This document shows, in pieces, positions 1 to 64,000 of a stretch of 64,000 nucleotides of DNA. Under the pieces are notes generated by a model. It made no database searches. It saw nothing but the letters and a program-made list of their open reading frames with translations, and was not told the origin of the DNA. Numbering within the stretch: position 1 is the stretch's first letter; each line of letters begins with the position of its first letter. The position numbers were made by a program, and so were the translations under genes. The stretch spans positions 5,385 through 69,384 of the forward strand of contig JACOVG010000012.1 of NCBI GenBank assembly GCA_016177405.1, read 5' to 3'. This DNA is from Candidatus Omnitrophota bacterium. GTDB taxonomy: Bacteria > Omnitrophota > Gorgyraeia > 1-14-0-20-64-10.

Positions 1-18
1 GAGCGGGTCGAGAGGGTC

Positions 19-3006
19 TTGGGCGATCCTCAGGCCAGACGCCGGCCGGAGGAGGTTGTCATCGACGAAAACCCCGCCATCCTGGGGATGCTCCCAATGG
101 CTGGCCATGAAGGCGAGGTCAGGGTGCGCCGGATTCTTCACCCCGGAGAGAAGATCCAGGTGTGGGCCGTGGTGGCGCCGGCCAGGAGTCAAAGGGAGCC
201 GGGCCAGGAACCGCAGGTCCAATTTTCTCTTTGGTGGTCGGGCGAGCCGATCGAAACAGCCCGCCATTATCCGATGCGGCTTTATGCGGCCCTGCCGGAC
301 GGCTCCCGTCTCTACTACGGCGAGACCTCCTCCCCTTCTGAAGCCGAAGGCCGGCTGATCTTGAGCACCCGGGTGTTGAGTCCCTCCGGCGAGTGGCTCC
401 GCGGCGCCCCCCCTTATCTGGAGCCGTTCCTTGAATTCCAGAGCGGCTTGGAGGAGGCCACACCCGAGCGCCTGGCCGCCTCCCTCCTTCATTACCGGGA
501 GGGTCTTCGGGAGCTTTCGCCCCAACAGCAGTTTGAGCGCAGCTTCGTGGCCGAACGCCTGGTCCAGGCCCTGGAGGAGGGATTGAAACCCTTCTCCGAA
601 CTGTTCGGCAAATTGGCCGACCTCGTGGAAGGGCCCGCGGGAGACGGACCTCTTTGGACGAGCGATCTCGCCCGGGTGATGAGCGACCTTCGGCTTTACC
701 GGCCGGATCTCACCGAGCGGCTTCACCGCTATCTGGTGGAGATCGCCGTCCTCTCCCAGGAGAGCTCGCCGCAGGCGACGCAGGCGGCGATCAAGGTCTT
801 GAGGGCCTCCGACATCGGGGAGGTGGTGCTGGTTGCCCTGGAGACCAACTTCACCTCCTCCACCGGCGGCCTGGGGCTCTACATCCGGGAGCTCTCTTCG
901 GCGTTGGCCGGGCTTGGGATCAGCGTCACGGTGGTGACGCCTCTTTTGGCCGAGGATAAAGAGAGGATCGTGAAGGACGTCAAGTTCCAAGACACCGGAA
1001 AGAGCGTCACCGTCAAATTCCTCGATGAGGAAAAAGGCAAAGGCGCCACGGGCGAGCCCCTCTATGGGGAGGAGTGGGCGGTGGGCAAGATTCACGAGGC
1101 GCGCGTCGGCGTGGTTCGCCTTTTAGGGATCGAGCAGGATAAATATTTCCAACGGCTCAAGGGCGGCAAGGGAAGTCTCTACCTTGACAGCGAGGACGAT
1201 TTTGACAAGGCCTTCCGGCTGCGCGCGGCCCGGATGCTCTCGCTGGGGGCTCTCCTTGCCTTGAGGGAGATGAACATCCACGCCGGCATCATCCTGACCA
1301 ACGACGGCTTCAGCTCGTATCTGCCCCTCTATCTGGAGGAGGGTGACGACGTGGATCTTGGAAACAGTTTCCGAAGAGACCCGCGGTTAAAAGACGCGGA
1401 AACGGCCCACGTGATCCATACCGCCCACGCCGGCTACCAGTTCATCGTCCGTGACCCGCGTCACCGGGATCAAAAGCTCCTCCACGATCTGGGGCGGGAT
1501 CTCTCCCTGCGCCACATCCCTGACGAAGAGGATCGTTCGCGGCGCCGCGCCCAGCGGCTTCACGCGCTGGTCAACCCCGGCAACCCCCAGGAGATCAACG
1601 CCCTGCAGACGGCGGTCACAAAGGCCTCGCGGGTGGTGACGGTCGGCCGAGGGTATCTGGACGACACCTTGGACCCCGCCCAGACAGAGGCGTTTCGGGG
1701 GATAGACCAGACGCTTCGAGCCAAGCGGGACTTGGGCCGCTACACCGCCATTCCCAACGGCGTGGACACGGTCGGCAGGCAGAAGAAATTATTTAAGGCC
1801 AGTCTCTTGGAGATGGGGCACGAAGCAGACAGGCGGGGGTTTGCCAGGCGCATCTTCGAGGTGATCCTCCCCGAAAGAAAGAGGGCGCTTCAAGAGGCCT
1901 TTGGGCTTGCCTGGGAAGGCCGCGACACCTTCATCTACTCGATGCTGGCGAGGATTGACCGGACCAAGGGATTTCACCTGCTCACCAAGGAGGTCTGGAG
2001 CGCGCAGCATCCAGGCGAGCTTCGGGTGATGGAACCCTGGCTGCAGGACCGCTTTAAAGGGGATGTGGTTTATTCCCTTTCCGAGAAGGAGCGGGAGAAG
2101 CTCCTTGCCTACGCCAAGGACAATGGTCGAACCACTCTGCGTGCCCTGGAGGCGGCCTTTGTTTTGATGCCGGAGCTTCAAGTGGTGTTGGCCGGTTCTG
2201 CGGGGGAACCCTTCCTGGATAAGCAATTCAGAGAGATCGCCCAGCGGTTTAACCTTCGAAACCTTCCCCGGCGCCTGGCTTATCATCCCGCTCGGATTGA
2301 ACCGTCCGACTCCCGCTACCATCTGATCTACACCGGATCCACCCTCTTCGGTCAGCCCTCCGAGGCCGAGGCCTTTGGATTGGCGGCACGGGAGGCGGAG
2401 GCCGGAGGCGTGCCCAGCCACCGGCATCGCAGCGGCGGGCTTCGGGATGGGGAGATCCGCCTGGAAGGGGTGGAGGAGGGCTTTGAACCGTTCCACCCGG
2501 TCGCGTGGCTTGCCTCGTTGCGGCATCTCTATTCCGTCTACAAGGAGAACAGGTCTCTCTGGGACGAGTTCAGATTCAGGGCGCTCACCCAGGACAACCG
2601 CTGGCTCCGGCCTGCCAAGGAGCATCTGTGGCTCTTTCGCCGAATGCGGCAGGAGCGTTTTCAGAGGCCGCCGGCCGATCCTTATGTGGAGATTGACCTG
2701 CCGGCGCTGGAGGTGGCCGCCGCTCTTCACCGGGCGGAGAGGTCGAACCAGGATCCTGCCAACACCCTGGCACAAGATGGATTCACTCTGGAAGAGGCGG
2801 TGAACATCGCGCTGACGGCTCTTGCGCGGTCCAGCCAGGAGGCGCTGATCAGGGCCTTGAGGGAGAAGCACCTGAAGACCCTGGCGGCCATCAAGGAGAA
2901 GATTCCAGACGATCTGCGCCAGCGGCTGAATCAAGCGGCGGCAGGGGCCGGCCTGGAGGAGCCGCTTTACATCATTGATTCTCCCGATCTCCTCCAGGCC
3001 GCGTAA
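19..3006 (+). CDS. GT5 glycogen/starch-synthase-like glycosyltransferase with N-terminal extension of about 270 aa. May be 5'-partial, since the frame is open to the window edge and the ORF-track start is TTG.
   Basis: GT5 N-terminal motif LVALETNFTSSTGGLGLYIRELSSALAGLGISVTVVTPL, compare KTGGLGDV. Conserved blocks HAGIILTNDGFSSYLPLYL, NGVDT, and QPSEAEAFGLA...GGVP...SGGL, compare PSRFEPCGL...TGGLADTV. Contains two [SAT]GLEE motifs: FQSGLEEATP and AGAGLEEPLY near the C-terminus. Confidence 0.6.
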   Translation: MGDPQARRRPEEVVIDENPAILGMLPMAGHEGEVRVRRILHPGEKIQVWAVVAPARSQREPGQEPQVQFSLWWSGEPIETARHYPMRLYAALPDGSRLYYGETSSPSEAEGRLILSTRVLSPSGEWLRGAPPYLEPFLEFQSGLEEATPERLAASLLHYREGLRELSPQQQFERSFVAERLVQALEEGLKPFSELFGKLADLVEGPAGDGPLWTSDLARVMSDLRLYRPDLTERLHRYLVEIAVLSQESSPQATQAAIKVLRASDIGEVVLVALETNFTSSTGGLGLYIRELSSALAGLGISVTVVTPLLAEDKERIVKDVKFQDTGKSVTVKFLDEEKGKGATGEPLYGEEWAVGKIHEARVGVVRLLGIEQDKYFQRLKGGKGSLYLDSEDDFDKAFRLRAARMLSLGALLALREMNIHAGIILTNDGFSSYLPLYLEEGDDVDLGNSFRRDPRLKDAETAHVIHTAHAGYQFIVRDPRHRDQKLLHDLGRDLSLRHIPDEEDRSRRRAQRLHALVNPGNPQEINALQTAVTKASRVVTVGRGYLDDTLDPAQTEAFRGIDQTLRAKRDLGRYTAIPNGVDTVGRQKKLFKASLLEMGHEADRRGFARRIFEVILPERKRALQEAFGLAWEGRDTFIYSMLARIDRTKGFHLLTKEVWSAQHPGELRVMEPWLQDRFKGDVVYSLSEKEREKLLAYAKDNGRTTLRALEAAFVLMPELQVVLAGSAGEPFLDKQFREIAQRFNLRNLPRRLAYHPARIEPSDSRYHLIYTGSTLFGQPSEAEAFGLAAREAEAGGVPSHRHRSGGLRDGEIRLEGVEEGFEPFHPVAWLASLRHLYSVYKENRSLWDEFRFRALTQDNRWLRPAKEHLWLFRRMRQERFQRPPADPYVEIDLPALEVAAALHRAERSNQDPANTLAQDGFTLEEAVNIALTALARSSQEALIRALREKHLKTLAAIKEKIPDDLRQRLNQAAAGAGLEEPLYIIDSPDLLQAA

Positions 3007-3024
3007 GCTGAACGGGGGTAAAAC

Positions 3025-3044
3025 CCTGCCTGCCGGCAGGCAGG
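3025..3044. repeat. Perfect 20-bp GC-rich palindrome CCTGCCTGCCGGCAGGCAGG, 19 bp after the stop of the preceding gene. Putative terminator or attenuator hairpin, but no U-tract.
   Basis: Read directly: reverse complement of GGCAGGCAGG equals CCTGCCTGCC. Located in the 75-bp intergenic gap. Confidence 0.5.
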
Positions 3045-3081
3045 CTGGCATTCCTCACACCAAATTTGCTAGAATAACGCT

Positions 3082-4038
3082 ATGCAGCGACCGATTGCCC
3101 CCCCGACAATCGATTTGAAGCGTCTTGCCCGCTACAGCCTCGCCTCCCGGAAAAGCAAGGTGGCTTGGGACGCCTTCGCCAAAACCACCCCCCGCGGCGC
3201 CTCCTTCCGCGCCTTCTTCGACGGGCTTCCGAAAATCCTGGCCGGCGAATCGCTCCACCGCCTGGTGGAGGCGATCGTCCAGGCCCGCCGGCGGGGCAAG
3301 CCGGTGATCCTCCTGCTGGGCGCCCACGTCCTGAAGGTGGGCCTCTCCCCGTTGATCGTGGATTGGATCGAGCGCGGGGTGGTGACCGCCGCGGCCGCCA
3401 ACGGCGCCGGGATCATCCACGATTTCGAACTCGCCTACCAGGGGAAGACCTCCGAGGAGGTGGCCGAGGCGCTGGCCGACGGCTCCTTTGGGATGGCCCG
3501 CGAGACGGCCGACCTTTTGAACGGAGCCATCGGGCAGGGGGCGAAGGAGAAGCTGGGCCTGGGGGAATCGGTCGGGCGGCTCATTGAGAAGGGCCGGTTC
3601 AGGTTCAAGAAGCTCTCCCTCTTCGCCGCCTGCTGGCGCAAAAAAATCCCGGCAACCGTCCACGTGGCGATTGGCACCGACATCATCCATCAGCACCCCT
3701 CCTGCGACGGCTCCGCCGTGGGGGCCGCCTCCCTGACCGATTTCAGAAAGCTGACCCAGGCGGTCTCCGGGCTGGGTGGTGGGGGGGTGGTCCTCAACAT
3801 CGGCTCGGCCGTGATACTGCCGGAGGTCTTTCTGAAGGCGGTCTCCACCTGCCGCAACCTGGGCTTCACCGTCAAGGACTTCACCGCGGCCAACCTCGAC
3901 ATGATCCAGCATTACCGGCCTCACCAGAACATTCTCCTGCGCCCCACCGCCCTGGGCGGCCAAAGGATCAACCTGATCGGCCACCATGAGATCTTGGTGC
4001 CGCTTCTTCACGCGGCCGTCAACGAGCGGCTGAAATGA
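3082..4038 (+). CDS. Deoxyhypusine synthase-like (DHS family) protein
   Basis: GKPVILLLGAHVLKVGLSPLIVDWIERGVVTAAAANGAGIIHDFE resembles the DHS block G.kv.Lg.aG..v..GL...I..li.rG.VD.iVTTgga.EeD. TAGAAT hexamer at 3070-3075 ends 7 nt before the ATG, so a leaderless transcript is possible. Confidence 0.45.
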   Translation: MQRPIAPPTIDLKRLARYSLASRKSKVAWDAFAKTTPRGASFRAFFDGLPKILAGESLHRLVEAIVQARRRGKPVILLLGAHVLKVGLSPLIVDWIERGVVTAAAANGAGIIHDFELAYQGKTSEEVAEALADGSFGMARETADLLNGAIGQGAKEKLGLGESVGRLIEKGRFRFKKLSLFAACWRKKIPATVHVAIGTDIIHQHPSCDGSAVGAASLTDFRKLTQAVSGLGGGGVVLNIGSAVILPEVFLKAVSTCRNLGFTVKDFTAANLDMIQHYRPHQNILLRPTALGGQRINLIGHHEILVPLLHAAVNERLK

Positions 4039-5015
4039 CCCAGCAGCGTTTTGAGGCACTCCTTAAAAAGTTCCGAAGCACCCGGGTCCTGGTGATCGGC
4101 GACCTGATCCTGGACGAGTTCATCTGGGGCAGCGTGGAAAGGATCTCGCCGGAGGCGCCGGTTCCGGTGGTCTGGGCCCAGCGGGAGTCGGTGATGCCGG
4201 GAGGCTCGGCCAACGTGGCCGGCAACGTGAAAGCCCTCGGGGGCCAGCCCCGCCTGCTGGGGGTCGTTGGAAACGATTCCGCCGGCGAGCGCCTGGTGAG
4301 GCAGCTGAAACAAACCCGCATTCCCACCGGCGACATCCTGACCGATCCCTCCCGTCCCACCACCGCCAAGACGCGCGTCATCGCGCACCATCAGCAGGTG
4401 GTTCGGATCGACCGGGAGCAGGTGAAGCCGTTCGCGGCGGGTCTGACCCGGCGGCTCATCCGGTCGGCCACGCGGATCATCCCGGAGGTGGAGGGGGTGA
4501 TCATCGAGGATTACGGCAAGGGCCTGATTGGCCGGGAGCTCTTAAAGCCGGTGGTGGCGCTGGCGAAGCGGCACCGCAAGGTGATCACGGTCGATCCCAA
4601 GGAGGAGCATTTCGACACCTACCGCGGGGTGACCGCTTTGACGCCCAACAAAAAAGAGGCGTCGCTGGCGGCCGGCTTTCCGATCACCGATCGCGCCAGC
4701 CTCCATCGGGCGGGCCAGGCGATCCTGAAGCGGTTGAACCCCGAGGCCATCCTGGTCACCCTGGGGGAGGAGGGGATGTGCCTTTTTTCCTCCGACGGGG
4801 CCAGGCCGGTTCATATCCCGACCGTGGCGCGGGAGGTCTTTGATGTCTCCGGCGCGGGGGACACCGTGATCTCGGTCTTCACCCTGGCGCGGGCGGCCGG
4901 GGCCAGCTTCCTGGAGGCGGCCGCGATCGCCAACGCCGCCGCCGGGGTGGTGGTGGGCAAGCTGGGCACCGCCACCTGCTCGGCCGATGAGCTTCGAAGG
5001 GCCGTCCTGGAATGA
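4035..5015 (+). CDS. hldA: D-glycero-beta-D-manno-heptose-7-phosphate kinase (RfaE/HldE domain I, pfkB family)
   Basis: Strong N-terminal similarity to E. coli HldE kinase domain (RVLVIGDLILDEFIWGSVERISPEAPVPVV; MPGGSANVA). ATGA overlap with the upstream gene. Confidence 0.8.
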   Translation: MTQQRFEALLKKFRSTRVLVIGDLILDEFIWGSVERISPEAPVPVVWAQRESVMPGGSANVAGNVKALGGQPRLLGVVGNDSAGERLVRQLKQTRIPTGDILTDPSRPTTAKTRVIAHHQQVVRIDREQVKPFAAGLTRRLIRSATRIIPEVEGVIIEDYGKGLIGRELLKPVVALAKRHRKVITVDPKEEHFDTYRGVTALTPNKKEASLAAGFPITDRASLHRAGQAILKRLNPEAILVTLGEEGMCLFSSDGARPVHIPTVAREVFDVSGAGDTVISVFTLARAAGASFLEAAAIANAAAGVVVGKLGTATCSADELRRAVLE

Positions 5016-5019
5016 CCCC

Positions 5020-7387
<2,368 letters not shown>

Positions 7388-7394
7388 TCCCGCC

Positions 7395-8213
7395 ATGGCC
7401 GAACCGGTTCGGGTTGGAAAGATCTTGGTGGGCGGGGGCCAGCCCCTGGCCCTGATCGCCGGGCCCGACGTGATCGAGAGCGAATCCTCCGCTCTGCGGC
7501 ACGCCGAGGCGATCGCCAAACTGGCCCGCCGGTTCAAGATGCCCTACCTCTTCAAGTCGAGCTTTGACAAGGCCAACCGGACCTCGTTGAAGAACTACCG
7601 GGGGCCGGGCCTGAAGAAGGGTTTGGCCGTCTTGAAGAAGGTCAAGGAGAGGATCGGCGTTCCGGTTTTAAGCGACATCCACTGCGTGGAACAGGTCGGC
7701 CCGGCCGCCGAGGTGCTGGACTGCCTTCAGGTGCCGGCCTTTCTCTGCCGGCAGACGGATCTTCTGCTGGCGGTGGGGAAGGCCGGGCGGGCCGTCAACC
7801 TGAAGAAGGGGCAGTTCCTCGCCCCCTGGGACATGGCCAACGTGGCGGAGAAGGTCGCCTCCACCGGCAACCGGAAGATCCTGATCAGCGAGCGAGGAAC
7901 GAGCTTTGGCTACAATTACCTCGTCAACGACATGCGCGCCCTGGCGATCTTAAGGGAGCTTGGCTATCCGGTGGTCTTTGACGCCGGCCACTCCAGCCAA
8001 TTGCCGGGAGGGCTCAAAAGCTCCTCGGGCGGCCAGGCCGAGTTTATCCCTCTGCTGGCCCGCGCCGGGGTGGCGGCCGGCTGTGACGCCCTCTTCGTGG
8101 AGGTGCACGAGAATCCGGCCGCCGCGCTGTGCGACGGTCCCAGCAGCCTCCCCTTAAAGGATCTGGCCGCGCTGCTGACCCAGCTCACCGCCATCCACCG
8201 CGCCCTTCAATGA
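7395..8213 (+). CDS. kdsA: 2-dehydro-3-deoxyphosphooctonate aldolase (KDO-8-phosphate synthase)
   Basis: KdsA blocks: FKSSFDKANRTS, VVFDAGHSSQLPGG, GQAEFIPLLARAGVAAG. Confidence 0.9.
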   Translation: MAEPVRVGKILVGGGQPLALIAGPDVIESESSALRHAEAIAKLARRFKMPYLFKSSFDKANRTSLKNYRGPGLKKGLAVLKKVKERIGVPVLSDIHCVEQVGPAAEVLDCLQVPAFLCRQTDLLLAVGKAGRAVNLKKGQFLAPWDMANVAEKVASTGNRKILISERGTSFGYNYLVNDMRALAILRELGYPVVFDAGHSSQLPGGLKSSSGGQAEFIPLLARAGVAAGCDALFVEVHENPAAALCDGPSSLPLKDLAALLTQLTAIHRALQ

Positions 8214-9178
8214 CCTCGCCGGTCCTCAAGCACGCCAAGAAAGTCCTGAAGGTGGAGCGGGACGCGCTGGATCTCCTCCTGCGCCGGGTGGACCGCCGGT
8301 TCGAAAAGGCGGTGGAGCTCCTCAAGCGGTGCGAGGGGCGGGTGGTGGTGACCGGCATGGGAAAGCCCGGCATCATCGGGCAGAAGATCTCGGCCACCCT
8401 CTCGTCGCTGGGGGTGCCCTCCCTGTGGTTGCACCCGGCCGAGGCCGCGCACGGCGACCTGGGCAAGGTGACCCCGCAGGATGTGGTGATTGCCCTCTCC
8501 CATTCCGGAGAGACCGACGAGGTCCTTCACCTTCTTCCGGTCTTGAACCGCCTGGGGGCCAAGCTCATCGCCATCACGGCCAACGCCCATTCCCGCTTGG
8601 CCCGAAGCTCCGACGTGGCGATTCCCACCTACGTGAAAGACGAGGCCTCCTCCTGGGGCCTGGTGCCCACCGCCTCCACGACGGCGATGCTGGCCCTGGG
8701 GGACGCGCTGGCCCTGGAGCTTGCCAGACAAAAGGGCTTCACCGCGACCGACTTTGCCCAGCTTCATCCCGGCGGATCGCTGGGCAAACAGCTCACCCTG
8801 CGGGTGGAGGATCTGATGCGCCGGGGCGCTTCCAACCCCGTCGTCTCCTCCGGCGCCACCGTGAAGAAGGTCCTCCTGGCCATCACCCGGGCCCGCGCCG
8901 GCTCGGCCGCGGTCGTGGACGCCAAGGGCCGGCTGATCGGCATCTTCACCGACGGGGACCTGCGCCGCCGGATCGAGACCGACCCCCAGATCCTGAAGAG
9001 GAAAGTGAGCGTTTGCATGACCCGCGCCCCCAAGACCCTGCCGGTGGGTCATCTGGCGGTGGAGGCCCTGAAGATCCTGCGATCCCACAAGATCGACGAA
9101 ATCCCCATCGTGGACGCCAAGGGCGCTCCGGCGGGTCTCCTCGATGTCCAGGACCTCCTCAAGGCCGGGCTGGTTTAG
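8210..9178 (+). CDS. kdsD: Arabinose-5-phosphate isomerase (SIS + tandem CBS domains)
   Basis: SIS motifs VVVTGMGKPGIIGQKISATLSSLG and ALSHSGETDE. C-terminal CBS pair. ATG at 8210 overlaps the kdsA stop (ATGA). The ORF track extends it to 8129. Confidence 0.85.
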   Translation: MTSPVLKHAKKVLKVERDALDLLLRRVDRRFEKAVELLKRCEGRVVVTGMGKPGIIGQKISATLSSLGVPSLWLHPAEAAHGDLGKVTPQDVVIALSHSGETDEVLHLLPVLNRLGAKLIAITANAHSRLARSSDVAIPTYVKDEASSWGLVPTASTTAMLALGDALALELARQKGFTATDFAQLHPGGSLGKQLTLRVEDLMRRGASNPVVSSGATVKKVLLAITRARAGSAAVVDAKGRLIGIFTDGDLRRRIETDPQILKRKVSVCMTRAPKTLPVGHLAVEALKILRSHKIDEIPIVDAKGAPAGLLDVQDLLKAGLV

Positions 9179-9683
9179 CGTGACAGCGGCTCCATCCGCC
9201 CGGCGCCGTCCCGTCGGGTGGCTCATCGCCTGCATCCTTTTTGGGATTTACGTGAGCCTCAAACTTCAGGGTTCCTGGTTCTCCTTTCAGGCCCACCGGC
9301 TGGAGCTGAAGCTCGACGCGATCCGGCCGGAGCTTTCGACCCTGGTCATGCACGAACAGATGAAGACCACCCATGCCGCCTGCCTGGAGGCCCTCGGCCA
9401 GGCGCGGTCTCAAGAGCTTTCGGCCGAGCCCTTCTTGAGGTTCCTTTCCCGGGAGGTGCCCGCCTCCATCGCGATCGAGCGGCTCGAGGTTTCCCAGGCG
9501 ATGGGGCTTAAGGTCCGGGGCAGCTGCCTGCCCGGCATCAGGCCCGCGGAGGAGCCGATCCTGCTGTGGGCCGAGAAGCTCCGGCAAGAGGGCTTCGACG
9601 TGCAGGTGAGGTTCATCATCCCGGACTCCAAGGTCACGGGGCTGTGGCGCTTTGAGCTGAAGGGAGAGAAGCCCCATGGTTGA
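9144..9683 (+). CDS. Hypothetical single-pass membrane protein, PilN/PilO-like. The start is more likely GTG at 9180, just past the kdsD stop.
   Basis: One hydrophobic helix WLIACILFGIYVSL after a basic N-terminus, then a soluble domain. No HAD motifs, so it is not KdsC. Position between kdsD and lpt genes. Confidence 0.4.
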   Translation: MSRTSSRPGWFSVTAAPSARRRPVGWLIACILFGIYVSLKLQGSWFSFQAHRLELKLDAIRPELSTLVMHEQMKTTHAACLEALGQARSQELSAEPFLRFLSREVPASIAIERLEVSQAMGLKVRGSCLPGIRPAEEPILLWAEKLRQEGFDVQVRFIIPDSKVTGLWRFELKGEKPHG

Positions 9684-10545
9684 GTCCAGCCCCAGGGAGC
9701 GGCACCTCTTGAGGGGCCTGCTTCTGCAGGTCGCGGTGGTGGCGGCGCTGGTCTTCGCTTACACCCAGGCGGTCCGCCAGCTCAAGGTCCAGCACGAGAG
9801 GCTCTTGAGGCTCAAGGAACAGCTCGTCGAAGGACGGACGAAGATGGACGAAAAGCCCGATCAAGAGTTTGCCCATCTGAAGGAGGAGCTGACTCGGCTG
9901 ACCGGCCTGCTGTCCACCCGGGAAGAGCTGGAAACCTGGGCTAAGGAGCTTGGCCGAAGGGCCGAGGAAGAGTTTGGCTTTCCGGATCCGGAGGTCTCGG
10001 TGGGGATGGTGGAACGGAAGATCGAGATTCCCATCGAGCCCTTGCCCTCCTTCAAGCTGGAGCTTTACGCGGTGGAGCTTAAGGGCCAAACGACCACCCG
10101 CTCGGCGGCCGGGCTTCTTGCCGCGGTGGACCGCGGCCGGACGATGCGCCTGTGCCCCCTGGAGACCCTGGAGCTGAAATCCCTCTCCCCCGCCTCGGCC
10201 CAAACCGTTGAGGCGCGCTTGAAGTGGCTGGTGGCGGTGTCGGACCGGGCGGCCCCCTTGCCGCGGCCGGCGCCGGCGCCGGCCGCGCCGCTTTCTTGGG
10301 GCGGCCGGGAGGAGCCGTTTCAATCCCCCTTCCTTTTTCCGGGGGCCGTCCGTCCGGTCCGCGGACGCTCCCCCTCTTTTCAATTGACCGGCATTCTCTG
10401 GGACCCAGCCACCCCCACGGCGGTGGTCAACGGCACCCTTTTAAAACCCGGCGACCGGATCCAAGGCTGGAGGCTGGTCCTGCTCACCTCCCGGCAGGTT
10501 CTCCTTGCCAGGGGAGGGGATGAGATCCTCCTTTCCCTCTCTTAG
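9676..10545 (+). CDS. Hypothetical bitopic membrane protein with coiled coil and a C-terminal PilP/GspC-like domain
   Basis: TM LLLQVAVVAALVFAY. Coiled coil RQLKVQHERLLRLKEQL. Pro/Ala linker. C-terminal LTGILWDPATPTAVVNGTLLKPGDRIQGWRLVLLTSRQVLL resembles the PilP/GspC secretin-interaction fold motif. Confidence 0.4.
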   Translation: MVESSPRERHLLRGLLLQVAVVAALVFAYTQAVRQLKVQHERLLRLKEQLVEGRTKMDEKPDQEFAHLKEELTRLTGLLSTREELETWAKELGRRAEEEFGFPDPEVSVGMVERKIEIPIEPLPSFKLELYAVELKGQTTTRSAAGLLAAVDRGRTMRLCPLETLELKSLSPASAQTVEARLKWLVAVSDRAAPLPRPAPAPAAPLSWGGREEPFQSPFLFPGAVRPVRGRSPSFQLTGILWDPATPTAVVNGTLLKPGDRIQGWRLVLLTSRQVLLARGGDEILLSLS

Positions 10546-10605
10546 ACGGCGGCGGGGTTGATTCCGGGCGTAAGGTGCGTTAAAATCAAAGGTTCAATCA
10601 ATCAG

Positions 10606-11440
10606 ATGTGTTCCTCACGCACAAGAGCGAGGATATTCCTGGCTCTGTTTTTTATCCTCTTAGGTGCAGGCTGCACAAAAGGTTTGCCGCCCCCCGCGCC
10701 CGGGCCGGAGGCCCCGGCGGCTTCCGGGCCGGCCGAGGATGTGATCTCCGCCTTCAGCCTGACGGGCAACGACCGGACCGGCCGGAAGAAATGGGTGATT
10801 GAGGGCCAAACGGCCAACCTGCTGGCCGAGACCGTCCTTCTTTCGCCGGTCACGGCCAAGAGCTTCGGCAAGGTGGAGACCACCCTCACCGCGGCGCGGG
10901 GAAAGTTCCAAAAGCAAAGCCGCGACGTGGAATTGAAGGAGGATGTGATCGTCGTCACCTCCGACGGGGCCCGGCTGTCCACCGACACCTTCTTTTGGTC
11001 GGCCGACCGCGGCATGGGCAGGACCCCCGACTGGGTGACGATCACCCGGCCCGGGATGACGACGGCGGGCAAGGGGGGGATCGGTTTTCCCTCTTTGAAG
11101 AAGGTGAAGCTTGAGAAGGAGGTCACGGTGACGTTGACCGGGGCGAAGGGCAAAACGGTGATCACCTGCGATGGGCCGATGGAGGTGGATTACGGGCGCC
11201 ACAAGATCCGCTTTCTGAAGAGGGTCGTCGTGCGGGACGCGCAGGGGACCATCCACTCGGACCGGATGGATGTCGCCCTGGATCCCCATACGAACCAGAT
11301 CCGGCGGGTCACCTGTTTGGGGGACGTGGTGATCCGCCAGGCCGGCCGGATCTCTTACGCCGACCGGGCCGACTACTGGCAGCCGCGGGGGGATGTGCGC
11401 CTGATGGGGCACCCCCGGATTGTTTGGGTGGGAAATCCTT

Positions 11441-11451
<11 letters not shown>
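10606..11451 (+). CDS. OstA-like (LptC/LptA family) LPS-transport lipoprotein, carrying both LptC-like and LptA-like halves
   Basis: Lipobox LLGAGC after MCSSRTRARIFLALFFI. Two OstA-like beta-jellyroll halves (FSLTGNDRTGRKKWVIEGQTANL... and GAKGKTVITCDGPMEVDYGRHKIRFLKRVVVRDAQGTIHSDRMDVALD). Immediately upstream of lptB. The ORF track start is 10558. Confidence 0.6.
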
Positions 11452-12184
<733 letters not shown>

Positions 12185-12195
12185 CAGAAGAGAGA

Positions 12196-12513
12196 ATGCA
12201 GATCACCATAACCGGCCGGCACCTCGAGGTGCCGGGGCTCCTTGAGGAGATGCTCACCCCTAAGCTCACAAGGCTCACGCGCTTCGGCCACAAGATCAAT
12301 GTGGTGCACGCCATCTTCGGCCGGGAAAAATACCGCTACACGGCGGAGTTCACCTTGAACGCCAAGGGCTTCACCCTGGCCGCGAAGGCGAGCCACCCCC
12401 ACGACCTTCTGGGCGCGGCCGAGGAGGCGCTGGACAAGCTGACCGCGCAGCTTAAAACGCGCGAGGAAAAAAGAATGGAGCTGCAGCGCCGGAAGGCGCC
12501 GCACCGGCCTTAA
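12196..12513 (+). CDS. hpf: Ribosome hibernation promoting factor (HPF/RaiA family, short form)
   Basis: MQITITGRHLEVPGLLEEMLTPKLTRLTRFGHKINVVHAIFGREKYRYTAEFTL is typical of HPF. The ORF-track ORF 11983-12513 is the same frame with an upstream extension. Confidence 0.85.
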   Translation: MQITITGRHLEVPGLLEEMLTPKLTRLTRFGHKINVVHAIFGREKYRYTAEFTLNAKGFTLAAKASHPHDLLGAAEEALDKLTAQLKTREEKRMELQRRKAPHRP

Positions 12514-12515
12514 GA

Positions 12516-13808
12516 ATGACCCCCGCCCCCGCCAAAGACCTCCCCGTCCGCGCGACCTTAAAGGAGCTTTCCCCCTGCGAGAAACAGCTCGCGGTGGAGG
12601 TCCCGGCCGAGTCTGTCCGTGAGGAGGAAGAGGCCGTCTATCAGGATCTCAAAAGGGTGGCCCGGGTCCCCGGCTTCCGGGTGGGCCACGCCCCGGCCGA
12701 CCTCATCCAGCGCTACCACGGGGACAAGGCCCGGGAGGAGCTGATTCAACGCCTGGTCAACCGGTCGCTCGACGCGGCCCTGCAGGAGAAGGGCCCCCTG
12801 GATCTGGTGGGCCGCCCGGTGATTTCCGAATTGAAGCTGGCCGCCGGCGGGGGGACGCTCACCTACGTCGCCAAGCTGGAGATCGCCCCGAGGGTTCCGG
12901 TGGGCCGGTACAAGAAGCTGCGGCTCACCCGGCGCTCGGCCGCGATCACCGAGAGCGCGGTCGAGCAAGTGGTGAAACAGCTTCAGGAGCACCACGGGGA
13001 ATTGAGGCCCATCCTGGAGAATCGGGCCGTCCGGGCGGGCGACTTTCTCCTGGCGGATCTGACCCAGACCCCGGCGGGAAAGGCCCCGGAGAAGAAAAGG
13101 GATCTTCTCCTGTCGGTGGCGCCGGAGCCGGAGAAGGAATCCGAGGGGATCTCCAAGGATCTCCTGGGAATGACCCCGGGCCAGAAGCGGGAGATTCATC
13201 TTAAGGATTCCACCGCGCTGGTGGTGGAGCTGAAGGCGATCAAGGAGAAGGTTCTGCCGCCCGTGGACGACGCGCTGGCGCAGGCCGCGGGCTCTTTCCA
13301 GACGCTCGCGGATCTCAAGGCGCAAGTCCGCAAGGAGCTCACCGAGCGCGCCCAGGCCGGCCAGCGGCAGGCGCTGGAATCGCAGGCGCTGGAGGAGCTC
13401 CTCGCGAGCTGGAGCTTCGAGGTCCCTCCCTCCCTCGTGGCCTCGCAGGCCAAGAGACTGCTCAAGGAGAATACCCTGGAGCTCATCTCGCGGGGGGTCA
13501 AGCCCGAGGAGGTGGAGGGGCGCTCCAAGCTCCTGACCGAGCAGGCCAAGCGGGACGCCTTGAAGGACGTGAGGATCTTCTTCATCCTGCGCGCGGTCGC
13601 CAAAGCCGAGGGGCTGTCGGCCACCGAGGAAGAGCTGAACCAGCGGGTCGAGGCGCTGTCCAAACGGTTGAACTTGACCCCGGAGGAGGTTCGCAAGGAC
13701 CTGGAAGCGAGGGAGCTTTTGGAGGGGATGGCCTGGTCCATCACCCGGGCCAAGATTTTGGATCTCATCATTCGTGAAGCGGAAATTGAAGAGGAGAAAA
13801 TCAGATGA
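12516..13808 (+). CDS. tig: Trigger factor
   Basis: PGFRVGHAP (compare GFRKGKVP), domain order and length of 430 aa, position upstream of clpP. Confidence 0.8.
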
Positions 13809-14407
13809 CCGAGCGCAGCCAAACGTTGGTTCCCATGGTGGTGGAGCAGACCGGCCGGGGCGAGCGGGCCTACGACATCTATTCCCGGCTTCTCAAGGAC
13901 CGGATCGTCTTCATCGGTTCGGTGGTGGACGACCTGATGGCCAACCTGGTGATTGCCCAGATGCTCTTCCTTCAGATGGAGGATTCCAACAAGGAGATCA
14001 ACGTCTACGTGAACTCCCCGGGCGGCTCGGTGACGGCGGGGCTGGCCATCTACGACACGATGCAGTTCATGAAGCCCGACGTGGCCACCTACTGCATGGG
14101 ACAGGCAAGCTCGATGGGCGCCCTCCTGTTGTGCGCCGGCGCCAAGGGCAAGCGCTTCAGTCTGCCCCACGCCCGCATCATGATCCATCAGCCCTGGGGC
14201 GGGGTGCAGGGGGCCGCCGCCGACATCTCGATCCAGGCCAAGGAGATCCTCCGCCTGCGCGACCGGATCAACGAGATCCTGTCCCTGCACACCGGGCAGA
14301 GCCTGGAGCGGGTCGCCAAAGACACCGACCGGGATTTCTTCATGTCCGCCGATGAGGCCAAGGAGTACGGCTTGATTGACGAGGTGATCCGAGGCAAGAA
14401 AAAATGA
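13805..14407 (+). CDS. clpP: ATP-dependent Clp protease proteolytic subunit
   Basis: [24 protein letters not shown], catalytic-Ser motif [19 protein letters not shown]. Confidence 0.95.
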
Positions 14408-15573
14408 CCGAGCAAGCGAACCTTAATTCCAAGCTCGGTCATCCCGAGCGAAGCGAGGGATCTCATGACCCCATCCTCTTAACGCCGGGCCCCACCATCG
14501 TGCCGCCCGAGGTCCGCCAGGCCCTGGGCCGCCCGATGGTCCATCACCGGACGGCGGAGTTCAGGGCCGTCCTGCAGGAGGTGGAGTCGGGCCTTAAGGC
14601 GCTCTTTAAAACCTCGGAGCTCGTGCTGATTTTGACCAGCTCCGGCACCGGCGCCATGGAGGCGGCGGCCGTGAATCTCCTTTCGGCGGGCGACGAAGCC
14701 CTCGTGATCCAGGGGGGCAAGTTCGGCGAGCGCTGGCGCGAGATCTGCGAGGCCTACGGCGTGAAGGTGATCGCGGTCGATCCCCCGTGGGGAAAGCCTC
14801 TGCCGCCGCGCCTGATCTCGGAGGCCCTGCGCCAGCACCCCGGCGCGCGGGCGGTCTTCGCCACCCTGTGCGAGACCTCCACCGGGGTGGCCTACGACCT
14901 CAAGGCCATCCGCCAGGCGATGGGAGATTGCGAGGCGCTTCTGGTGGTGGACGCGATCAGCGGCCTTCTGGCCGAGCCCTTTGACATGGATGCCTCTGGC
15001 GTGGACGCGGCGGTCTGCGGCTCCCAGAAGGGGATGATGCTCCCGCCGGGCCTGGCCTTCATCGCCCTAAGCCCGCGGGCTTGGGAGGCGGCCAAATCTT
15101 CCCGCCTGCCCAAGTATTACTTCAACCTTCTGAAGGCGCGCGCCAGCTGGGAGAAGGAGATGGACACCCCCTTCACGCCGGCCATCACCCTTTTGGTGGG
15201 CTTGAACGAGTCGCTCAAAAAGATTCAGGGGCAGGGCGGGGTGGACCGGTTCGTCCAGCGGCATCAGGGGCAGGCCCAGGCGCTTCGCCAAAGCCTGCAG
15301 GCGCTGGGCCTTCAGCTTTACGCGGACCCGGCCTGCGCCTCCAACGCCGTGACCGCCGTGAAGGTCCCGGACGGGGTCAACGGCAAGGATCTCATCTCAA
15401 AGATCAAGAAGCAGGGCATCACGGTGGCCGGCGGCCAGGGCAAGGAGCTCTCGGGCAAGATCTTCCGGATCGCCTCCATGGGGGTGGTCGGCTCCGCAGA
15501 GCTCGACCGGTGCCTTCAGGCGCTCACCCAGGCGCTGACCGAATTGGGCTGGAAGGCGCCCTCCCATGGCTGA
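14404..15573 (+). CDS. serC: Class V PLP aminotransferase, probable phosphoserine aminotransferase (paired with serA). The N-terminal 23 aa are encoded by a REP-like repeat.
   Basis: [27 protein letters not shown], Lys block [12 protein letters not shown]. Directly upstream of serA with a 4-nt overlap. Confidence 0.6.
14436..14472. repeat. REP-like short repeat, copy 1 (CGGTCATCCCGAGCGAAGCGAGGGATCTCATGACC), lying in the first 70 nt of the serC ORF
   Basis: Shares CGGTCATCCCGAG and CGAGGGATCTC blocks with the copies at 39662 and 40972. Outer arms GGTCAT/ATGACC are complementary. Confidence 0.6.
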
Positions 15574-17161
15574 TCCCATCCGCATCCTGGTGACCGACCC
15601 TCTCTCGGACGAGGGGGTCCAGCTGCTGAAATCGTCCGATCGGATCACGGTGGACGTCAAGACCAAACTGCCCCCGGCCGAGCTCATCGGTTTGATCGGC
15701 GGCTACGAGGGCCTCGTGGTCCGCTCCGGCACCCAGGTGACCCGGGAGGTGCTGTTGGCGGCCAAGCGCCTCAAGGTGATCGGCCGGGCCGGCGCGGGCC
15801 TGGACAACATCGATCTGGAGACCGCCTCCAAGCAGGGGATCATCGTGATGAACGCCGCCGGCGGCAACACGATCTCCACCGCCGAGCACGCGATGAGCCT
15901 CCTCATGAGCCTCGCCCGCAACATCCCGCAGGCCACCCAGTCGATCAAGGAGGGCCAGTGGAACCGGACCAAGTTCACCGGGGTGGAGCTGTTCGGAAAA
16001 TTCCTGGGCATTGTGGGGCTGGGCCGGGTGGGCACCGAGGTGGCCAAGAGGGCGCTTGCCTACGGGATGAGGCTCGTGGTCTACGATCCCTATCTTTCGC
16101 AGGAGCGGGTCCGGGAGCTGGACGCCCATCCGGCGAAGGATTTGAAGGAGCTCTTCGCCCAGGCCGACTTCATCACCATCCATACCCCGCTCTCCGACGA
16201 AACCCGCCAGCTCATCGGGGAGCGCGAGCTGGCCCTGATGAAAAAGGGAGTCCGGATCGTGAACTGCGCCCGGGGCGGGATCATCAACGAGGCGGCCCTG
16301 GCCGACGCCATCCGATCCGGCCACGTGGCCGGCGCGGCGCTGGATGTTTTTGAGAAGGAGCCCCCCACCTGCAAGGAGCTCCTCGCCCTGCCGCAGGTGG
16401 TGGCCACCCCCCACCTCGGGGCCTCCACGGTGGAGGCCCAGCTCTCGGTGGCCACCGACATCGCCCTTTGCGTGCGGGACTGCCTCCTGGGCCGCGGGGT
16501 GCGAAACGCCGTGAACTTTCCCTCGGTTGACCCGGAGGTTCTGGCCCTGATCGACCCCTACCTCAAGCTCGTCGAGAAGATGGGCGCCATGCACGCCCAG
16601 CTTGCCGAGGGTTCCCCCCGGGAGATCAGGATCCGCTACGTCGGGGAGATCACCCGCCTGTCCCTGGCCCCGGTGACGGTCGCCTTCATCAAGGGGCTGC
16701 TCACCCCGGCTTTGCAGGAGACGGTGAACTACGTCAACGCCGGCGTCATCGCCAAGGAGCGCGGCATCAAGGTGATCGAGTCCAAGGCCACCGAGGCGCA
16801 GGACTTCGCCAACCTGATCGCCACCACCCTGGAGACCGACCGCGGCCGGACCGAGATCCACGGCACCCTCTTCACCCGGACCGACCCGCGGATCGTCCGG
16901 ATCGACGATTTCTACATGGATGCCGTCGCCTCCGGCTCGGTCCTGGTGATCCGCAACCAGGACAAGCCCGGCATGATCGGCCGGGTGGGCAGCGCCTTGG
17001 GGGCGCGCGGGATCAACATCGCCTGGATGACCTTCGGCCGGAAGGCCCAGGGGGGCGAGGCGATGACCGTCCTCAATGTGGATCAGCCGGTCTCCCCCGA
17101 GGTGCTGGCCGAGCTCGCGAAGCTTCCCGACGTCCTCGGCGTCAAACTGGTCAAGCTCTAA
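15566..17161 (+). CDS. serA: D-3-phosphoglycerate dehydrogenase with C-terminal ASB/ACT domains
   Basis: NAD-binding GIVGLGRVG, catalytic blocks of 2-hydroxyacid dehydrogenases, long-form C-terminus ending in an ACT domain (VLVIRNQDKPGMIGRVGSALG). Confidence 0.9.
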   Translation: MADPIRILVTDPLSDEGVQLLKSSDRITVDVKTKLPPAELIGLIGGYEGLVVRSGTQVTREVLLAAKRLKVIGRAGAGLDNIDLETASKQGIIVMNAAGGNTISTAEHAMSLLMSLARNIPQATQSIKEGQWNRTKFTGVELFGKFLGIVGLGRVGTEVAKRALAYGMRLVVYDPYLSQERVRELDAHPAKDLKELFAQADFITIHTPLSDETRQLIGERELALMKKGVRIVNCARGGIINEAALADAIRSGHVAGAALDVFEKEPPTCKELLALPQVVATPHLGASTVEAQLSVATDIALCVRDCLLGRGVRNAVNFPSVDPEVLALIDPYLKLVEKMGAMHAQLAEGSPREIRIRYVGEITRLSLAPVTVAFIKGLLTPALQETVNYVNAGVIAKERGIKVIESKATEAQDFANLIATTLETDRGRTEIHGTLFTRTDPRIVRIDDFYMDAVASGSVLVIRNQDKPGMIGRVGSALGARGINIAWMTFGRKAQGGEAMTVLNVDQPVSPEVLAELAKLPDVLGVKLVKL

Positions 17162-17171
17162 GATTTCCTGA

Positions 17172-20682
<3,511 letters not shown>

Positions 20683-20704
20683 ACAAAAACAGTGAGGTGC
20701 CGGC

Positions 20705-21328
20705 ATGAAGAATAAGTTTTGGGTGTTGGTTTTTCTTGTCCTTTTCGGCTGGGCGGCCTTGAGTTTCGCCCAGGAGACCGTCTGGCTGGACGACGCCGTG
20801 GCCCCCGGTGGTGCCACCGAAGGCAGCTGGCTCTGGGAGGATTCCGCCGAGGCCAGCGGCGGCAAGGCCCACGCGCATCCCTCGGCCAAGGGCCAGCAGT
20901 CTCACGGCATCGGCTTGGCGCCCGCCCTCCTGCCGGCCAACGGCATGATCAGCCAGACGGTCTGGCTGGACCCCCAGGACCCGCCCCGGGGGATCATGCT
21001 CAAGGTGAAAACCGAGACCGGCGAGGAAGCCGGCGTCTACTGGGAAGGGGAAGAGGAGGTCTTTGTCCCGGCCGACGAGGAGGAGGTTTTCTACTACGGC
21101 CTTCTGCCCGAGCTGGGCAAGTGGGTCACACTGGAGGTGCTGGCCGAGGATTTGGGGCTGGAGGACGAAAAGATCGCCCAGATCACCTTTGTGACCTTTG
21201 ACGGCCGGGTTTTGTGGGACAAAACGGTCCTCACCGAGGCGCCACCGGCCGAGGAGGTCGAGTTCTTCCCGGATCTTTCCCCGCCGGTTCCGCAGGAAGA
21301 GGCCCCGCTCCCGGGGAATATTGAATAG
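20705..21328 (+). CDS. Secreted hypothetical protein (signal peptide, acidic, Pro-rich C-terminus)
   Basis: Signal peptide MKNKFWVLVFLVLFGWAALSFA-QE, RBS GAGGTG upstream. No recognisable domain. Confidence 0.55.
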   Translation: MKNKFWVLVFLVLFGWAALSFAQETVWLDDAVAPGGATEGSWLWEDSAEASGGKAHAHPSAKGQQSHGIGLAPALLPANGMISQTVWLDPQDPPRGIMLKVKTETGEEAGVYWEGEEEVFVPADEEEVFYYGLLPELGKWVTLEVLAEDLGLEDEKIAQITFVTFDGRVLWDKTVLTEAPPAEEVEFFPDLSPPVPQEEAPLPGNIE

Positions 21329-21433
21329 TAGAGGGTTTCATATTTTGCAAATGTTAATGGTAATTGAGTTTTTGATAGGAGATATTGACAACCCCCGCGT
21401 CCATCAGATAAACTCCCTTACGTAGTCGATTCA

Positions 21434-21469
21434 ACACCCTGGGTCCGTCCCATAGCGGGCCCAGGGTGT
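21434..21469 (+). promoter_or_regulatory. Strong hairpin (14-bp stem with one G-U, 8-nt loop) in the AT-richer leader 50 nt upstream of the giant gene 1 start
   Basis: ACACCCTGGGTCCG-tcccatag-CGGGCCCAGGGTGT. No U-tract follows. Confidence 0.5.
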
Positions 21470-21517
21470 CCGTCTATATGGAATAGATGAGGGTTTAAAG
21501 AAGCTTTTATCTCCCCG

Positions 21518-24500
21518 ATGAAGCCAAACCTGAATCAGGAAGAAAGTCGGTGTCAGACACCGAAACCGGTGTCTGACACCGTTGTTCCTCGCCTCTTCCT
21601 TAATAAGCGACCCCTCGCCCTCCTGCTCGTCCTCACCTCCCTCACCACCTGGGCTTGCCCCGCTTTTGCCCTGCGCCCGGCCGCCCCCAAGGAATCCGGC
21701 CTCGAGGAAGAGCTCTCCCGGACCCTCACTTCAGCCCCCGCTCGCCCTGAACTTGTCGCAGGGCCCGCCTCCGGCCTGGAGGAATGGAGTGACCGTTTTC
21801 ATTTCATAATCTTTCCAGAGGGAGATCGAGACGACCGGGCAATCGCTACTGGGTTTGGTCCTGCCGATCATACCCTCTGGATCCGAATCATCCAGAGTGA
21901 CGGTTTCACCTCTCGTCTTGGGTTCCAAGTAAAGGACCCTTCAGAAAGAGCCTTCCCCGGAGAAGTTCTGGTTTTACCTGGCAGGACCATAGGGAATTTG
22001 CTCCGGAAGACGGTGCCACAAAGAGATCTTTGGCGCGCTTGGGATATAGGAGTAGATAAGCTCACCCCTTACAAGCGCCGGAGTGAACTCGCGGCTTTCC
22101 TGGCGCGTTATCCGGAATTTTGGAAGGCGGTCCAAAAACAAAAGGCGTTAGCCATCGCGGGAGGCCGCGACGAGCAGGCCCTAAGTTTCCAAAGTGGCGA
22201 TTACGCCGTCCTTTTCTATACCCCCGGGGAGGATCCGGCCCAGTGGAAAATCTTTGCAGATCTTTCGGCCAATCCGCATCGCGATGATCAGCCAGTCACC
22301 TTAACATTCTCCGTTTCGCCTCGCCACGAGTTCAATCGAAAAAGTGTTTACCTGAAGCGGCGGGGTCTCCCGTCATCTTCTGCCCAACCTTTCTCGCAAC
22401 GGCAGACTCTTACCCATCAGCGCGCCCCTAACCCCCCCTCCGGCCTGGAGGAGCTGGGGGCGAGATTGGCCGAGATTCCATTGTCGGCCGGACTGACAAA
22501 ACTTTTTCAAGGCCTGGGCCAGACCCAGCCCGACATGGTGGATCGGTTTCTGACCATCCAGGAATCGGCAAAGAAGCAATGGCTGGCGATTCTTGAGAAG
22601 CATCCCGGCGAGCTGAAGATGGCCGTGGTTATTCCCGCCTACTCGAGGGGTGTGGACCGGATTCGATCGCAGGACTCGCTGACGCTGAAGCTTCTGCAGC
22701 TTAAGAAGCTGGCCGAAGCGGATACCCGGGGCCGTGTCCGATTCGTGATCTACGTGGTGGATGACAAGCCGGAGGCAGGACTTCAGGCGGAGGTGGATCG
22801 GGCCCGGCAAGCGGCAGGGGTGACTCCAGAAGGGCCTGTTCAGGTCCGATACCTCCGATTGCAGGACGCCGTGGACAAGCGGCGTCCGGATCTCAAGGAT
22901 CTATGGTTCGACCTCGTGCCGGGGGAGCAGGGCTCCAGAAGAAGCATCAAGTGGGGCGCGGTGAGATACGGCATGAGTGTCGCGGTGGAAGAAGGAGCCC
23001 GGGTGGTCGGCATGACCGACGCCGATTCCAACCAGCAAGCCTCCGAGCTTCCCAACCTCTTCGCGCCCATTCTCTTGGAGGATCGCGCGGCGGCCGTCGG
23101 ATCCCGCTTCTTAAATGGATCTGCTTCAAACAACGATCAGATCGGCCCCCACAACTTCATTGAATATTTCCTCTATAACCCCCTGGTCAAGCTCGCCATG
23201 CCGGAGATCGCTCCCATCGAAGATCTCCAGTCGGGACTCAAGGCCTTTTCGGCGAAGTTCCTGAAGGCCGCTCTGCCCAAGATGGCTACCCACAAGTTTG
23301 CCGGAGATTCGGAACTGCTGTTTTTGATGGCTCAAGCGGGCGGCCGCATCGCCGAGGTTCCCCGGTCCGAAATCGAGGAAAGCCCCGGCCAAAGCGCGGT
23401 AAATCCCGCCAGCTACATGAGCTTTGTTGAGCAACTAAAACTGCAACTGGTCCTGCACGCCGGCGGAAGAGGATTCCCGCCCGCCGCTTCAAGGTTTGGC
23501 CGGGCGATTCAAGGTCTCAACGTTGGTTTTTGGACGGCGCAGCGCCGCCGTTTCGAGCAGGCGCTGAATGAGGTGCAGGCGGGAAGGAAAACGCATGCCG
23601 AGGTAGAAGGGTTGTTACACGACCTCCTTTTCCCCGCCACGGGCCTGGAGGAGGGGGAGGAGTTCACCGGCGAGGCCCATCCGGGCGATATCATCTGGAA
23701 TCCGAACGACCCGCAGGGGATCCGGTACGTGGTGGATCGCCTGGAGGGCGGCAGGGTCGTCGCCCACCCGGAGAAGGAGCCGAAAGCCGTCGTCCGATTT
23801 CACCCGGATGCGCTGAAGCGCGATTTCAAACGCGCCTCTCCTCCCCTCAAGACGCTGAAAGAGCGGGCCGCTCAAGTCCCAGCCGAGGTTCAGGAGCTTT
23901 CCATCCGCGGGGGGCGCCGGCTGGAAAAACAACGGGCGGCCTTTTATCGAATTCAGGATCTGATTGGGCAGGACCCAGAGGTCTTGAGGCGGCTGAAGTC
24001 TGTTCGGGTGGGGGCCAAGGTGGTTTTATACGGCGCTACCTCCGAGGAGCTTTCTCACTTCCAGGGATTGGGCCTTGAGCCCGCCGATTACGATTTTGTT
24101 TTGCTGGAGCCGGTCTCGAACCCGGGAATGGCCGGCGATTTGGTGAAGAAGGCTTGGATGAAGGCCTCGGTGGTCTTCGCGGGGATTTCGGTGATGGACT
24201 TCATCACCCTGGTCCAGCCGCCGGGCGTTGCCGGCAGCAAGGAGAGACTTCCGTTTCCCGATTGGGCCGACCCGGCAAAACCGCTCACCGTGGTGGATCA
24301 ATTTCCTGAAGGAGCCGCCGCATACCTGGCCAAGGCGGAGCGGGTGATCTCCGGAGGGCCTTCTCACAGCGGGGCCAGAGTTGCCTGGCAGACGCTGGGA
24401 GGCGGGGTCCAGGGGCTGGGTAAGCGGGGAGATGTCCGGGTTTCTCATGTCTCCCGCGTGGGCGAAGGGACAGAAGGAGAGAAGCTCCTGGTTTCTCTGC

Positions 24501-27500
24501 GGGATTTAAGAGAGTCGGGGGAAGGGGTGGAGGTCTCCGGAATGAAGCCGGCCAAAGGAAGGGTGAATGCCTCCACGCTGGTTCTCTCCCAGCCCGAGGG
24601 AAAGCGCAATTTCATCCACCAGCTGGGGGCCAGCAACGAGCTTACCCCAGCCGATGTCCCGGACTCGGCTTTCCAGGGCGAGATCTTCTCCCTTCACGGG
24701 TCGGAGCTCGCCCAGAGGTTCATGAAGGGCGGGAAAGGGGTGATCGCGCTCCTGGAAAGAGCCAAGGCAGCCGGAGCCATCACGACCTGGGACACCGTCG
24801 TGGATCCCTTTCAACATTGGGGTTCGGGGAATCTCTCCGACAGAGATTTCGAAAAACTCCTTTCCCTCATCGACGTCTTCACCCCGTCGTTTGGGGAGGC
24901 GCTTGACATCATCCGCTTGCGGGAGGGGCTTTCCGATGCCCAGGTAAAGAAGTGGGCCCCCAGCCAGGCGGCGCGCTATTTTCTGGACCGCGGTTCCGAG
25001 GCCCTCTTCCTGAAGCTGGACGAGAAGGGGTCGCTCATCTGGACCACCCAGCGTTCCATCTTTGGCAGGCCGGCCCATTTCAGGATGCCGGTTCTCTGGG
25101 GCTTGAAGAAGAGGGACGGCACCGGAACCGGCGACGCCTACTCCGCCGCGGTCATCGTCGGCATCCTCATGGACTGGCCGGTGGAAAAGATTGCCCGGGT
25201 GGCCACCGCCGCCGGCGGGCTCGTTCTGGAAAATTACGGCGGGACCCTGGGGGATTACACCTTCCCCGACGTCCTCAAAGCGGCCGAGCGTCTTGAGGGC
25301 CAGATCGACGTGAAGATGGCTCTGGATTACCCGACTCTCTCCCTTTGGGAGGTGAGGCCTGGCGGGACCTCCGCGGGCTTTCCAGAGGGGCTCCTTCCGG
25401 AGGCCAAACCGGAATTGGATACCCTGCTTCTTCTGGCGGTGAGGCCTGATGAGGCGATCGCGGTGGCCGAAGGCCAGCCGGACGACCATCTTGCTAGAGG
25501 TCCTGTCGACAGGTTAAGGGTGCGCCTGAATGGGCGAACCGGCCCTCTTTCGCCGTCTGAAGAAGCGCTGGCCGAAGCCGTCCAGCGAGAGCCCCGCTTG
25601 GGTTCCACCCGCTCCACCCAGGAGCAGAGCGATCTTTTGACCTACATCGCAAGCGCTCTCCTCATTCCCCCCGCCATCGATGACCCCTCCGCTGCCGGCT
25701 TGGAGGAAAAGAATCGCAAGCCGGAGGCTGCCTCGGCGGTCTGGGACGGTTTGACCGTTGACCAGGCAGCGGAAATGCTTTTTGCTTACCGCCTGCGGAA
25801 GTCTTTGTACGCTGGTCGGAAGATCTTCCCCGTGGCCGGCAGTAAATCTTTTTTGGACACGATGTTCAACGGAGAGATCCGCAGCTGGCTGCAGACGGTA
25901 GCGAATGGTCATCCAAACGAATCGCTGAAACTTGTCGATGATGGCACGACCGTTTACGCCAGCTCTTCCGCCACGGGCCTGGAGGAGGGGGGCCAGGAGA
26001 AGGTTCAGAACGAGGTTCAGGAGGCCCTCTTGAGATTCCAGGGGCTCTTGTCCCACGCGACCAGCAAGGATTTGCACGTTTTGAGCCCCCAGACGCTCAA
26101 ACGGCTCCCGGATCTCCAAGGCTTAGGCGGCTTTGGTTTATTCCTGTTGCCTGACTCGAAGTTGCCGTTAGATCAGCTTCCGGGAGCAATAAAGAGGCGG
26201 TTGGGCAGAAGGCCCAAGGCCAATTTCTACGGCGCCGGAGCGGAAACCACTATCCTGGGGCTTGCCGCCCCGGGAGCGGGCGGTAGGTCTGGCTGGCTCA
26301 ATCTGGTTGTTGCAGGCAATGGGACGCTCGAGGAGTTCCTAGCAGGAACCCTGCTTCCCGGCTTGGGCATTCCCGACAAGCACTGGAAGGGCGAGGATGA
26401 TCTCGCGCAGATTGCGCTCGACCTGTGGACGCTGGCTCCTGCGCGAGCTGCCGGGCTGGAGGAAAAGCCCCAAACGGAGGACCAAGAGGACGAGTGGGGC
26501 GGGGTGGTTCGGCTGAATCTCTATGCCGAGCCGGATAGGGACGACCGGATTGTTATTTATAATCTCGGAGGCAGCCGCGCCGTCTGGGTCAAGTGGCTGA
26601 AAACAGAAAATCCCTCCAGGATCAGCGTAGGTTTCCTCGCGGCCGATGCCGGAGGAAGGCATTTGCCGGGCGATGTCGTCGTGCTAAGCGGGGAAACCGT
26701 CCAGCGCGCCCTGGATGAAGCCCAGAGCCCTCAATGGATCTGGCCGGCTTCCAATCGAATCCCGGATCTTCGCGACCCGGGAATCCGCGTCGCCATTCGG
26801 AAGGCAATGGAAAAGCGCCTGTCCGAAGCGAAGGCAAGTTTCCTCCAAGTCCCTCCTGCTCCTCAAGAGATGGAATTCAGGGATGGAGGCTACGCCGTTG
26901 TCTTTGACACCGCCGGAGATGACCCCTCAAGCTGGCGCCCCGTGGCCGACCTTTCCGTTCTTCCGAAAAACCAGAGGAAAATAGAGCTCGTTTTATCGGC
27001 TTTAGGTGAGGTGAACCTCGACAGAAAGAGCCAGAGCCAATTTCACCAGGAAAACGACCAACCCGCCGTTGATCCCTGGGGCTCGGTTTCCTCGCCTCTC
27101 GTGAGCGGCGACGCCTGGAGGAGGAAAGTCCAAAGCCAGCTCGATGATTACGTGACCGTGGTGCAAGCCCCGCCTCAAGGGCACGAGGAAAGGGATCCGG
27201 ATTTTCCCTCCAAAGAATTGCTCGAGGGCGTTCATTCTATAGAGGGAAGCTTGAAGGATGGAAAGGGGCCGGCGGTTGCCGAGGTCATCCGAAAAGTCCG
27301 CGGGAACTTAAGGGCGCTGGAAAGAGGAGGCCGGATTTCTCCTGTGGATTTCGAAGCCCTGGATGATCTTCTGGAGACAGCCGTGATCGAAGCCGAGCGT
27401 CCCCGCCGCCTTCCCGCCGGCCCTTCGGCTGTCCCCCCTCGGCCCCTCGATGAGAAAGAGGCCCCCCCAAGTGAATTCGCGGAGGGCATCCCCCTCGGCC

Positions 27501-30500
27501 CCGCGGCCGAGCCCCCCTCCGGCCTGGAGGAGACGGTCCAGGAGAAGTTCGGCAAGGCGCCGTTTGCCGTGGGAGTGCGTCTGCACGGTAGCACCATTGC
27601 CGCCGCTTTGGTCAATCGGAAGGGGGAGGTAGAGACCACCATCCTTGAGCCGACGCAGTGGAGAAAGCTGCCGGAGATCCTTGAGCTTTTGGGAAATCCG
27701 CCCCCCGACCGAGTGAATAAAGCGATCCTGGAACTGATTCCTCGCCCCGACCATATCCTCTCCTCGGAACAGCGTGACTTGGCCAGCCGGATTGGCGACC
27801 GGATTACCGAAGAAGTCATCCAGCACATCTTGGCCCTCGTCCGCAGTTCAGGACTGCCGAGGGAGAAGTTCAAATACACCTTCATCTCGTTCGCTGGACC
27901 TGTGGATCCCGTTTCAGGCCGGGCCGGAGTGCCTTTTGCCGCGCCCAACATACCCGGTTTTGAGAACTATCCCCTGGCCGAGAAGGTGGCCCATGGGATC
28001 GAGAAGGAGCTGGGGATGAAGGTTCGCGTGGATGTGAGAAATGACGCCCCCTCCGGCAGGATGGGGGAGACCAGCCCCAGCGGGACCATACCCGGCGCCA
28101 AGGGGGTGATCTCCATGATCTGGGGCACCGGGATCAACGCCGACTCGGATACCGTGCCCCTGTTTGAGGTGGGCCACGCCATCGTGGGTCGAATCGAAGA
28201 AGACGGCTTGGCCCACTACGAGTTTCGTGGAGCGGCAGAGAATCGGCCAGCCCTGGAACCGGATGAGTTTGAGGTGGAACAGCAATTAGGCGGCGAGGTT
28301 CTGGCGGCAGTCTTTAGGCAATACGGTTTCAAAGATGGCGGTGATCTCACACAGCAGGCTGCTCCGGACAATTCTGACCAAGCCAAGCGAGATTCGGCCA
28401 GGTCTATCATCGAGGACGTCGGCAAGGACATGGGCAGAGCCATCGCTTCCCTTCTGGCGCACTGCCGCAAGGAGCACCAGTTTGTTCCAACCCGTTTTGT
28501 TCTTACCGCCGGCGTGGCGGAGAAATTCGGCAAGGGGTTGGTGGATTCGAAGGGCAGAGACCTTCTGACCGGCGCCGTCCAGGATGGAGCTTCCCAAGAG
28601 CTTGTGGGTCGTTTCAATGTTTCTAAAGCGGATGCCGAAACGATGGTCAAGGCCGTTATCCGCTCCAGCATGGATGACCGCCGGGAGTTTGCCGCGGCAG
28701 CCAGCGCTCTTCCCTTCGCCGCGGCGGGATTTCCTGCCGATGGATTGTCGGTTCTCCCTGTATCGGAAACATCCCTGGAATTCTTGAAGAAGCTTAATCC
28801 TGATACCCCGGCCGAATTTGTTCAACACCAGCTTCTGATGGATGGCCCTCAAAGAGTGGCCGCGGTTCTGGAAAAAGGCAAGGAGACGCAGGCCGTGGGG
28901 ATGCTTGTGGCAGGCAGACTGTTCTGGGGGACCTGGGAAGATTTTAAGAAAGCGGGACTCACGGATGAGCAATCAGCCTCTGCCTTCCTTGACTATCTCC
29001 GGAATGGGATCCATGAGGCGCAGGTTACAGGTTTTAGGAATCTTTTCATCGAGAGGGTGATTCTTCGAAGAAGCCCCAAAAACGGCAGCGTCCATTTACA
29101 GCTTTCTGACGGACCGGTCCAGCCAGACGATGAAGTCACCTCGATGGTTCTCCTTCACGACAAAAAACATAATCTGGAAAACTTGGCCCACAGCCGTTCC
29201 AAGACCCCACTGCCGACCGGAAAAGCCGCCAAACCGCCCAAGTCCGGGCTGGAGGAGAAGCCGCCGGTGGAAAAGCGGGTCACCGGTAAAACAAAGTTGG
29301 CGGCGGGTGACCTGCTTGTTCGCAGGCAGCTAGGTGAGCCCATCCGCGGCTATCAGATCACGAAGATCGGCTGGCCGCAGTGGTGGCGTGGAATAACGGT
29401 GAAGCAAACAAGCATAGAAGCAACGCCGCCTCCTCTGCCTCGCGTGACGCGAAGAATCCTGAAGAGCGATCCAACGTGGACCCATCTTCCGCTGGCTGGC
29501 CTTCGGGAGGAGGATCTTGTTCGGCTTGGCTTGGAGACCTTCTTGAGCAAAATCACCCCAGGGGAGAAAGCGGCTTGGAAGAAAGAAGGCCGCGAAGCGG
29601 CGGCCAAGCAGAAGCAACATAAAGAAGAAATCCGCGCCGCGCTGGGCCCGTACGCCGCGCCGCTTCCCACGCGAACCAAGCCGAAGCCACCCTTCCAGGT
29701 GACGCAAGGGGCGCGGGAGTTCGAGATTCTCAAGACGCAGGTTGAGAAGGAAGGGCATCTTGTAGCGGTGGAGCCAACCTCCTACTATCCCGCTGCCGAC
29801 GGGGGGATTTCCAGTGAGAATGTCGGGAGCATGGTGACCAGCCTTCTTCGCAAGGCGCGCATGGGGGAGAGCGAACTTAAACACATCGCCTTCTTTCTCC
29901 CGGGCACTCCGAAGGAAGAGCGGACTCCAAGGAATGTTTTTGTGGTTTCGCTGGATCAGCCCATCTTTCAAGGGAAAGACGCGCCGCAGACCCTGAAAAC
30001 GGCGCTTGATGCTGTCCTGAAATATCTGCTTTCCCAGGATTCCAAGGAAACACCTACGGAAAGAGTCCAGGTCCCCTTGGCGAGATGGAAGCCGCCGGGC
30101 GCCTCTGCCCAAGACCCCCATGAGCTGGTTCCGGTGATCCTGCCCGTTCCTCCGCGCCCCGATCCCACCGCAGGCCCGCCACAGAACCGGCGGGCAGGCC
30201 TGGAGGAGGCGGCGGGGGCGTTCCTGGCGGGGGTTGTGGAGCAGACGCGGGCCGAGCAGGACCCTTACGCCCCGCTTCTGGGCACCGATGAGGCCCGGGA
30301 GGCCGCGGCGCGGTATCTCACCAGTCAGTGGACCGCTCCGGAGAGGCGGATCGACCCTTCCCAGCTCTTTATAACTCCTGGCGGCGCCGGCGCCCTGGAG
30401 CTTTTAATCCGAATGGCGGCCGATGTGACCGACGCCCCCCTCAAGGCGCTTCGAGATCCGAATGGGCGCCAATGGATTTGGCTGTCGAAAGCGCTTGAAG

Positions 30501-32872
30501 AACGCTACGGAAAACCGGCCCGGAAATACCTTCAAACCAAGGCCTTCGAAGATTCAACTCTTGGGAGCTTCATGATAAGTCTTTATCTCGCGAACCCACA
30601 GCGCGGAACCCCCAAGATCATCTTGCTTAAGATCTCTGATTTTCCGCGGGCCGACGATAAGGAGTGGCTCGATTTTTTGAAGTACGCTTCCGCCAATCAA
30701 ATCCTGGTTGTCTTCGAAGATTCTGAAGGTCCTACCCCAACGATGGGGAAGCTGATGCGGTGGGTCCAGGAGAACCCTCTTTATAAGCGGACAACCCTCT
30801 TTATGACCGATTTCGGGAAGCGTCTTGATCTGGACGACTACCCGTTGGGGGCGCTGGTTGGCTTTAACAACGCGCTCGTTACCCCTTACCAGACCGCGGC
30901 CGGCGGCTCGATCGCGGCCCCCTCCCAGGCGGTCCAGAAAGGGATCTCCCGCTGGCTTGCCCTCAAGGTCTCTCCCGGGGCAGGGGATGGCTGGCCGCAG
31001 GCTGCCCTTTCCTTACCGGATGTGCCGCAGAACAAAGGGTTCCTGGCGCCTCCTTATCTCGAGGGGAAACCGGACCCGACCCTTGCCTTGAGCTCCAGGG
31101 CCCTCTGGAAGGAGCGAGGCCTGCCGAGATTTCTGCCCGGCGTGAGCGATGAAAACGTTCTCTCAAGGGCGATTCCCCTGCACGTGGGGGCCCCCTCGGT
31201 GCCGCGGCCTAAATGGGCCAGGCAGGCGGTAGAGGAGGCCCTGAAGAGCAACCGCTGGAAGAGCTGGGAAGAGCTGGAGCAAGCGGTCGTTGAGGCAATG
31301 ATCGGCTATATTCGGCGCACGTATGGCGTCGAATATCTTGTGGATGATGTGGCGACAGGCCTCTCCGGCTCCAAGACCGCCCTGCAGGAGTTCCTCCTCG
31401 CGCTGGAGCATGTTGAGAAGAAGCCGGTTTCGGCGGCTCTCCCCAATCCTCACTACGTGGGATACGGTTCCTCACTCCGGGCGGTCATCCCGGATAAGCA
31501 GATCCATCGGTTTGGAACCCAGCGCGAGAACGACTTTGTCCCAACGATTGACGATATCCAGGCAGCGCTGGATGAGATGAAACAGAGCTCTCCGGAGGCG
31601 ACGAGGGTCCTTATCCTCACCAGCCCCGGCAACCCCACCGGCACCGTGATTTCGCAGGAGCTCCTGGAAAAATTGGACGCCTTGCTTCAGGAGAAGGGGT
31701 ATGAGGACGTTCACGTGGTTCTGGATGTCGCCTACGGACAGCTCCTCTTTGAGGGTAAGCAGCTTCAGCTGAACAACCTGTCCGACAGCGTCCTTACGCG
31801 GGTGGCTCTCCTGATGACCCAATCGAAGGAGATCCTTCAGCCCGGGGGCCGGCTGGGCACGTTGGCCATCGCCAATCCGGCGATTGTCGGCCGGATGCTG
31901 GACCAGCGGGTGTTAAAGGCCGACCGGGCCGCGATGGTAGCGCAGGCGGTTGTCTACGGCCAGGAACATGTTGAGGAATTTAACGCCTTTATCAGCAAGC
32001 ATGTGGAGCACCTGAAGCGAAACGCTAAACTGCTGACCCATATCCTCCGAAAGCACGGCGTGGATTTTATCCCGCCCCAAGGGGCCTTTTATCTTCTATT
32101 CAAGAAGGAGCGCTTCCTTGAGCTCGACGCGGAATTCACCCCCTGGGACCTGGGGCTCACCTATGTGGACGGCAACGCCTTCTATGCCCCGGAAGACGAA
32201 TGGTGGCGCATCGCTTTCTCCGGCCCCACCGAGCAGGTAGAGAAGGCGGCCCGCCGCCTGGATGAGTGGCTTACGGCGCATTCTCTCGCCGCCACGGGCC
32301 TGGAGGAGGGGGCCGCGGCGGCGGCTGCCCCCACGGTGCCGGAGGCGCTGGCGAGTCTCAATGGGCTTGAGAAGTTTTGGCAACTGCCGGATATTCCAGC
32401 GGCAGAGGGCTTCCCGGAACTTTCCGCCCGGCCCATCCTCATCGATACCCACGCCGATCCACGGCTGGGCCAACTCGCCCAGGCGTTGAGCATCATGATG
32501 GCCAAGGACCCTTCGGCCCCCGAGGTGGACTTTCTCCTGGTAGCCCGCTGGGAGGAAGTCTCCCCATTGCTGGAGGGGTTGAGTCAAATTAACCGCGAGG
32601 CCGCCGAGGAGTTCCTCAAGCCCCGGATCATCGCCTACGGCGGTTCGGAGGGGAGCCGAGAGAATGCTCGACGCGAGGCCATCGTCCGGTTGGCCAGGCG
32701 GTTCGGGCTCGGCGACGATCCGGAGAAATTGATACGGTCTGGGTCCCTTAAGGTGATCGGCGTCCTTACGCCAGATCTGGCGCTTGAGCTAAAGGATTTC
32801 CTTGGAGAGGTTGGATTACACTTTACGCAGGACGCCTACGATCGTTTGAAGGCGCTTCTGGAAGCGGCATAA
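21518..32872 (+). CDS. Giant multidomain protein 1 (3784 aa). N-terminal signal-peptide-like segment, then GT2 glycosyltransferase, pfkB-family sugar kinase, ROK-family sugar kinase and class I/II PLP aminotransferase domains, plus long uncharacterised regions. Carries 11 [SAT]GLEE motifs.
   Basis: GT2: VIPAYSRG...VGMTDADSNQ (DXD). pfkB: GGKGVIALLERAKAAGA...DGTGTGDAYSAAV. ROK: FISFAGPVDPVSGRAGVPFAAPNIPGFENYPL...VRVDVRNDAPSGRMGE. Aminotransferase: TSPGNPTGTV...LLMTQSKEILQPGGRLG. Uninterrupted ORF. Confidence 0.75.
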   Translation: MKPNLNQEESRCQTPKPVSDTVVPRLFLNKRPLALLLVLTSLTTWACPAFALRPAAPKESGLEEELSRTLTSAPARPELVAGPASGLEEWSDRFHFIIFPEGDRDDRAIATGFGPADHTLWIRIIQSDGFTSRLGFQVKDPSERAFPGEVLVLPGRTIGNLLRKTVPQRDLWRAWDIGVDKLTPYKRRSELAAFLARYPEFWKAVQKQKALAIAGGRDEQALSFQSGDYAVLFYTPGEDPAQWKIFADLSANPHRDDQPVTLTFSVSPRHEFNRKSVYLKRRGLPSSSAQPFSQRQTLTHQRAPNPPSGLEELGARLAEIPLSAGLTKLFQGLGQTQPDMVDRFLTIQESAKKQWLAILEKHPGELKMAVVIPAYSRGVDRIRSQDSLTLKLLQLKKLAEADTRGRVRFVIYVVDDKPEAGLQAEVDRARQAAGVTPEGPVQVRYLRLQDAVDKRRPDLKDLWFDLVPGEQGSRRSIKWGAVRYGMSVAVEEGARVVGMTDADSNQQASELPNLFAPILLEDRAAAVGSRFLNGSASNNDQIGPHNFIEYFLYNPLVKLAMPEIAPIEDLQSGLKAFSAKFLKAALPKMATHKFAGDSELLFLMAQAGGRIAEVPRSEIEESPGQSAVNPASYMSFVEQLKLQLVLHAGGRGFPPAASRFGRAIQGLNVGFWTAQRRRFEQALNEVQAGRKTHAEVEGLLHDLLFPATGLEEGEEFTGEAHPGDIIWNPNDPQGIRYVVDRLEGGRVVAHPEKEPKAVVRFHPDALKRDFKRASPPLKTLKERAAQVPAEVQELSIRGGRRLEKQRAAFYRIQDLIGQDPEVLRRLKSVRVGAKVVLYGATSEELSHFQGLGLEPADYDFVLLEPVSNPGMAGDLVKKAWMKASVVFAGISVMDFITLVQPPGVAGSKERLPFPDWADPAKPLTVVDQFPEGAAAYLAKAERVISGGPSHSGARVAWQTLGGGVQGLGKRGDVRVSHVSRVGEGTEGEKLLVSLRDLRESGEGVEVSGMKPAKGRVNASTLVLSQPEGKRNFIHQLGASNELTPADVPDSAFQGEIFSLHGSELAQRFMKGGKGVIALLERAKAAGAITTWDTVVDPFQHWGSGNLSDRDFEKLLSLIDVFTPSFGEALDIIRLREGLSDAQVKKWAPSQAARYFLDRGSEALFLKLDEKGSLIWTTQRSIFGRPAHFRMPVLWGLKKRDGTGTGDAYSAAVIVGILMDWPVEKIARVATAAGGLVLENYGGTLGDYTFPDVLKAAERLEGQIDVKMALDYPTLSLWEVRPGGTSAGFPEGLLPEAKPELDTLLLLAVRPDEAIAVAEGQPDDHLARGPVDRLRVRLNGRTGPLSPSEEALAEAVQREPRLGSTRSTQEQSDLLTYIASALLIPPAIDDPSAAGLEEKNRKPEAASAVWDGLTVDQAAEMLFAYRLRKSLYAGRKIFPVAGSKSFLDTMFNGEIRSWLQTVANGHPNESLKLVDDGTTVYASSSATGLEEGGQEKVQNEVQEALLRFQGLLSHATSKDLHVLSPQTLKRLPDLQGLGGFGLFLLPDSKLPLDQLPGAIKRRLGRRPKANFYGAGAETTILGLAAPGAGGRSGWLNLVVAGNGTLEEFLAGTLLPGLGIPDKHWKGEDDLAQIALDLWTLAPARAAGLEEKPQTEDQEDEWGGVVRLNLYAEPDRDDRIVIYNLGGSRAVWVKWLKTENPSRISVGFLAADAGGRHLPGDVVVLSGETVQRALDEAQSPQWIWPASNRIPDLRDPGIRVAIRKAMEKRLSEAKASFLQVPPAPQEMEFRDGGYAVVFDTAGDDPSSWRPVADLSVLPKNQRKIELVLSALGEVNLDRKSQSQFHQENDQPAVDPWGSVSSPLVSGDAWRRKVQSQLDDYVTVVQAPPQGHEERDPDFPSKELLEGVHSIEGSLKDGKGPAVAEVIRKVRGNLRALERGGRISPVDFEALDDLLETAVIEAERPRRLPAGPSAVPPRPLDEKEAPPSEFAEGIPLGPAAEPPSGLEETVQEKFGKAPFAVGVRLHGSTIAAALVNRKGEVETTILEPTQWRKLPEILELLGNPPPDRVNKAILELIPRPDHILSSEQRDLASRIGDRITEEVIQHILALVRSSGLPREKFKYTFISFAGPVDPVSGRAGVPFAAPNIPGFENYPLAEKVAHGIEKELGMKVRVDVRNDAPSGRMGETSPSGTIPGAKGVISMIWGTGINADSDTVPLFEVGHAIVGRIEEDGLAHYEFRGAAENRPALEPDEFEVEQQLGGEVLAAVFRQYGFKDGGDLTQQAAPDNSDQAKRDSARSIIEDVGKDMGRAIASLLAHCRKEHQFVPTRFVLTAGVAEKFGKGLVDSKGRDLLTGAVQDGASQELVGRFNVSKADAETMVKAVIRSSMDDRREFAAAASALPFAAAGFPADGLSVLPVSETSLEFLKKLNPDTPAEFVQHQLLMDGPQRVAAVLEKGKETQAVGMLVAGRLFWGTWEDFKKAGLTDEQSASAFLDYLRNGIHEAQVTGFRNLFIERVILRRSPKNGSVHLQLSDGPVQPDDEVTSMVLLHDKKHNLENLAHSRSKTPLPTGKAAKPPKSGLEEKPPVEKRVTGKTKLAAGDLLVRRQLGEPIRGYQITKIGWPQWWRGITVKQTSIEATPPPLPRVTRRILKSDPTWTHLPLAGLREEDLVRLGLETFLSKITPGEKAAWKKEGREAAAKQKQHKEEIRAALGPYAAPLPTRTKPKPPFQVTQGAREFEILKTQVEKEGHLVAVEPTSYYPAADGGISSENVGSMVTSLLRKARMGESELKHIAFFLPGTPKEERTPRNVFVVSLDQPIFQGKDAPQTLKTALDAVLKYLLSQDSKETPTERVQVPLARWKPPGASAQDPHELVPVILPVPPRPDPTAGPPQNRRAGLEEAAGAFLAGVVEQTRAEQDPYAPLLGTDEAREAAARYLTSQWTAPERRIDPSQLFITPGGAGALELLIRMAADVTDAPLKALRDPNGRQWIWLSKALEERYGKPARKYLQTKAFEDSTLGSFMISLYLANPQRGTPKIILLKISDFPRADDKEWLDFLKYASANQILVVFEDSEGPTPTMGKLMRWVQENPLYKRTTLFMTDFGKRLDLDDYPLGALVGFNNALVTPYQTAAGGSIAAPSQAVQKGISRWLALKVSPGAGDGWPQAALSLPDVPQNKGFLAPPYLEGKPDPTLALSSRALWKERGLPRFLPGVSDENVLSRAIPLHVGAPSVPRPKWARQAVEEALKSNRWKSWEELEQAVVEAMIGYIRRTYGVEYLVDDVATGLSGSKTALQEFLLALEHVEKKPVSAALPNPHYVGYGSSLRAVIPDKQIHRFGTQRENDFVPTIDDIQAALDEMKQSSPEATRVLILTSPGNPTGTVISQELLEKLDALLQEKGYEDVHVVLDVAYGQLLFEGKQLQLNNLSDSVLTRVALLMTQSKEILQPGGRLGTLAIANPAIVGRMLDQRVLKADRAAMVAQAVVYGQEHVEEFNAFISKHVEHLKRNAKLLTHILRKHGVDFIPPQGAFYLLFKKERFLELDAEFTPWDLGLTYVDGNAFYAPEDEWWRIAFSGPTEQVEKAARRLDEWLTAHSLAATGLEEGAAAAAAPTVPEALASLNGLEKFWQLPDIPAAEGFPELSARPILIDTHADPRLGQLAQALSIMMAKDPSAPEVDFLLVARWEEVSPLLEGLSQINREAAEEFLKPRIIAYGGSEGSRENARREAIVRLARRFGLGDDPEKLIRSGSLKVIGVLTPDLALELKDFLGEVGLHFTQDAYDRLKALLEAA
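21548..21581. promoter_or_regulatory. Perfect 15-bp inverted repeat CGGTGTCAGACACCG-aaac-CGGTGTCTGACACCG, 30 nt inside the giant gene 1 ORF. Each arm is itself a near-palindrome.
   Basis: Read directly from the sequence. No in-frame alternative start lies downstream before the hydrophobic segment, so it sits in coding or 5'-proximal sequence. Confidence 0.6.
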
Positions 32873-32907
32873 TCAAAAGAAAAAACAATACAGGGAGAAA
32901 CCTAAAG

Positions 32908-35900
32908 ATGCGTTCGAAACTGCTGAAAATTCTCGTGGCGCGGGTTGCGCTCTTCACGTCCGTTATCACCTGGGCGGCGCCCGGGTATGCCCTGCGCCAG
33001 ACCGGGCTGGAGGAGTCTCCCAAGGAGCGGAAGCGGCTTGAAGTCGCCCTCCTGGGCACCGGCAACCCCGGCCAGGACCTCAAGAACCTCGGCGCCGCCG
33101 CCAACCGCCTCGCCACGGACCTTGGGTTTCTCCCTGCAGCCGGATTAGAGGAAGGTTCTTTAGGTCTCGATGATCTGATAAAGCAAGCCGGCGCTGGCTC
33201 CGAGGATGAGCGGAGCAGGGCCATCCAGGCCCTGGGAAGATTCTTTTCAGGGATTACGGTGGATCGGAAAAGATTGGCCTCGTTTGATGGCGGTCGCAGG
33301 GTCCTCCCGGATCTCACCCCGGTGACAAGCATTGGAGCGCTGGGAGTGGTGTTGAGCAACATGGTGGGTTCCGGTGACAAGATTGGATGCGACAGCGCTT
33401 CCTCCTCCAGGATGAATCCGGCGGTGCAGGTGGTATTCCGTGTGGCGGGGCACAACTGGTGGAACAGGGCAGGTGAAGGGAAGAGGGAAGGTGTTCCCGA
33501 CGAGGCGCAGATTCCGCCGATGGAGAAGCCGCTCGTCTTCTCCGCCGGCTGGGTCACTCTCTATACCGCCAACGACCCTGTGGATGGAACCACCCGGACC
33601 TCCAAGGGTCAGGATGGGGGGGTGACCCTTTTTATGGTGACCCCGGATTTTGGCAGGAGGATCCCGGACGAGCTGCGGCTTGAGAACGTCATCTACGCGG
33701 GTCAAAAAGCCGACTTCAGCCTGAAGCGCCAAAAGTTTGACGAGATCGTGAGGCGGATCGCGGCGTCGAATAGAAAATCACCTTCCGATTACGAGGTCTG
33801 GGTGCTCAACCGTCCCCATGGCCAGGAGATCATTGATCTGGCAAGGAAAGCGGGAGCCAAGGTGCGCCTGTATCAGGATGGGACGGTTCAGCCCTCCCTC
33901 TACCTGGCCGCTTTTCCGGAGAGAAACATCATCGTGGCGGGCCGCGTCGGAGCAACCGAAGGCAAGATGGTCGCGGCCCCCCTGCGCAACGTCCATTACC
34001 CCGGCGGCGGAAGGGTTTGGATGAAGGCCCGGATCATCTCGGAAAACTCCGCGTATGAGGTGGCGGAGAAGCGCCAAGGCGGCATCGTTTATTACGAGCC
34101 GAGGCTTGACCCGGACGGCAAGAAGGTCGCCGCGAAGAGTCTGACCAACGGAAACAAGTTGAGTCTCAAGGACAAAGAAGCTCTCAAAGAGGCCGGCTAC
34201 GCGGAGGAAGAGGTTGCCCGGATTGAGGATGGAAATTGGGAGCTGGAACTGGAGGATTTGGCTCCGGCGGCGGGAGACCTGTCCCTTTCCTACATCACCG
34301 AGCCGATGACCGGCTTGGATGGCCAGCCCCTCTTTGATTGGGAAGCGGAAATACACGGTGTTCAGAAGGCCGAAGGGGTGGTCAGTCATACGTTGGATTT
34401 CGCCGCGGATGGCATCTGGCTGGTCACGCATCGCTATCCGGACGCGGGGCTGGGGAGGATTGCCGCTCAACTTCATGAGCAGGAGCGGGTGGTTAACCTC
34501 CTGCGGAAGATCGTATTCGAAGATCCAAGCCATAATCTCCGGCAGGCCGCCCAAGCGGCCTTGAGAGAGTATCTGCCGCACGCGCTTGGTCTGGACTTCC
34601 AGCGGCGGGCGGGGCTGGCGATCGCGGGTGTGGCGGCGGGGCTGGAGGAGGCCAAGCCGGTCATCGGCTACCAGCCGAAACTGACACTGGAGCAAAACCT
34701 CAAGGCCCAGGCCCTTTTTGGGATGGGAACCGGTTCAGGCGTTACCAAGGTAGATGTGAAATACCAGATTAGAAACACGGCAGGAGATCCGGCCGCCTTC
34801 AGCCGGCTCTTTGGCGAACTCCTGGCCTTAAGCCAGGGCGACATGAATAAGCTTGCAAGGATTTTTGAAGAGGCGGTTCAGGCCGACTACGTGAGCGAGG
34901 AGCAGCTCGCCGCCGCCCTGCAGCGCCTGGCCGCCGATCCCGGGGTCCCCTACAACCAGCCGCCGGTTTCTTACTACAACCCGGCCCGCTACGTCTACGC
35001 CCGCCTGCGGAACATGCGGGGCGGCCGGATGACCGGATGGGTCGACGCGGTCCTGGAACCGGTGGCGGTTCGTGTTCGCAGACACGCCTCCGGCAAGGAT
35101 CTCTCCGATGTCCGGCAGAAGGCCCAGGTGGTTCAGGCCCTGCAAAAAAGCTGGGGGAGCGGTCGTCAAGAAGCGGGGTCGAACCTGCCCACAGGGCCTT
35201 TCCGGTACGAGATCTTTTGGGATTCCTTGGTGGAAAAGGACGGGGAATATTACCTCACGCTGGAACTGCTTCTGGACGGAGGGAAGGATTACGCCCAAGG
35301 GGTCGTTCTGGAGCTTCAGGTGGTAATTCCGGCAGAAGGGGAACTCCAGCAGTACCAGAACCCCTACACCTTGGAAATTCCCCCGGACAGAAGGGCCCCC
35401 TTCTCCTACGGACTCTTGGATTCCCTCCACTTTGTCAACACCCGCTTTCCGGAGTGGAGGCCCACGGCCCAACGGGACATCTACGATGCCCGGATGAAGG
35501 CGATGCAGGAAACAGGCGTGAAGCGCCAGATCCTGCGGCCGTCGGTTCGCCAGGGGAACAACCCCAGGTTCTTCGAGCCCTTCTTCCGGGCCTATTTGGC
35601 CGGGCGGGTTCCCTTGATCTACCACATCGTGCACACCCGCTCGGAGCGGGAGTACGGCAACCAGGGCGGGGTTCCCTCCATCGGGAATCTGGCCTCCGCC
35701 ATTGTCCGGCGAGGCGGTTTGGGAGTCACCGCTTCCTGGCTTATCGAAAATCCTAAAGAGGCCGAGCCGCTGGTCGGGCAAGAGCTGGTTTTTAGCTACG
35801 AGCTGGACCACCACCGGATTGACAATGTGAAGGATGCGGCTGGATTCGCGGCAGATTTTGAGTATCTGGTGAAGGCCTACCAGGAGGCGCTCGTCACAGG

Positions 35901-38900
35901 GTGGGTTTCCGCCAACCTGCAGGATGAGACCAAGCTGGAGAACGTTGAGAACCGCCAGAGCTGGCTTAGGTCCGGCGTCAACGCGGCCCAGACGAACGGC
36001 ATGGTTGACGCAACCATTTTTCAGCGGCTGGAGGAAGTCTACAGCGACGCTCCGGTGGCACCCGGCCTGCCCAGCTCCCTTGGCTTTCATTGGGTGCGCA
36101 ACCGGATCCTCCGCCACCTGGTCGAGACGGTTGGGGTCCCGGCAGGCGGGGTTCCGTATGACCGCTGGTACATCGAGCCGGACTATGCCCTGGACGGCAA
36201 GCCGCACACGGTGGAGGAGATGGCCTATCTTTCCTTCATGTCCTGGATGAGCGCCCAGGCGCACGGCTTTCCCTTGGGGCCGGTTGTCCCCAGCTACGGG
36301 AATGTCCACGGCGCCTCGGCGGGCAATCCGTCTCTTGCCCTGGCCGGTGTCCACCAGTACGCGGCCCAGGCGGCGACCCTTTACGGGCAGCCCTTGCCGC
36401 CAGAGCTTCTGGCGATATCCCGGAAGACCCCCCGCGGCTATTCCGACCTGGTCACTTCGGTTGTCGTGAATTTCAAGGATCAAGCGTTGGCGCAGGAGAT
36501 CGTGAAACTCTTTCCTGCCGACGGCCAGCGGACGGCCGCGGAAGAAGAGAGGATGAGGAATTTCGCGCTGGAGCAGTTAAGAAACATTCCAGCCGGCGTG
36601 CTCGGCACGCTGAAACAGGCGGAGCTGGCCATCCTCGAAGAGGTAGGGTTGGCCAAGAAAGAAGCGCGAGATCCCAGGCCGCTTGAGGAGTCGAGCCCAG
36701 AGGTGGCCAGGCGCCTGAAGGAGATTACCACCCAGATGGACGGGAAGATCCAGGCGATGGATCTTAGGCGGCGGGCGGCCATCACCACCCACGCGGCCAG
36801 CGGCCTAAGCGCCGCGCAGTTGAAGGCGGCGCGCGAGGCCGGCATCTGGATTGCCAACAAATCCACCGAGCCTCAAAACATCGTCCTGCGAGTTTTGTCC
36901 CTCTTTGACAAGATCTCCAGCGATGAAGTCGCCGGTTTGGACGCGCTGGCTAAACTCCCTGGAGCTGTCGAGATTTGGAAGGCCCATACCCACGGGATGC
37001 CGGCCCACCAGCGCGAGGAGCTGGCGGGCCGTATGGCCGCGCTGTACCAACAGATGTACGACGGGGTGGTGGAGCGGGCGGTCAAAGCGGCCAAAACTCC
37101 CGAAGAAGCACGGAAAATCCAGCTGGTGACCAAAAGCTACGGCCGGGTCTTTCCCTGGTTCTGGGATCCGCAGGCCGGCTGGTCCATGAATGAGCCGGGC
37201 TTAAGTGACTGGACCAGCGAGTTCGATTGGCTGACCAGCACCCACGGGCGGTACATGTTCGCCCTTCGGAATCCGGATGGGACGCTTCGCTTCCCGAACG
37301 CCCTCACCTGGGGGCTCGATCCGCTGGTGGTGGAGATCTCCCAGCACCTGATTGAGCAGACGATACCCTTCTACCATCGGCCCGATGTCATGAACGCCGA
37401 GGGGGCCGCCCAGGAGTACCGCGATTTCATGGCCGCCAAAACCACCGCCGGTGCGCCGGCCGAAGCCGACCATTGGACCGACAAGCCCCAAGGGCCGAAA
37501 TTGGACGACGCCGGGCTGGAGGAGAGCAACATCGCGAAGGCGAAGGGGCTGGGGAGTATCTTCTGCTTCGACTTTCTTGAGAACATCTCCGATGGCTTGA
37601 TCGAGGCCGCGATCCAGGGGGGCGCCACGGAGTTCACCATGAACCCCTATTCGACAGGGAATTACATCCAGCACCTCCTGACCCTTGCCACCGACGCGGG
37701 CCGCCAAAAGGCCGAGGCCCTCCAGGGGATACAGACTACGGAGCAATGGACAGGGTTCAAGAAGGAGGTGACCGATCTGGTCAAGGCAAAGGATAAGATA
37801 GGGCTGGCGCTGAAGGCGGCGATAGAGCCCTCACCGGATGTGAAGCCGGAGACCGAGCTGGCTCTAGCCAAGGCAGTTGCCCAGGCGATGCTGGCCGAGG
37901 CCGGTGTCGTGAAAGGGATGATGGAGCAATTGTCCCGGGAAGGGAAAAGCGGCGAAGAGGCGTACTGGGTCATCACCAAGTATTTTGCCGGAAAGATTGC
38001 CAGGCGGCTCAAGCCGATCTTTGATGGCTCCCAAGAGAAAACCGGCTACGTCTCCATCGAGGTGGATCCGCGGATCGAGCGGGAGGATTTTGCCGAAAGC
38101 CGCATGGAACCGGGAGCGGCGCGAGATAGAACCACTCGGCATCTTTGGATGGCGGACCGGATGCAGACAGAAACCAGGGATCTGGCCGGGATTGCCTCCA
38201 ACATCCTGGTCAAGGTTCCTGACACCGAGGCAGGGATCGCCACTGTTGGCGTGGTGGATGCCAACTACAATGTGACCCTGGCTTTTGTCGACGATGACGG
38301 TCGGGATGCCATTGCCGCTTTCGAGAAGAGGGGCGATTTGGCCCACCGCCTGCGCGTATCGCCCTTCGCCAGCCGGAACGCCGTCTACTTTGAGGAGTTC
38401 TGGGGCGATCTGATGAAGGAAGCCGACGGCTCCCAGGTGATTGACGGCCACGCCTGCACCATCGCCAATCTTTTCGATGTCTTTGAGGCACTCGGCAGCT
38501 ACGCGGACGGCGCCATCTGGTCCAGTCTCGGCATGAAGGTGAAGGGGGACCCGGGCGAGCTGTACGCCAGGTACGTGGTCGGTGTCGGGATCTTGAACGC
38601 CCCGCCGGAGACGGCCCGCGATTTCAACCGGGCCTCCTTTGAAATCCGGCGCTGGCTGGGTGAGAAAAGTTTGGTGGAGATCCTGACCGATTATTTCCAA
38701 GCGGTGAAAGAGGGCAAGGTCCCCTCGGCGACAGCGAAGTTCCCGGCCTTGATGGACGGTTCGATCTCTCCAGAGGATCTGGCGCGGCAGGCCGTTGGCA
38801 AATGGCACGCCTTGAGGAGTCGGCCGGTGTACCAGGGCCGCTTGACTCAAGTTCTTGAGAGGGTTAAGCAGTTGGAGCTGGCGGCCCAAAAGCCGCGTCC

Positions 38901-39597
38901 CTTCACCCGAGAGGCGCTCGCGATTGTTCAGGCCAGATTGGCGAGCGGCGAGATGATCACCGAGAAAGAGCTGATGCGGGTTGTCTTGAAGAAGGAAGGG
39001 GAGGAGAAGTTCATCGCCCCCTTTGCCGGCGCGATCAAGGCGCTGGATGCCGCCATGCAGCAGATGAAATCCGGCCTGGAGGAGACGGCGGTGCGGGAGG
39101 CCCTGCGGGAGTTCAATGCCTTGAGCGAAATCTTGAGGGTTAGGCAGGGTCATGTCACCGGAAGGGGGCGGCCGATCCTGGTGAATCTTTCCGGTCCCGA
39201 CGGGCCAAGACTTATCGCTGTGGCCCAAGCCCTCGCGCTCATCAGGGCGAAGAATGATAGCTTGAACGAGATTGACTTCCGAGTGGTTGCTCCGGAGTCT
39301 CTCGTGGAGAATCTGCTTGACGGCTTGAAGGGAATCAATCCAGAAGCTGTTTCCTATTGGCTGTTTCCACGCGTCATCTCCTACGACGACTCTGCTCCCG
39401 CGAAACAAAAAGCCGCCTATCAAGATGCCAGGAAAGAGGCCCTGCGGCAATTGGGCGTTCGTGCCGCTTTCAAAGAGATTCGCGAGTTCACCAAGGACTT
39501 GGCGCTTGAGCTTAGGGGCTATTTCCAGGGTGGCGGCCTGCGGTTTGCCACGGAAGAGGCCTTCAGGCGGTTCGAGGCGCTTCTTAAGGCGGCGTAG
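32908..39597 (+). CDS. Giant multidomain protein 2 (2229 aa). Signal peptide, GlpX-type (class II) fructose/sedoheptulose-bisphosphatase-like domain, transaldolase-like domain, and large unknown regions. Carries 5 [SAT]GLEE motifs.
   Basis: Signal MRSKLLKILVARVALFTSVITWAAPGYA-LRQ. GlpX-like: DPVDGTT, VWVLNRPHGQEIIDLARKAGAKVRLYQDGTV, GRVGATEGKMVAAPLR. Transaldolase-like: GATEFTMNPYS, YVSIEVDPR, ILVKVPDTEAGIATVGVVDANYNVTLAFV...RVSPFASR. RBS GGGAGAAA 35 nt after the giant 1 stop. Confidence 0.7.
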   Translation: MRSKLLKILVARVALFTSVITWAAPGYALRQTGLEESPKERKRLEVALLGTGNPGQDLKNLGAAANRLATDLGFLPAAGLEEGSLGLDDLIKQAGAGSEDERSRAIQALGRFFSGITVDRKRLASFDGGRRVLPDLTPVTSIGALGVVLSNMVGSGDKIGCDSASSSRMNPAVQVVFRVAGHNWWNRAGEGKREGVPDEAQIPPMEKPLVFSAGWVTLYTANDPVDGTTRTSKGQDGGVTLFMVTPDFGRRIPDELRLENVIYAGQKADFSLKRQKFDEIVRRIAASNRKSPSDYEVWVLNRPHGQEIIDLARKAGAKVRLYQDGTVQPSLYLAAFPERNIIVAGRVGATEGKMVAAPLRNVHYPGGGRVWMKARIISENSAYEVAEKRQGGIVYYEPRLDPDGKKVAAKSLTNGNKLSLKDKEALKEAGYAEEEVARIEDGNWELELEDLAPAAGDLSLSYITEPMTGLDGQPLFDWEAEIHGVQKAEGVVSHTLDFAADGIWLVTHRYPDAGLGRIAAQLHEQERVVNLLRKIVFEDPSHNLRQAAQAALREYLPHALGLDFQRRAGLAIAGVAAGLEEAKPVIGYQPKLTLEQNLKAQALFGMGTGSGVTKVDVKYQIRNTAGDPAAFSRLFGELLALSQGDMNKLARIFEEAVQADYVSEEQLAAALQRLAADPGVPYNQPPVSYYNPARYVYARLRNMRGGRMTGWVDAVLEPVAVRVRRHASGKDLSDVRQKAQVVQALQKSWGSGRQEAGSNLPTGPFRYEIFWDSLVEKDGEYYLTLELLLDGGKDYAQGVVLELQVVIPAEGELQQYQNPYTLEIPPDRRAPFSYGLLDSLHFVNTRFPEWRPTAQRDIYDARMKAMQETGVKRQILRPSVRQGNNPRFFEPFFRAYLAGRVPLIYHIVHTRSEREYGNQGGVPSIGNLASAIVRRGGLGVTASWLIENPKEAEPLVGQELVFSYELDHHRIDNVKDAAGFAADFEYLVKAYQEALVTGWVSANLQDETKLENVENRQSWLRSGVNAAQTNGMVDATIFQRLEEVYSDAPVAPGLPSSLGFHWVRNRILRHLVETVGVPAGGVPYDRWYIEPDYALDGKPHTVEEMAYLSFMSWMSAQAHGFPLGPVVPSYGNVHGASAGNPSLALAGVHQYAAQAATLYGQPLPPELLAISRKTPRGYSDLVTSVVVNFKDQALAQEIVKLFPADGQRTAAEEERMRNFALEQLRNIPAGVLGTLKQAELAILEEVGLAKKEARDPRPLEESSPEVARRLKEITTQMDGKIQAMDLRRRAAITTHAASGLSAAQLKAAREAGIWIANKSTEPQNIVLRVLSLFDKISSDEVAGLDALAKLPGAVEIWKAHTHGMPAHQREELAGRMAALYQQMYDGVVERAVKAAKTPEEARKIQLVTKSYGRVFPWFWDPQAGWSMNEPGLSDWTSEFDWLTSTHGRYMFALRNPDGTLRFPNALTWGLDPLVVEISQHLIEQTIPFYHRPDVMNAEGAAQEYRDFMAAKTTAGAPAEADHWTDKPQGPKLDDAGLEESNIAKAKGLGSIFCFDFLENISDGLIEAAIQGGATEFTMNPYSTGNYIQHLLTLATDAGRQKAEALQGIQTTEQWTGFKKEVTDLVKAKDKIGLALKAAIEPSPDVKPETELALAKAVAQAMLAEAGVVKGMMEQLSREGKSGEEAYWVITKYFAGKIARRLKPIFDGSQEKTGYVSIEVDPRIEREDFAESRMEPGAARDRTTRHLWMADRMQTETRDLAGIASNILVKVPDTEAGIATVGVVDANYNVTLAFVDDDGRDAIAAFEKRGDLAHRLRVSPFASRNAVYFEEFWGDLMKEADGSQVIDGHACTIANLFDVFEALGSYADGAIWSSLGMKVKGDPGELYARYVVGVGILNAPPETARDFNRASFEIRRWLGEKSLVEILTDYFQAVKEGKVPSATAKFPALMDGSISPEDLARQAVGKWHALRSRPVYQGRLTQVLERVKQLELAAQKPRPFTREALAIVQARLASGEMITEKELMRVVLKKEGEEKFIAPFAGAIKALDAAMQQMKSGLEETAVREALREFNALSEILRVRQGHVTGRGRPILVNLSGPDGPRLIAVAQALALIRAKNDSLNEIDFRVVAPESLVENLLDGLKGINPEAVSYWLFPRVISYDDSAPAKQKAAYQDARKEALRQLGVRAAFKEIREFTKDLALELRGYFQGGGLRFATEEAFRRFEALLKAA

Positions 39598-39608
39598 GCG
39601 TCTGACGC

Positions 39609-39637
39609 TTGACCGGCATCGGTGCCGGTGCTAGAAT
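39609..39637 (+). promoter_or_regulatory. Near-consensus sigma70-type promoter TTGACC-17 bp-TAGAAT
   Basis: TTGACC at 39609-39614, 17-nt spacer containing the small palindrome CCGGCAtcggTGCCGG, TAGAAT at 39632-39637. Lies 120 nt upstream of the 39759 gene. Confidence 0.55.
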
Positions 39638-39661
39638 CGGGCTGTTTGGAGGTGAAACTTG

Positions 39662-39725
39662 TCATCCTCGCGTAAGCGAGGATCTTCCGTCCTCGTCGGG
39701 ATTCCCGCTTTCGCGGGAATGACGA
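39662..39725 (+). repeat. REP-like repeat copy 2 (perfect stem ATCCTCGC-gtaa-GCGAGGAT) plus an adjacent second hairpin (ATTCCCGC-tttc-GCGGGAAT), between the predicted promoter and the next gene
   Basis: TGTCATCCTCGCGTAAGCGAGGATCT is related to the copies at 14436 and 40972. Two tandem GC-rich stem-loops. Confidence 0.55.
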
Positions 39726-39758
39726 ATTCCAACTTAACAAGAAGGGGGTTTATCTCTC

Positions 39759-40235
39759 ATGGGACAGGGTAAAGCAGGGTGGTGGGTCGCGGGTTTGGCG
39801 GCGGCGGTGGTCTTTATCAGCATCGGTTACGGCATGGGGCGCAGGGCCGGGACGGCCGCCTCATCGGCCTCGCTGGACTTCGCCGGCGCTTCGGCCCCGG
39901 CGATTTCGGTGGAGCCCATCCAGCCGCAGGCGGAATTGGCGGCCATCACGGTGAGCCCTTCGACGCCCGCCGAGCTCGCGGCCATTCAACCCGCCGCCGC
40001 GGAAGCCTCCGCGCCGTTGCCCTTGGAGGAATCGGCCCGGAATCGGAACATTCAGCTGGCCCTGAAGGCCGCCGGGTTTGACCCGGGTTCCGCGGACGGG
40101 AAGATGGGACCCCGCACCCAGACGGCGGTTCGGGATTTTCAGAAAGCCCAGGGGCTGACACCCGACGGCAAGGTGGGCCCCAAAACGTGGAGCAAGCTGG
40201 AAGCCTTTCTTAATAAAAGCGCGTCAAACGACTAA
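39759..40235 (+). CDS. Membrane-anchored peptidoglycan-binding (PG_binding_1) domain protein
   Basis: N-terminal TM WWVAGLAAAVVFISIGY, Ala/Pro linker, C-terminal NIQLALKAAGFDPGSADGKMGPRTQTAVRDFQKAQGLTPDGKVGPKTW. Confidence 0.75.
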   Translation: MGQGKAGWWVAGLAAAVVFISIGYGMGRRAGTAASSASLDFAGASAPAISVEPIQPQAELAAITVSPSTPAELAAIQPAAAEASAPLPLEESARNRNIQLALKAAGFDPGSADGKMGPRTQTAVRDFQKAQGLTPDGKVGPKTWSKLEAFLNKSASND

Positions 40236-40256
40236 GCAGGGAGATTCCAACAGGCG

Positions 40257-40967
40257 ATGAGACACTTCATGAAGACGGGGGTCGGGATTTTTGCTCTCAT
40301 TCTGGCGCTGGCGGGCTGCGGCATCAACTTCTACGCGGGCAGGCCCAGCGACGTCAACCGCATCGGCCAGCTCATGGCCGAGCTGGATCGGATCAAGACG
40401 CAGAAGGATCAGGAGTCCGATCAGCTTCGGGAGGCCAAATCCCTTCTGGAGAGGCGTCTTCAGAAGGAGATCTCCGAGAAGCAGGTGAAGCTGGAGATGG
40501 CCGAGCGGGGCTTGGTCCTCACCTTTGTCGCCGAGGTGCTCTTTGATTCCGGCAAGGCGGCCGTTCGCCCCGAGGCGGGCCAGACCCTGGCGAAGGTGGC
40601 CTCCGTGATTCGGGAGAAGGTCTCCGACCGGAACGTCGGCATCGAGGGCCACACCGACAACGAGCCGATCAAGCATTCCGGATGGAAATCGAACTGGGAG
40701 CTTTCCACCTCCCGGGCCACCAGCGTCCTGCACTTTCTGGAGGACAATGGCGTCAGCCCCAAGCTTCTGGTGGCTTCCGGCTACGGCGAGCACCGGCCCG
40801 TGGCCGGCAACGACGCGGTTGAGGGACGGCAGAAGAACCGCCGCGTGGAGATCGTGATCCTGCCCAAGAAGCTGACCAAGATGGAGCAGGCGGTCCTGCG
40901 GAAGGCCTCGGAGTCCGGAGAGCCTGAAGCGGTTCGCAAGGCCGAGGCGCTGGAAGAGTACAAATGA
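40257..40967 (+). CDS. OmpA/MotB-family lipoprotein (OmpA C-terminal peptidoglycan-anchoring domain)
   Basis: Lipobox LALAGCG, coiled coil, OmpA_C blocks GHTDNEPIK...NWELSTSRATSV...GYGEHRPVA...NRRVEIVIL. Confidence 0.8.
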   Translation: MRHFMKTGVGIFALILALAGCGINFYAGRPSDVNRIGQLMAELDRIKTQKDQESDQLREAKSLLERRLQKEISEKQVKLEMAERGLVLTFVAEVLFDSGKAAVRPEAGQTLAKVASVIREKVSDRNVGIEGHTDNEPIKHSGWKSNWELSTSRATSVLHFLEDNGVSPKLLVASGYGEHRPVAGNDAVEGRQKNRRVEIVILPKKLTKMEQAVLRKASESGEPEAVRKAEALEEYK

Positions 40968-40971
40968 CCGC

Positions 40972-41012
40972 GAAGCGGTCATCCCGAGGAGCGCCAGCGA
41001 CGAGGGATCTCG
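40972..41012. repeat. REP-like repeat copy 3 (CGGTCATCCCGAGGAGCGCCAGCGACGAGGGATCTCGCATGGCC), intergenic
   Basis: The 13-nt and 11-nt blocks are identical to copy 1. Confidence 0.55.
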
Positions 41013-41013
41013 C

Positions 41014-41382
41014 ATGGCCGATAAATTAAGAGGGGCCACCCTGGCTTTGGTGGCCGTCAGTGTGGCGGCGCTCCTGGTTTGCCTGGGGGTAGCGGGCAAG
41101 GCCAGGGGCGAGCGGAAGGCCTTGAATTCCTTGAAGAGGGAGGTCCGCCAGATTGCCGAGGCCAACCGCTCCCTCGAGAAAACCCTCCAGCAGTCCCAGG
41201 CCCAGATGGAGCTGGCCCAATCGGCCACCCAGGAGCTCACCCAGGCCCTGGCGCACGAACAGCAGAAGAACGAACATCTCGCCGAAGCGGTCCGCCAATG
41301 GGAAGCCTCCCAAAAGGCCTCCCAGGCGGCCGCGGCCAAGACCCCCGCCAAAAAGACCGTCTCGACCCGACGGTCTCCCTGA
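41014..41382 (+). CDS. Hypothetical small membrane-anchored coiled-coil protein
   Basis: N-terminal hydrophobic helix ATLALVAVSVAALLVCLGVA, then a Q/E/A-rich coiled coil. No recognisable domain. Confidence 0.4.
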   Translation: MADKLRGATLALVAVSVAALLVCLGVAGKARGERKALNSLKREVRQIAEANRSLEKTLQQSQAQMELAQSATQELTQALAHEQQKNEHLAEAVRQWEASQKASQAAAAKTPAKKTVSTRRSP

Positions 41383-41393
41383 CCGTTTTTCCG

Positions 41394-42140
41394 TTGGCTA
41401 ACCCAAAGGTTTCCGGCCTCGCCGGGTATTCGAAGCTGGATCTCAAGCGCTTGCCCGCGCACGTGGCGATCATCATGGACGGCAACGGGCGCTGGGCCAA
41501 GGGGCGGGGCCTGCCGCGGGTGATGGGCCACCGGGCCGGGATCCAATCGGTTCGGGCCGTGGTGGAGGCCGCCCGGGAGCTTTCGATCCGGGTTCTGACC
41601 CTTTACGCCTTCTCGGTGGAGAACTGGAAACGGAATCCCCAGGAAGTGAAGACCCTCATGCGGCTCTTGAACGAGTACCTGCGCAGGGAGCTTCCCACCC
41701 TGATGGCCAACGAGATCCGCCTCAACGTCCTGGGGGATGTTTCGGGTCTTCCCCCGGGGGTCCAGGAGGAGCTTGAAAGGGTTTTGGCCAAGACCCGCGC
41801 GAACGACAAGATGGTCTTGAACCTTGCCCTCAATTACGGCGCCCGCGCCGAGATCCTCCAGGCGGCCGGGCGGGTCGCCGCGGAGGTCAAGGCCGGGCGG
41901 CTCAAGGAATCGGAGCTCACCGAGGCCGCCTTCAGCCGGTTTCTCTACACCGACGGCCAGCCCGACCCCGACCTCTTGATCCGCACCAGCGGCGAGCACC
42001 GGATCTCCAATTTCCTCCTCTGGCAGATCTCCTACGCCGAGCTGTATCTGACCCCGAGGCTCTGGCCCGATTTCGGGAAGGCCGATTTCCTGGCGGCCCT
42101 CCTGGAGTACCAGGGCCGCGAGCGCCGCTTCGGAGCGTAG
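41394..42140 (+). CDS. uppS: Undecaprenyl-diphosphate synthase (cis-prenyltransferase)
   Basis: HVAIIMDGNGRWAKGRGLPR, LTLYAFSVENWKRNPQEV, RTSGEHRISNFLLWQISYAELY. Proposed TTG start at 41394. The ORF-track frame opens at 41079. Confidence 0.85.
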   Translation: MANPKVSGLAGYSKLDLKRLPAHVAIIMDGNGRWAKGRGLPRVMGHRAGIQSVRAVVEAARELSIRVLTLYAFSVENWKRNPQEVKTLMRLLNEYLRRELPTLMANEIRLNVLGDVSGLPPGVQEELERVLAKTRANDKMVLNLALNYGARAEILQAAGRVAAEVKAGRLKESELTEAAFSRFLYTDGQPDPDLLIRTSGEHRISNFLLWQISYAELYLTPRLWPDFGKADFLAALLEYQGRERRFGA

Positions 42141-42146
42141 CCCCCC

Positions 42147-42971
42147 ATGACCAACCTCATCCCAAGGCTCATCACCAGCGCCATCCTGATTGCCCTGGTG
42201 ATCGGGGTGGTTTTCTTTTCACCCGTGTGGGTGTTCACCCTGGTGACGACGGTCTTCATTGGGCTTGCCCTCAACGAGTTCTTCACCCTGGTCGAGCGCA
42301 AGGGGATCCACATCGAGCGGTGGGTGGGGCTGGCCGTGGGGCTGTTGATCCCCCTTTCGATCCATTCCGGCTTTGAGCCGACGCGGGGCTGGGAGCTTTT
42401 CTTCATGGTGGTGGCCTGCCTGGTCCTCTTCATCCTTCAGCTTCGGCGGCGGGACAGCTCCCAGGCGATCGTGGGGATCTCCACCGCCTTGTTCGGGATC
42501 TTCTACATCTCCTGGTGCTTCAGCTTCCTCATCAAGCTCCGTTTCTTGACCGGGCCCGCGCTTCCGGACGGCTCGTGGCTGGTGGTTTTTCTCCTGACGG
42601 CGACCAAGGCCGGCGACGTCGGGGCCTACACCGCGGGCTCCCTCCTGGGGCGGCACACCCTGATCCGCCGGATCAGCCCCTCCAAGACCTGGGAGGGTTT
42701 GGCCGGCGGCCTGCTTTTCAGTCTGGGCGCCGCCCTGGCCCTGCGGCCCGTTTTCTCGCAGGTCCCTGTGGCGCACCTGGCCGTCCTGGGGCTTGTCCTG
42801 GGAATCCTGGGGCAGTTGGGGGACCTTTCGGAATCCTTGATCAAGAGAGACTGTCAGGTGAAAGACTCCGGCAATCTCCTGCCGGGGATGGGCGGGGTGC
42901 TGGACGTTTTGGACAGCCTCCTCTTTACCGCGCCGATCGGCTACTTCTACATGGATAAGTTCTTCGTCTAA
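42147..42971 (+). CDS. cdsA: Phosphatidate cytidylyltransferase
   Basis: CdsA signature SLIKRDCQVKDSGNLLPGMGGVLDVLDSLLFTAPIGYFY. Polytopic membrane protein. Confidence 0.9.
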   Translation: MTNLIPRLITSAILIALVIGVVFFSPVWVFTLVTTVFIGLALNEFFTLVERKGIHIERWVGLAVGLLIPLSIHSGFEPTRGWELFFMVVACLVLFILQLRRRDSSQAIVGISTALFGIFYISWCFSFLIKLRFLTGPALPDGSWLVVFLLTATKAGDVGAYTAGSLLGRHTLIRRISPSKTWEGLAGGLLFSLGAALALRPVFSQVPVAHLAVLGLVLGILGQLGDLSESLIKRDCQVKDSGNLLPGMGGVLDVLDSLLFTAPIGYFYMDKFFV

Positions 42972-42972
42972 G

Positions 42973-44121
42973 ATGAAAAAAATCATCCTGCTGGGCTCCA
43001 CCGGCTCGATCGGCCTGAACACCCTAAAGGTGGTGGAGGACCACCCCGATCAATTCGAGGTGGTGGGGCTGGCCGCCGGGCGGCAGGTCCGGCCCCTGGC
43101 CGAGCAGATCCGCCGCTTCAAACCCAGGTGGGCGGCCCTGCGGGACGCCTCCGGCTTCAAGGAGCTTAAAAGGCTCGTGAACGGCAGCCGCACCGAGATC
43201 TTAGTCGGCGAGGAGGGCGTTTCAGAGCTGGCGGCCGCCAGTCCCGCCGATGTCGTGGTGGTGGCGATCACCGGGGCGGCCGCGCTTAAACCCACCCTTA
43301 GCGCCATCGCCAAGGGGCGCAGGGTCGGCTTCGCCAACAAGGAGACCCTGGTGATCGCCGGCGAGCTGGTCCTGCGCGAGGCCAAGGCCCGGAAGGCCGT
43401 GCTCCTGCCCATCGACAGCGAGCACTCGGCGATCTTCCAATGCCTCCAGGGCAACGCCCACGCGCCCCTTTCACGGATTCTCTTGACCAGCTCGGGGGGG
43501 CCTTTGAGGAGGGTTCCGGCGAGCGCCTTCGGGCGCCTCACCAAACGGCAGATCATGCGGCACCCGCGTTGGAAGATGGGGCCCAAGATCACCGTGGACT
43601 CCGCCACCATGATGAACAAGGGGCTGGAGGTGATCGAGGCGAGCCGCCTCTTCGGCATTCCGGCAGGCCAGGTGGAGGTGCTGATTCACCCCGAGGCGAT
43701 CGTCCATTCCATGGTCGAGTTCGTGGACGGTTCGGTCCTGGCCCAACTGGGGGTGACCGACATGCGCGGCCCCATTCAATACGCCCTGACCTATCCCGGA
43801 CGCCTGTCCTCCTCTTTGCCCGCGCTCGACCTGGTGAAGGTGAAACAGCTCACCTTCGAGGCGCCTGACCGGAAGAAATTCCCCTGCTTGAGCCTTGGCT
43901 ACCGGGCCGCCCGGCAGGGTGGGACCGCGCCTGCCGTGCTCAACGCGGCCAACGAGACGCTGGTGGCGGCCTTCCTGGGCGGCCGCCTGCCCTTCGTCCG
44001 GATTCCAAGCGGCATCGAGCGGGTCCTGGACCGCCACCACCCTCTCGCCCATCCCGGCCTTGCCCAGATCCTGGAGGCCGATCGCTGGGCCCGCGAAGAG
44101 GCCCGGGGGATTATTCCATGA
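42973..44121 (+). CDS. dxr: 1-deoxy-D-xylulose-5-phosphate reductoisomerase
   Basis: MKKIILLGSTGSIGLNTLKVV, LLPIDSEHSAIFQCL, typical length of 382 aa. Confidence 0.95.
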   Translation: MKKIILLGSTGSIGLNTLKVVEDHPDQFEVVGLAAGRQVRPLAEQIRRFKPRWAALRDASGFKELKRLVNGSRTEILVGEEGVSELAAASPADVVVVAITGAAALKPTLSAIAKGRRVGFANKETLVIAGELVLREAKARKAVLLPIDSEHSAIFQCLQGNAHAPLSRILLTSSGGPLRRVPASAFGRLTKRQIMRHPRWKMGPKITVDSATMMNKGLEVIEASRLFGIPAGQVEVLIHPEAIVHSMVEFVDGSVLAQLGVTDMRGPIQYALTYPGRLSSSLPALDLVKVKQLTFEAPDRKKFPCLSLGYRAARQGGTAPAVLNAANETLVAAFLGGRLPFVRIPSGIERVLDRHHPLAHPGLAQILEADRWAREEARGIIP

Positions 44122-45203
44122 TGGGCTGGCTGGCTTTCCTGGTCACCTTGAGCACCATCGTCCTTCTGCACGAGTGGGGCCATTTCATCATGGCCCGCAG
44201 GGTGGGCGTTAGGGTGGAGAGGTTTTCCCTGGGGTTTGGCCCGAAGATCCTGGGCGTCACCCGGGGCGGCACCGAGTATGTGGTGTGCCTGTTTCCGCTG
44301 GGCGGCTACGTGAAGATGGCCGGCGAGGCCATGGACCAGGGCCCGGCCCTTCATCCCTGGGAGTACCGGGCCCGCACCGTGGGAGAGCGGTTCTCGATCG
44401 TACTGGCCGGGCCCCTCATCAACTACGCCCTGGGCTTCCTCCTCTTCTTCGGCATTTATCTCGTCGGGGCGCCGATCCTTTCCGCGAGGATCGGCCAGGT
44501 CCTCCCCGATTATCCCGCCGCGCGAGCCGGCTTGAGGGACGGAGACCGGATTCTCGCGATCAACGGCAAGCCCATGGAAGGCTGGGAGGAAGTCACCCGG
44601 GCCATCCACGGCGAGCGGACCCGGTTGGTTTTGACGATTGAGCGGGACGGCGCCACCCTCACCCAGGCCGTTGAGCCGCGCCTTCAGGAGGCGACGAACA
44701 TCCTCGGGGTCAAGACGCGGATCGGAATGATCGGGATTGTCCCCTCCGAGGAGGTGATCACCCGGCGATACCCCCTGCCGCGGGCCTTGGTCAAAGCGGC
44801 CGACCGGGTCTGGGGCCTCACGTGGCTCACCCTCCAGGCCCTCTGGAGGATCGGCACCGGAGGACTCTCCCTCAAGGAATCGGTCACCGGCCCCATCGGC
44901 ATCTTCTACATCACCTCCTCGGCGGCGGCCCTGGGCTTTTTGTCTTTGCTTCAGCTGACGGCGGTTTTGAGCACCTCGATCGGCTTCTTCAACCTTCTGC
45001 CGATGCCGGTCCTGGACGGGGGGCACCTGGCCTTTCTCTTCATGGAGAAGATACGGGGCAGGCCGGTCAGCCTCCGGGCCCAGGAGGGGATGACGCGGGT
45101 GGGGTTCGGCCTGCTCCTTTTGCTCCTCGTCGTCGTGACCTACAACGATCTGGTGAAGTTCAAGCTGGTGGAGCGGATCTTTCCGTTTTTCGGTGGCAAC
45201 TAG
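44118..45203 (+). CDS. rseP: Site-2 zinc metalloprotease RseP (M50) with PDZ domain
   Basis: HEWGHFIMAR (HExxH), PDZ region, LDGGHL motif. Conserved uppS-cdsA-dxr-rseP-ispG synteny. Confidence 0.9.
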   Translation: MMGWLAFLVTLSTIVLLHEWGHFIMARRVGVRVERFSLGFGPKILGVTRGGTEYVVCLFPLGGYVKMAGEAMDQGPALHPWEYRARTVGERFSIVLAGPLINYALGFLLFFGIYLVGAPILSARIGQVLPDYPAARAGLRDGDRILAINGKPMEGWEEVTRAIHGERTRLVLTIERDGATLTQAVEPRLQEATNILGVKTRIGMIGIVPSEEVITRRYPLPRALVKAADRVWGLTWLTLQALWRIGTGGLSLKESVTGPIGIFYITSSAAALGFLSLLQLTAVLSTSIGFFNLLPMPVLDGGHLAFLFMEKIRGRPVSLRAQEGMTRVGFGLLLLLLVVVTYNDLVKFKLVERIFPFFGGN

Positions 45204-46857
45204 GCGTAAGAGCCGCCCGGTGCGCGTGGGCGGCGTGACGGTAGGCGGCGACGCTCCCCTGGCCGTCCAGTCCATGACCACCACCAACACGCTCGAGGTC
45301 GAAGCGACGGCGCGGCAGACCGCCGCCCTGGCCGCCGCCGGATGCGACATCGTCCGGATCACCACCCAGACCTCGGCCGAGGCCAAGGCCCTGGGGGAGA
45401 TCAAGAAGGTTCTCCGGTCAAGCGGCTCCACCACCCCCCTGGCGGCCGACATCCACTTCAACCCCAAGGCGGCCCTCGCCGCCGCCGACCACGCCGAGAA
45501 GGTGCGGGTCAACCCCGGCAACTTCGCCGACTCCAAGCGTTTTGCCCAACGCGGCTACACCGACGCCGAATATCAGGAGGAGCTTTCCCGGATCGCCCAG
45601 ACCTTCACCCCGCTCGTCGAGAAATGCAAGGCCCTGGGCAGGGCCATCCGGATTGGGACCAACCACGGCTCTCTTTCCGACCGGATCATGAACCGCTTCG
45701 GCGACACGCCCCAGGGGATGGTGGAATCGGCCCTGGAGTATCTCCGGGCGGCCGAGTCCAAGGGTTTTCAGGAGATCATTTTCTCGATGAAGGCCTCCAA
45801 CCCGGTCGTCATGCTGCAGGCCAACCGCCTGCTGGTGGATGCCCTGAACCGGCACGGCACTCCCTATCCCCTGCACCTGGGCGTCACCGAGGCCGGGGAA
45901 GGGGAGGATGCCCGGCTGAAGTCGGCCTTAGGGATAGGCGTCCTCTTGGCCGAGGGGATCGGCGACACGATCCGGGTGTCACTCACCGAAGATCCGGTGA
46001 AGGAAGTGCCGGTGGCCCGGGCCCTGGCCGGCTGGGCCCAAGCCCGCTGGCAAGGGGGGAAGGCGGTACCACCCCCCTTGAGGCCTTTTCATTGGGAGCG
46101 CCACCCGGCCAGCCCGGCCCTCTACGAAACGATCGTCATCGGCGGCCAGGAACCGGTGAAGGTGGGCCTGATGGCCGGCGATTATCCGCATCCGCGCCAG
46201 GCCGGCGGCCGGGAAACTCCTTGTGAGTTTGTTTTGGGGACTGCCCCGGATTCCAAATTCCATATCCTGCAGGCGGAGGAGTTGCTGGCCGAAGGACGCA
46301 AGCTGGCCCGCCAACTGGAGCAAGCGGGGGACAGGCGTCCTATCGTCCTGGTCTGGGATGCCCGGCGCTTCAAACAGGATGACATCGGCTTCCTTATTGA
46401 GGCGGCGGTGCAGATGGGGGGCCTGCTCGTGGATGGGATCGGCGACGCGGTCGTGATCCGCTCAATCCTTCCGGCCCAGCGGGTCCTTCAGCTTGCCTAC
46501 AATCTCCTTCAGGCGGCCCGCCGGCGTTCCTTCAAGACCGAGTACATCGCCTGCCCGGGCTGCGGCCGGACCCTTTTTGATTTGGAGTCCACCACCCAGC
46601 GGATCAAGGCCAGAACCGGCCACCTGAAAGGGGTCAAAATCGCGGTGATGGGCTGTATTGTGAACGGCCCCGGCGAGATGGCCGACGCCGACTTCGGCTA
46701 CGTGGGAGGCTCCCCCGGCACCGTGAACCTTTACGTCGGCAAGGAGATGGTGGAGCGGGCGATCCCCACGGCCCAGGCCGAGGAGCGCCTCATCGCCCTC
46801 ATCCAACACCACGGCAAGTGGGTGGAGCCCGAGAAATCTCACACGTTAAGGTTATAG
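45193..46857 (+). CDS. ispG: 4-hydroxy-3-methylbut-2-enyl diphosphate synthase, long form with inserted domain
   Basis: PVRVGGVTVGGDAPLAVQSMTTT, GCDIVRIT, C-terminal 4Fe-4S region YIACPGCGRT...MGCIVNGPGE. 554 aa, consistent with the insert-containing type. Confidence 0.9.
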   Translation: MATRRKSRPVRVGGVTVGGDAPLAVQSMTTTNTLEVEATARQTAALAAAGCDIVRITTQTSAEAKALGEIKKVLRSSGSTTPLAADIHFNPKAALAAADHAEKVRVNPGNFADSKRFAQRGYTDAEYQEELSRIAQTFTPLVEKCKALGRAIRIGTNHGSLSDRIMNRFGDTPQGMVESALEYLRAAESKGFQEIIFSMKASNPVVMLQANRLLVDALNRHGTPYPLHLGVTEAGEGEDARLKSALGIGVLLAEGIGDTIRVSLTEDPVKEVPVARALAGWAQARWQGGKAVPPPLRPFHWERHPASPALYETIVIGGQEPVKVGLMAGDYPHPRQAGGRETPCEFVLGTAPDSKFHILQAEELLAEGRKLARQLEQAGDRRPIVLVWDARRFKQDDIGFLIEAAVQMGGLLVDGIGDAVVIRSILPAQRVLQLAYNLLQAARRRSFKTEYIACPGCGRTLFDLESTTQRIKARTGHLKGVKIAVMGCIVNGPGEMADADFGYVGGSPGTVNLYVGKEMVERAIPTAQAEERLIALIQHHGKWVEPEKSHTLRL

Positions 46858-46949
46858 ATAGTCAGTAATTTACCTTGTTTTTTTGCCCAGAATCAGCCAT
46901 ACTTTCTGTAAGCTCCGGTAAATCGTCCTAGAGCTGCCGCAGCAACCCT

Positions 46950-49900
46950 ATGAGAACTAACACGTTAGCCGGCCTTGTCCGCCGATTTTTCGCTCTTTGG
47001 CTAATTCTGGCCCTCGCCTGCCCAGCCCCTGCCTACAGCCTCCGCGAATCCCAGGAAGACACCACCCTCGACGAGCTCCCCCGCGCCCTCACCGGCTTGG
47101 AGGAGACTCCATTACCCCTGCCTGCGGCATCCGGCAATGGCGATGAGATTCTCCGAGAGATTGCCGAGGCCAGGCGGTTGGCCGAGGGAAACACCCTTGA
47201 TCAGAATGTAACCACGATAGCCAGCGTGGCAGTTGACGGTTCTGAAAAGAGCATCCGAATGAGCTGGCAGGATGGGACGTGGGAAGATCTTTTCGACTCC
47301 TTCTCGGTAGCCGTCAAGACCTATCCCTTGCTAAGGCCCCTTGTTCCGGGCCCGGAGACAGTAACCGAGCAAGTCAGGCAAAAGATAGAAGAGGCGAAGG
47401 GCCTGGAGATCCCCGTTTTTAAAGGAGACGTCGGAGAGTTTTTCCTTTCTGTCGGGTCCGCGGCGCGGCTAAAAGAAGAACTACTGGTTTTAGGCCGTAA
47501 GCCCCCAAGCCGGCAGGAACTTGATGAGCTTGCGAGCTCTTTGCGGGAGGTGCTTGAAGAACCGCGTTCAGGCCGGACGGCCCGCCAGCGTTTGGACGCC
47601 CTGCGCGCTCAAGCGGGCGAGAAAGAGCGGCGTTCCCTCGAAAAAGCCATCCAAGCGATGGATGAGATGGTCAGGGAGTTTCTTGCCGACAACGAGACCA
47701 TCTGGAAGGCCATCGCCGTCTTAGAAAAGGCGGTCGGCGGCGATTTAAGAAGAGTTCCTGGCGGAGTGGCTGGCGACCTTCTTCGCCCGCTCACCCAAAG
47801 GGCCGGCGATTGGTTTTTATCCGGCCTTCTGCTTCGGGCCCTGCTTCAGGACTCTCCGGGCGAGAAGACGCTGGAGATAGAAAAGATCAAAAAGCGCCTG
47901 GCTCTCATGGAAGAGGAAAAGCGGTCGGTCTTGCGCTACCGGCTTTCCCGCCGCGCCGACGCCCGGGCGCTCCGGGCGGTCTTTTACGATGCCTATCGGC
48001 TGGCATTGTCGGCTGCCCTCGAGGCCTTGACGGAAGAGCTTTCCCAGGCCGACCCTGCCGACGAAGGTAGAGCCGTCGATCTTGAGATAAGAATCTGGCT
48101 GATGGGGTTTGAGGCGCTTCATCTGGTGAAGGAAGAAGCCGCCACCCAGGCGGTTTGGAGCTCCGCCAGAGAGGCCAGGCCAAGCGCCGGCCCCGTTAAC
48201 AACATCCGAAGGATGACTCCCTCGGTCGGCGTTTTGTTCCTCCGCCCCGATGGCACCTTGAGACGGTTTGTCCCAGGCGGCGGCAGCTTCCACGCCCCGC
48301 ACATGGTCGGTTATTTCACGCCCACCCGGTTTGCCCAGTGGTATGAGCCGGGCGACCGGATCTACCTTCTGGCCAACACCTTGACCGGCGCGCTTGCCCT
48401 GGATCAGTTCCGTTCTTATCTGGAATCGGTGAACCATCTCCAGGCGGTCTTCCCCGATCTGCCGACACCCGGTTTGGGGATAGCCACGGAAGGAGGGATC
48501 ACCCTCTACCATCCCAGGGCCTCGGCAGGTGATCCGTCGGGCTGGGAGAGGATCTGCGAGCCCGTCGCTTCCGCCCTCTCCTGCTACATTGAATTCTTCG
48601 ACCAGATGCACAAGGCGATTCTTAACGACGACGATAAATGGCGAAGGAAACTTGCCAGGGGTCAGTTCGGGAATCGATGGCAGAGCGTGGTGCGCGACGC
48701 CTATCCCGAAAAGAAATATCCCGGCCTCCTGGCCCAGGTTGCGAAGGATGTGACCATCCAGTTTGGAAAGAGGATTAGCAACCTGCGCGACGTAAAAAGC
48801 GGCGAGCTGGTTTACGAGATTGGCTTTCTGGAGGGGCAGGTCAATCGGATTGTGGGAGAGCGGATCACGCAGGGCCTTCTGGGAGGTTTTTTCACCGAAG
48901 AGAAGGTGTCCGGCCTGACCGATCGGCCATTCCCCGCGCCGACACCCCCCGGCGCTCCTGCCTCTCCGGCTGTCCCCCCGGCGGAAACTGTTCAGGAATC
49001 TCCCTTTGCCGCCTCCGCGGACGAAAGAGAAGTTTTTCCTGCCGGTCTCCTTCAGGAAGCCCCGCCCCTTACGGATCCCGACCCCGTCCGCCGCTTACTG
49101 GATGAGATGACCGGCCTTGCCTTCGCCGGGGGATATCTCCCGGACATGGTGAGCACGGAGTACGAGGACTTGGAGAGAAGGCAAATCCGCCTTGTCATGG
49201 ATGCCGGAGCATCTCGGGCGTTGCCCTTCCTCTTGGTCAGTCTGGAGTTCCCGGAGACCAAACTCTCCCCCCTTGCGCCGGAGCCCCGCGTAGGCGGTCG
49301 GCCGGTTGAGCGCCTTATCGTGAAGCGGATACGCAAGGAAGAGGCCTCGAGGATCGTGGAGGGCATGCCTGGCGCGGCCGTCTTCAAGGAGGTTATTCCC
49401 AAGGTGCAGCGCCTTTTGGATGCCGATGCCCCTCCCAAGGAGATGGAGGGGCCTGTCAAAGAGCTTCTCCCGGCCCTCGTCAAGTTTCTTGAGCAAGGGG
49501 GTGGCGGCAGAGGGCCTATGGAGCAGGCGGCCCAACGGCTTGAAACCGACCCAGCTTTCCGGGAAGTGATGGAGTTTCTGAAAAGGCGTTTGGACGTCAT
49601 GATGGAGGGGGATCTGCTGAACGAAGAGCTTTGGAGGAAGCGTGGAAAACTGGAGGCCGGTTGGGCGCGAGAGAGGATCGCCGCGTTTCGGAGCCGGCTC
49701 TCCGATCCGCGCATTCAGGCATGCCTGGACTGCGATCTTGAGAAGCTCCCTCTCCAGGGAAAGGTTTCCTACGACTTGGTTGCCGCGCCGGTTGCCGACG
49801 CGGAGGGCGCCGCCAGGCAAGGAGAGCTGCTGGCCCTCATGGAGCGGACAGATCTCAAGGCCCTGCGCCAGAGCTATGTGGAGGCCCTGCGCCTGGCCTG

Positions 49901-52900
49901 CTGGAAGAAGGCCATGGAGCTCCAGAGAGATTTAGAGACCCGGGCCTTGGACTACCGCTTTCAAAGGGAGTCTCTCGTCACCGCCATGCTTGCCCTCACC
50001 CTGGAGACAGGGGCTGTTTTGTCTTCGCTCATGCAGAGTCAGGCCGGCGAGATCCGAGCGAACGAATCGGTCAAGCGGACGCGGCTTGCCACAGGAATCG
50101 GGGTTCTTCTTTTAAATCAGGACAACTCGCCGGCGCGATTTGTCCCAGGCGGCGGGGGAATGGATCTGGTTCACCTGATGGGGACGCACTACAACCGCCA
50201 CTCCATTAGGCCATGGCACGAGAAGGGTCAGAAGATTGTCCTCTGCCAGCTTTCCTTCACCGGCCCCCCCGGCATGGATCAGCTGGCGGCCTTTTTGGAC
50301 GACTGGTTCTATCTTCAAAGAGGTCTGGACGGAAATCCGGAGATCCTTCTCGGGGTGGCGGCGGCAGATGGGGCGATGCGGGTTTATCGGCCCTCCGGTC
50401 CCCGCTTGCCTGCCGAGGATCCGGTGGGGTGGGCCCGGGTTAGAGATCGGGTGGAAACGGTCTATGGGGATCACTACAACAGGTTTATCGACGCCTTCAA
50501 GAAGCTGGAAGGCAGTCCCGAAAAGGGACCGGACGCGGCCCTGTATCGGGAGGCAGGCCTTCACTTCCGCTCAAGACTGCTTGAAGCCCTTCAAGAGAGT
50601 CTGCCGAATCCGATGCCGGAGCAGATCATGGCCAAGATCGAGGATCGTTTTGGCCCGGATTTGGACGAGCTCGCTCAGGACCCGAGGCCCATGAGGGTTT
50701 CCTCTTTGCTGGCCAAGGTAAAGGCGGCTGTTTCAGAGTGCCTGGCGGCCCACCTGATGGAGTCCGACCTCTTCGTCCCGGTGCAGGTGCCTGGGGTCAC
50801 GGGGAGACACAAAGCGGCCGCTGGTGGGGCCCTGCCGGCCGTTGTCAGGGAAATCCTGGAAATGAGAGAAAAGGCGGAGGGCGGATTCTTGGGTCCCAAC
50901 GTCACGGCCGCTTCCGCCAGCAAACTTTCCTGGACCGAGGTGCGGCTCTGGATGAACTGGACCGGTTCCCCTGAATATCCGGGGGGCCCCGTCGTCCTTC
51001 CCTTTGGGTCGCCCGCCATGCGGCCCTTGGCTCCGGATCTTGAATTGCTGGAGCCCGAGGTTCGAGAGGCCATCTCGCGGGGGAAACGTTGGCAGGTGAG
51101 CCGTTTGGGGCGGGATGCCGGGCTCAAGGAGATGCGCGGCAATCCGGCCATTTCCGCGCTGGAGAAGCTCCTCCTGCCTTTTGAGAAGGGGGAGCTGGTT
51201 CAGGAGACAGAAGAGGATTCCAAGGCCGCCGTGAAAGCTGTTAAAGAGAGAGGCGAGTACGCCGCTTGGGAAAAGAGGTTGGCCAGAGATCGCAGCGCCC
51301 CGGAGAAGACAAAATTCAAACAGTGGCTTCGTGAGGAATCCTACAAAGAGCTTGAAAGGATCTTGAGGGAAAAAGAGAGAAAAATCAGGCAGAAACCGCC
51401 TCCCAAGCCGCGGGAGCTTCTCGCGGCCAGCCGGGCGGTTCTGGAATACGTCCCGAACAAGGGCCGGCCTGATTTCCGCGAACGCCCCGATCTGGCGCCG
51501 GCGATTTCCGAGGCCAAGATCCTCTTTGAGAAAATCCTTCGCCTGGCCCAGCGGATCATGCAGGCCAGGGTCTTGCTGGAGAGGGCCGCCCCATCGGGCA
51601 AGGTTCCGGCGGCGCCGGCCATATCCTGCTTGGAGCCGCTGATGGGCGATACGGAAGGCTGGCCCACCGTCTCGATTAAGATGAGACGCCAGCTGGAAAA
51701 TCTGAAGGCCCTTTCCCCCGAGAGCCGGGTGAATCTGGAGGAGATCCTGCAGATCGTTGAAGAGGCCAGGGAAGAGGCGATCACCTGGCACACCTTCTTA
51801 ACTTTCTCCAGGGTTCCCTGGGCTCCCCTGCGCCTGGTGTATTACGACGTCTACAGAAGCGTTCTTTTGGACGAGGTAAAACGGTTGGAGCTCCTCGCGC
51901 CTGAAACGAATGGGCAGGAACTGGAATGGCAAAGCCGCGCCGTCGCGCTGGAAATCATGCACGCGGAGCTGGAAGCGGCCTTCTCCTCCCTCCTGCAGAG
52001 GTGGGCCCGGCCGCCGGAAGAGAAGGAGAGCGATCAATTCACCCACCCGGTGGAGGGATCCGGCCTGCTTGTTCTGGATCAGGCCCTCCGGCCGGTCCGG
52101 TTCATCCCCGGCGGCGGGCAGTTTGTGGGGGTGACGATTCTGGCCCCCTATTACGATCCCATTCGGGTGAAGGAATGGACGGGCGAGGCCGGCCAGGCGG
52201 TCTATCTCTACAACACCGTCTCTGGCTGGCCGGCCGTCGAGTCCCTCGACTATTACTGCGCGGCCGCGCGTCTTTTCTCCGCCATGTATCCCGGGGCGGC
52301 CCTCCCCTGGTTCGGGGTGGCGGCCCCCTCCGGCGTCCGGGTGTACCGGCCCCGAGAGGATCTGGCCTCGCCATCCGGGTTAGGCCGCGCGTACGATCCG
52401 ATCGCCCGGGAGGAGGCCCGCTTTAAGCGGTTTACCATAGGCCTGGACATTCGGTTCCTTAGAATATCGAAAGAGGATATCCGCTTCCTGTTCCTGGCGC
52501 GAGGCCAGTTCCTGGGCGAGCTGGAAAAGGTCTTGAGGGACGTTTTTGACGAAGCAACCGTTCAGGAGATGATGCGAGAGGTTCGGGATCGTTTGGGCCA
52601 ATCCATCGAGGCGCTTGATCCCGACGAGAAGAATCTCGACGCGCTTGGGCTGGCGTTCGCGCGTCTGGTTGTTTCGGTCAGGCGCTTGATTGGGGAGCTG
52701 GCCGCTCCCCATCTGCTGGATGAGCTTTTCGAGGAGGTTCAGGTGGACTGGGAACACCCTGTCCAGCCGCTTGCGATTCCGCCGCCGGCACAGGCGCCGC
52801 CGGAGCAGGCGGTTGAGCGCGAACCCGAGACCACCGCCCCCGCCCCTCTTTTGCTGAAGCTGGACGACCAGGCAGCCGAAGCCGGCCCTCCTCCGCAACC

Positions 52901-55900
52901 GATGCCCGGGGAAGCAGGGGGCAAGCCAGCCAAGGGAAGCAAGGGGCCTCAAGGGGAGGATGTGAAACTGAAGGCGGCGGCCCGTGAGATCGCTTCAAAT
53001 CTGGCAGGTCTGGCAGATGCCGCGGGATTCCGAGGGCGCTGGGTTGAGAGACTGCTGGCCGAGAAAGTTCGCGAGAGACTCAAGGGCAACAACTCCTGGC
53101 AGCCCACCAATGGCATAGAGCCATTCCGGCAGGTATTGGTGCAGGGCCGCGAGAAGCACCACAGGCAGGGGGTTGAGTTGGCCGGGGCGATCGGCAAATG
53201 CAAGACGTCGGAAGAACTGGAACGGCTGAAGGGCCAAGTGGACGGCCTTGGGGACGATGAGGTTGACAAGCTTTATGAAGATAAGAAGCGGAATATAGTC
53301 CACCAGGGCTTGGCCGAGCAGGCGGTAGGAGACCCTGTCTTTCAAGCCTGGTGGCCGCCCAACAGGATTCAGGCGGAAGCTCTTGGTCTTCTTAAGAAAA
53401 ATCCAGGGTGGACTTACGAGGATCTGAAATCGAAACTGCAGAAGATCCGGAAGAGTTGGGAGGAAGAGGCCCGTCAGCGGGAGGAGGCCCGGATGTTAGC
53501 CGCGTCAGAAAGGATTCTTGAGGCGGCAGGGAAAGAGCCCTCTCTTCAGGGACTCGCGCAGGAGAGGCTGGGCGCCCTCGCGGCGGCTTTTCTTAAGGAG
53601 AAACCCAAAGGAACTCCTGCCGACTTTGTTGCGCAGCTTAGGGAGATGATGTCCCAAGAGGGACAGAAGAAGAGAGGGGAGCTCAAGCGGCTCTGCCTTG
53701 GAAAGACGCAAGAAGCAGGGGTCTCTCTGGACTGGATCTTTCCCAGCAATCTCCTGGAGTTGGAGGCGGACGTCTATCTCGACAAAGATTCCTCGCCTAG
53801 CCCGGAGGGTTTTATCGCCCACCTAAAAGAGCTGGCGAAGCAAAGACGTTGGAAGGAACTGCGTGAAATAGGGATTCAAGCAAATGCCAGTGAGCAGTTT
53901 GGCCTTTCGTTCGTACAGATTGAAGAGGAAGCAAGAGGCCACGTCTCTGCAGCACCCTTCACCGACTGGGACCAGGATCAGGGGGCTTTCGTCGAACGCC
54001 TGCGTGAGCGGGCCGCCCAGCTTGGGGAAGAACTAAGAAGAGACCTTATCCGGCGGGTGAGCCAGGCGGTAAGAAGCGCCCTGAACCCTGACTACTGGGG
54101 ATTCGAAGAGGGCTGGCTTGAGGCCCAGGCGGAAAGCTGGCTTACCGCGGTGCCATTATCGTTTGACCCCGACCAGCCGGAGGCCTTCCTCCGCCAGGTG
54201 AAGCTCGAGCGCCTCATTCGGGAGGCCCAGACAGCCCAGGAGCTTACGGAGTTTTCCATTCCTCCCGATGTCGTCCGGCAGGAGGCGGAAAGGCTTCTCG
54301 CTGAACAGGGGATAGAGGAGATAAAGAGAACACCCATCTGGTTCGTTGATCGGCTCTACAAGATTTACGACGCCAAGAAGAGAGAGGAGGAAGCCAAGAA
54401 GAAGGGGTGGGCCGGCCGCGTAGGGAAGGCGACCAGTTCCAAGGAGCTGGCGGAACTTCTGTCACAGCCCGACTTTCCGGAAGAGCTGCGGCCCGTCGCG
54501 GAAAACCGACAACAGCTCTTTCTCCTGGTGGAAACGGCGAGAGAGAGCGCCCTGCTGCGGCAGGCCGGTTTTTCTGACGACGAGCTGATTCAGGAGGCAG
54601 CCCAATTGTTGTCTGGTGGAGAGCCGGTCACGCCGGCCGGTTTTGTAAAGCGCCTTCATAAGATCTGGCGAGAAAGGGAGGCGCTCAAAAGAGCCGAGCG
54701 CATCGAACAACTTCTGGCGGCGGCAAAGGCTGACCCTCCCGAGGGGGGCTGGATCTTCAATGGAGCAGAGCTTCTTGAGCGGGCCACCGGCTTTCTTGAG
54801 TTCTCCGGCGCGCGGGAACCGGTGCCGGCCGACTTCGTGGCCCAACTCAAACAGGAGCAGGCCAGGAAGAAGCTTGAGGCGGAGGAAAAACGGGTGAGAA
54901 CCCTGGTGGAAGCGGCTCAAGCCGCCTCGGACCGCTCCCAGTGGCCTTTTTCAGATGCCGAGCTTGAGGCCATGGTCAGGGTCTTTCCCGGGAATGATCC
55001 CGCGGCTTTTCTAGCCCACCTTCGAAGGAAGATTGAAGAGGAGAGGGTGAGAAAAGAAGAGCAGAAGCGTAGGGAGGAGCAGGCGCGCCTGCAGGGATTT
55101 CTGGAGGGCTTCAACCATATCAATACCGAGAGAGGATGGGGGGTATCGCCAGAGCGCGCGCTGGCCGCCGCCCAATCCCTCCTTCGGGAAAGCCCATCTG
55201 CCACCGTTGATCAGATGGTCGAGCTTCTTGAGCCCGCCAGCCCGGAGCAAGTCCGGCAGGCGCTCTCGGCTTGGAACCAGGCAGCCGATGAAAGGGTGGA
55301 TTTCGGAAACCAAGAAGGCGCTTTCACGATCAGCGCCACAGAGCTCTTGGATCCAAACCTCTGGTATTTGACTTCTCATGCCAGCGTAGGGGTGGAAAGG
55401 ATCGAGCGGACCCTGGAGGCGGCCCGATCAAATCCGGACCCCGAGAAAGGGGTGAAGCGGCTGGCGAGCGTAGAGACCTTCCTCGAAGAATTCGGGCAGG
55501 CCATCAACGACCTCCCGCTGGAGCGGGGGAGGAAATTGGATGGTCTGACCCCCTACAGCGTTTTTAGGGAGCGCTTTATGACGGGCAGCGATACTCCGGC
55601 AACTCGAATGGAAGCAGTCAGGCAGTACTTGGACGTTCTGAAGAATCGGATCCGCACGATAAAACAGACAGCCCTCTTGAGGCGGCTCAAGGAGTATTTG
55701 ACTGGCCGGTGGAGCATCGAAGAGGACAGGGAAGAACCCACCGCGTCGCTCATTTCTCCGGACGCGTTGATTCCATTGTTGGTCGAAGATGTGAACAAGG
55801 GCTGGACCTCTTTGCGGGCGGCGAAACTCCTTGAGGCGGGCAAGACGTTCATCGGGGCCCATCCATGGTATCCGTCGGGTCTGCTGGCCATGAACGTCCA

Positions 55901-56774
55901 GACCCTCTCGACCACCGACGGGGTTTCTCCAGATGAGGTTTTGGCTCTTCTTGACGCAGCGCTTGCTCGGCAGAAAGAGAATCCGAAGTCCCTGGGAGAG
56001 GTGGTGGCGATGGAGGACCACCTCACAGAGATGATTGCCCAGCGGCTCGAAGAATCGGCTGCCGTGGGAGAATCCGATGCCGGGCTGGAGGAGGCGAGGC
56101 CGACCCCAGCGGTGCGGATCCCGGAGGGGGATGAGGTGGTTGATCTGGGGACACTGGAGGGGGGGGAGACTCTTGGCTTATGGATTTTTCCGGGAAATGG
56201 GGAACGATCCCTGATTGGCCGGATCTTGATAGATGGAGAAGTGAAGGGCGCGGTTTTTCTAAGATTCCCCAATGAGACTGCCGTGCTGGGCGATATCCTT
56301 GTGGGTGAAGAAAAAGGGATGCCAGATCCGCTCCATCGAGGCAGAGGGGTTGGGACGAAGGTTATGGATTGGATTCTTCGAAATCGCATACCGCCCCGCG
56401 TGCGCCACCTTACAGCCGTTGTGAGGAATCCATACCTCCTGGCTCTTTTTAAGAATCTGGAAGAGAGGAAACTGCTGATGGAAGCCACGGTAAGCGGCAG
56501 AGGTTTGGACGTCTGGATAGCTGATTTCTTAAGAGAGCATGAACTGAACAGACTGCAGGATGAGTACGGGACCATTGACGTAGATTTTAGAGCGGGATTG
56601 AACTCAAACCATGTTGTTGCTGGCCCCTCGACTGGGCCCGGGGCCGGCCTGGAGGAGGCGAGGAGGGTGGAGGCGCTGTTCGCGCTGGAGCGGGCGGCCG
56701 GTGAAGCCGGCGTGCCGGCGGGCGATTCAAGCGAAAAGGCCGAGGAGGTTCGCGCCCACGGCGGCATGCTATAA
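46950..56774 (+). CDS. Giant multidomain protein 3 (3274 aa). Signal peptide, three tandem copies of a roughly 630-aa module, a charged helical region with P-x-x-F-[VIL]-x-x-L repeats, and a C-terminal GNAT N-acetyltransferase domain. Carries 3 [SAT]GLEE motifs.
   Basis: Signal MRTNTLAGLVRRFFALWLILALACPAPAYS-LRE. Module signature RFVPGGG at nt 48264, 50136 and 52098 (the third copy reads RFIPGGG). GNAT motif LHRGRGVGTKVMDWIL flanked by DAGLEEAR and GAGLEEAR. Confidence 0.75.
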   Translation: MRTNTLAGLVRRFFALWLILALACPAPAYSLRESQEDTTLDELPRALTGLEETPLPLPAASGNGDEILREIAEARRLAEGNTLDQNVTTIASVAVDGSEKSIRMSWQDGTWEDLFDSFSVAVKTYPLLRPLVPGPETVTEQVRQKIEEAKGLEIPVFKGDVGEFFLSVGSAARLKEELLVLGRKPPSRQELDELASSLREVLEEPRSGRTARQRLDALRAQAGEKERRSLEKAIQAMDEMVREFLADNETIWKAIAVLEKAVGGDLRRVPGGVAGDLLRPLTQRAGDWFLSGLLLRALLQDSPGEKTLEIEKIKKRLALMEEEKRSVLRYRLSRRADARALRAVFYDAYRLALSAALEALTEELSQADPADEGRAVDLEIRIWLMGFEALHLVKEEAATQAVWSSAREARPSAGPVNNIRRMTPSVGVLFLRPDGTLRRFVPGGGSFHAPHMVGYFTPTRFAQWYEPGDRIYLLANTLTGALALDQFRSYLESVNHLQAVFPDLPTPGLGIATEGGITLYHPRASAGDPSGWERICEPVASALSCYIEFFDQMHKAILNDDDKWRRKLARGQFGNRWQSVVRDAYPEKKYPGLLAQVAKDVTIQFGKRISNLRDVKSGELVYEIGFLEGQVNRIVGERITQGLLGGFFTEEKVSGLTDRPFPAPTPPGAPASPAVPPAETVQESPFAASADEREVFPAGLLQEAPPLTDPDPVRRLLDEMTGLAFAGGYLPDMVSTEYEDLERRQIRLVMDAGASRALPFLLVSLEFPETKLSPLAPEPRVGGRPVERLIVKRIRKEEASRIVEGMPGAAVFKEVIPKVQRLLDADAPPKEMEGPVKELLPALVKFLEQGGGGRGPMEQAAQRLETDPAFREVMEFLKRRLDVMMEGDLLNEELWRKRGKLEAGWARERIAAFRSRLSDPRIQACLDCDLEKLPLQGKVSYDLVAAPVADAEGAARQGELLALMERTDLKALRQSYVEALRLACWKKAMELQRDLETRALDYRFQRESLVTAMLALTLETGAVLSSLMQSQAGEIRANESVKRTRLATGIGVLLLNQDNSPARFVPGGGGMDLVHLMGTHYNRHSIRPWHEKGQKIVLCQLSFTGPPGMDQLAAFLDDWFYLQRGLDGNPEILLGVAAADGAMRVYRPSGPRLPAEDPVGWARVRDRVETVYGDHYNRFIDAFKKLEGSPEKGPDAALYREAGLHFRSRLLEALQESLPNPMPEQIMAKIEDRFGPDLDELAQDPRPMRVSSLLAKVKAAVSECLAAHLMESDLFVPVQVPGVTGRHKAAAGGALPAVVREILEMREKAEGGFLGPNVTAASASKLSWTEVRLWMNWTGSPEYPGGPVVLPFGSPAMRPLAPDLELLEPEVREAISRGKRWQVSRLGRDAGLKEMRGNPAISALEKLLLPFEKGELVQETEEDSKAAVKAVKERGEYAAWEKRLARDRSAPEKTKFKQWLREESYKELERILREKERKIRQKPPPKPRELLAASRAVLEYVPNKGRPDFRERPDLAPAISEAKILFEKILRLAQRIMQARVLLERAAPSGKVPAAPAISCLEPLMGDTEGWPTVSIKMRRQLENLKALSPESRVNLEEILQIVEEAREEAITWHTFLTFSRVPWAPLRLVYYDVYRSVLLDEVKRLELLAPETNGQELEWQSRAVALEIMHAELEAAFSSLLQRWARPPEEKESDQFTHPVEGSGLLVLDQALRPVRFIPGGGQFVGVTILAPYYDPIRVKEWTGEAGQAVYLYNTVSGWPAVESLDYYCAAARLFSAMYPGAALPWFGVAAPSGVRVYRPREDLASPSGLGRAYDPIAREEARFKRFTIGLDIRFLRISKEDIRFLFLARGQFLGELEKVLRDVFDEATVQEMMREVRDRLGQSIEALDPDEKNLDALGLAFARLVVSVRRLIGELAAPHLLDELFEEVQVDWEHPVQPLAIPPPAQAPPEQAVEREPETTAPAPLLLKLDDQAAEAGPPPQPMPGEAGGKPAKGSKGPQGEDVKLKAAAREIASNLAGLADAAGFRGRWVERLLAEKVRERLKGNNSWQPTNGIEPFRQVLVQGREKHHRQGVELAGAIGKCKTSEELERLKGQVDGLGDDEVDKLYEDKKRNIVHQGLAEQAVGDPVFQAWWPPNRIQAEALGLLKKNPGWTYEDLKSKLQKIRKSWEEEARQREEARMLAASERILEAAGKEPSLQGLAQERLGALAAAFLKEKPKGTPADFVAQLREMMSQEGQKKRGELKRLCLGKTQEAGVSLDWIFPSNLLELEADVYLDKDSSPSPEGFIAHLKELAKQRRWKELREIGIQANASEQFGLSFVQIEEEARGHVSAAPFTDWDQDQGAFVERLRERAAQLGEELRRDLIRRVSQAVRSALNPDYWGFEEGWLEAQAESWLTAVPLSFDPDQPEAFLRQVKLERLIREAQTAQELTEFSIPPDVVRQEAERLLAEQGIEEIKRTPIWFVDRLYKIYDAKKREEEAKKKGWAGRVGKATSSKELAELLSQPDFPEELRPVAENRQQLFLLVETARESALLRQAGFSDDELIQEAAQLLSGGEPVTPAGFVKRLHKIWREREALKRAERIEQLLAAAKADPPEGGWIFNGAELLERATGFLEFSGAREPVPADFVAQLKQEQARKKLEAEEKRVRTLVEAAQAASDRSQWPFSDAELEAMVRVFPGNDPAAFLAHLRRKIEEERVRKEEQKRREEQARLQGFLEGFNHINTERGWGVSPERALAAAQSLLRESPSATVDQMVELLEPASPEQVRQALSAWNQAADERVDFGNQEGAFTISATELLDPNLWYLTSHASVGVERIERTLEAARSNPDPEKGVKRLASVETFLEEFGQAINDLPLERGRKLDGLTPYSVFRERFMTGSDTPATRMEAVRQYLDVLKNRIRTIKQTALLRRLKEYLTGRWSIEEDREEPTASLISPDALIPLLVEDVNKGWTSLRAAKLLEAGKTFIGAHPWYPSGLLAMNVQTLSTTDGVSPDEVLALLDAALARQKENPKSLGEVVAMEDHLTEMIAQRLEESAAVGESDAGLEEARPTPAVRIPEGDEVVDLGTLEGGETLGLWIFPGNGERSLIGRILIDGEVKGAVFLRFPNETAVLGDILVGEEKGMPDPLHRGRGVGTKVMDWILRNRIPPRVRHLTAVVRNPYLLALFKNLEERKLLMEATVSGRGLDVWIADFLREHELNRLQDEYGTIDVDFRAGLNSNHVVAGPSTGPGAGLEEARRVEALFALERAAGEAGVPAGDSSEKAEEVRAHGGML

Positions 56775-56782
56775 TGCCGGGC

Positions 56783-58078
56783 ATGCGGTGGACCGAGGCG
56801 CACATTCCGACGTTAAGGGAGACCCCGGCCGAGGCGGAGATCGCCAGCCACCGGCTGATGTTGAGGGCCGGGTTGATCCGCAAGCTCTCCTCCGGCACCT
56901 ATTCCTACCTCCCCTTGGGCCAGCGCTCCCTCTCGAAGGTCATCCGGATCATCCGCGAGGAGATGGATCGCTCCGGCGCCCTGGAGGTTCTTCTTCCGGC
57001 GCTTCAGCCGGCGGAGCTTTGGAAGCGCTCGGGCCGGTACGAGCTGATGGGCCCGGAGATGATCCGGTTCAAGGACCGCCACGGCAAGGAGATGGTGCTG
57101 GGCCCCACCCACGAGGAGGTGATCACCTCCTTGGTCTCCGGCGAGCTCCGCTCCTACCGGGACCTGCCGAAAACCCTCTACCAGATCCAGGTGAAATTCC
57201 GGGATGAGCCCAGGCCCCGCTTCGGCGTGATCCGCTCCTCGGAGTTCCTCATGAAGGACGCCTACAGCTTCGACCGGAACGAGGCGGGCCTGAACGCCAA
57301 TTACCAGAAGATGTTGGAGGCCTACCGCCGGATCTTTGAGCGCTGCGGGCTCGCGGCCTTGCCGGTGGAGGCGGAAACCGGCTTCATGGGGGGGTCGGAT
57401 TCCCACGAGTTCATGGTCCCGGCGGCCAGCGGCGAGGACACGGTGGTCCGGTGCTCGGGGTGCGCCTACGCCGCTTCCAAAGAGAAGGCGGCCGCCCAGC
57501 TGGCCAAGCCGGTTCAGGAAGGGAGCCCTTGCCCCAAGTGCGGCAAGCCGCTCGCCCTGCTGGCCGCCATCGAGGTGGGCCACATCTTCAAGCTGGGCAC
57601 CAAGTATTCGGCCAAGCTCGAGGCCCTCTTTTTGGATGAGGACGGCAAGGAGAAGCCGTTTGTCATGGGCTGTTACGGGATCGGCGTCACCCGGATCCTG
57701 GCGGCGGTCATCGAGACCCGCCACGACGATTTTGGGATCCAGTGGCCGGCGGAGGTGGCCCCTTACCCGGCGGTGATCGTGCCGATCAACCTCTCGGACG
57801 CCAAGACCCGGCAGGCCGCCGAGGATCTTTACCAGGGGATGGCCCAGGCGGGGCTGGAGGTCCTGCTGGACGACCGGGAGGTCTCCGGCGGCGTGAAGAT
57901 GAAGGACGCCGACCTGATCGGTTTCCCCATCCGGGTGCTGATCAGCGAGAAGACCCTTCAGAAATCCTCCGTGGAAGTGAAGCTCCGCTGTGAGAAAGAA
58001 ACCAGCCTCGTCACGCCTGCCGAAGCGATTTCCCTCGTCAAGAACCGTCTTGACAAGGGGTCTTCCCCCGTCGGATAA
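56783..58078 (+). CDS. proS: Prolyl-tRNA synthetase, short form lacking the INS editing domain
   Basis: MRWTEAHIPTLRETPAEAEIASHRLMLRAGLIRKLSSGTYSYLPLG aligns with the E. coli ProS N-terminus. Class II motifs. 432 aa. The ORF-track start 56774 overlaps the giant 3 stop by 1 nt. Confidence 0.9.
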   Translation: MRWTEAHIPTLRETPAEAEIASHRLMLRAGLIRKLSSGTYSYLPLGQRSLSKVIRIIREEMDRSGALEVLLPALQPAELWKRSGRYELMGPEMIRFKDRHGKEMVLGPTHEEVITSLVSGELRSYRDLPKTLYQIQVKFRDEPRPRFGVIRSSEFLMKDAYSFDRNEAGLNANYQKMLEAYRRIFERCGLAALPVEAETGFMGGSDSHEFMVPAASGEDTVVRCSGCAYAASKEKAAAQLAKPVQEGSPCPKCGKPLALLAAIEVGHIFKLGTKYSAKLEALFLDEDGKEKPFVMGCYGIGVTRILAAVIETRHDDFGIQWPAEVAPYPAVIVPINLSDAKTRQAAEDLYQGMAQAGLEVLLDDREVSGGVKMKDADLIGFPIRVLISEKTLQKSSVEVKLRCEKETSLVTPAEAISLVKNRLDKGSSPVG

Positions 58079-58121
58079 TACCCTTACATCTAGAGGAGGA
58101 CCGCCCATCCGGCGGTAACCC

Positions 58122-58150
58122 AAGTGGGAGCTTTGCGTCCCACTTTTTTG
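58122..58150 (+). terminator. Rho-independent terminator after proS
   Basis: AAGTGGGA-gctttgcg-TCCCACTT followed by a TTTTTTG run. Confidence 0.75.
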
Positions 58151-58169
58151 TTCTAGGAAAGAGTGAAGG

Positions 58170-58637
58170 ATGTTCGATCAAGAAGCGATCATCGAGAGGG
58201 TCAAGGCGCTCGTGGCGCCGCTTTTGGCCGGCCGCCGGGCCGATCTGGTGGAGCTCACCTATCGCTTTGAGGGCTCCCGGATGGTCCTGCGGTTTCTGGT
58301 GGACACGGCGCGGGGGATCACCCTGGACGAGCTGGGCCGCTTGAACCAGGCGATCGGCGCCCTGCTGGACGAGCGCGACGCGATCCCCTCGGCCTACGTG
58401 CTGGAGGTGAGCTCGCCGGGGCTGGACCGGCCGCTTAAGACGCCACTCGACTTTGAGCGGATGATCGGCCGGCGGATCAAGGTGAGCACGGCGGTTCCTG
58501 TAGCCGGCCGGCGGGAGCTGGCCGGAGAGCTGGTCAACGCCAACGAGGAGGCGATTCAACTGAAGCTGGACAACGGCGAAAAAACGCGAATTCTTCTTAC
58601 CGAGGTGGTCCGCGCCGTGCAGGACGTGGAGATCTGA
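58170..58637 (+). CDS. rimP: Ribosome maturation factor RimP
   Basis: LVELTYRFEGSRMVLRFLVD...LEVSSPGLDRPL. Upstream of nusA. RBS GAAGGA. Confidence 0.9.
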   Translation: MFDQEAIIERVKALVAPLLAGRRADLVELTYRFEGSRMVLRFLVDTARGITLDELGRLNQAIGALLDERDAIPSAYVLEVSSPGLDRPLKTPLDFERMIGRRIKVSTAVPVAGRRELAGELVNANEEAIQLKLDNGEKTRILLTEVVRAVQDVEI

Positions 58638-58653
58638 TGGGGGCGGCCTTAAG

Positions 58654-59856
58654 GTGAACGCGGAATTCTTGGCGGTCATTGACCAGATGACCCGGGAGAA
58701 GGGGATCGACCGGGAGGTGGTGCTGGAGGCGGTGGAGTCGGCCTTGGCCTCCGCCGCCCGCAAGGTGGTGGGCCCCGAGGGGGGCGAGGTCTCGGTCAAG
58801 ATCGACCGGACGACCGGCGCCATCAAGATCTTCTCGGGCGATCAGGAGCTTTCCGGGGCGGGCCTGGGCCGGATCGCGGCCCAGACCGCCAAGCAGGTGA
58901 TCATCCAGAAGCTTCGGGGGGCCGAGCGGGAGGTGGTTTACCACGAGTTTTCTCACCGCGCCGGCACCCTGATCAGCGGCACCATGCACCGCTTCGAGCG
59001 GGGCGCCGTGATCGTGGATCTGGGCAAGACCGAGGCGATTCTCCCCAAGCGGGAACAGTCTCCCAAGGAGAGCTTCCGCCCCGGCGACCGGATCCGGGCC
59101 TACTGCCTGGAGGTCAGCAAGGCGGCCAAGGGGCCGCAGGTGATTCTCTCCCGCGTCCACCCCTTGCTGGTGAATGAGCTCTTCAAGCTGGAGGTCCCGG
59201 AGATCGCCCAGGGGATCGTGGAGATCAAGTCCGTCTCGCGCGAGCCCGGCGACCGCTCGAAGATCGCCGTCTACTCGAAGGACGAGAAGGTGGATGGGGT
59301 GGGGGCCTGCGTGGGGATGCGCGGAACGCGGGTCAAGGACATCGTCCGGGAGCTGCAGGGTGAGAAGATCGACATCATCCGGTACTCGCCGAAGCTGGAC
59401 GAGTACGTGACGGCCGCTCTGGCCCCGGCCCAGGTGGCCGAGATCACGATCTCGCCGGACAAGAAGCGGGCCGCGGTCGTGGTGGAGGACGATCAACTGT
59501 CGCTGGCGATCGGCAAGAAGGGGCAGAACGTCCGTTTGGCCGCGAAGCTCACGGGCCTGGACATCGACATCCGTTCCAAGACCCAGAAGGAGATCCTTTC
59601 CAAGATGTCGGTGAGCGACCTGGCTGGGGTGGGGCCCAAGATGCTCGAAGAGCTTAACCAGGCCGGATACACCTCGGTCTTCAAGGTCGCGCAAACGACC
59701 CTGGAGGACCTCTTGAAGGTGAAGGGAATCGGCGAGAAAACGGCGGTGAAACTGCTTGAGGGGGCCAGAGAGCTCATTCAGAAACTCGAGGCCAAGGCCC
59801 AGGTTCAGGAAACCGCCGAGCCCGAGCCCGAAAAGAAGGAGGCCGCCGGGGAATAA
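58654..59856 (+). CDS. nusA: Transcription termination/antitermination factor NusA
   Basis: N-terminal domain [35 protein letters not shown]1 and KH domains. GTG start. Confidence 0.9.
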
Positions 59857-59857
59857 G

Positions 59858-62290
59858 ATGGCGAAGACCTCCGCCGCCAAATCCAAGAAGGCCGTCAAGC
59901 CGGCGCCGGCTCGCAAGAAGCTTCCTGCCGTCAAGCCGAAGGCGCGGAAGGCCCCGCCGGCCAAACCGGCCAAGCATTCCGCCGCAGTTATTCTGTCCAA
60001 GAAGCCGCCCGCGGAGCCCACCTTAAGACTGGTGGGATTGCCCAGGGGAATTCCGCCTCCCCGCAGAAGGCCGCCGGCGCCTCCCCCATTTTTAGCGCCC
60101 CCTCTGCCACAGAAAATGGCGGATGCGCCAAGTTCTGTGGCGCACAAGCTGGTCTTGCCGCCGGCCGCGCCCGCCGCGCCGCAAAAACCTCCGATCAAGC
60201 CGGCCGCGCCTAAACCGGTCTTGCCGGCCGCTCCGCCTTCGGCTCCTCCGCCGCAAAGCAAGGCGGATGCGCCAAGTTCTGTGGCGCACAAACCGGTCTC
60301 GCCGCCTGCCGCCGCGCCTGTTGCGTCTGCCGCGCCCGCGGCGCCTGTCACGCCCGCCGCGCCCACGGCGCCCCCCAGGCCGGGTCCTTCTTTTCCCTCT
60401 TACCGACCCAGAATGGGCGGCCGGCCCGGAATGCACAGGCCCAGGCCGCATCCTGCGCCGCCCAAAGCGGAGAAACCTGCCGCCCCCGAAACGGTTCAGC
60501 CGGTTTCGCCGCCTGCCGCCGAACCGGTCGCCCTCAAACCCTTTTCCGTGAGAGTTCCCCTGACCGTCAAGGAGCTGGCGGAGAAGCTGAACATCTCCCC
60601 CAGCGAGCTCATCAAGCGGTTGATCGGCATGAAGATCATGGCCACGATCAATCAGCTTCTCACGGAGGAACCGGTCAGGGGGCTCGTCAAGCTCTACGGC
60701 TTCGAATTCCAGGCCCTGCCCACGCTGGAAGAGGAGATCGAGGCGGTCCATGAGATTGAGGATCCGGCCCAGCTCAAGCCCCGGCCGCCGGTCGTGACCC
60801 TGATGGGGCACGTGGACCACGGGAAAACCTCTTTGCTGGACGCCATCCGAAAGAGCAAGGTCGCCGAGGGCGAGGCCGGCGGGATCACCCAGCACATCGG
60901 GGCTTACCGGGTGAGCCTGCCCAAAGGGTCGATCACCTTCCTGGACACGCCCGGCCACGAGGCCTTCACCGCCATGCGGGCGCGCGGGGCGCGCGTGACC
61001 GACATCGTGATCCTGGTGGTGGCGGCCGATGACGGCGTGATGCCCCAAACGATCGAGGCGATCGACCACGCCAAGGCGGCCGAGGCCACCATCGTGGTGG
61101 CGATGAACAAGATCGACAAGCCGCAGGCCAACCCGGACCGCCTCAAGAAACAGCTGGCGGAGCTCAACCTCATGCCGGAGGATTGGGGCGGCAAGACGAT
61201 CGTGGCCCCGGTTTCGGCCAAGACCGGCGAGGGGATTGACCACCTCCTGGAGATGGTTCTCCTGGAGGCGTCCCTCCTGGAGCTCAAGGCCGATCCGGCC
61301 AAGCCGGCCCGCGGGATTGTTCTGGAGGCGCAGTTGAGCAAGGGCGGGGGTCCCACGGCGCATGTCCTGGTGCAGAAGGGGACCCTGCGGGTGGGGGATG
61401 TCCTGGTGAGCGGCCCTTACTGGGGCAGGGTTCGCGCCATGCTGGACGAGCGGGCCAGCCGCCTTCAGGAGGCCAGCCCCTCGACGCCGCTGGAGATTCT
61501 GGGGCTTAACGGCGTCCCCAAGGCCGGCGACTCCTTCCTTGTGGTGGGCGACGAGAAAAAGGCCCGGGAGGTGGTGACGCGCCGGCAGGAGGAAACGAGA
61601 AGCGGTCAGGTCACCCTGACCGGGCGTCATGCGGTGAGCCTGGAGGATTTTCACAAGCTGTTGGCGGAGGGCAAGCTCAAGAGTCTGAATCTGATCCTCA
61701 AGGCAGACGTGCAGGGTTCGGCCGAGGCCCTGCAGGATGCCCTCTCCAAGATTTCATCGGACGAGGTTTCCTTCAAGGTGCTCCACTCGGGGGTGGGGGA
61801 TGTGACCGAGCCCGACGTCCTCTTGGCGGAGGCCTCGGCGGCGGTGGTGATCGGCTTCCACGTGGGGATGACCCCCGAGGCCGAGATTCTGGCCAAGCAG
61901 GAGAAGGTGGATGTGCGGCTCTACCGGATCATCTACGAGGCGATCGCCGACATCCGGGCCGCCCTGGAGGGCTTGCTCGCGCCCAAGCTGGTGGAGAGCT
62001 CCTTGGGCAAGGCGAAGGTCCTTCAGGTTTTCAAGGTCTCCAAGTCCGGCACGATCGCCGGCTGCCAGGTTTTGAAGGGGAAGATTCTCCGCGGCGCCCT
62101 GGCGCGGGTGTTTCGCGGGCCGGACCAGCTGTTCGAAGGCAAGATCTCGTCTCTGAAGCGCTTCAAGGAGGACGTCCGGGAGGTGGCCGAGGGCTTCCAG
62201 TGCGGCATCTCGGTCTCCGGCTGGTCCGAGTTTCAGCCGGAGGACCTCATTGAGGTGATCGAAGTGGAGTCGGTGGCCCAGAAGCTGTGA
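59858..62290 (+). CDS. infB: Translation initiation factor IF-2 with Pro/Ala-rich N-terminal region
   Basis: [15 protein letters not shown] start, G-domain [24 protein letters not shown]. The ORF-track frame opens at 59756 inside nusA. Confidence 0.9.
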
Positions 62291-63267
62291 AAAGGGTTCT
62301 AAGCGGCATGCGGCCCACCGGGCCCCTTCACCTGGGACATTGGGTGGGGGCCCTTAAAAATTGGGTCGAGTTGCAGAAGACGTACGAATGCTTCTTCATG
62401 GCGGCCGACTGGCACGCCCTGATGAGCGAGTACGAGCGGCCCGCCGGCATCGAGGCCGAGGTCCGCGGGATGGTGTCGGACTGGCTGGCAGCCGGCATCG
62501 ATCCCAAGAGATCGATCATCTTCCGCCAATCGGATGTCCCCGAGCACGCCGAGCTGTTCCTGATCTTGTCGATCGTGGTCCCCTTGGGATGGGTGGAGCG
62601 GGTTCCCACCTACAAGGAGCAGCTTCGTGAGATCAAGGGGCGGGACCTGGCCACCTACGGCTTCCTGGGCTACCCGGTTCTTCAAGCCGCCGACATCCTC
62701 CTGTACAAGGCCGACGCCGTTCCGGTGGGAGAGGATCAGCTTCCGCATCTGGAGCTGACCCGGGAGATCGCGCGCCGCTTCAAGTTCTTGTACAAAAAAG
62801 ATCTTTTTCCGGAGCCCAAGCCGCTCCTCGCCCCGGAAGCGAAGCTCCTGGGGCTGGACGGCCGGAAGATGTCCAAGTCGTACGACAACTTTCTGGCTCT
62901 TTCCGAGGCGCCGGAGGCAATCCGCAGGAAGGCGCAGAAGATGTTCACCGATCCCAAAAGAATCAAGATGACGGACCCCGGCCACCCGGAGGAGTGCAAC
63001 GTCTGCCACTACTGGGAGGTCTTTGCTCCGGGGGAGGCGCCGGCGGTTTGGGAGAAATGCCGGAAGTCTCTGTGGGGCTGCACCCAGAACAAGGAGGCGC
63101 TGGCCGAGACGCTCATCCGCTTGACCGAACCCTTCCGGGCGGCCAGGGAATCGTCCGGCGCCAACTCGTCCATCGACAGGATCCTCGCGGAGGGGGCCCA
63201 GCGCGCCCGGGAGACGGCCCGGGCCACCCTGCGCGAGGTGAAGGAGGCCATTGGCCTACAAGGTTAA
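62287..63267 (+). CDS. trpS: Tryptophanyl-tRNA synthetase
   Basis: Class I HIGH-type block PTGPLHLGHWVGAL and KMSKS. GTG start overlapping the infB stop, with an alternative ATG at 62308. Confidence 0.9.
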   Translation: MKRVLSGMRPTGPLHLGHWVGALKNWVELQKTYECFFMAADWHALMSEYERPAGIEAEVRGMVSDWLAAGIDPKRSIIFRQSDVPEHAELFLILSIVVPLGWVERVPTYKEQLREIKGRDLATYGFLGYPVLQAADILLYKADAVPVGEDQLPHLELTREIARRFKFLYKKDLFPEPKPLLAPEAKLLGLDGRKMSKSYDNFLALSEAPEAIRRKAQKMFTDPKRIKMTDPGHPEECNVCHYWEVFAPGEAPAVWEKCRKSLWGCTQNKEALAETLIRLTEPFRAARESSGANSSIDRILAEGAQRARETARATLREVKEAIGLQG

Positions 63268-63988
63268 GCTGGAGATCTTCGAAGGGCCGCTGGACCTTCT
63301 GCTGTACCTGGTGAAGCAGAACCACCTGGAGATCACCCAGATACCGATTGCCCAGGTCACCGACCAGTACCTGAAGTATCTGGAGCTGATGCAGGCGTTG
63401 GACCTTGACATCGCGGGGGAGTTCCTCGTGATGGCGGCGACCCTCATGCAGATCAAGTCCAGATCCCTTCTGCCGCCGGATCAGCTGACCCCGGCCGAGC
63501 TCGAGGAGCCGGACCCGGCCCAGGAGCTGATCCAGCGGCTGATGGAGTACAGCCGCTTCAAGGAAGCGGCCCAGTGGTTAAGCGGCATGGAACAGGGCCG
63601 GCAGATTCAATTCACCCGCCCCTCGGCCGGATCGGCCGCGGGCGCGCCGGCCCTGGAAGAGGAATATGTGGAGGCCAGCCTCTTCGATCTGCTGACCGCC
63701 TTCTCCCAATTCATGGGAAGCCTCACCCCGGAGATGGTCCACGAGGTGATCCGGGATGAGTTCACCGTGGAGGGGAGAATCGCCGCCTTGAAGGAGCTGA
63801 TTCAGGAAAAGGAGCGGGTGAGCCTTCAGGAGCTTTTCTCCAAGGCGGCCGGCAAGCTTGAGGTGGTGGCGACCTTCCTGGCCCTGCTGGAGCTGATCCG
63901 CCAGAAGGCGGCCCTCGTCCGGCAGAGCCAGCTTTTTGGGGAGATCTGGGTGATTCGAAATACCGGCAGCGTGGAGGTGGCGGGGTGA
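63251..63988 (+). CDS. scpA: Segregation and condensation protein A
   Basis: MAYKVKLEIFEGPLDLLLYLVKQNHLEITQIPIAQVTDQYLKYLE is a typical ScpA N-terminus. The next gene (probable scpB) begins at the window edge. Confidence 0.85.
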   Translation: MAYKVKLEIFEGPLDLLLYLVKQNHLEITQIPIAQVTDQYLKYLELMQALDLDIAGEFLVMAATLMQIKSRSLLPPDQLTPAELEEPDPAQELIQRLMEYSRFKEAAQWLSGMEQGRQIQFTRPSAGSAAGAPALEEEYVEASLFDLLTAFSQFMGSLTPEMVHEVIRDEFTVEGRIAALKELIQEKERVSLQELFSKAAGKLEVVATFLALLELIRQKAALVRQSQLFGEIWVIRNTGSVEVAG

Positions 63989-64000
63989 GCGAGGCCGATC

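Follow-up and report, generated by a model that had tools for sequence, protein, structure and literature searches.

A giant four-cassette gene and its neighbors

The window (the whole 64,000-nucleotide stretch analyzed here) comes from a 'Candidatus Omnitrophica' MAG and contains several giant genes, among them one (G2) whose product consists of four cassettes behind an N-terminal leader (Table 1). This product is identical to NCBI P0001, 'MAG: fructose-bisphosphatase class II [Candidatus Omnitrophica bacterium]'. Its upstream sister G1 carries PfkB-kinase (aa 971-1243) and class I/II aminotransferase (aa 3219-3581) cassettes together with 8 unannotated ones, G3 includes a 2996-aa stretch that has no GLEE motif, and G0, with 0 Cys over its 1001 aa, contains a GT5 starch/glycogen-synthase-like domain.

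Table 1. Features of the giant-gene locus, in window coordinates
Feature	Position	Strand	Description
G0	1..3006	+	Fourth giant, cut off by the start of the window so that its 3′ part is included; 2 GLEE motifs
G1, upstream sister	21518..32872	+	3784 aa; 11 GLEE junctions; G2-type leader and C-terminal domain
G2	32908..39597	+	Complete uninterrupted ORF, 2229 aa; modular multi-enzyme protein
G2 N-terminal leader	32908..32991	+	aa 1-28; basic n-region, 12-14 residue h-region, WAAPGYA|LRQ
Junction motif 1 (T-GLEE)	33004..33015	+	aa 33-36, immediately behind the leader
G2 pro-segment	33016..33141	+	~45 aa between motifs 1 and 2
G2 Cassette 1	33142..34638	+	aa 79-577, begins at motif 2 (A-GLEE)
Cassette 1 GlpX/class II FBPase-like phosphatase core	33307-34026	+	aa 134-373, Pfam PF03320 FBPase_glpX
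G2 Cassette 2	34639..37512	+	aa 578-1535 (958 aa), begins at motif 3 (A-GLEE)
G2 Cassette 3	37513..39072	+	aa 1536-2055, begins at motif 4 (A-GLEE)
Cassette 3 transaldolase/FSA-like TIM barrel	37906-38613	+	aa 1667-1902, Pfam PF00923 TAL_FSA
K1769 codon	38212..38214	+	Predicted Schiff-base lysine; profile alignment with solved transaldolases
G2 Cassette 4	39073..39594	+	aa 2056-2229, begins at motif 5 (S-GLEE)
G3, leader-bearing giant	46950..56774	+	3274 aa; 3 GLEE motifs, one directly behind the leader

G2 is a genuine Omnitrophota gene. The GC content of the window (60-66%), its numerous long spurious antisense ORFs and the clear truncation of one relative (P0019) close to a contig end might suggest a mis-assembly or a GC-rich over-call joining unrelated genes. 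However, such an artefact is extremely improbable, since G2 is stop-free over 6.7 kb, its architecture recurs in independent NCBI, ENA, Logan and JGI assemblies, conservation is seen at the protein level cassette by cassette, and the leader and C-terminal domain are common to G1.

Relatives contain G2-type cassettes in other orders and combinations, along with transketolase, cupin-type PGI, PHP phosphatase and ROK/PfkB kinases, and the breakpoints of this shuffling lie at the junction motif described below. The giants also evolve much faster than their syntenic neighbors: the upstream SerC-SerA-PurA-HppA block is 64-87% identical to that of L005 (HppA 87%), while the downstream giant gene of L005 has the aldolase-like module alone in common with G2, at 49% identity.

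Enzyme-like cassettes

Cassette 1 pairs a GlpX-like core with a ~200 aa C-terminal extension of unassigned function. Pfam PF03320 matches the core at E 4.8e-17 (62.3 bits; Pfam cut-off 27), PDB class II FBPases match the cassette at E 4e-12 to 1e-5, and full-length homologues are present in P0002, P0004 and P0019. The motifs DPVDGTT (aa 223-229), YQDGTV (aa 322-327) and GATEGK (aa 348-353) are in place, residues D162, E190, D223, D226, T228, R302, D324 and E351 agree with the catalytic list of the Mtb and E. coli enzymes (PMC5892879), and the GlpX metal ligands and catalytic Thr are all retained. Unlike in GlpX, two FBP-binding residues are changed (Arg161 to His304, Asp183 to Thr326).

Cassette 3 comprises a transaldolase-like TIM barrel followed by a helical C-terminal extension, with homologues in P0005, P0006 and P0011. 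PF00923 matches at E 3.8e-8 (33.5 bits; Pfam cut-off 27), and a 4-sequence profile of the cassette matches PDB transaldolases at ~1e-7. Recognizable motifs are FTMNPYS (aa 1576-1582), VSIEVDPR (aa 1715-1722), ILVKVPDT (aa 1766-1773), NVTLAF (aa 1788-1793) and SPFASR (aa 1818-1823). The transaldolase constellation is complete (D1555, N1579, E1718, K1769, N1788, T1790, S1818, F1820 and R1823), and the segment around K1769, PNILVKVPDT, aligns with PNVMIKIPAT and PNITVKIPMT of solved transaldolases.

The original prediction, made from the letters alone, had placed GlpX-like and transaldolase-like domains about 4 kb apart within this protein. Both domain calls are borne out: each HMM match has a significant E-value and a score above the Pfam cut-off, the metal ligands and the catalytic Schiff-base Lys are found, every motif that it quoted is located in the G2 translation, and the two domains lie ~4.2 kb apart. 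Neither module is a true GlpX or Tal orthologue: NCBIfam equivalog cut-offs are missed widely by both cassettes (38 vs 259 bits for Cassette 1, 23-37 vs 234-367 bits for Cassette 3). The same prediction had overlooked the 958-aa aldolase-like module, the [AST]GLEE motif, the Cys depletion and the shuffling of cassettes.

That module, Cassette 2, is probably an aldolase-like TIM barrel of class II (metal-dependent) type that has diverged strongly and carries large insertions, although the scores are weak. The G2 copy itself has no match in Pfam or PDB sequence searches, and PF01116 gives weak matches in 8/11 family members (best E 0.0028). Among the top 50 Foldseek PDB matches to its AF2 model (pLDDT 84, pTM 0.88), all are class II FBP aldolases or GatZ-type 2fiq; the best has E 1.6e-3 and probability 1.0, and scores are low (E ~1e-3, TM 0.37-0.40). 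Its invariant motifs are YHIVH..SER (aa 905-914), E.DH.R (965-972), GNVHGASAG (1129-1139), THAASGL (1293-1301) and NKSTE (1316-1321), and His/Asp/Glu-rich invariant columns are retained over 11 sequences of 29-55% identity. Relatives are rare, only 16 among 1.84e9 representatives: 12 are 1208-3907 aa long and the other four 260-786 aa.

Cassette 4 is a small C-terminal alpha/beta domain of unassigned function ending in LLKAA (AF2 pLDDT 88), for which a PDB fold search gave no significant match. The same domain terminates G1 (36% identity over G1 aa 3594-3784), P0009 and P0012.

Junction motif, leader and cysteine content

All four cassettes begin at [A/S/T]-G-L-E-E, a motif set in a disordered linker with the context [small]-[A/S/T]-G-L-E-E. 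GLEE occurs 11, 5 and 3 times in G1, G2 and G3, compared with 0.20, 0.12 and 0.32 in 2000 shuffles; it is the top 4-mer in G1, G2, P0002 and P0004 and joint first with the overlapping AGLE in P0003. At the DNA level, the pattern GGNYTNGARGAR is found 30 times across the window where 3.0 are expected. The preceding residue is A/S/T in 89/95 instances, and the one before it is small in 63/95; with Ser there encoded by TCN as well as AGY codons, this points to selection on the peptide. When proteins of differing order are divided at GLEE, the resulting pieces match one another over their whole length, and 66% of 168 homology blocks begin within 10 aa of a motif (4.9% for random positions). The ends of the Cassette 2 model are likewise disordered, with pLDDT 66 for the first ten residues (1-3 below 50) and ~30 for the last twenty. 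Other lineages show variants at the corresponding junctions: GMEE in P0007, GVEE beside GLEE in P0009, AGVEQ (7 times in P0011/L001; with AGTE, one variant type) and RxELR in P0014 (12 times vs 1.1 expected), where it flanks the aldolase-like module. The TAL-to-TKT junction of P0006 and P0008 has no motif, so some domain borders are unmarked.

G2 is probably a Sec-type exported protein, judging from its sequence. The leader, which looks cleavable, is the sole hydrophobic segment and is followed by an AxA-type site; together with Cys depletion, this points to export. Describing G2 as a signal-peptide protein, as had been done, is therefore fair, the signal peptide being judged by eye and hydropathy only. 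The leader pattern h-region-W[AS]xP[AG][YFW]A-LR[PQ] recurs in G1, P0002, P0004, P0006, P0007, P0012 and P0019, and the pro-segment has a conserved, helix-like E..L..AL stretch that is also present in relatives. The giants contain 18 Cys in 10288 aa, compared with 81 Cys in 9747 aa (0.83%) of 25 neighboring housekeeping ORFs, a depletion of about five-fold or more (Poisson P ~1e-18). Full-length relatives (>1000 aa) have 0-1 Cys per 1.2-3.9 kaa.

Processing, docking and competing readings

We consider it probable, with moderate confidence, that G2 is exported by Sec as a modular multi-enzyme precursor, with the junction motif serving for processing or docking. Because the motif sits at cassette borders and is swapped wholesale by lineage (GMEE, AGVEQ/AGTE, RxELR), we propose that a lineage-specific trans-acting factor reads it. 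The most likely reader would be an endopeptidase that turns the exported precursor into free enzymes in fixed ratio, making G2 a bacterial polyprotein; the second most likely would be a docking partner that fixes the chain to a scaffold. Together the enzymes may interconvert triose, tetrose, hexose and heptose phosphates in three successive steps, namely aldol condensation, loss of the 1-phosphate and C3 transfer, to which relatives would add C2 transfer. They could act outside the producer's cytoplasm, whether in the periplasm, on the cell surface or within a host or prey cell to which the producer is attached. Export and motif cleavage are inferences, as are the true substrates and the site of activity. 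Counting against precursor cleavage, domain searches of G1-G3 and nine relatives gave no peptidase; the window has no specifically linked peptidase either, the sole nearby protease being housekeeping RseP. Counting against extracytoplasmic action, the enzymes would use phosphorylated sugars. ATP, PLP and ThDP, which sister cassettes need, are not expected outside the cytoplasm.

The lack of a located protease, the position of the motifs in flexible linkers and the bookend-like leader and C-terminal domain of G1 and G2 would also suit a multi-enzyme chain that stays tethered and uncut, as a covalent metabolon or on a surface scaffold, with [AST]GLEE as hinge, helix cap or docking peptide, and neither of the two published surveys of Omnitrophota giants takes a position on cleavage (bioRxiv 10.1101/2023.11.21.568195, 10.64898/2026.06.07.730766). 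We regard this as possible but on balance unlikely: a mere hinge needs no invariant five-residue sequence, it is hard to see what a hinge would do directly behind the signal peptide (motif at aa 33), and a hinge would not change coherently at all junctions of a lineage to GMEE, AGVEQ or RxELR, a replacement that argues for specific recognition. Codon usage raises the separate question of whether the motif is primarily a nucleotide-level signal with the peptide as by-product, either an internal Shine-Dalgarno (SD)-like GGAGG (ribosome pause between domains or internal start) or recombination microhomology that shuffles cassettes. Leu is CTG/TTG in 36/41 motifs (53% background, p 2e-6) and the first Glu is GAG in 37/41 (67% background, p 6e-4), giving an SD-like CTGGAGGAG, so conservation may partly act at the nucleotide level; moreover, the identical 12-mer GGCCTGGAGGAG is shared by 9/19 window junctions and the L/M/V variants at +1 are all NTG codons. 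As the primary role this is nonetheless improbable. The AGVEQ lineage retains GGAG only, RxELR has no SD-like core, GAA variants occur, variation is free in the third base of Gly, in the use of A, S or T at -1 and in the Ser codon family (TCN and AGY both used), and most motifs are not followed by an in-frame ATG/GTG/TTG at the right spacing. Strongly selected residues are also expected to show preferred-codon enrichment, and a recombination role is compatible with a peptide role.

The cofactor and sugar-phosphate requirements, and the core genes around the locus, would fit cytoplasmic housekeeping fusions in which the cell's own FBPase, aldolase and transaldolase, as cassettes, face the cytoplasm from an N-terminal helix that stays uncleaved as a membrane anchor; West-Roberts et al. 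point out that overlooking one transmembrane segment could flip a topology prediction. We give this little credence, since the giants are so Cys-poor beside neighboring cytoplasmic proteins, the h-region is short with N-side positive charges and an AxA-type site, equivalog scores fall far under the cut-offs, and the divergence at the orthologous locus (49%, vs 87% for HppA) is unlike that of housekeeping enzymes. It is similarly doubtful that the cassettes are pseudo-enzymes, enzyme-derived modules whose folds are kept only for binding to host or prey sugars or cell-wall material. The altered FBP-contacting residues (H304, T326), the strong divergence and large insertions of the modules, and a literature that connects Omnitrophota giants with cell-wall attack speak for it, but the GlpX metal ligands and catalytic Thr, the whole transaldolase Asp/Asn/Glu/Lys/Asn/Thr/Ser/Phe/Arg set and the invariant aldolase-like columns are kept. 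The exported precursor with a processing or docking motif remains our preferred reading.

The original prediction had called such enzymes within a giant protein highly unusual, which stands outside the source phylum but not within Omnitrophota. Neither bioRxiv 10.1101/2023.11.21.568195 nor 10.64898/2026.06.07.730766 mentions the junction motif, the Cys depletion or the fast evolution; the [AST]GLEE junctions, Cys depletion and cassette shuffling are what make the G2 locus informative. The first of these preprints describes FBPase, FBP-aldolase, PGI, TPI and PGM domains in giant, predicted-extracellular Omnitrophota proteins, the second names 'multi-enzyme metabolic cluster' giants as a class, and the metabolic domains of Omnitrophota giants are predicted in the literature to be extracellular or periplasmic. 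Since the two preprints (2023, 2026) cover such giants, G2 is a small member of a described kind rather than a unique oddity.

Enzyme modules of G2

G2 is an uninterrupted ORF of 2229 aa that carries, in order, a leader, a short pro-segment, a GlpX-like phosphatase, an aldolase-like module, a transaldolase-like module and a C-terminal alpha/beta domain, and an identical NCBI protein on an 83-kb contig is annotated as 'MAG: fructose-bisphosphatase class II [Candidatus Omnitrophica bacterium]'. The original prediction, that GlpX-like and transaldolase-like domains lie within this one signal-peptide protein, is confirmed at domain level. Both domains exceed their Pfam cut-offs (PF03320, GlpX, E = 4.8e-17, 62.3 bits versus a cut-off of 27; PF00923, TAL_FSA, E = 3.8e-8, 33.5 bits versus 27), all of the peptides quoted in the prediction were found in place, the transaldolase-like segment contains the Schiff-base Lys (K1769), and the metal ligands are kept in the GlpX-like module. 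The GlpX-like module scores 38.3 bits against the NCBIfam equivalog TIGR00330 (cut-off 259.3) and the transaldolase-like module falls far under the cut-offs of the NCBIfam transaldolase and FSA models; with equivalog cut-offs missed by such margins, we read both as divergent superfamily members and not orthologues of housekeeping enzymes. The long antisense ORFs that overlap G2 (305–551 aa) are typical GC-rich over-calls, without independent support.

Coordinates of the features discussed, in the window, in G2 or in loci of relatives
Feature	Sequence	Position	Strand
G0, partial giant	Window	1-3006	+
Unannotated ORF, 207 aa	Window	20705-21328	+
AT-rich region upstream of G1	Window	21330-21517	+
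First hairpin	Window	21434-21470	
Second hairpin	Window	21485-21512	
G1	Window	21518-32872	
Identical junction 12-mer, example in G1	Window	22442-22453	
G2	Window	32908-39597	+
GlpX (PF03320) match	G2	aa 134-373	
Aldolase-like module	G2	aa 578-1535	
TAL_FSA (PF00923) match	G2	aa 1667-1902	
Antisense ORF over G2	Window	33778-34695	-
Identical junction 12-mer, example in G2	Window	34639-34650	
Antisense ORF over G2	Window	34828-36483	-
Antisense ORF over G2	Window	37864-39450	-
Codon of K1769	Window	38212-38214	
Peptidoglycan-binding protein (PF01471)	Window	39759-40235	+
OmpA-family protein	Window	40257-40967	+
RseP	Window	44118-45203	
G3	Window	46950-56774	+
P0019, truncated relative	L003	10001-11821	
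ORF in the position of the 207-aa ORF	L005	6576-7481	
P0010	L005	7610-17152	
Two adjacent family proteins	L001	2066-6958 and 8456-18553	

Residues of the phosphatase were checked against the M. tuberculosis/E. coli list of PMC5892879 and by profile alignment to 6ayy and T84 variants. In M. tuberculosis GlpX the metal ligands and catalytic Thr are Asp27, Glu51, Asp79, Asp82, Thr84 and Glu208, and FBP is bound by Tyr114, Arg159, Arg161 and Asp183 (PMC5892879). Positions Asp27/Glu51/Asp79/Asp82/Thr84/Arg159/Asp181/Glu208 correspond to D162/E190/D223/D226/T228/R302/D324/E351 in G2. Among the FBP-binding residues Arg159 is kept (R302), Arg161 and Asp183 are replaced by H304 and T326, and a Val stands at the position of Tyr114, followed two residues later by a Tyr (Y263), an assignment that is uncertain. 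The six metal and catalytic residues are kept, and therefore the metal and nucleophile machinery is intact while the FBP-binding shell is partly changed; given these replacements, the substrate of the module may differ from FBP. A PDB sequence search matched solved class II FBPases at 4e-12, and the module belongs, like GlpX and the cyanobacterial dual F/SBPase (PDB 7js3, 6ayy, 3d1r, 3roj, 5a5l), to fold family PF03320; like them it keeps Asp and Glu as metal ligands and has the catalytic Thr of DPxDGT. It differs in its low identity to these structures (~25–30%), in a 200-aa C-terminal extension, and in being embedded in a 2229-aa chain with predicted export, whereas GlpX is a roughly 330-aa cytoplasmic tetramer. 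No relative was found when the module profile was searched against metagenomes, and a word-index search gave a single match, P0019 (606 aa). We rejected this protein as a stand-alone GlpX-like enzyme, as it is a truncated call that stops a few residues into an aldolase-like cassette, 234 nt from the contig end, probably through a frameshift or assembly error.

For the transaldolase-like module, a four-sequence profile matched solved transaldolases in the PDB at ~1e-7, and the VSIEVDPR, PNILVKVPDT, NVTLAF and SPFASR strands align with their counterparts in these structures. The alignment places E1718 (SIEVDPR), K1769, N1788 and T1790 (NVTLAF), and S1818, F1820 and R1823 (SPFASR), with K1769 in ILVKVP as the predicted Schiff-base lysine. 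The PDB alignments do not reach D1555 (CFDFLEN) and N1579 (TMNPYS), which were therefore assigned only by inspecting the motifs. Eight of these residues (D1555, N1579, E1718, K1769, N1788, T1790, S1818 and R1823) are invariant in the four-sequence module alignment; in E. coli TalB the set consists of Asp17, Asn35, Glu96, Lys132, Asn154, Thr156, Ser176 and Arg181, and comprises the Schiff-base Lys, the catalytic Glu/Asp and an Asn/Thr/Ser/Arg network for phosphate and water. The module may be a transaldolase or an FSA-type aldolase. It has the PF00923 barrel and the VSIEVDPR, ILVKVP, NVTLxF and SPFxSR signatures in common with the transaldolase/FSA family (PDB 3r5e, 3r8r, 3clm, 1l6w), but a ~130-aa insertion separates its N-terminal TxNP strand from the Glu strand, a ~150-aa helical tail follows the barrel, and in some relatives the module is directly fused to transketolase.

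The 958-aa middle module had no Pfam match and no PDB sequence match, either as a single sequence or as a three-sequence profile, so that structure prediction was needed. Among 1.84 billion cluster representatives, searched exhaustively with HMMER, only 16 relatives were found, twelve of 1208–3907 aa and four of 260–786 aa, the 786-aa protein P0017 being a minimal single-module form. From an alignment of 11 sequences, AlphaFold2 gave a confident model (pLDDT 84, pTM 0.88) that is disordered at both ends. All of the model's 50 best PDB fold matches are either class II FBP aldolases or the GatZ-type entry 2fiq, with probabilities up to 1.0 but E ~1e-3 and TM 0.37–0.40, weak values that arise because the barrel carries large insertions. 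PF01116 (class II FBP aldolase) is weakly matched by 8/11 family members (best E = 0.0028), short of the family threshold, and not by the G2 module. Invariant His/Asp/Glu columns, including H329/H391/H557/H718 in module numbering, would fit a metal enzyme, and together with GNVHG, H(A/G)(A/G)SG and NKSTE presumably resemble the FbaA signatures. These scores are weak; our reading of the module is a class II aldolase-like barrel that has diverged very strongly.

Junction motif and cassette shuffling

The motif [A/S/T]-G-L-E-E, at which the modules start, is strongly overrepresented: its core GLEE has 5 copies in G2, 11 in G1 (3784 aa) and 3 in G3, versus 0.12, 0.20 and 0.32 expected from shuffles, and 2 in the partial giant G0, while the corresponding degenerate DNA pattern has 30 copies in the window versus 3.0 expected. 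GLEE is the most frequent 4-mer in G1, G2 and the relatives P0002 and P0004, and in P0003 it is tied for first place with the overlapping AGLE. Across 95 instances position -1 is [A/S/T] in 89 and position -2 is small in 63, with flanks otherwise variable. Pieces cut at GLEE align end to end across proteins in differing orders, which identifies them as cassettes. The PHP-like cassette, for example, lies ahead of the aldolase-like one in P0002 and behind it in P0003, G2 has the GlpX cassette in first place and P0004 in fourth, and the C-terminal domain is common to the ends of G1 and G2. Homology blocks start within 10 residues of a motif in 66% of 168 cases, versus 4.9% for random positions.

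Other lineages use other motifs. GMEE replaces GLEE at the same junctions in P0007, GVEE and GLEE are mixed in P0009, and P0011 (locus L001) has AGVEQ beside a neighboring protein with AG(T/M/V)E(Q/E). The distant P0014 (2313 aa) has no GxEE; RxELR occurs there 12 times versus 1.1 expected, at cassette borders, and directly flanks the aldolase-like module before and after. Invariance within a lineage and coherent replacement between lineages are expected of a site read by a co-evolving factor. Literature searches for AGLEE, 'GLEE motif' and AGVEQ returned unrelated papers only. The C-terminal part of P0014 looks like a phosphoglucomutase-type cassette. In P0008 and P0010, a twin-arginine-like signal of Tat type, TRRGFLTSVGAGAAALGAAALP (aa ~50–85; PF10399, E = 8e-4), stands straight after the first GLEE; only a cut at that junction would bring it to an N-terminus.

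Signals at the motif can be read at both the peptide and the nucleotide level. Both TCN and AGY codons are used for the Ser at -1, the third base of the Gly codon is variable, and E and Q alternate at +3, all of which point to selection on the peptide. The motif Leu, however, is CTG/TTG in 36/41 instances versus a 53% background (P = 2e-6), GAG encodes the first Glu in 37/41 versus 67% (P = 6e-4), and an identical 12-mer, GGCCTGGAGGAG, is found at 9/19 in-frame junctions of G1–G3. This CTG/GAG bias makes a Shine-Dalgarno-like GGAGGA inside the ORF (CTGGAGGAG at the motif). We rejected internal translation starts behind it, as the motif is not followed, at a suitable distance, by any consistent in-frame start codon. 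The bias may reflect codon optimality, ribosome pausing or recombination, and we regard pausing or recombination-driven homogenization of junctions as a minor or co-existing explanation of the motif.

Predicted export and genomic setting of the giants

G1, G2, G3 and most relatives have a common leader, with a basic n-region, a short h-region and W[AS]xP[AG][YFW]A-LR[PQ], and their first junction motif follows 5–30 residues past it. The leader is the sole hydrophobic segment of G2; G1 and G3 each have one further internal stretch, barely over the hydropathy threshold. Cysteine is strongly depleted: G0–G3 together contain 18 Cys in 10288 aa, versus 81 in 9747 aa (0.83%) in 25 neighboring housekeeping ORFs (Poisson P ~1e-18), G1 and G2 contain 6 versus about 50 expected, and full-length relatives (>1000 aa) contain 0–1 per 1.2–3.9 kaa. 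Bacteria without robust disulfide-handling are known to exclude Cys from the proteins they export, and its near absence here provides independent, sequence-only support for central-carbon-type enzymes leaving the cytoplasm. Because the common leader, the Cys depletion and preprint predictions of extracytoplasmic metabolic domains agree, export of the giants is well supported as an inference.

The window is ordinary chromosome. KDO/LPS genes, trigger factor, serC/serA, purA and an H+-pyrophosphatase gene precede G1 and G2; beyond them lie peptidoglycan-binding and OmpA-like genes, uppS, cdsA, dxr, rseP, ispG and G3, and then genes for a class II aminoacyl-tRNA synthetase (HGPST type), nusA, infB and a class I Trp/Tyr-tRNA synthetase. 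Scanned against Rfam, the window gave no match to any known RNA family. On a 442-kb JGI contig (L005) the same SerC-SerA-PurA-HppA block, at 64–87% identity, is followed by P0010 (3180 aa), which has only the aldolase-like cassette in common with G1 and G2, at 49% identity. The giant genes thus diverge and reshuffle far faster than their neighbors, like surface or effector genes.

Several features of the surroundings deserve mention. Between the H+-pyrophosphatase gene and G1 lies an unannotated 207-aa ORF, acidic, with 0 Cys and a classic signal peptide (GWAALSFA/QE), and L005 has an ORF at the same position; its product may be a partner of the giants. The AT-rich region upstream of G1 includes a TTGACA-type -35 hexamer, and the likely 5′ UTR has two strong hairpins (MFE -45.4 kcal/mol, z -5.9), the second ending 5 nt ahead of the start codon. 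The two envelope genes directly downstream of G2 may be co-transcribed with G1 and G2. G0, evidently the tail of a fourth protein of this kind running off the window start, has a GT5 starch/glycogen-synthase-like domain (PF08323, 7e-16) and 0 Cys in 1001 aa. G3 (3274 aa) has GLEE directly after its leader and then 2996 aa without the motif, a stretch with no confident Pfam domain and only a weak GNAT match near the C-terminus; with 12 Cys (0.37%) it is less depleted than G1 and G2 and may be a different functional type.

Three enzyme families are present in G2 and two further ones in G1, in which a module-by-module Pfam scan (E up to 1) found nothing beyond PfkB and aminotransferase. Cassettes of relatives include transketolase, cupin-type PGI, PHP phosphatase, ROK-like and PfkB kinases, aminotransferase, DHDPS-type aldolase, mannitol dehydrogenase, and REC and HATPase domains. 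Aldolase, F/SBPase-type phosphatase, transaldolase, transketolase and PGI form a sugar-phosphate rearrangement set (non-oxidative pentose-phosphate/gluconeogenic network). A MAG labelled 'uncultured Planctomycetia' (L001) encodes two adjacent family proteins, one with DHDPS-like, REC and mannitol dehydrogenase cassettes and the other with aldolase-like, PHP, TAL and transketolase cassettes; either this label or the phylum range of the family deserves a check.

Proposed processing of the giants and comparison with known systems

We favor the reading that G2 is a modular precursor, exported through Sec and processed at its junctions. That the junctions are actually cleaved we put slightly below an even chance. 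An uncleaved chain of tethered enzymes, its motifs serving for docking or as hinges, ranks second, and the processing reading has its weaknesses: cofactors for sugar-phosphate enzymes outside the cytoplasm, weak aldolase scores and the absence of a recognized protease. No peptidase family was found in G1–G3 and nine relatives, among which many cassettes are unannotated and a novel protease is possible. RseP was set aside as a housekeeping site-2 protease in a conserved dxr-rseP-ispG cluster, and SPase-I-type cleavage before the motif Gly was rejected, position -3 relative to this Gly often being P, K or R. The C-terminal domain of G1 and G2 was likewise rejected as a protease after a fold search of a confident AlphaFold2 model gave heterogeneous, non-significant, Rossmann-like matches (NAD synthetase, USP, G6PDH N-domain).

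Extending the processing reading, a more doubtful proposal is that these are true bacterial polyproteins. A co-evolving protease would cut the exported precursor at a lineage-specific junction motif ([AST]G/LEE here; GMEE, AGVEQ or RxELR in other lineages) into a stoichiometric kit of sugar-phosphate enzymes, acting outside the producer's cytoplasm, for example within a host or prey cell that is attached, or in a specialized periplasmic compartment, and the same junction code would be shared by Omnitrophota giants of 10–150 kaa, explaining their use. Export of central-carbon-type enzymes fits a host- or prey-directed role for these ultra-small bacteria; a question that follows is where the enzymes would find sugar phosphates, ATP, PLP and ThDP. 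Confirmed cleavage would make this a rare instance of a gene expressed as a polyprotein by a cellular organism, and a natural design for fixed-ratio multi-enzyme expression.

Enzyme-rich giants have been described in this phylum. TPI, PGI, FBPase, PGM and FBP-aldolase domains occur in giant Omnitrophota 'Archaeovorins', whose metabolic domains are predicted to be extracellular and for which information on cleavage points is lacking (West-Roberts et al., bioRxiv 10.1101/2023.11.21.568195). A survey of giants of at least 10,000 aa sorts them into three architectural classes, among them 'multi-enzyme metabolic clusters', whose metabolic content it places on the periplasmic or extracellular face (bioRxiv 10.64898/2026.06.07.730766). 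As both preprints already include such giants, with FBPase and aldolase domains listed, the original prediction overstated its case in calling the arrangement 'highly unusual' for Omnitrophota. The G2 locus is a small-format (2–4 kaa, leader-only) member of this recently described class. Shared features are the phylum, a signal peptide or an association with the membrane, a chain along which many unrelated metabolic Pfam domains are strung, and a predicted extracytoplasmic position of the metabolic content; of the domains named in the preprints, FBPase, FBP aldolase, PGI, ROK kinase and the GT5 glycogen-synthase-like type recur here or in relatives. Unlike the published giants, those of the window are below 10 kaa (2229, 3274 and 3784 aa) and have a leader and no internal transmembrane helices, and C39 or S8 peptidase, HEAT and dockerin were not detected here. 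What the locus adds is the junction motif, the Cys depletion and the cassette shuffling; text searches of both preprints found no mention of motif, linkers, Cys content, shuffling, transaldolase or transketolase. Both surveys leave open whether giants work whole or cut, and the motif is a concrete candidate for the cut points, by which giants can be segmented for structure prediction, metaproteomes searched for neo-termini and a co-evolving recognizer sought.

Two known systems offer the closest comparisons. MARTX toxins of Vibrio and relatives are large exported proteins with strain-variable effector cassettes that are released by cleavage in inter-domain linkers; they deliver toxins, contain a cysteine protease domain of their own and glycine-rich repeats, and leave the cell by type I secretion, for which they bear C-terminal signals. 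The giants are like MARTX in their interchangeable cassettes, whose order and content differ between proteins, and unlike them in that no protease, type I signals or glycine-rich repeats were detected and the cargo consists of central-metabolism-type enzymes. Viral polyproteins (picorna-, poty- and nidovirus) encode several enzymes in one ORF, at fixed stoichiometry, with a motif of about 5–6 residues that co-varies with the lineage protease; they are cytoplasmic and encode this protease inside the polyprotein. Whereas the giants are chromosomal, lie among housekeeping genes, carry a leader and have no recognized protease, they resemble viral polyproteins in combining several enzymes in one ORF with a short recurring motif between them.

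Follow-up and report, generated by a model that had tools for sequence, protein, structure and literature searches.

A giant gene of a Candidatus Omnitrophica bacterium, here termed giant 3, encodes, three times in tandem, a module of about 600-650 residues which, by sequence searches, is a previously undescribed domain family. On balance it is probable that this anciently triplicated module, its core read as a pseudo-enzyme of the MPN-minus type, forms an exported, non-catalytic scaffold. The gene lies in a 64,000-nucleotide stretch of DNA (the window), and the positions of its parts are given in Table 1.

The motifs RFVPGGG, RFVPGGG and RFIPGGG, placed in the preliminary description at nt 48264, 50136 and 52098, were all found there, on the plus strand of one open reading frame; they begin at residues 439, 1063 and 1717, and their coordinates yield the periods of 1872 and 1962 nt noted before. 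Three occurrences of RF[VI]PGGG compare with 2.5e-5 expected from the protein's own composition. Similarity between the copies reaches far past the motif, as BLASTP aligned residues 1-640 with 1291-1960 (E=1e-28, 650 columns), copy 1 with copy 2 (E=4e-21, 286 columns), and copy 2 with copy 3 (E=4e-18, 361 columns), with amino-acid identity of about 25%. Because these E-values are significant, the internal similarity on which the preliminary description had staked its repeat is indeed present. It is all but impossible that the repeat reflects mere chance or low-complexity sequence, or that the frame is no real gene: no support for such a reading was found, and it is refuted by the internal BLASTP matches, the motif expectation, 34 other homologous representatives matching at E-values from 1e-139 to 3e-7, and the confident AF2 models described below.

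A module of about 630 aa had been proposed between nt 47900 and 52450; its three copies stand, but the modules delimited by hmmsearch occupy a wider interval (47124-52790). Copies 1 and 2 are joined by a linker of 26 aa, 35% of it Pro, and copy 3 abuts copy 2 directly. The helix said to precede each motif exists, with the consensus YYDAxR, but the segment assigned to it in copy 2 (LDYRFQRESLVTAMLAL) is a different, later helix. The Y[RH]P...D/S-P-x-G-W/L element downstream of the motif is real, its family consensus being RxYRPxxxxxDxxxW.

Table 1. Features of giant 3 and their positions in the window.
Feature	Position (nt)	Strand	Residues (aa)	Remarks
Giant 3 ORF	46950..56774	+	3274 aa in all	product identical to MBI1953088.1, annotated as 'hypothetical protein HYS41_03070', from a Candidatus Omnitrophica bacterium MAG
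N-terminal signal-like segment	46950..47039	+	1-30	read from sequence
First T-GLEE motif	47094..47105	+	49-52	just upstream of module 1
Module copy 1	47124..48929	+	59-660	hmmsearch domain boundaries; AF2 whole-module model
YYDAxR helix motif, copy 1	47982..47999	+	345	FYDAYR
Alpha/beta core, copy 1	48222..48515	+	425-522	AF2 model, Foldseek, hhalign; RFVPGGG 48264-48284
Module copy 2	49008..50810	+	687-1287	HMM boundaries
YYDAxR counterpart, copy 2	49875-49892	+	976	YVEALR
Alpha/beta core, copy 2	50094..50393	+	1049-1148	RFVPGGG 50136-50156
Module copy 3	50817..52790	+	1290-1947	HMM boundaries
YYDAxR counterpart, copy 3	51840-51857	+	1631	YYDVYR
Alpha/beta core, copy 3	52056..52352	+	1703-1801	RFIPGGG 52098-52118
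Tail of at least 7 tandem helical repeats of ~62 aa	53508..55094	+	2187-2715	
C-terminal GNAT-like domain	56085..56645	+		PF00583 sub-threshold; motif-A-like RGRGVG by eye
A-GLEE motifs bracketing the GNAT-like domain	56082-56093 and 56646-56657	+		

Beyond the modules, the tail repeats follow the consensus W-x-F ... L ... P-x-x-F-[VI]-x-x-L, and the GNAT-like domain matches PF00583 with E 0.0013 and 19.5 bits, below the 20.7-bit cutoff. The motif [AS]G[LM]EE is about 7-fold enriched; it brackets every Pfam-matched domain of the window's giants and occurs inside none of them.

The three copies are old. Their DNA identity is about 41% over aligned codons, the same codon is used at only 54-63 of 139-163 identical residues, and blastn between the copies returned nothing beyond a 20-nt match at the motif itself. 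The best BLASTP partner of each copy is not a sister copy but a module of another protein (homologues P0009, P0019 and P0010). Taken with the low nucleotide identity, these partners argue firmly for an ancient triplication at the protein level, as had been proposed, and against a recent DNA duplication. The tandem copies have positional orthologues in homologues P0002, P0003 and P0004, from which it follows that multi-copy arrays predate the divergence of these lineages.

The search for homologues was extended to 1.84 billion (1.84e9) representative proteins clustered at 50% identity, in which an exhaustive profile search recovered a family of 35 representatives with 1 to 5 module copies each. 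Two members carry NCBI names, the window protein included, and both are from Omnitrophica MAGs. When 185,579 species genomes were scanned for the motif, only three loci were confirmed, two of them in Omnitrophota MAGs and the third in a MAG that bears the label Planctomycetia; the named organisms of the family are Omnitrophota except for this one contig. In these databases the family is rare, and the module is almost confined to Omnitrophota. As the preliminary description had it, no known domain can be recognised: the module has no match in Pfam, NCBIfam or PDB sequences, and when the family profile was run against the PDB sequences, hmmsearch retrieved no chain, JAB or other. The searchable literature contains no mention of the module or of the GLEE motif.

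The R-F-[VI]-P-G-G-G core, described as invariant, is so within giant 3 but varies across the 47 copies of the family, where its positions are occupied by R (72%), F (74%), P (51%), G (98%), G (66%, with A in 26%) and G (81%), and variants such as RFDVGGD, RFVPGAG, RLALGAS, CFFEGAG, RFEEGAG, RFYEGGG and SVFEGGD occur. Only G427, G443 and G515 (module-1 numbering) are conserved in at least 90% of copies, and no conserved His, Cys or Ser/Asp set was found among the 47. The polar residues R365 (83%), Q485 (81%), D346 (79%), R439 (72%) and D468 (70%) are moderately conserved, and the YYDAxR motif retains its D in 79% and its R in 83% of copies. Across this alignment the module lacks conserved catalytic residues.

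The alignments behind the AF2 models of the module are shallow (47 and 19 sequences). The models are confident (pLDDT 88.6 over residues 317-559, with 94 for the block in which GGG lies between two strands; pLDDT 80.1 and pTM 0.82 for the whole of copy 1), and each module is predicted to fold as a single compact unit. It is modelled as a helical bundle enclosing an alpha/beta core of about 100 residues. A short N-terminal helix and a small, poorly modelled beta element are followed by a long bundle of antiparallel helices, the YYDAxR helix among them, then by the core, and finally by C-terminal helical hairpins. Within the core the order is b-b-[GGG turn]-b-b-a-b-a-b-b, and in the model the GGG of copy 1 forms a beta-turn joining strands 2 and 3.

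In Foldseek searches with the core, RadC/JAB and MPN domains recurred among the top-ranked matches in two libraries, none of them significant (best E-values 0.03-0.16). The top PDB match was the MPN pseudo-DUB KIAA0157 (5cw3_B; 133 columns, E 0.076, TM 0.22); PDB entry 2qlc, a RadC-like JAB domain, gave a probability of 0.94 and a target-normalised TM of 0.54, and phage RadC proteins in BFVD gave E-values of 0.056 and 0.076 with probabilities of 0.89-0.92, all of these being non-significant. When the core profile was aligned with a profile of 102 RadC-JAB sequences, hhalign returned 60 columns with a score of 17.6, P 0.018 and a probability of 2.6%, in the expected register from strand 1 through the HNHPSG strand; hhalign probabilities as a whole were only 1.3-2.6%. 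The reversed profile scored 9.3, and none of 200 column-permuted controls reached the observed score (mean 10.8, sd 2.1, max 17.5), a null on the lenient side, since local strand-like patterns do not survive the permutation. With E. coli YicR, a RadC-like protein, as the single target sequence hhalign gave no signal, and hmmscan at E<=10 detected none of the Pfam JAB families (PF04002 RadC, PF14464 Prok-JAB, PF01398 JAB) in the 47 copies. Taken as fold and profile comparisons, these data hint that the core could be distant kin of the JAB/MPN fold.

RadC-like JAB domains (PF04002) resemble the core in size, about 100-120 residues, and, when the YicR sequence is read against the model, in the order of their elements (b-b-Gly turn-b-a-b-a-b-b); the hhalign register starts at a VLFLD-type first strand and extends to the strand-loop in which RadC has its HNHPSG. 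At the position of RadC ILAHNHPSGxxEPSxxD the family aligns VLLYPSxTGxPNxEQ, and the copies of giant 3 have LLANTLTG, LCQLSFTG and YLYNTVSG. The core has Y-P-S or similar in place of His-x-His and lacks the conserved Glu, Ser and Asp; the JAMM metal site (E...HxH-x7-S-x2-D) is absent, with no conserved His in the 47 copies. Since the motif is missing at the aligned position, the module is not an active JAMM enzyme. RadC proteins are small and cytoplasmic, whereas the core of giant 3 lies within some 500 residues of helical bundle and is tandemly repeated in an apparently exported giant.

A likeness in architecture is also offered by the MPN-minus scaffolds (KIAA0157/Abraxas with BRCC36, Rpn8, CSN6), which, as proposed for the module, combine a dead MPN-type core with long flanking helices; in these scaffolds the long helices mediate assembly. 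The top PDB rank of KIAA0157, a non-significant match, supports the idea of the module as an interaction scaffold, and a functional parallel between the two might be drawn by analogy. The MPN-minus scaffolds are eukaryotic and cytosolic, in contrast to the bacterial and apparently exported giant 3, and no JAB-family match that could represent an MPN-plus partner was found among the window proteins scanned against Pfam.

The N-terminus of giant 3 has a basic n-region, a hydrophobic stretch at residues 5-23 and then PAPAYS-LR; read from the sequence, MRTNTLAGLVRRFFALWLILALACPAPAYS-LR has the features of a Sec-type export signal, namely a basic region, a hydrophobic core and a cleavage-type site of the small-x-small pattern, and the signature PPxSA[YF]ALR is common to the homologues. 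Residues 5-23 are the only strongly hydrophobic stretch of the protein (Kyte-Doolittle, cutoff 1.5). One further hydropathy window, with a mean of 1.63, exceeds the cutoff marginally; it covers residues 1009-1027, within module 2, and modules 1 and 3 have no similar stretch at the corresponding site. Giant 3 is thus probably exported. Its gene lies amid housekeeping genes on the same strand, and those of P0002 and P0004 occupy an identical chromosomal position, xerD-[giant]-rbfA-truB-rpsO, showing that the giant gene has core-genome status and is syntenic in at least one subgroup. A second, enzyme-bearing giant adjoins P0002.

Giant open reading frames of Omnitrophota have been described as large, poorly conserved and of unknown function, with few annotated domains; they exceed 20 kb, encode many transmembrane helices and often carry SecA-DEAD-like, discoidin, laminin-G or dockerin domains, most of them having a divergent SecA DEAD helicase domain, and adhesion or predation roles have been proposed for them, as has a predatory or parasitic lifestyle for some Omnitrophota (Seymour et al. 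2023, PMC10066038; West-Roberts et al. 2023, bioRxiv 10.1101/2023.11.21.568195). Giant 3 comes from the same phylum, but at 9.8 kb, with one strong N-terminal hydrophobic segment and no Pfam match to SecA, DEAD, discoidin, laminin-G or dockerin domains, it does not belong to this >20-kb multi-transmembrane SecA-DEAD type. Nor does giant 3 match the classical repeat adhesins: Pfam and NCBIfam repeat models (Ig-like/Big, cadherin, RTX, FN3, dockerin) had no match in giant 3 or in homologues P0007, P0009, P0010 and P0016, and P0004 carries only an N-terminal WD40 propeller.

The absence of the JAMM zinc site and the near-invariance of glycines alone are the grounds for reading the core as an MPN-minus-type pseudo-enzyme, and its resemblance to a catalytically dead RadC/JAB domain makes a scaffold role likelier than an enzymatic one; the module most likely acts as a scaffold and not as an enzyme. 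Its being a new enzyme, with the RFxPGGG loop and the R, D, Q and YPSxTG positions binding phosphate, nucleotide or sugar-phosphate, is unlikely. Glycine-rich loops often bind phosphates, several polar positions conserved at 70-83% could form a binding or catalytic site, and an enzyme would be in keeping with the carbohydrate-metabolism theme seen in the neighbouring giants, since giants 1 and 2 and ORF 19-3006 carry PfkB, aminotransferase, GlpX-FBPase, transaldolase and GT5-like domains and the giant next to P0002 also bears enzymes. However, every polar residue falls below 90% conservation, the motif decays to RLALGAS, CFFEGAG or SVFEGGD in many copies, and the modelled GGG sits in a strand-strand hairpin turn, not at the strand-helix junction of Rossmann and P-loop sites. 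No enzyme family was matched by sequence or fold, and 1-5 tandem copies per protein are commoner for structural modules.

A structural repeat with a truly new fold, serving as a spacer or adhesin-like surface unit and resembling RadC/JAB by convergence, is doubtful but keeps some plausibility: every fold match was non-significant, no whole-module match in PDB was better than E 0.77, and adhesion or predation roles have been proposed for the giants of this phylum (PMC10066038; bioRxiv 10.1101/2023.11.21.568195). It leaves aside that a single fold family keeps recurring among the top-ranked matches of two independent libraries, that hhalign finds the same register with a score above 200 of 200 permutations, and that the secondary-structure order agrees in our own reading of YicR against the model. 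Very improbable is a toxin- or translocon-like unit directed against prey, although a module that joins a small head domain to a long bundle of helices is comparable to the T3SS tip proteins IpaD/SipD and the ClyA-family alpha-pore-forming toxins, whole-module Foldseek matches included IpaD/SipD, AhlB, PaxB and Cry6Aa, and a predatory or parasitic lifestyle would suit it. These matches lie at E>=1.4 and TM<=0.26, no hydrophobic hairpin or tongue is present, the marginal stretch in module 2 being the only one outside the N-terminus to pass the cutoff, and the gene stands at syntenic core-genome positions amid housekeeping genes. Membership among pore-forming toxins (ClyA/AhlB) or T3SS tips (IpaD/SipD) was accordingly rejected.

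Under the preferred pseudo-enzyme scaffold reading, RF[VI]PGGG would be a tight beta-turn kept for its backbone geometry, neither a catalytic nor a nucleotide-binding loop; giant 3 would be an exported, elongated, non-catalytic scaffold at the cell envelope or surface, and its three modules may act as rigid spacer and binding units. A wider proposal, quite improbable in our estimation, would treat the giants of the window, together with related ones from other Omnitrophota, as exported modular polyproteins or multi-enzyme scaffolds made of units delimited by [AS]-G-[LM]-E-E. This lineage-specific motif would be a processing or docking site, and the pseudo-JAB modules, as non-catalytic partners, would recognise GLEE sites or keep a processing enzyme in place, much as MPN-minus proteins pair with MPN-plus ones. 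The proposal is consistent with the enrichment and the bracketing placement of the motif, and with modules that look like dead members of a peptidase/isopeptidase fold. The GLEE-type motifs around enzyme-like domains of giants with an export-like signal may prove the more surprising lead; polyproteins that are processed, or multi-enzyme scaffolds that are exported, would, if real, be unusual among bacteria.

A sizeable part of the Omnitrophota genomes, which are otherwise reduced, is taken up by unannotated giants. One recurrent building block of these giants is now defined by its boundaries, consensus and confident predicted structure, with a testable fold assignment, a dead RadC/JAB-like core within a helical bundle. 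The module alignments suffice for a Pfam-type family, which would give domain annotation, as well as structural and biochemical work on these proteins, a starting point.

The translation of giant 3, the third very large gene of the window, is identical to MBI1953088.1 ('MAG: hypothetical protein HYS41_03070 [Candidatus Omnitrophica bacterium]') and contains three tandem copies of a module of about 600-650 aa. The heptapeptides RFVPGGG, RFVPGGG and RFIPGGG start at residues 439, 1063 and 1717 (nt 48264, 50136 and 52098), giving periods of 1872 and 1962 nt, in full agreement with the preliminary description; from the composition of the protein, RF[VI]PGGG is expected 2.5e-5 times in giant 3. When the first 1,960 residues were divided into thirds and compared by BLASTP, copy 1 aligned with copy 3 over 650 columns (E=1e-28), copy 1 with copy 2 (E 4e-21) and copy 2 with copy 3 (E 4e-18), at about 25% identity, the similarity reaching far outside the motif. 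The boundaries drawn with a three-copy profile run from aa 59 to 1947, and the modules therefore cover nt 47124-52790; the interval first proposed, 47900-52450, lies inside this array and is too narrow. The core had been called invariant, which does not hold across the family, where R is conserved in 72% of copies, F in 74%, P in 51% and the three glycines in 98%, 66% (A in 26%) and 81%, with variants including RFDVGGD, RLALGAS, CFFEGAG and RFEEGAG. The helical motif upstream of it is real, with the consensus YYDAxR, while the helix originally named for copy 2 is not the homologous one; the downstream Y[RH]P element is likewise real, in the form RxYRP...D...W.

The triplication was proposed to be ancient and visible at the protein level, as opposed to a recent DNA duplication, and this is supported by several comparisons. 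Nucleotide identity between the copies is about 41% over aligned codons, the same codon is used at only about 40% of identical residues, and blastn between copies found nothing beyond a 20-nt match at the motif. The best BLASTP partner of each copy is a module of another protein (P0009, P0019 and P0010, family members found by profile search), and among the family proteins P0002, P0003 and P0004 the first, second and third copies correspond to one another as positional orthologues.

The family is rare. When 1.84 billion cluster representatives were searched exhaustively with HMMER and the three-copy profile, only 35 proteins were retrieved at E<=0.001, 17 of them with E<=1e-30; most are either contig-truncated fragments or very long, reaching 7,288 aa, and they carry one to five module copies each. 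Scanning 185,579 species, one genome each, with the pattern [PL][RA]RF[VI]PGGG[ASG] confirmed three loci, in two Omnitrophota MAGs and one MAG labelled Planctomycetia; the scan undercounts the family because it requires the canonical motif, which is absent from many copies. The latter locus (L004, CAYJQV010000052.1) comes from an 'uncultured Planctomycetia bacterium', and either belongs to Omnitrophota and was mis-binned or mis-classified, or is evidence that the family extends to other PVC lineages. No known domain had been recognised in the module by eye, and searches of it against Pfam, NCBIfam and PDB sequences were all empty, as was a Pfam scan of all 47 extracted copies at E<=10. The module family is undescribed, and the few members that can be tied to a named organism fall almost entirely within a single phylum; the searchable literature mentions neither the module nor AGLEE/SGLEE motifs in Omnitrophota.

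Giant 3 is organised as a signal-like segment, TGLEE, the three modules, a Pro-rich linker (also present between copies 1 and 2), helical repeats and a GNAT-like domain. Its beginning, a basic-hydrophobic-PAPAYS/LR segment, is the sole strongly hydrophobic stretch. A lipoprotein signal at LALAC was considered and rejected, as there is no canonical lipobox and the Cys is absent at this place in giant 2 and most homologues. P0002 (aa 3104-3179) and P0004 (aa 2512-2583) each have one weak match to the repeat unit of about 62 aa, soon past their last tandem module. To judge from these alignments, the unit may be a conserved post-module element that was amplified in giant 3. The GNAT-like domain has an AGLEE motif exactly at each edge and an RGRGVG sequence that by eye resembles motif A, and gave zero matches among PDB sequences. 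BLASTP of the tail and C-terminus of giant 3 and of the C-termini of giants 1 and 2 against family proteins found nothing; the C-terminal domain of giants 1 and 2 and the tail of giant 3 are therefore not demonstrably family-wide.

Coordinates of giant 3, its parts and related features (nucleotide positions in the window unless a locus is named)
Feature	Nucleotides	Strand	Residues and remarks
Giant 3 ORF	46950-56774	+	9,825 nt, 3,274 aa; encloses the interval first proposed
Module copy 1		+	aa 59-660; boundary from three-copy profile
Module copy 2		+	aa 687-1287; boundary from three-copy profile
Module copy 3		+	aa 1290-1947; boundary from three-copy profile
Tandem helical repeats	53508-55094	+	aa 2187-2715; at least seven, ~62 aa, W-x-F...L...P-x-x-F-[VI]-x-x-L
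GNAT-acetyltransferase-like C-terminal domain	56085-56645	+	PF00583, E 0.0013, 19.5 bits vs 20.7-bit cutoff
Giant 1	21518-32872	+	3784 aa; PfkB kinase aa 971-1243, class I/II aminotransferase aa 3219-3581
Giant 2	32908-39597	+	2229 aa; GlpX-type FBPase aa 134-373, transaldolase aa 1667-1902
ORF 19-3006	19-3006	+	995 codons from TTG at nt 19; GT5 starch/glycogen-synthase-like domain, two GLEE motifs
Shared C-terminal domain, giants 1 and 2	32294-32872, 39070-39597		~200 aa, 36% identity, E 2e-19
[AS]G[LM]EE, giant 1	21698-32308
[AS]G[LM]EE, giant 2	33004-39084
[AS]G[LM]EE, giant 3	47094, 56082, 56646
[AS]G[LM]EE, ORF 19-3006	445, 2950
N-terminal signature	46950-47105, 21518-21710, 32908-33015
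Compared stretches	L007 4749-15128, L008 10001-28756, window 45193-62290		L007, L008: related loci

The [AS]-G-[LM]-E-E motif occurs 11, 5 and 3 times in giants 1, 2 and 3, and twice in ORF 19-3006. G[LMIV]EE is found 71 times among the 35 proteins of the family, compared with 9.6 +/- 3.3 in shuffles, and is preceded by A or S in 63 cases. In the window these motifs bracket all Pfam-matched domains (PfkB and aminotransferase in giant 1, GlpX-FBPase and transaldolase in giant 2, GNAT in giant 3, and the GT5 glycogen-synthase-like domain in ORF 19-3006), with no motif lying within such a domain; [AS]G[LM]EE may serve as a linker, for docking or as a signal for processing. The giants share a lineage-specific N-terminal signature consisting of basic residues, a hydrophobic helix and PPxSA[YF]ALR, followed within about 5-25 residues by [AS]GLEE, and many family members carry it (P0004, P0005, P0009, P0024, P0026, P0031, P0032 and others). 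It resembles a Sec signal that has an AxA site, but its degree of conservation is unusual; none of the NCBIfam sorting-signal models matches it, and no mention of the signature-GLEE combination was found in the searchable literature. These features suggest that modular giants with such signals form a system specific to this lineage.

Giants 1 and 2 have signal-like N-termini and contain divergent cytoplasmic-type enzyme domains, all of which score far under the NCBIfam equivalog cutoffs. Besides the divergent PfkB-like domain of giant 1, the window has a stand-alone PfkB-family kinase gene with a good score (4035-5015, E 3e-39), and a similar enzyme-bearing giant with ROK, epimerase and abhydrolase domains is located upstream of P0002 (L008 1-1501). 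In the C-terminal domain shared by giants 1 and 2, which giant 3 does not have, the start directly follows a GLEE motif and the last residues are ...LLEAA or ...LLKAA. ORF 19-3006 may represent the C-terminal end of a further giant, the fourth, whose true start would lie upstream of the window.

The giant 3 gene is flanked by ispG and proS-rimP-nusA-infB, being just upstream of the latter, and sits in a run of same-strand housekeeping genes that covers 64 kb. The orthologues P0002 and P0004 share the slot ligA-xerD-[giant]-rbfA-nrnA-truB-ribF-rpsO. The neighbourhood of P0007 differs, and no neighbours common to the window, P0007 and the P0002/P0004 group were found. Giant 3 and these homologues are core-genome genes and not obvious mobile cargo. 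The slot of giant 3 and that of P0002 and P0004 both adjoin part of the canonical rimP-nusA-infB-rbfA-truB-rpsO cluster, which may be a coincidence. Across the window (1-64000) all giants and every scanned ORF with a family match are on the + strand, cumulative GC skew climbs throughout, and no tRNA genes or Rfam elements were found.

An AlphaFold model of one module had been suggested as a check, and AlphaFold2 predicted the whole of module 1 (19 sequences) with pLDDT 80.1 and pTM 0.82, as one compact unit; for aa 317-559, modelled with 47 family sequences, pLDDT was 88.6. From N to C terminus the predicted fold comprises a short helix and a small beta element, the latter poorly modelled and containing a PLxPDPR motif, then a long bundle of helices, the alpha/beta core (aa 425-522, about 100 residues) and C-terminal helical hairpins. 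In the model GGG (aa 443-445) is a turn joining strands 437-442 and 446-449, placed with high confidence; its interpretation as a Rossmann or P-loop site was rejected, since the model predicts a hairpin turn there and the motif varies across the family. Only three glycines, G427, G443 and G515 (module-1 numbering), are at least 90% conserved, and the family copies contain no conserved His, Cys or Ser/Asp set.

Foldseek searches with the core gave no significant matches in PDB or BFVD, while one fold family recurs near the top of both rankings with hits below significance: RadC/JAB 2qlc (prob 0.94, target-normalised TM 0.54, ~100 columns) and the MPN pseudo-DUB KIAA0157 (5cw3_B, E 0.076) in PDB, and three phage 'RadC' proteins in BFVD (E 0.056, 0.076 and 0.48). 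In the author's reading of sequence against model, the JAB domain of E. coli YicR has its elements in the same order as the core, and its strand-loop ILAHNHPSGxxEPSxxD would correspond to VLLYPSxTGxPNxEQ of the family. Alignment by hhalign of the trimmed core profile with a RadC-JAB profile (a 102-sequence alignment) gave 60 columns in the YicR-type register (score 17.6, P 0.018, probability 2.6%), a score matched by 0 of 200 column-permuted controls (mean 10.8, sd 2.1, max 17.5), the reversed profile scoring 9.3; against the YicR sequence alone there was no signal. These consistent, though weak, signals suggest that the core may be RadC/JAB (MPN)-like. It clearly lacks the JAMM metal-binding motif, and the module has neither the motif nor the Pfam match of an active JAMM enzyme; if related to RadC/JAB, the core is a dead, MPN-minus-type version.

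We infer that giant 3 would be exported and have a scaffold or binding role, and on balance it is probably an exported non-catalytic scaffold, its modules being rigid helical-bundle units with a pseudo-JAB/MPN-like core and RF[VI]PGGG a beta-turn that would be under structural constraint. A truly new fold, leaving the structural role unchanged, has the empty significant list of Foldseek on its side and the recurrence of RadC/JAB proteins against it, and we regard it as possible, if rather unlikely. The main hint of a new enzyme, in which the Gly-rich loop would be in use, comes from the enzyme-bearing sister giants, and such an enzyme seems improbable. Against PDB the whole module has no match in Foldseek (best E 0.77), the top of the ranking being a mixed set of helical-bundle proteins, among them IpaD/SipD and AhlB, and a toxin or translocon-like unit is very doubtful. 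That the repeat is an artefact, set beside the mutual BLASTP matches of the copies, is scarcely credible.

Previously described giant ORFs of Omnitrophota exceed 20 kb, have many transmembrane helices and often contain SecA-DEAD domains (Seymour et al. 2023, PMC10066038; West-Roberts et al. 2023, bioRxiv 10.1101/2023.11.21.568195), and giant 3 does not conform to this type. Classical adhesin repeats do not match the module either. MPN-minus scaffolds are its closest working likeness, by analogy and not by demonstrated membership. On the scaffold reading, the module would be a repeated structural unit with a degenerate fold of known type, constituting a new family.

Follow-up and report, generated by a model that had tools for sequence, protein, structure and literature searches.

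In MARTX toxins, site cutting frees effector domains inside the target cell, where their cofactors are present; the toxin carries its own cysteine protease domain for this, which cuts after Leu. Viral polyproteins encode a 3C-like or other Glu/Gln-specific protease in cis, with sites that normally vary within the polyprotein, and the sites of Glu-specific viral proteases have a small residue after the Glu. In long proteins of the Omnitrophota, GNAT (PF00583) and starch synthase (PF08323) domains are among the commonest (10.64898/2026.06.07.730766; 10.1101/2023.11.21.568195), so a GNAT module in such a protein is to be expected. The main text of neither paper mentions a recurrent junction motif, and our literature search for the strings of the [SAT]GLEE motif described here returned nothing relevant; the motif appears to be previously undescribed. 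It is this flanking motif, rather than the enzyme type, that is the unexplained and significant part of the locus.

The window, i.e., the whole stretch of DNA analyzed, is 64,000 nt long and comes from a Candidatus Omnitrophota metagenome-assembled genome. Nucleotide coordinates are positions within this window, and amino acid numbers refer to giant 3. Four of its proteins carry the motif:

19..3006, plus strand: starch-synthase-like protein, 995 aa, with two motifs, including one at 19 aa from the C terminus
21518..32872, plus strand: giant 1, 3,784 aa, with 11 [SAT]GLEE motifs; a PfkB-like and a class I/II aminotransferase domain occupy separate inter-motif segments
32908..39597, plus strand: giant 2, 2,229 aa, with five motifs; glpX-type (class II) FBPase and transaldolase, each in its own segment
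46950..56774, plus strand: giant 3, an ORF of 3,274 aa (NCBI MBI1953088.1, "hypothetical protein", HYS41_03070)
46950..47042, plus strand: N-terminal Sec-type signal peptide or signal anchor of giant 3, aa 1-31
47091..47105, plus strand: first giant 3 motif, TGLEE, aa 48-52, which closely follows the signal peptide, a placement also seen in giants 1 and 2

Two independent Logan assemblies contain the whole giant 3 ORF, together with its flanks, without a single difference, and giant 3 is therefore no assembly chimera. Its stop codon overlaps the start of proS (TAATG). Residues 1 to 31 are its sole strong hydrophobic segment; the only other peak is internal and weak. Giants 1 and 2 also have the c-region box of this signal peptide (..A[CA]P..[FY][AS]LR). 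The giants have no transmembrane segment other than the N-terminal signal peptide that each of them carries, so the bulk of these proteins should be located outside the cytoplasm. About 80% of the giants is Pfam-dark. Giant 3 holds three modules of ∼620 aa as well as helical repeats, and the GNAT-like domain is its only Pfam enzyme domain. The rest of giant 3 had no significant match in the PDB, and an alignment of the RF[VI]PGGG core of the three modules found none in the protein database or the JGI metagenomes. Searches with PADLOC, PHROGs, NCBIfam, and Rfam returned nothing, as did a search for antisense and alternative-frame ORFs. The best relatives that we reached in GTDB via the neighboring proS, which include Omnitrophota DeMMO3_44 and Desantisbacteria, are only 49 to 52% identical, and they showed neither GLEE-rich ORFs nor conserved synteny.

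The motif is present in 21 exact copies in the four proteins (∼0.14 expected from composition), and the largest GLEE count among 2,000 shuffles of one protein was only 2 to 4. We found no copy in the 24 other (housekeeping) ORFs (9,622 aa) and no near-variants (GLED, GIEE, or xGLEE with a nonsmall x). Its occurrence is far beyond chance. All copies are in one reading frame, with an upstream flank that is rich in Pro and Ala; the preceding residue is only S, A, or T and never Pro, and the following residue is mostly small (A/G/S/T in 14/21). Several junction subtypes recur (PPSGLEE, A-TGLEEG, AAGLEEK, and AGLEEAR). All seven Pfam matches fall between motifs, one per inter-motif segment, and none is interrupted. 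The preliminary description had proposed GLEE as a domain delimiter, which agrees with the single Pfam enzyme domain per segment across the four proteins but not with the ∼620-aa modules of giant 3, which are left unseparated. As no motifs lie between these modules, nor between the helical repeats, the motif does not bound every domain. Some motifs are just 25 to 46 aa apart, are 19 aa from a C terminus, or come soon after the signal peptide.

At the nucleotide level, the Leu of the motif is encoded by CTG in 16/21 copies (35% background) and by a G-ending codon in 19/21 (∼50% background), while the first Glu is GAG in 21/21 (68% background). The sequence GGAGGAG also occurs ∼29 times outside the motif, and GGAGG was not found upstream of any of 26 starts; the use of Shine-Dalgarno (SD) sequences in this organism is weak. 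Segmentation by the motif was associated with GC3 in a circular-shift control (P = 0.004), and a motif-bounded segment of giant 1 (residues 85 to 307; GC3, 0.547; z = −4.9) is an outlier like the GNAT cassette described below. As a general explanation, we rejected internal translation starts after the SD-like GGAGG of the motif, as there was no consistent start codon and SD use was weak. A rule resembling target site duplication found no support, as adjacent motif copies were not more alike than nonadjacent ones (P = 0.23).

The last two motifs of giant 3 delimit a small cassette that is followed by a short tail:

56079..56099, plus strand: left junction motif A-GLEE-AR, aa 3044-3050, within a 26-nt direct repeat (56074-56099)
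56079..56642, plus strand: whole inter-motif cassette, 188 aa, 20.6 kDa, pI 5.3
56136..56495, plus strand: predicted GNAT-like core, aa 3063-3182, from AlphaFold secondary structure and Foldseek matches
56199..56381, plus strand: match to PF00583 (Acetyltransf_1), aa 3084-3144, profile positions 31/32-86 of 116
56337..56354, plus strand: R3130-G-R-G-V-G3135, which fits the GNAT motif A pyrophosphate-binding loop Q/R-x-x-G-x-G/A
56496..56642, plus strand: C-terminal part of the module, aa 3183-3231, with the G/P/S-rich linker NSNHVVAGPSTGPG at its end; very low-confidence model
56643..56663, plus strand: right junction motif A-GLEE-AR, aa 3232-3238, within the second copy of the direct repeat (56638-56663)
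56664..56774, plus strand: giant 3 tail after the right motif, 36 aa and the stop codon

The two A-GLEE-AR copies are identical at 20/21 nt and are spaced exactly 564 nt (188 codons) apart; the surrounding 26-nt direct repeat is identical at 23/26 positions, and the junction strings are GESDAGLEEARPTPAVR and GPGAGLEEAR. The first letters of the two GLEE strings are at nt 56082 (aa 3045) and nt 56646 (aa 3233), within 1 nt of the positions given earlier for the AGLEEAR pair (56083 and 56645), and the pair does bracket, as had been claimed, a 188-aa segment with RGRGVGTKVMDWIL, which starts at aa 3130 (nt 56337). The same description placed the domain at the C terminus; it is near the end of giant 3 but not at the extreme C terminus, as the 36-aa tail follows the second motif. 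This tail, RVEALFALERAA, is similar to the C-terminal ends of giant 1 (RLKALLEAA, stop) and giant 2 (RFEALLKAA, stop). The GC3 of the cassette (0.574) is the minimum of the protein (giant 3 mean, 0.698; housekeeping neighbors, 0.84 to 0.90). This anomalous codon composition is a hint that the junctions are where modules are acquired as cassettes, which bears on how modular proteins are built.

Judging by profile matches and structural models, the segment is probably a very divergent GNAT module. On a 184-aa segment, PF00583 matched with an E value of 8.5e-4, already corrected for 24,736 models, yet the score of 20.0 bits is under the curated cutoff of 20.7, and the match spans about half of the profile (positions 31 to 86 of 116). 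Longer queries yielded lower scores (19.4 bits for a 230-aa segment and 15.3 bits [E = 0.024] for the whole of giant 3). PF13508, from the same Pfam clan, matched the same stretch (E = 0.07). An NCBIfam profile search of the segment gave no match. The candidate loop stands right before a predicted long helix; the bare pattern [QR]xxGx[GA] is not significant alone, with 3 instances in giant 3 and 11 across the four proteins. PDB sequence matches of the segment had E values of 0.37 or worse. The best or near-best of these, rice serotonin N-acetyltransferase, aligned over motifs A and B but not significantly. The motif B of the segment reads ALFKNL, with a Phe where many GNATs have a Tyr that is often the general acid.

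Two single-sequence AlphaFold models of different constructs (pLDDT, 46 and 50) both show the GNAT order of elements, with strands first, then a long helix, another strand, and a second helix; the C-terminal half is unmodeled. The predicted order in the core is five beta-strands, the CoA-loop helix, the strand HLTAVV, and the helix NPYLLALFKNLEERK. With no helix predicted before alpha3, the canonical alpha1-alpha2 pair is missing from these models, an absence that is provisional because of their low confidence. The preliminary description named the lack of a GNAT fold in structure prediction as what would speak against its assignment, an outcome that did not arise. With either low-confidence model, the top 50 Foldseek matches in the PDB were almost exclusively GNAT superfamily enzymes, including SNAT, SpeG, GCN5, RimL, HAT1, PseH, and AAC(6′) (TM score, 0.2 to 0.41, compared to >0.5 for a confident match; E = 5e-3 to 5e-2; probability up to 0.99; local root mean square deviation, 2.7 to 5 Å over 60 to 95 columns). 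The earlier call of a GNAT domain, with the PF00583 E value, the CoA loop, and the element order in its favor, is weakly supported in view of the subcutoff score, the nonsignificant PDB sequence matches, the TM scores of 0.2 to 0.4, and the pLDDT values of 46 to 50. AlphaFold, given one sequence, may also just be reproducing the motif A signature.

An exhaustive phmmer search with the C-terminal 230 aa against 1.84 billion representative proteins returned only giant 3 itself. A word-indexed protein search with the same query found no homologue; this negative is weak, since the query's own protein is in the collection and was not returned, whereas the phmmer negative is reliable. The common C-terminal module of giants 1 and 2 had no relatives in metagenomes or the PDB. 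Homology between this module and the GNAT segment of giant 3 was considered and rejected (hhalign probability, 0.15; shuffle z, −1.0 to 0.5). The two are of similar length and occupy a similar place after a motif, and their MAFFT alignment looked suggestive.

We favor, as the likely explanation, a divergent GNAT-fold cassette (aa ∼3055 to 3231) that is edged by the genome-specific pentapeptide [S/A/T]GLEE within an exported, lineage-specific modular protein and whose motif is read by a protein partner. In this reading, the module keeps its acyl-CoA pyrophosphate-binding loop (R3130-x-x-G-x-G3135) where the central helix begins, with beta5 and alpha4 next in order. A true absence of the alpha1-alpha2 pair, as modeled, would make it a "minimal" GNAT whose acceptor site is atypical. 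It would bind acetyl- or acyl-CoA and acylate an amine, and a sequence-specific partner would read the invariant motif at the protein level. The leading candidate for this partner would be a processing protease, freeing a GNAT fragment of ∼20.6 kDa, and the next a docking or sorting partner; cleavage at the motif, taken alone, seems doubtful to us. Because acetyl-CoA is found in the cytoplasm and giant 3 outside it, the module could be catalytic only after effector-like delivery into another cell; otherwise, the module may serve as a noncatalytic binding unit. In a broader version, which we consider distinctly improbable, [S/A/T]GLEE is a maturation signal, and exported Omnitrophota multi-enzyme precursors are cut at every copy into single enzymes by a sequence-specific protease. 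Enzymes freed in this way, e.g., the ∼20.6-kDa GNAT, may then act in a prey or host cell that supplies acetyl-CoA, ATP, and PLP. If true, this would supply the "cleavage points" that are missing in the giant-protein literature.

The best-surviving rival, possible although we lean against it, retains the GNAT fold but holds the module to be catalytically dead, with a ligand-binding or structural role; it would be tethered to an exported scaffold, with the motifs as docking or sorting elements. The signal peptide is in line with this, as the bulk of the protein is presumably outside the cytoplasm, where acetyl-CoA is absent, and motifs near the N and C termini suit docking. The enzyme-like domains of the giants are also all strongly diverged: the giant 1 aminotransferase (PF00155) has ordinary ∼390-aa aspartate-aminotransferase-like enzymes as its nearest relatives, at 22 to 30% identity (27% for the best among the matches listed), and the PfkB domain of giant 1 scores 64 bits, whereas the stand-alone PfkB encoded at 4035..5015 reaches 136 bits. 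What argues against a dead module is the CoA-binding loop, which looks intact in the sequence.

It is unlikely, in our view, that giant 3 is a polyprotein with [SAT]GLEE as its cut site, releasing a free ∼20-kDa GNAT that works with the giant 1 aminotransferase in an amino-sugar pathway. The motifs do lie solely between recognizable domains, in Pro/Ala-rich linkers; their strict invariance suggests enzyme-like recognition, and the small residue after GLEE in 14 of 21 copies fits a protease site. Post-translational cleavage of Omnitrophota giants is also suspected in the literature, without cleavage points (10.1101/2023.11.21.568195). Against this, Pfam detected no peptidase family in the giants or neighboring genes except the housekeeping M50 protease RseP, the only peptidase in the window; as ∼80% of the giants is Pfam-dark, a novel protease may still lie there. 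Cutting at the closely spaced and terminal motifs would yield tiny peptides, and the large modules of giant 3 have no motifs between them. The amino-sugar link, put forward in the preliminary description, is unsupported: the aminotransferase is aspartate-aminotransferase-like rather than a sugar aminotransferase, and with the PfkB kinase, class II FBPase, transaldolase, and starch synthase, it forms no amino-sugar route.

We regard it as rather unlikely that the segment has a different fold, as an orphan alpha/beta module in which the R-x-x-G-x-G loop and the subthreshold Pfam match arose by chance. This would accommodate the partial, subcutoff profile match, the recurrence of the bare loop pattern in these proteins, the nonsignificant PDB sequence matches, the absence of homologues, and the low-confidence models without an alpha1-alpha2 pair. 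It does not sit well with an E value that withstands correction for all models, a second family of the clan at the same place, or the nearly uniform GNAT neighbors of two constructs with GNAT-like element order around the loop. Quite unlikely is a primarily nucleic acid-level feature (GGN-CTG-GAG-GAR) with the peptide as a by-product, be it a recombination junction at which cassettes like the GNAT segment are inserted or shuffled or an SD-like GGAGG pause site at domain boundaries; the GNAT would then stay covalently attached. The uniform motif codons, the direct repeat around the lowest-GC3 cassette with its giant 1 counterpart, and the recurring junction subtypes speak for it; against it are the single reading frame of 21/21 copies, an S/A/T never replaced by Pro despite Pro-rich flanks, adjacent copies no more alike than others, ∼29 GGAGGAG occurrences elsewhere, weak SD use with no GGAGG before 26 starts, and no consistent downstream start codon.

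The invariant motif offers a testable handle on whether modular and giant proteins act as intact chains or are cleaved, and at which points. For this question, the GNAT cassette is the simplest case to study, being one small module with two sites and a predicted 20.6-kDa product.

Compared with the GNAT superfamily, whose structural neighbors here include rice serotonin N-acetyltransferase (6k5m/7dai), E. coli SpeG (4r9m), RimL (1s7l), and human GCN5 (5trm), the module has in common the Q/R-x-x-G-x-G/A loop with which the central helix opens, and then a strand and a motif-B-like helix. It differs in its subcutoff score and lack of detectable sequence relatives, in the extra beta-strands that, in the models, replace the N-terminal alpha1-alpha2 pair, and in its location close to the end of an exported protein of 3,274 aa.

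The multi-enzyme giants of the Omnitrophota (West-Roberts et al. 2023, 10.1101/2023.11.21.568195; 10.64898/2026.06.07.730766) come from the same phylum and likewise have tiled metabolic Pfam domains, with GNAT, starch synthase, and sugar metabolism domains among them, a signal peptide, unique sequences, and suspected but unproven cleavage. Like the class 1 multi-enzyme proteins (10.64898/2026.06.07.730766), giants 1 and 2 carry two unrelated enzyme domains each. However, the proteins of this locus are 995 to 3,784 aa long, far below the 10,000-aa threshold in those studies, and they have no C39 or subtilisin protease, dockerin, or multi-transmembrane bundle.

By analogy, the giants resemble MARTX-type toxins in being large exported proteins with a repeat-rich scaffold, then enzyme modules, and short linker sites; that modules of the giants reach another cell is purely an inference. 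In contrast to those toxins, the giants yielded no protease domain, and they have another site, a pentapeptide that is strictly invariant. With viral polyproteins, the giants share a recurrent short site at domain borders in which an acidic or amide residue is followed by a small one, but the variable sites of the viral proteins contrast with the 21 identical copies in this Omnitrophota locus.

The window is part of the chromosome of an uncultured Omnitrophota bacterium. Four unusual proteins sit among its housekeeping genes: a starch-synthase-like protein and three long modular ORFs, giants 1 to 3.

Unusual proteins of the window, with nucleotide positions
19..3006, starch-synthase-like protein, 995 aa
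21518..32872, giant 1, 3,784 aa
32908..39597, giant 2, 2,229 aa
46950..56774, giant 3, 3,274 aa (MBI1953088.1; sole annotation, hypothetical protein)

By exact protein look-up, the proteins of the window match an NCBI MAG named Candidatus Omnitrophica/Omnitrophota bacterium. Giant 3 is preceded by uppS, cdsA, dxr, rseP, and ispG, with KDO/LPS, purA, and H+-PPase genes further upstream, and is followed by proS, nusA, infB, trpS, and scpA. At TAATG (56772-56776), the giant 3 stop codon and the proS start codon overlap, implying cotranscription and possibly translational coupling with this essential gene. As giant 3 and its flanks also show 0 differences in two independent Logan assemblies, the ORF is real and probably coexpressed with essential genes. 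In this region, neither the opposite strand nor the other frames gave anything detectable, and no known RNA was detected. Between giant 2 and uppS lie genes for two cell envelope proteins adjoining the putatively exported giants, a small PG_binding_1 protein (39759..40235) and an OmpA-family lipoprotein (40257..40967).

Close to the end of giant 3, two A-GLEE-AR copies of the recurrent junction motif [S/A/T]GLEE are found at aa 3044-3050 (nt 56079-56099) and aa 3232-3238 (nt 56643-56663). They are identical at 20 of 21 nt, lie within a 26-nt direct repeat, and are spaced exactly 188 codons apart. The preliminary description had read the intervening segment as a C-terminal GNAT acetyltransferase domain. 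The bracketing motifs and the sequence read as a GNAT acetyl-CoA-binding motif, RGRGVGTKVMDWIL (beginning at aa 3130), are as it described; the module is near the C terminus but subterminal, since the second motif leaves a tail of 36 aa. Within the segment, PF00583 (Acetyltransf_1) matches aa 3084-3144 with an E value of 8.5e-4 and 20.0 bits, just below its curated cutoff of 20.7 bits. PF13508, from the same Pfam clan, matches the same spot (E = 0.07). An NCBIfam search gave no match. Residues R3130-G-R-G-V-G3135 fit the acyl-CoA loop Q/R-x-x-G-x-G/A, a bare pattern that occurs three times in giant 3. PDB sequence searches returned nothing significant (E of 0.37 or worse); among these nonsignificant hits, rice serotonin N-acetyltransferase ranked first or third, with an alignment spanning motifs A and B. 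When 1.84 billion representative proteins were searched exhaustively with phmmer, giant 3 itself was the sole hit. A separate homology search tool used on these long proteins never returned the query's own protein, although it is present in the collection, and its negatives do not equate to absence.

As the absence of homologues precluded an alignment, structures were predicted from single sequences. Model confidence was low (pLDDT of 45.8 over 230 aa and 50.0 in a construct of 170 aa). Both of these low-confidence models contain five beta-strands, a long helix starting at the CoA loop, a strand (HLTAVV), and a helix (NPYLLALFKNLEERK), i.e., the order of the GNAT core without the alpha1-alpha2 arm. 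In Foldseek comparisons with the PDB, GNAT-superfamily enzymes took essentially all top-50 places for both models, with weak scores (E values of 5e-3 to 5e-2, TM of 0.2-0.41, and local rmsd of 2.7-5 Å over 60-95 columns). Prediction thus did not refute the GNAT fold anticipated in the preliminary description, nor did it cleanly confirm it. On this thin evidence, we consider it quite likely that the segment has a GNAT fold; the assignment is probable while lying under formal thresholds.

The flanking motif is a stronger result than the GNAT assignment. The four unusual proteins together contain 21 copies of [S/A/T]GLEE, where composition alone predicts ~0.14; 24 housekeeping ORFs (9,622 aa) have none, and there are no near-variants at all. 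The residues upstream of the motif are linker-like and rich in Pro and Ala (P in 7/21 copies at -3, A in 8/21 at -2); VGESDAGLEEARPTPAVR is an example of a junction-spanning sequence. All seven Pfam matches (PfkB, class I/II aminotransferase, glpX FBPase, transaldolase, the GT5 and GT1-like parts of a starch synthase, and the GNAT-like stretch) fall in separate intermotif segments, none interrupted by a motif, except that the GT5 and GT1-like parts share one segment. Furthermore, a C-terminal module common to giants 1 and 2 (36% identity by BLASTP) starts exactly at their last motif, and in each giant a motif closely follows the N-terminal signal peptide, which is similar in all three. On the other hand, giant 3 has, within its first 3,000 residues, three ~620-aa modules and a region of helical repeats that lack any internal motif. 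The motif is therefore not a universal domain separator, but a module boundary role is supported as a pattern.

The motif-bounded modules also differ in composition. GC3 is 0.70-0.76 in the giants versus 0.84-0.90 in housekeeping neighbors. In the 188-aa GNAT cassette it falls to 0.574 (z = -3.7), the lowest of all 188-codon windows in giant 3; only 0.4% of these are as low, the lowest is centered on the cassette, and GC3 returns to 0.84 in the tail. By a circular-shift control, dividing giant 3 at its motifs captures its GC3 heterogeneity (P = 0.004). A second compositionally foreign cassette, aa 85-307 of giant 1 (21770-22438; GC3, 0.547; z = -4.9 versus the rest of giant 1), is flanked by two SGLEE copies with nearly identical codons. 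The modules thus appear to differ in history, which would fit their having been acquired as cassettes.

The codons of the motif are more uniform than the amino acid constraint demands: Leu is CTG in 16/21 copies (background, 35%) and G-ending in 19/21, and all 21 use GAG for the first Glu (background, 68%). As a result, 19 copies contain GGAGGA. A Shine-Dalgarno-type explanation is unsupported, as the genome's Shine-Dalgarno use is weak and GGAGGAG is frequent elsewhere as well; internal initiation is likewise unsupported, no consistent start codon being present. Adjacent copies are no more similar than nonadjacent ones. The single reading frame and the restriction to S/A/T argue for recognition at the protein level.

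A free-standing PfkB kinase (4035..5015) is normal (136 bits), and the PfkB-like domain in giant 1 (24428-25246; aa 971-1243) is far more diverged (64 bits). Simple fusion of housekeeping gene copies does not account for the enzyme-like domains of the giants. The suggestion that the acetyltransferase and the giant 1 aminotransferase form an amino-sugar pathway is unsupported: the latter (PF00155) has ordinary aspartate-aminotransferase-like enzymes as its closest relatives (22-30% identity), and the other domains belong to central carbohydrate metabolism.

The three giants share an N-terminal leader (21518-21700, 32908-33010, and 46950-47105) in which a hydrophobic segment precedes a conserved box, (W/L)A(C/A)P(A/G)..(F/Y)(A/S)LR, with the first [ST]GLEE 4-19 residues on; this resembles a shared signal for export or sorting. 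The C-terminal modules of giants 1 and 2 (32294-32869 and 39070-39594) are paralogous, 175-192 aa long, and without Pfam, PDB, or metagenome relatives. Giant 1 (..RLKALLEAA*, 32850-32869), giant 2 (..RFEALLKAA*, 39575-39594), and the 995-aa protein (..DLLQAA*, 2985-3003) end alike. In giant 3, the similar RVEALFALERAA (56664-56700) immediately follows the last motif, with 24 more residues beyond. These sequences may reflect a shared C-terminal signal. The ~620-aa modules filling its first ~2,000 aa (47127-52823) share 27-28% identity and an invariant RF(V/I)PGGG core; searches of the PDB, JGI metagenomes, and the protein database yielded no homologues. At aa ~2220-2710 (~53600-55100), at least seven ~60-aa helical repeats carry P-x-x-F-(V/I/L)-x-x-L-(K/R), e.g., PADFVAQLREMM and PADFVAQLKQEQ, in Glu/Lys/Arg-rich surroundings.

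We propose that the segment would be a divergent, minimal GNAT-fold cassette on an exported scaffold and that the motifs may be sites read by a sequence-specific partner. The hydrophobic segment of each giant is N-terminal only, so the bulk of the giants should leave the cytoplasm. There, a CoA-dependent enzyme would be idle unless delivered into another cell; otherwise, the module may be a binding unit. Should cleavage occur at the motifs, a fragment of a predicted 20.6 kDa would be released; no protease domains were found in the giants, the 995-aa protein, or neighboring genes apart from the housekeeping RseP. The enzyme domain is ordinary, and it is the invariant junction motif that merits follow-up.

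MARTX-type multieffector toxins and viral polyproteins may offer functional analogies to the giants. No GLEE-type junction motif turned up in word searches of a literature library or of the main texts of two key Omnitrophota preprints. GNAT and starch synthase rank with the commonest domains of long Omnitrophota proteins (bioRxiv 10.64898/2026.06.07.730766). The giants and the 995-aa protein resemble small members of these multienzyme long proteins, although they are far under the 10-kAA threshold of that class.
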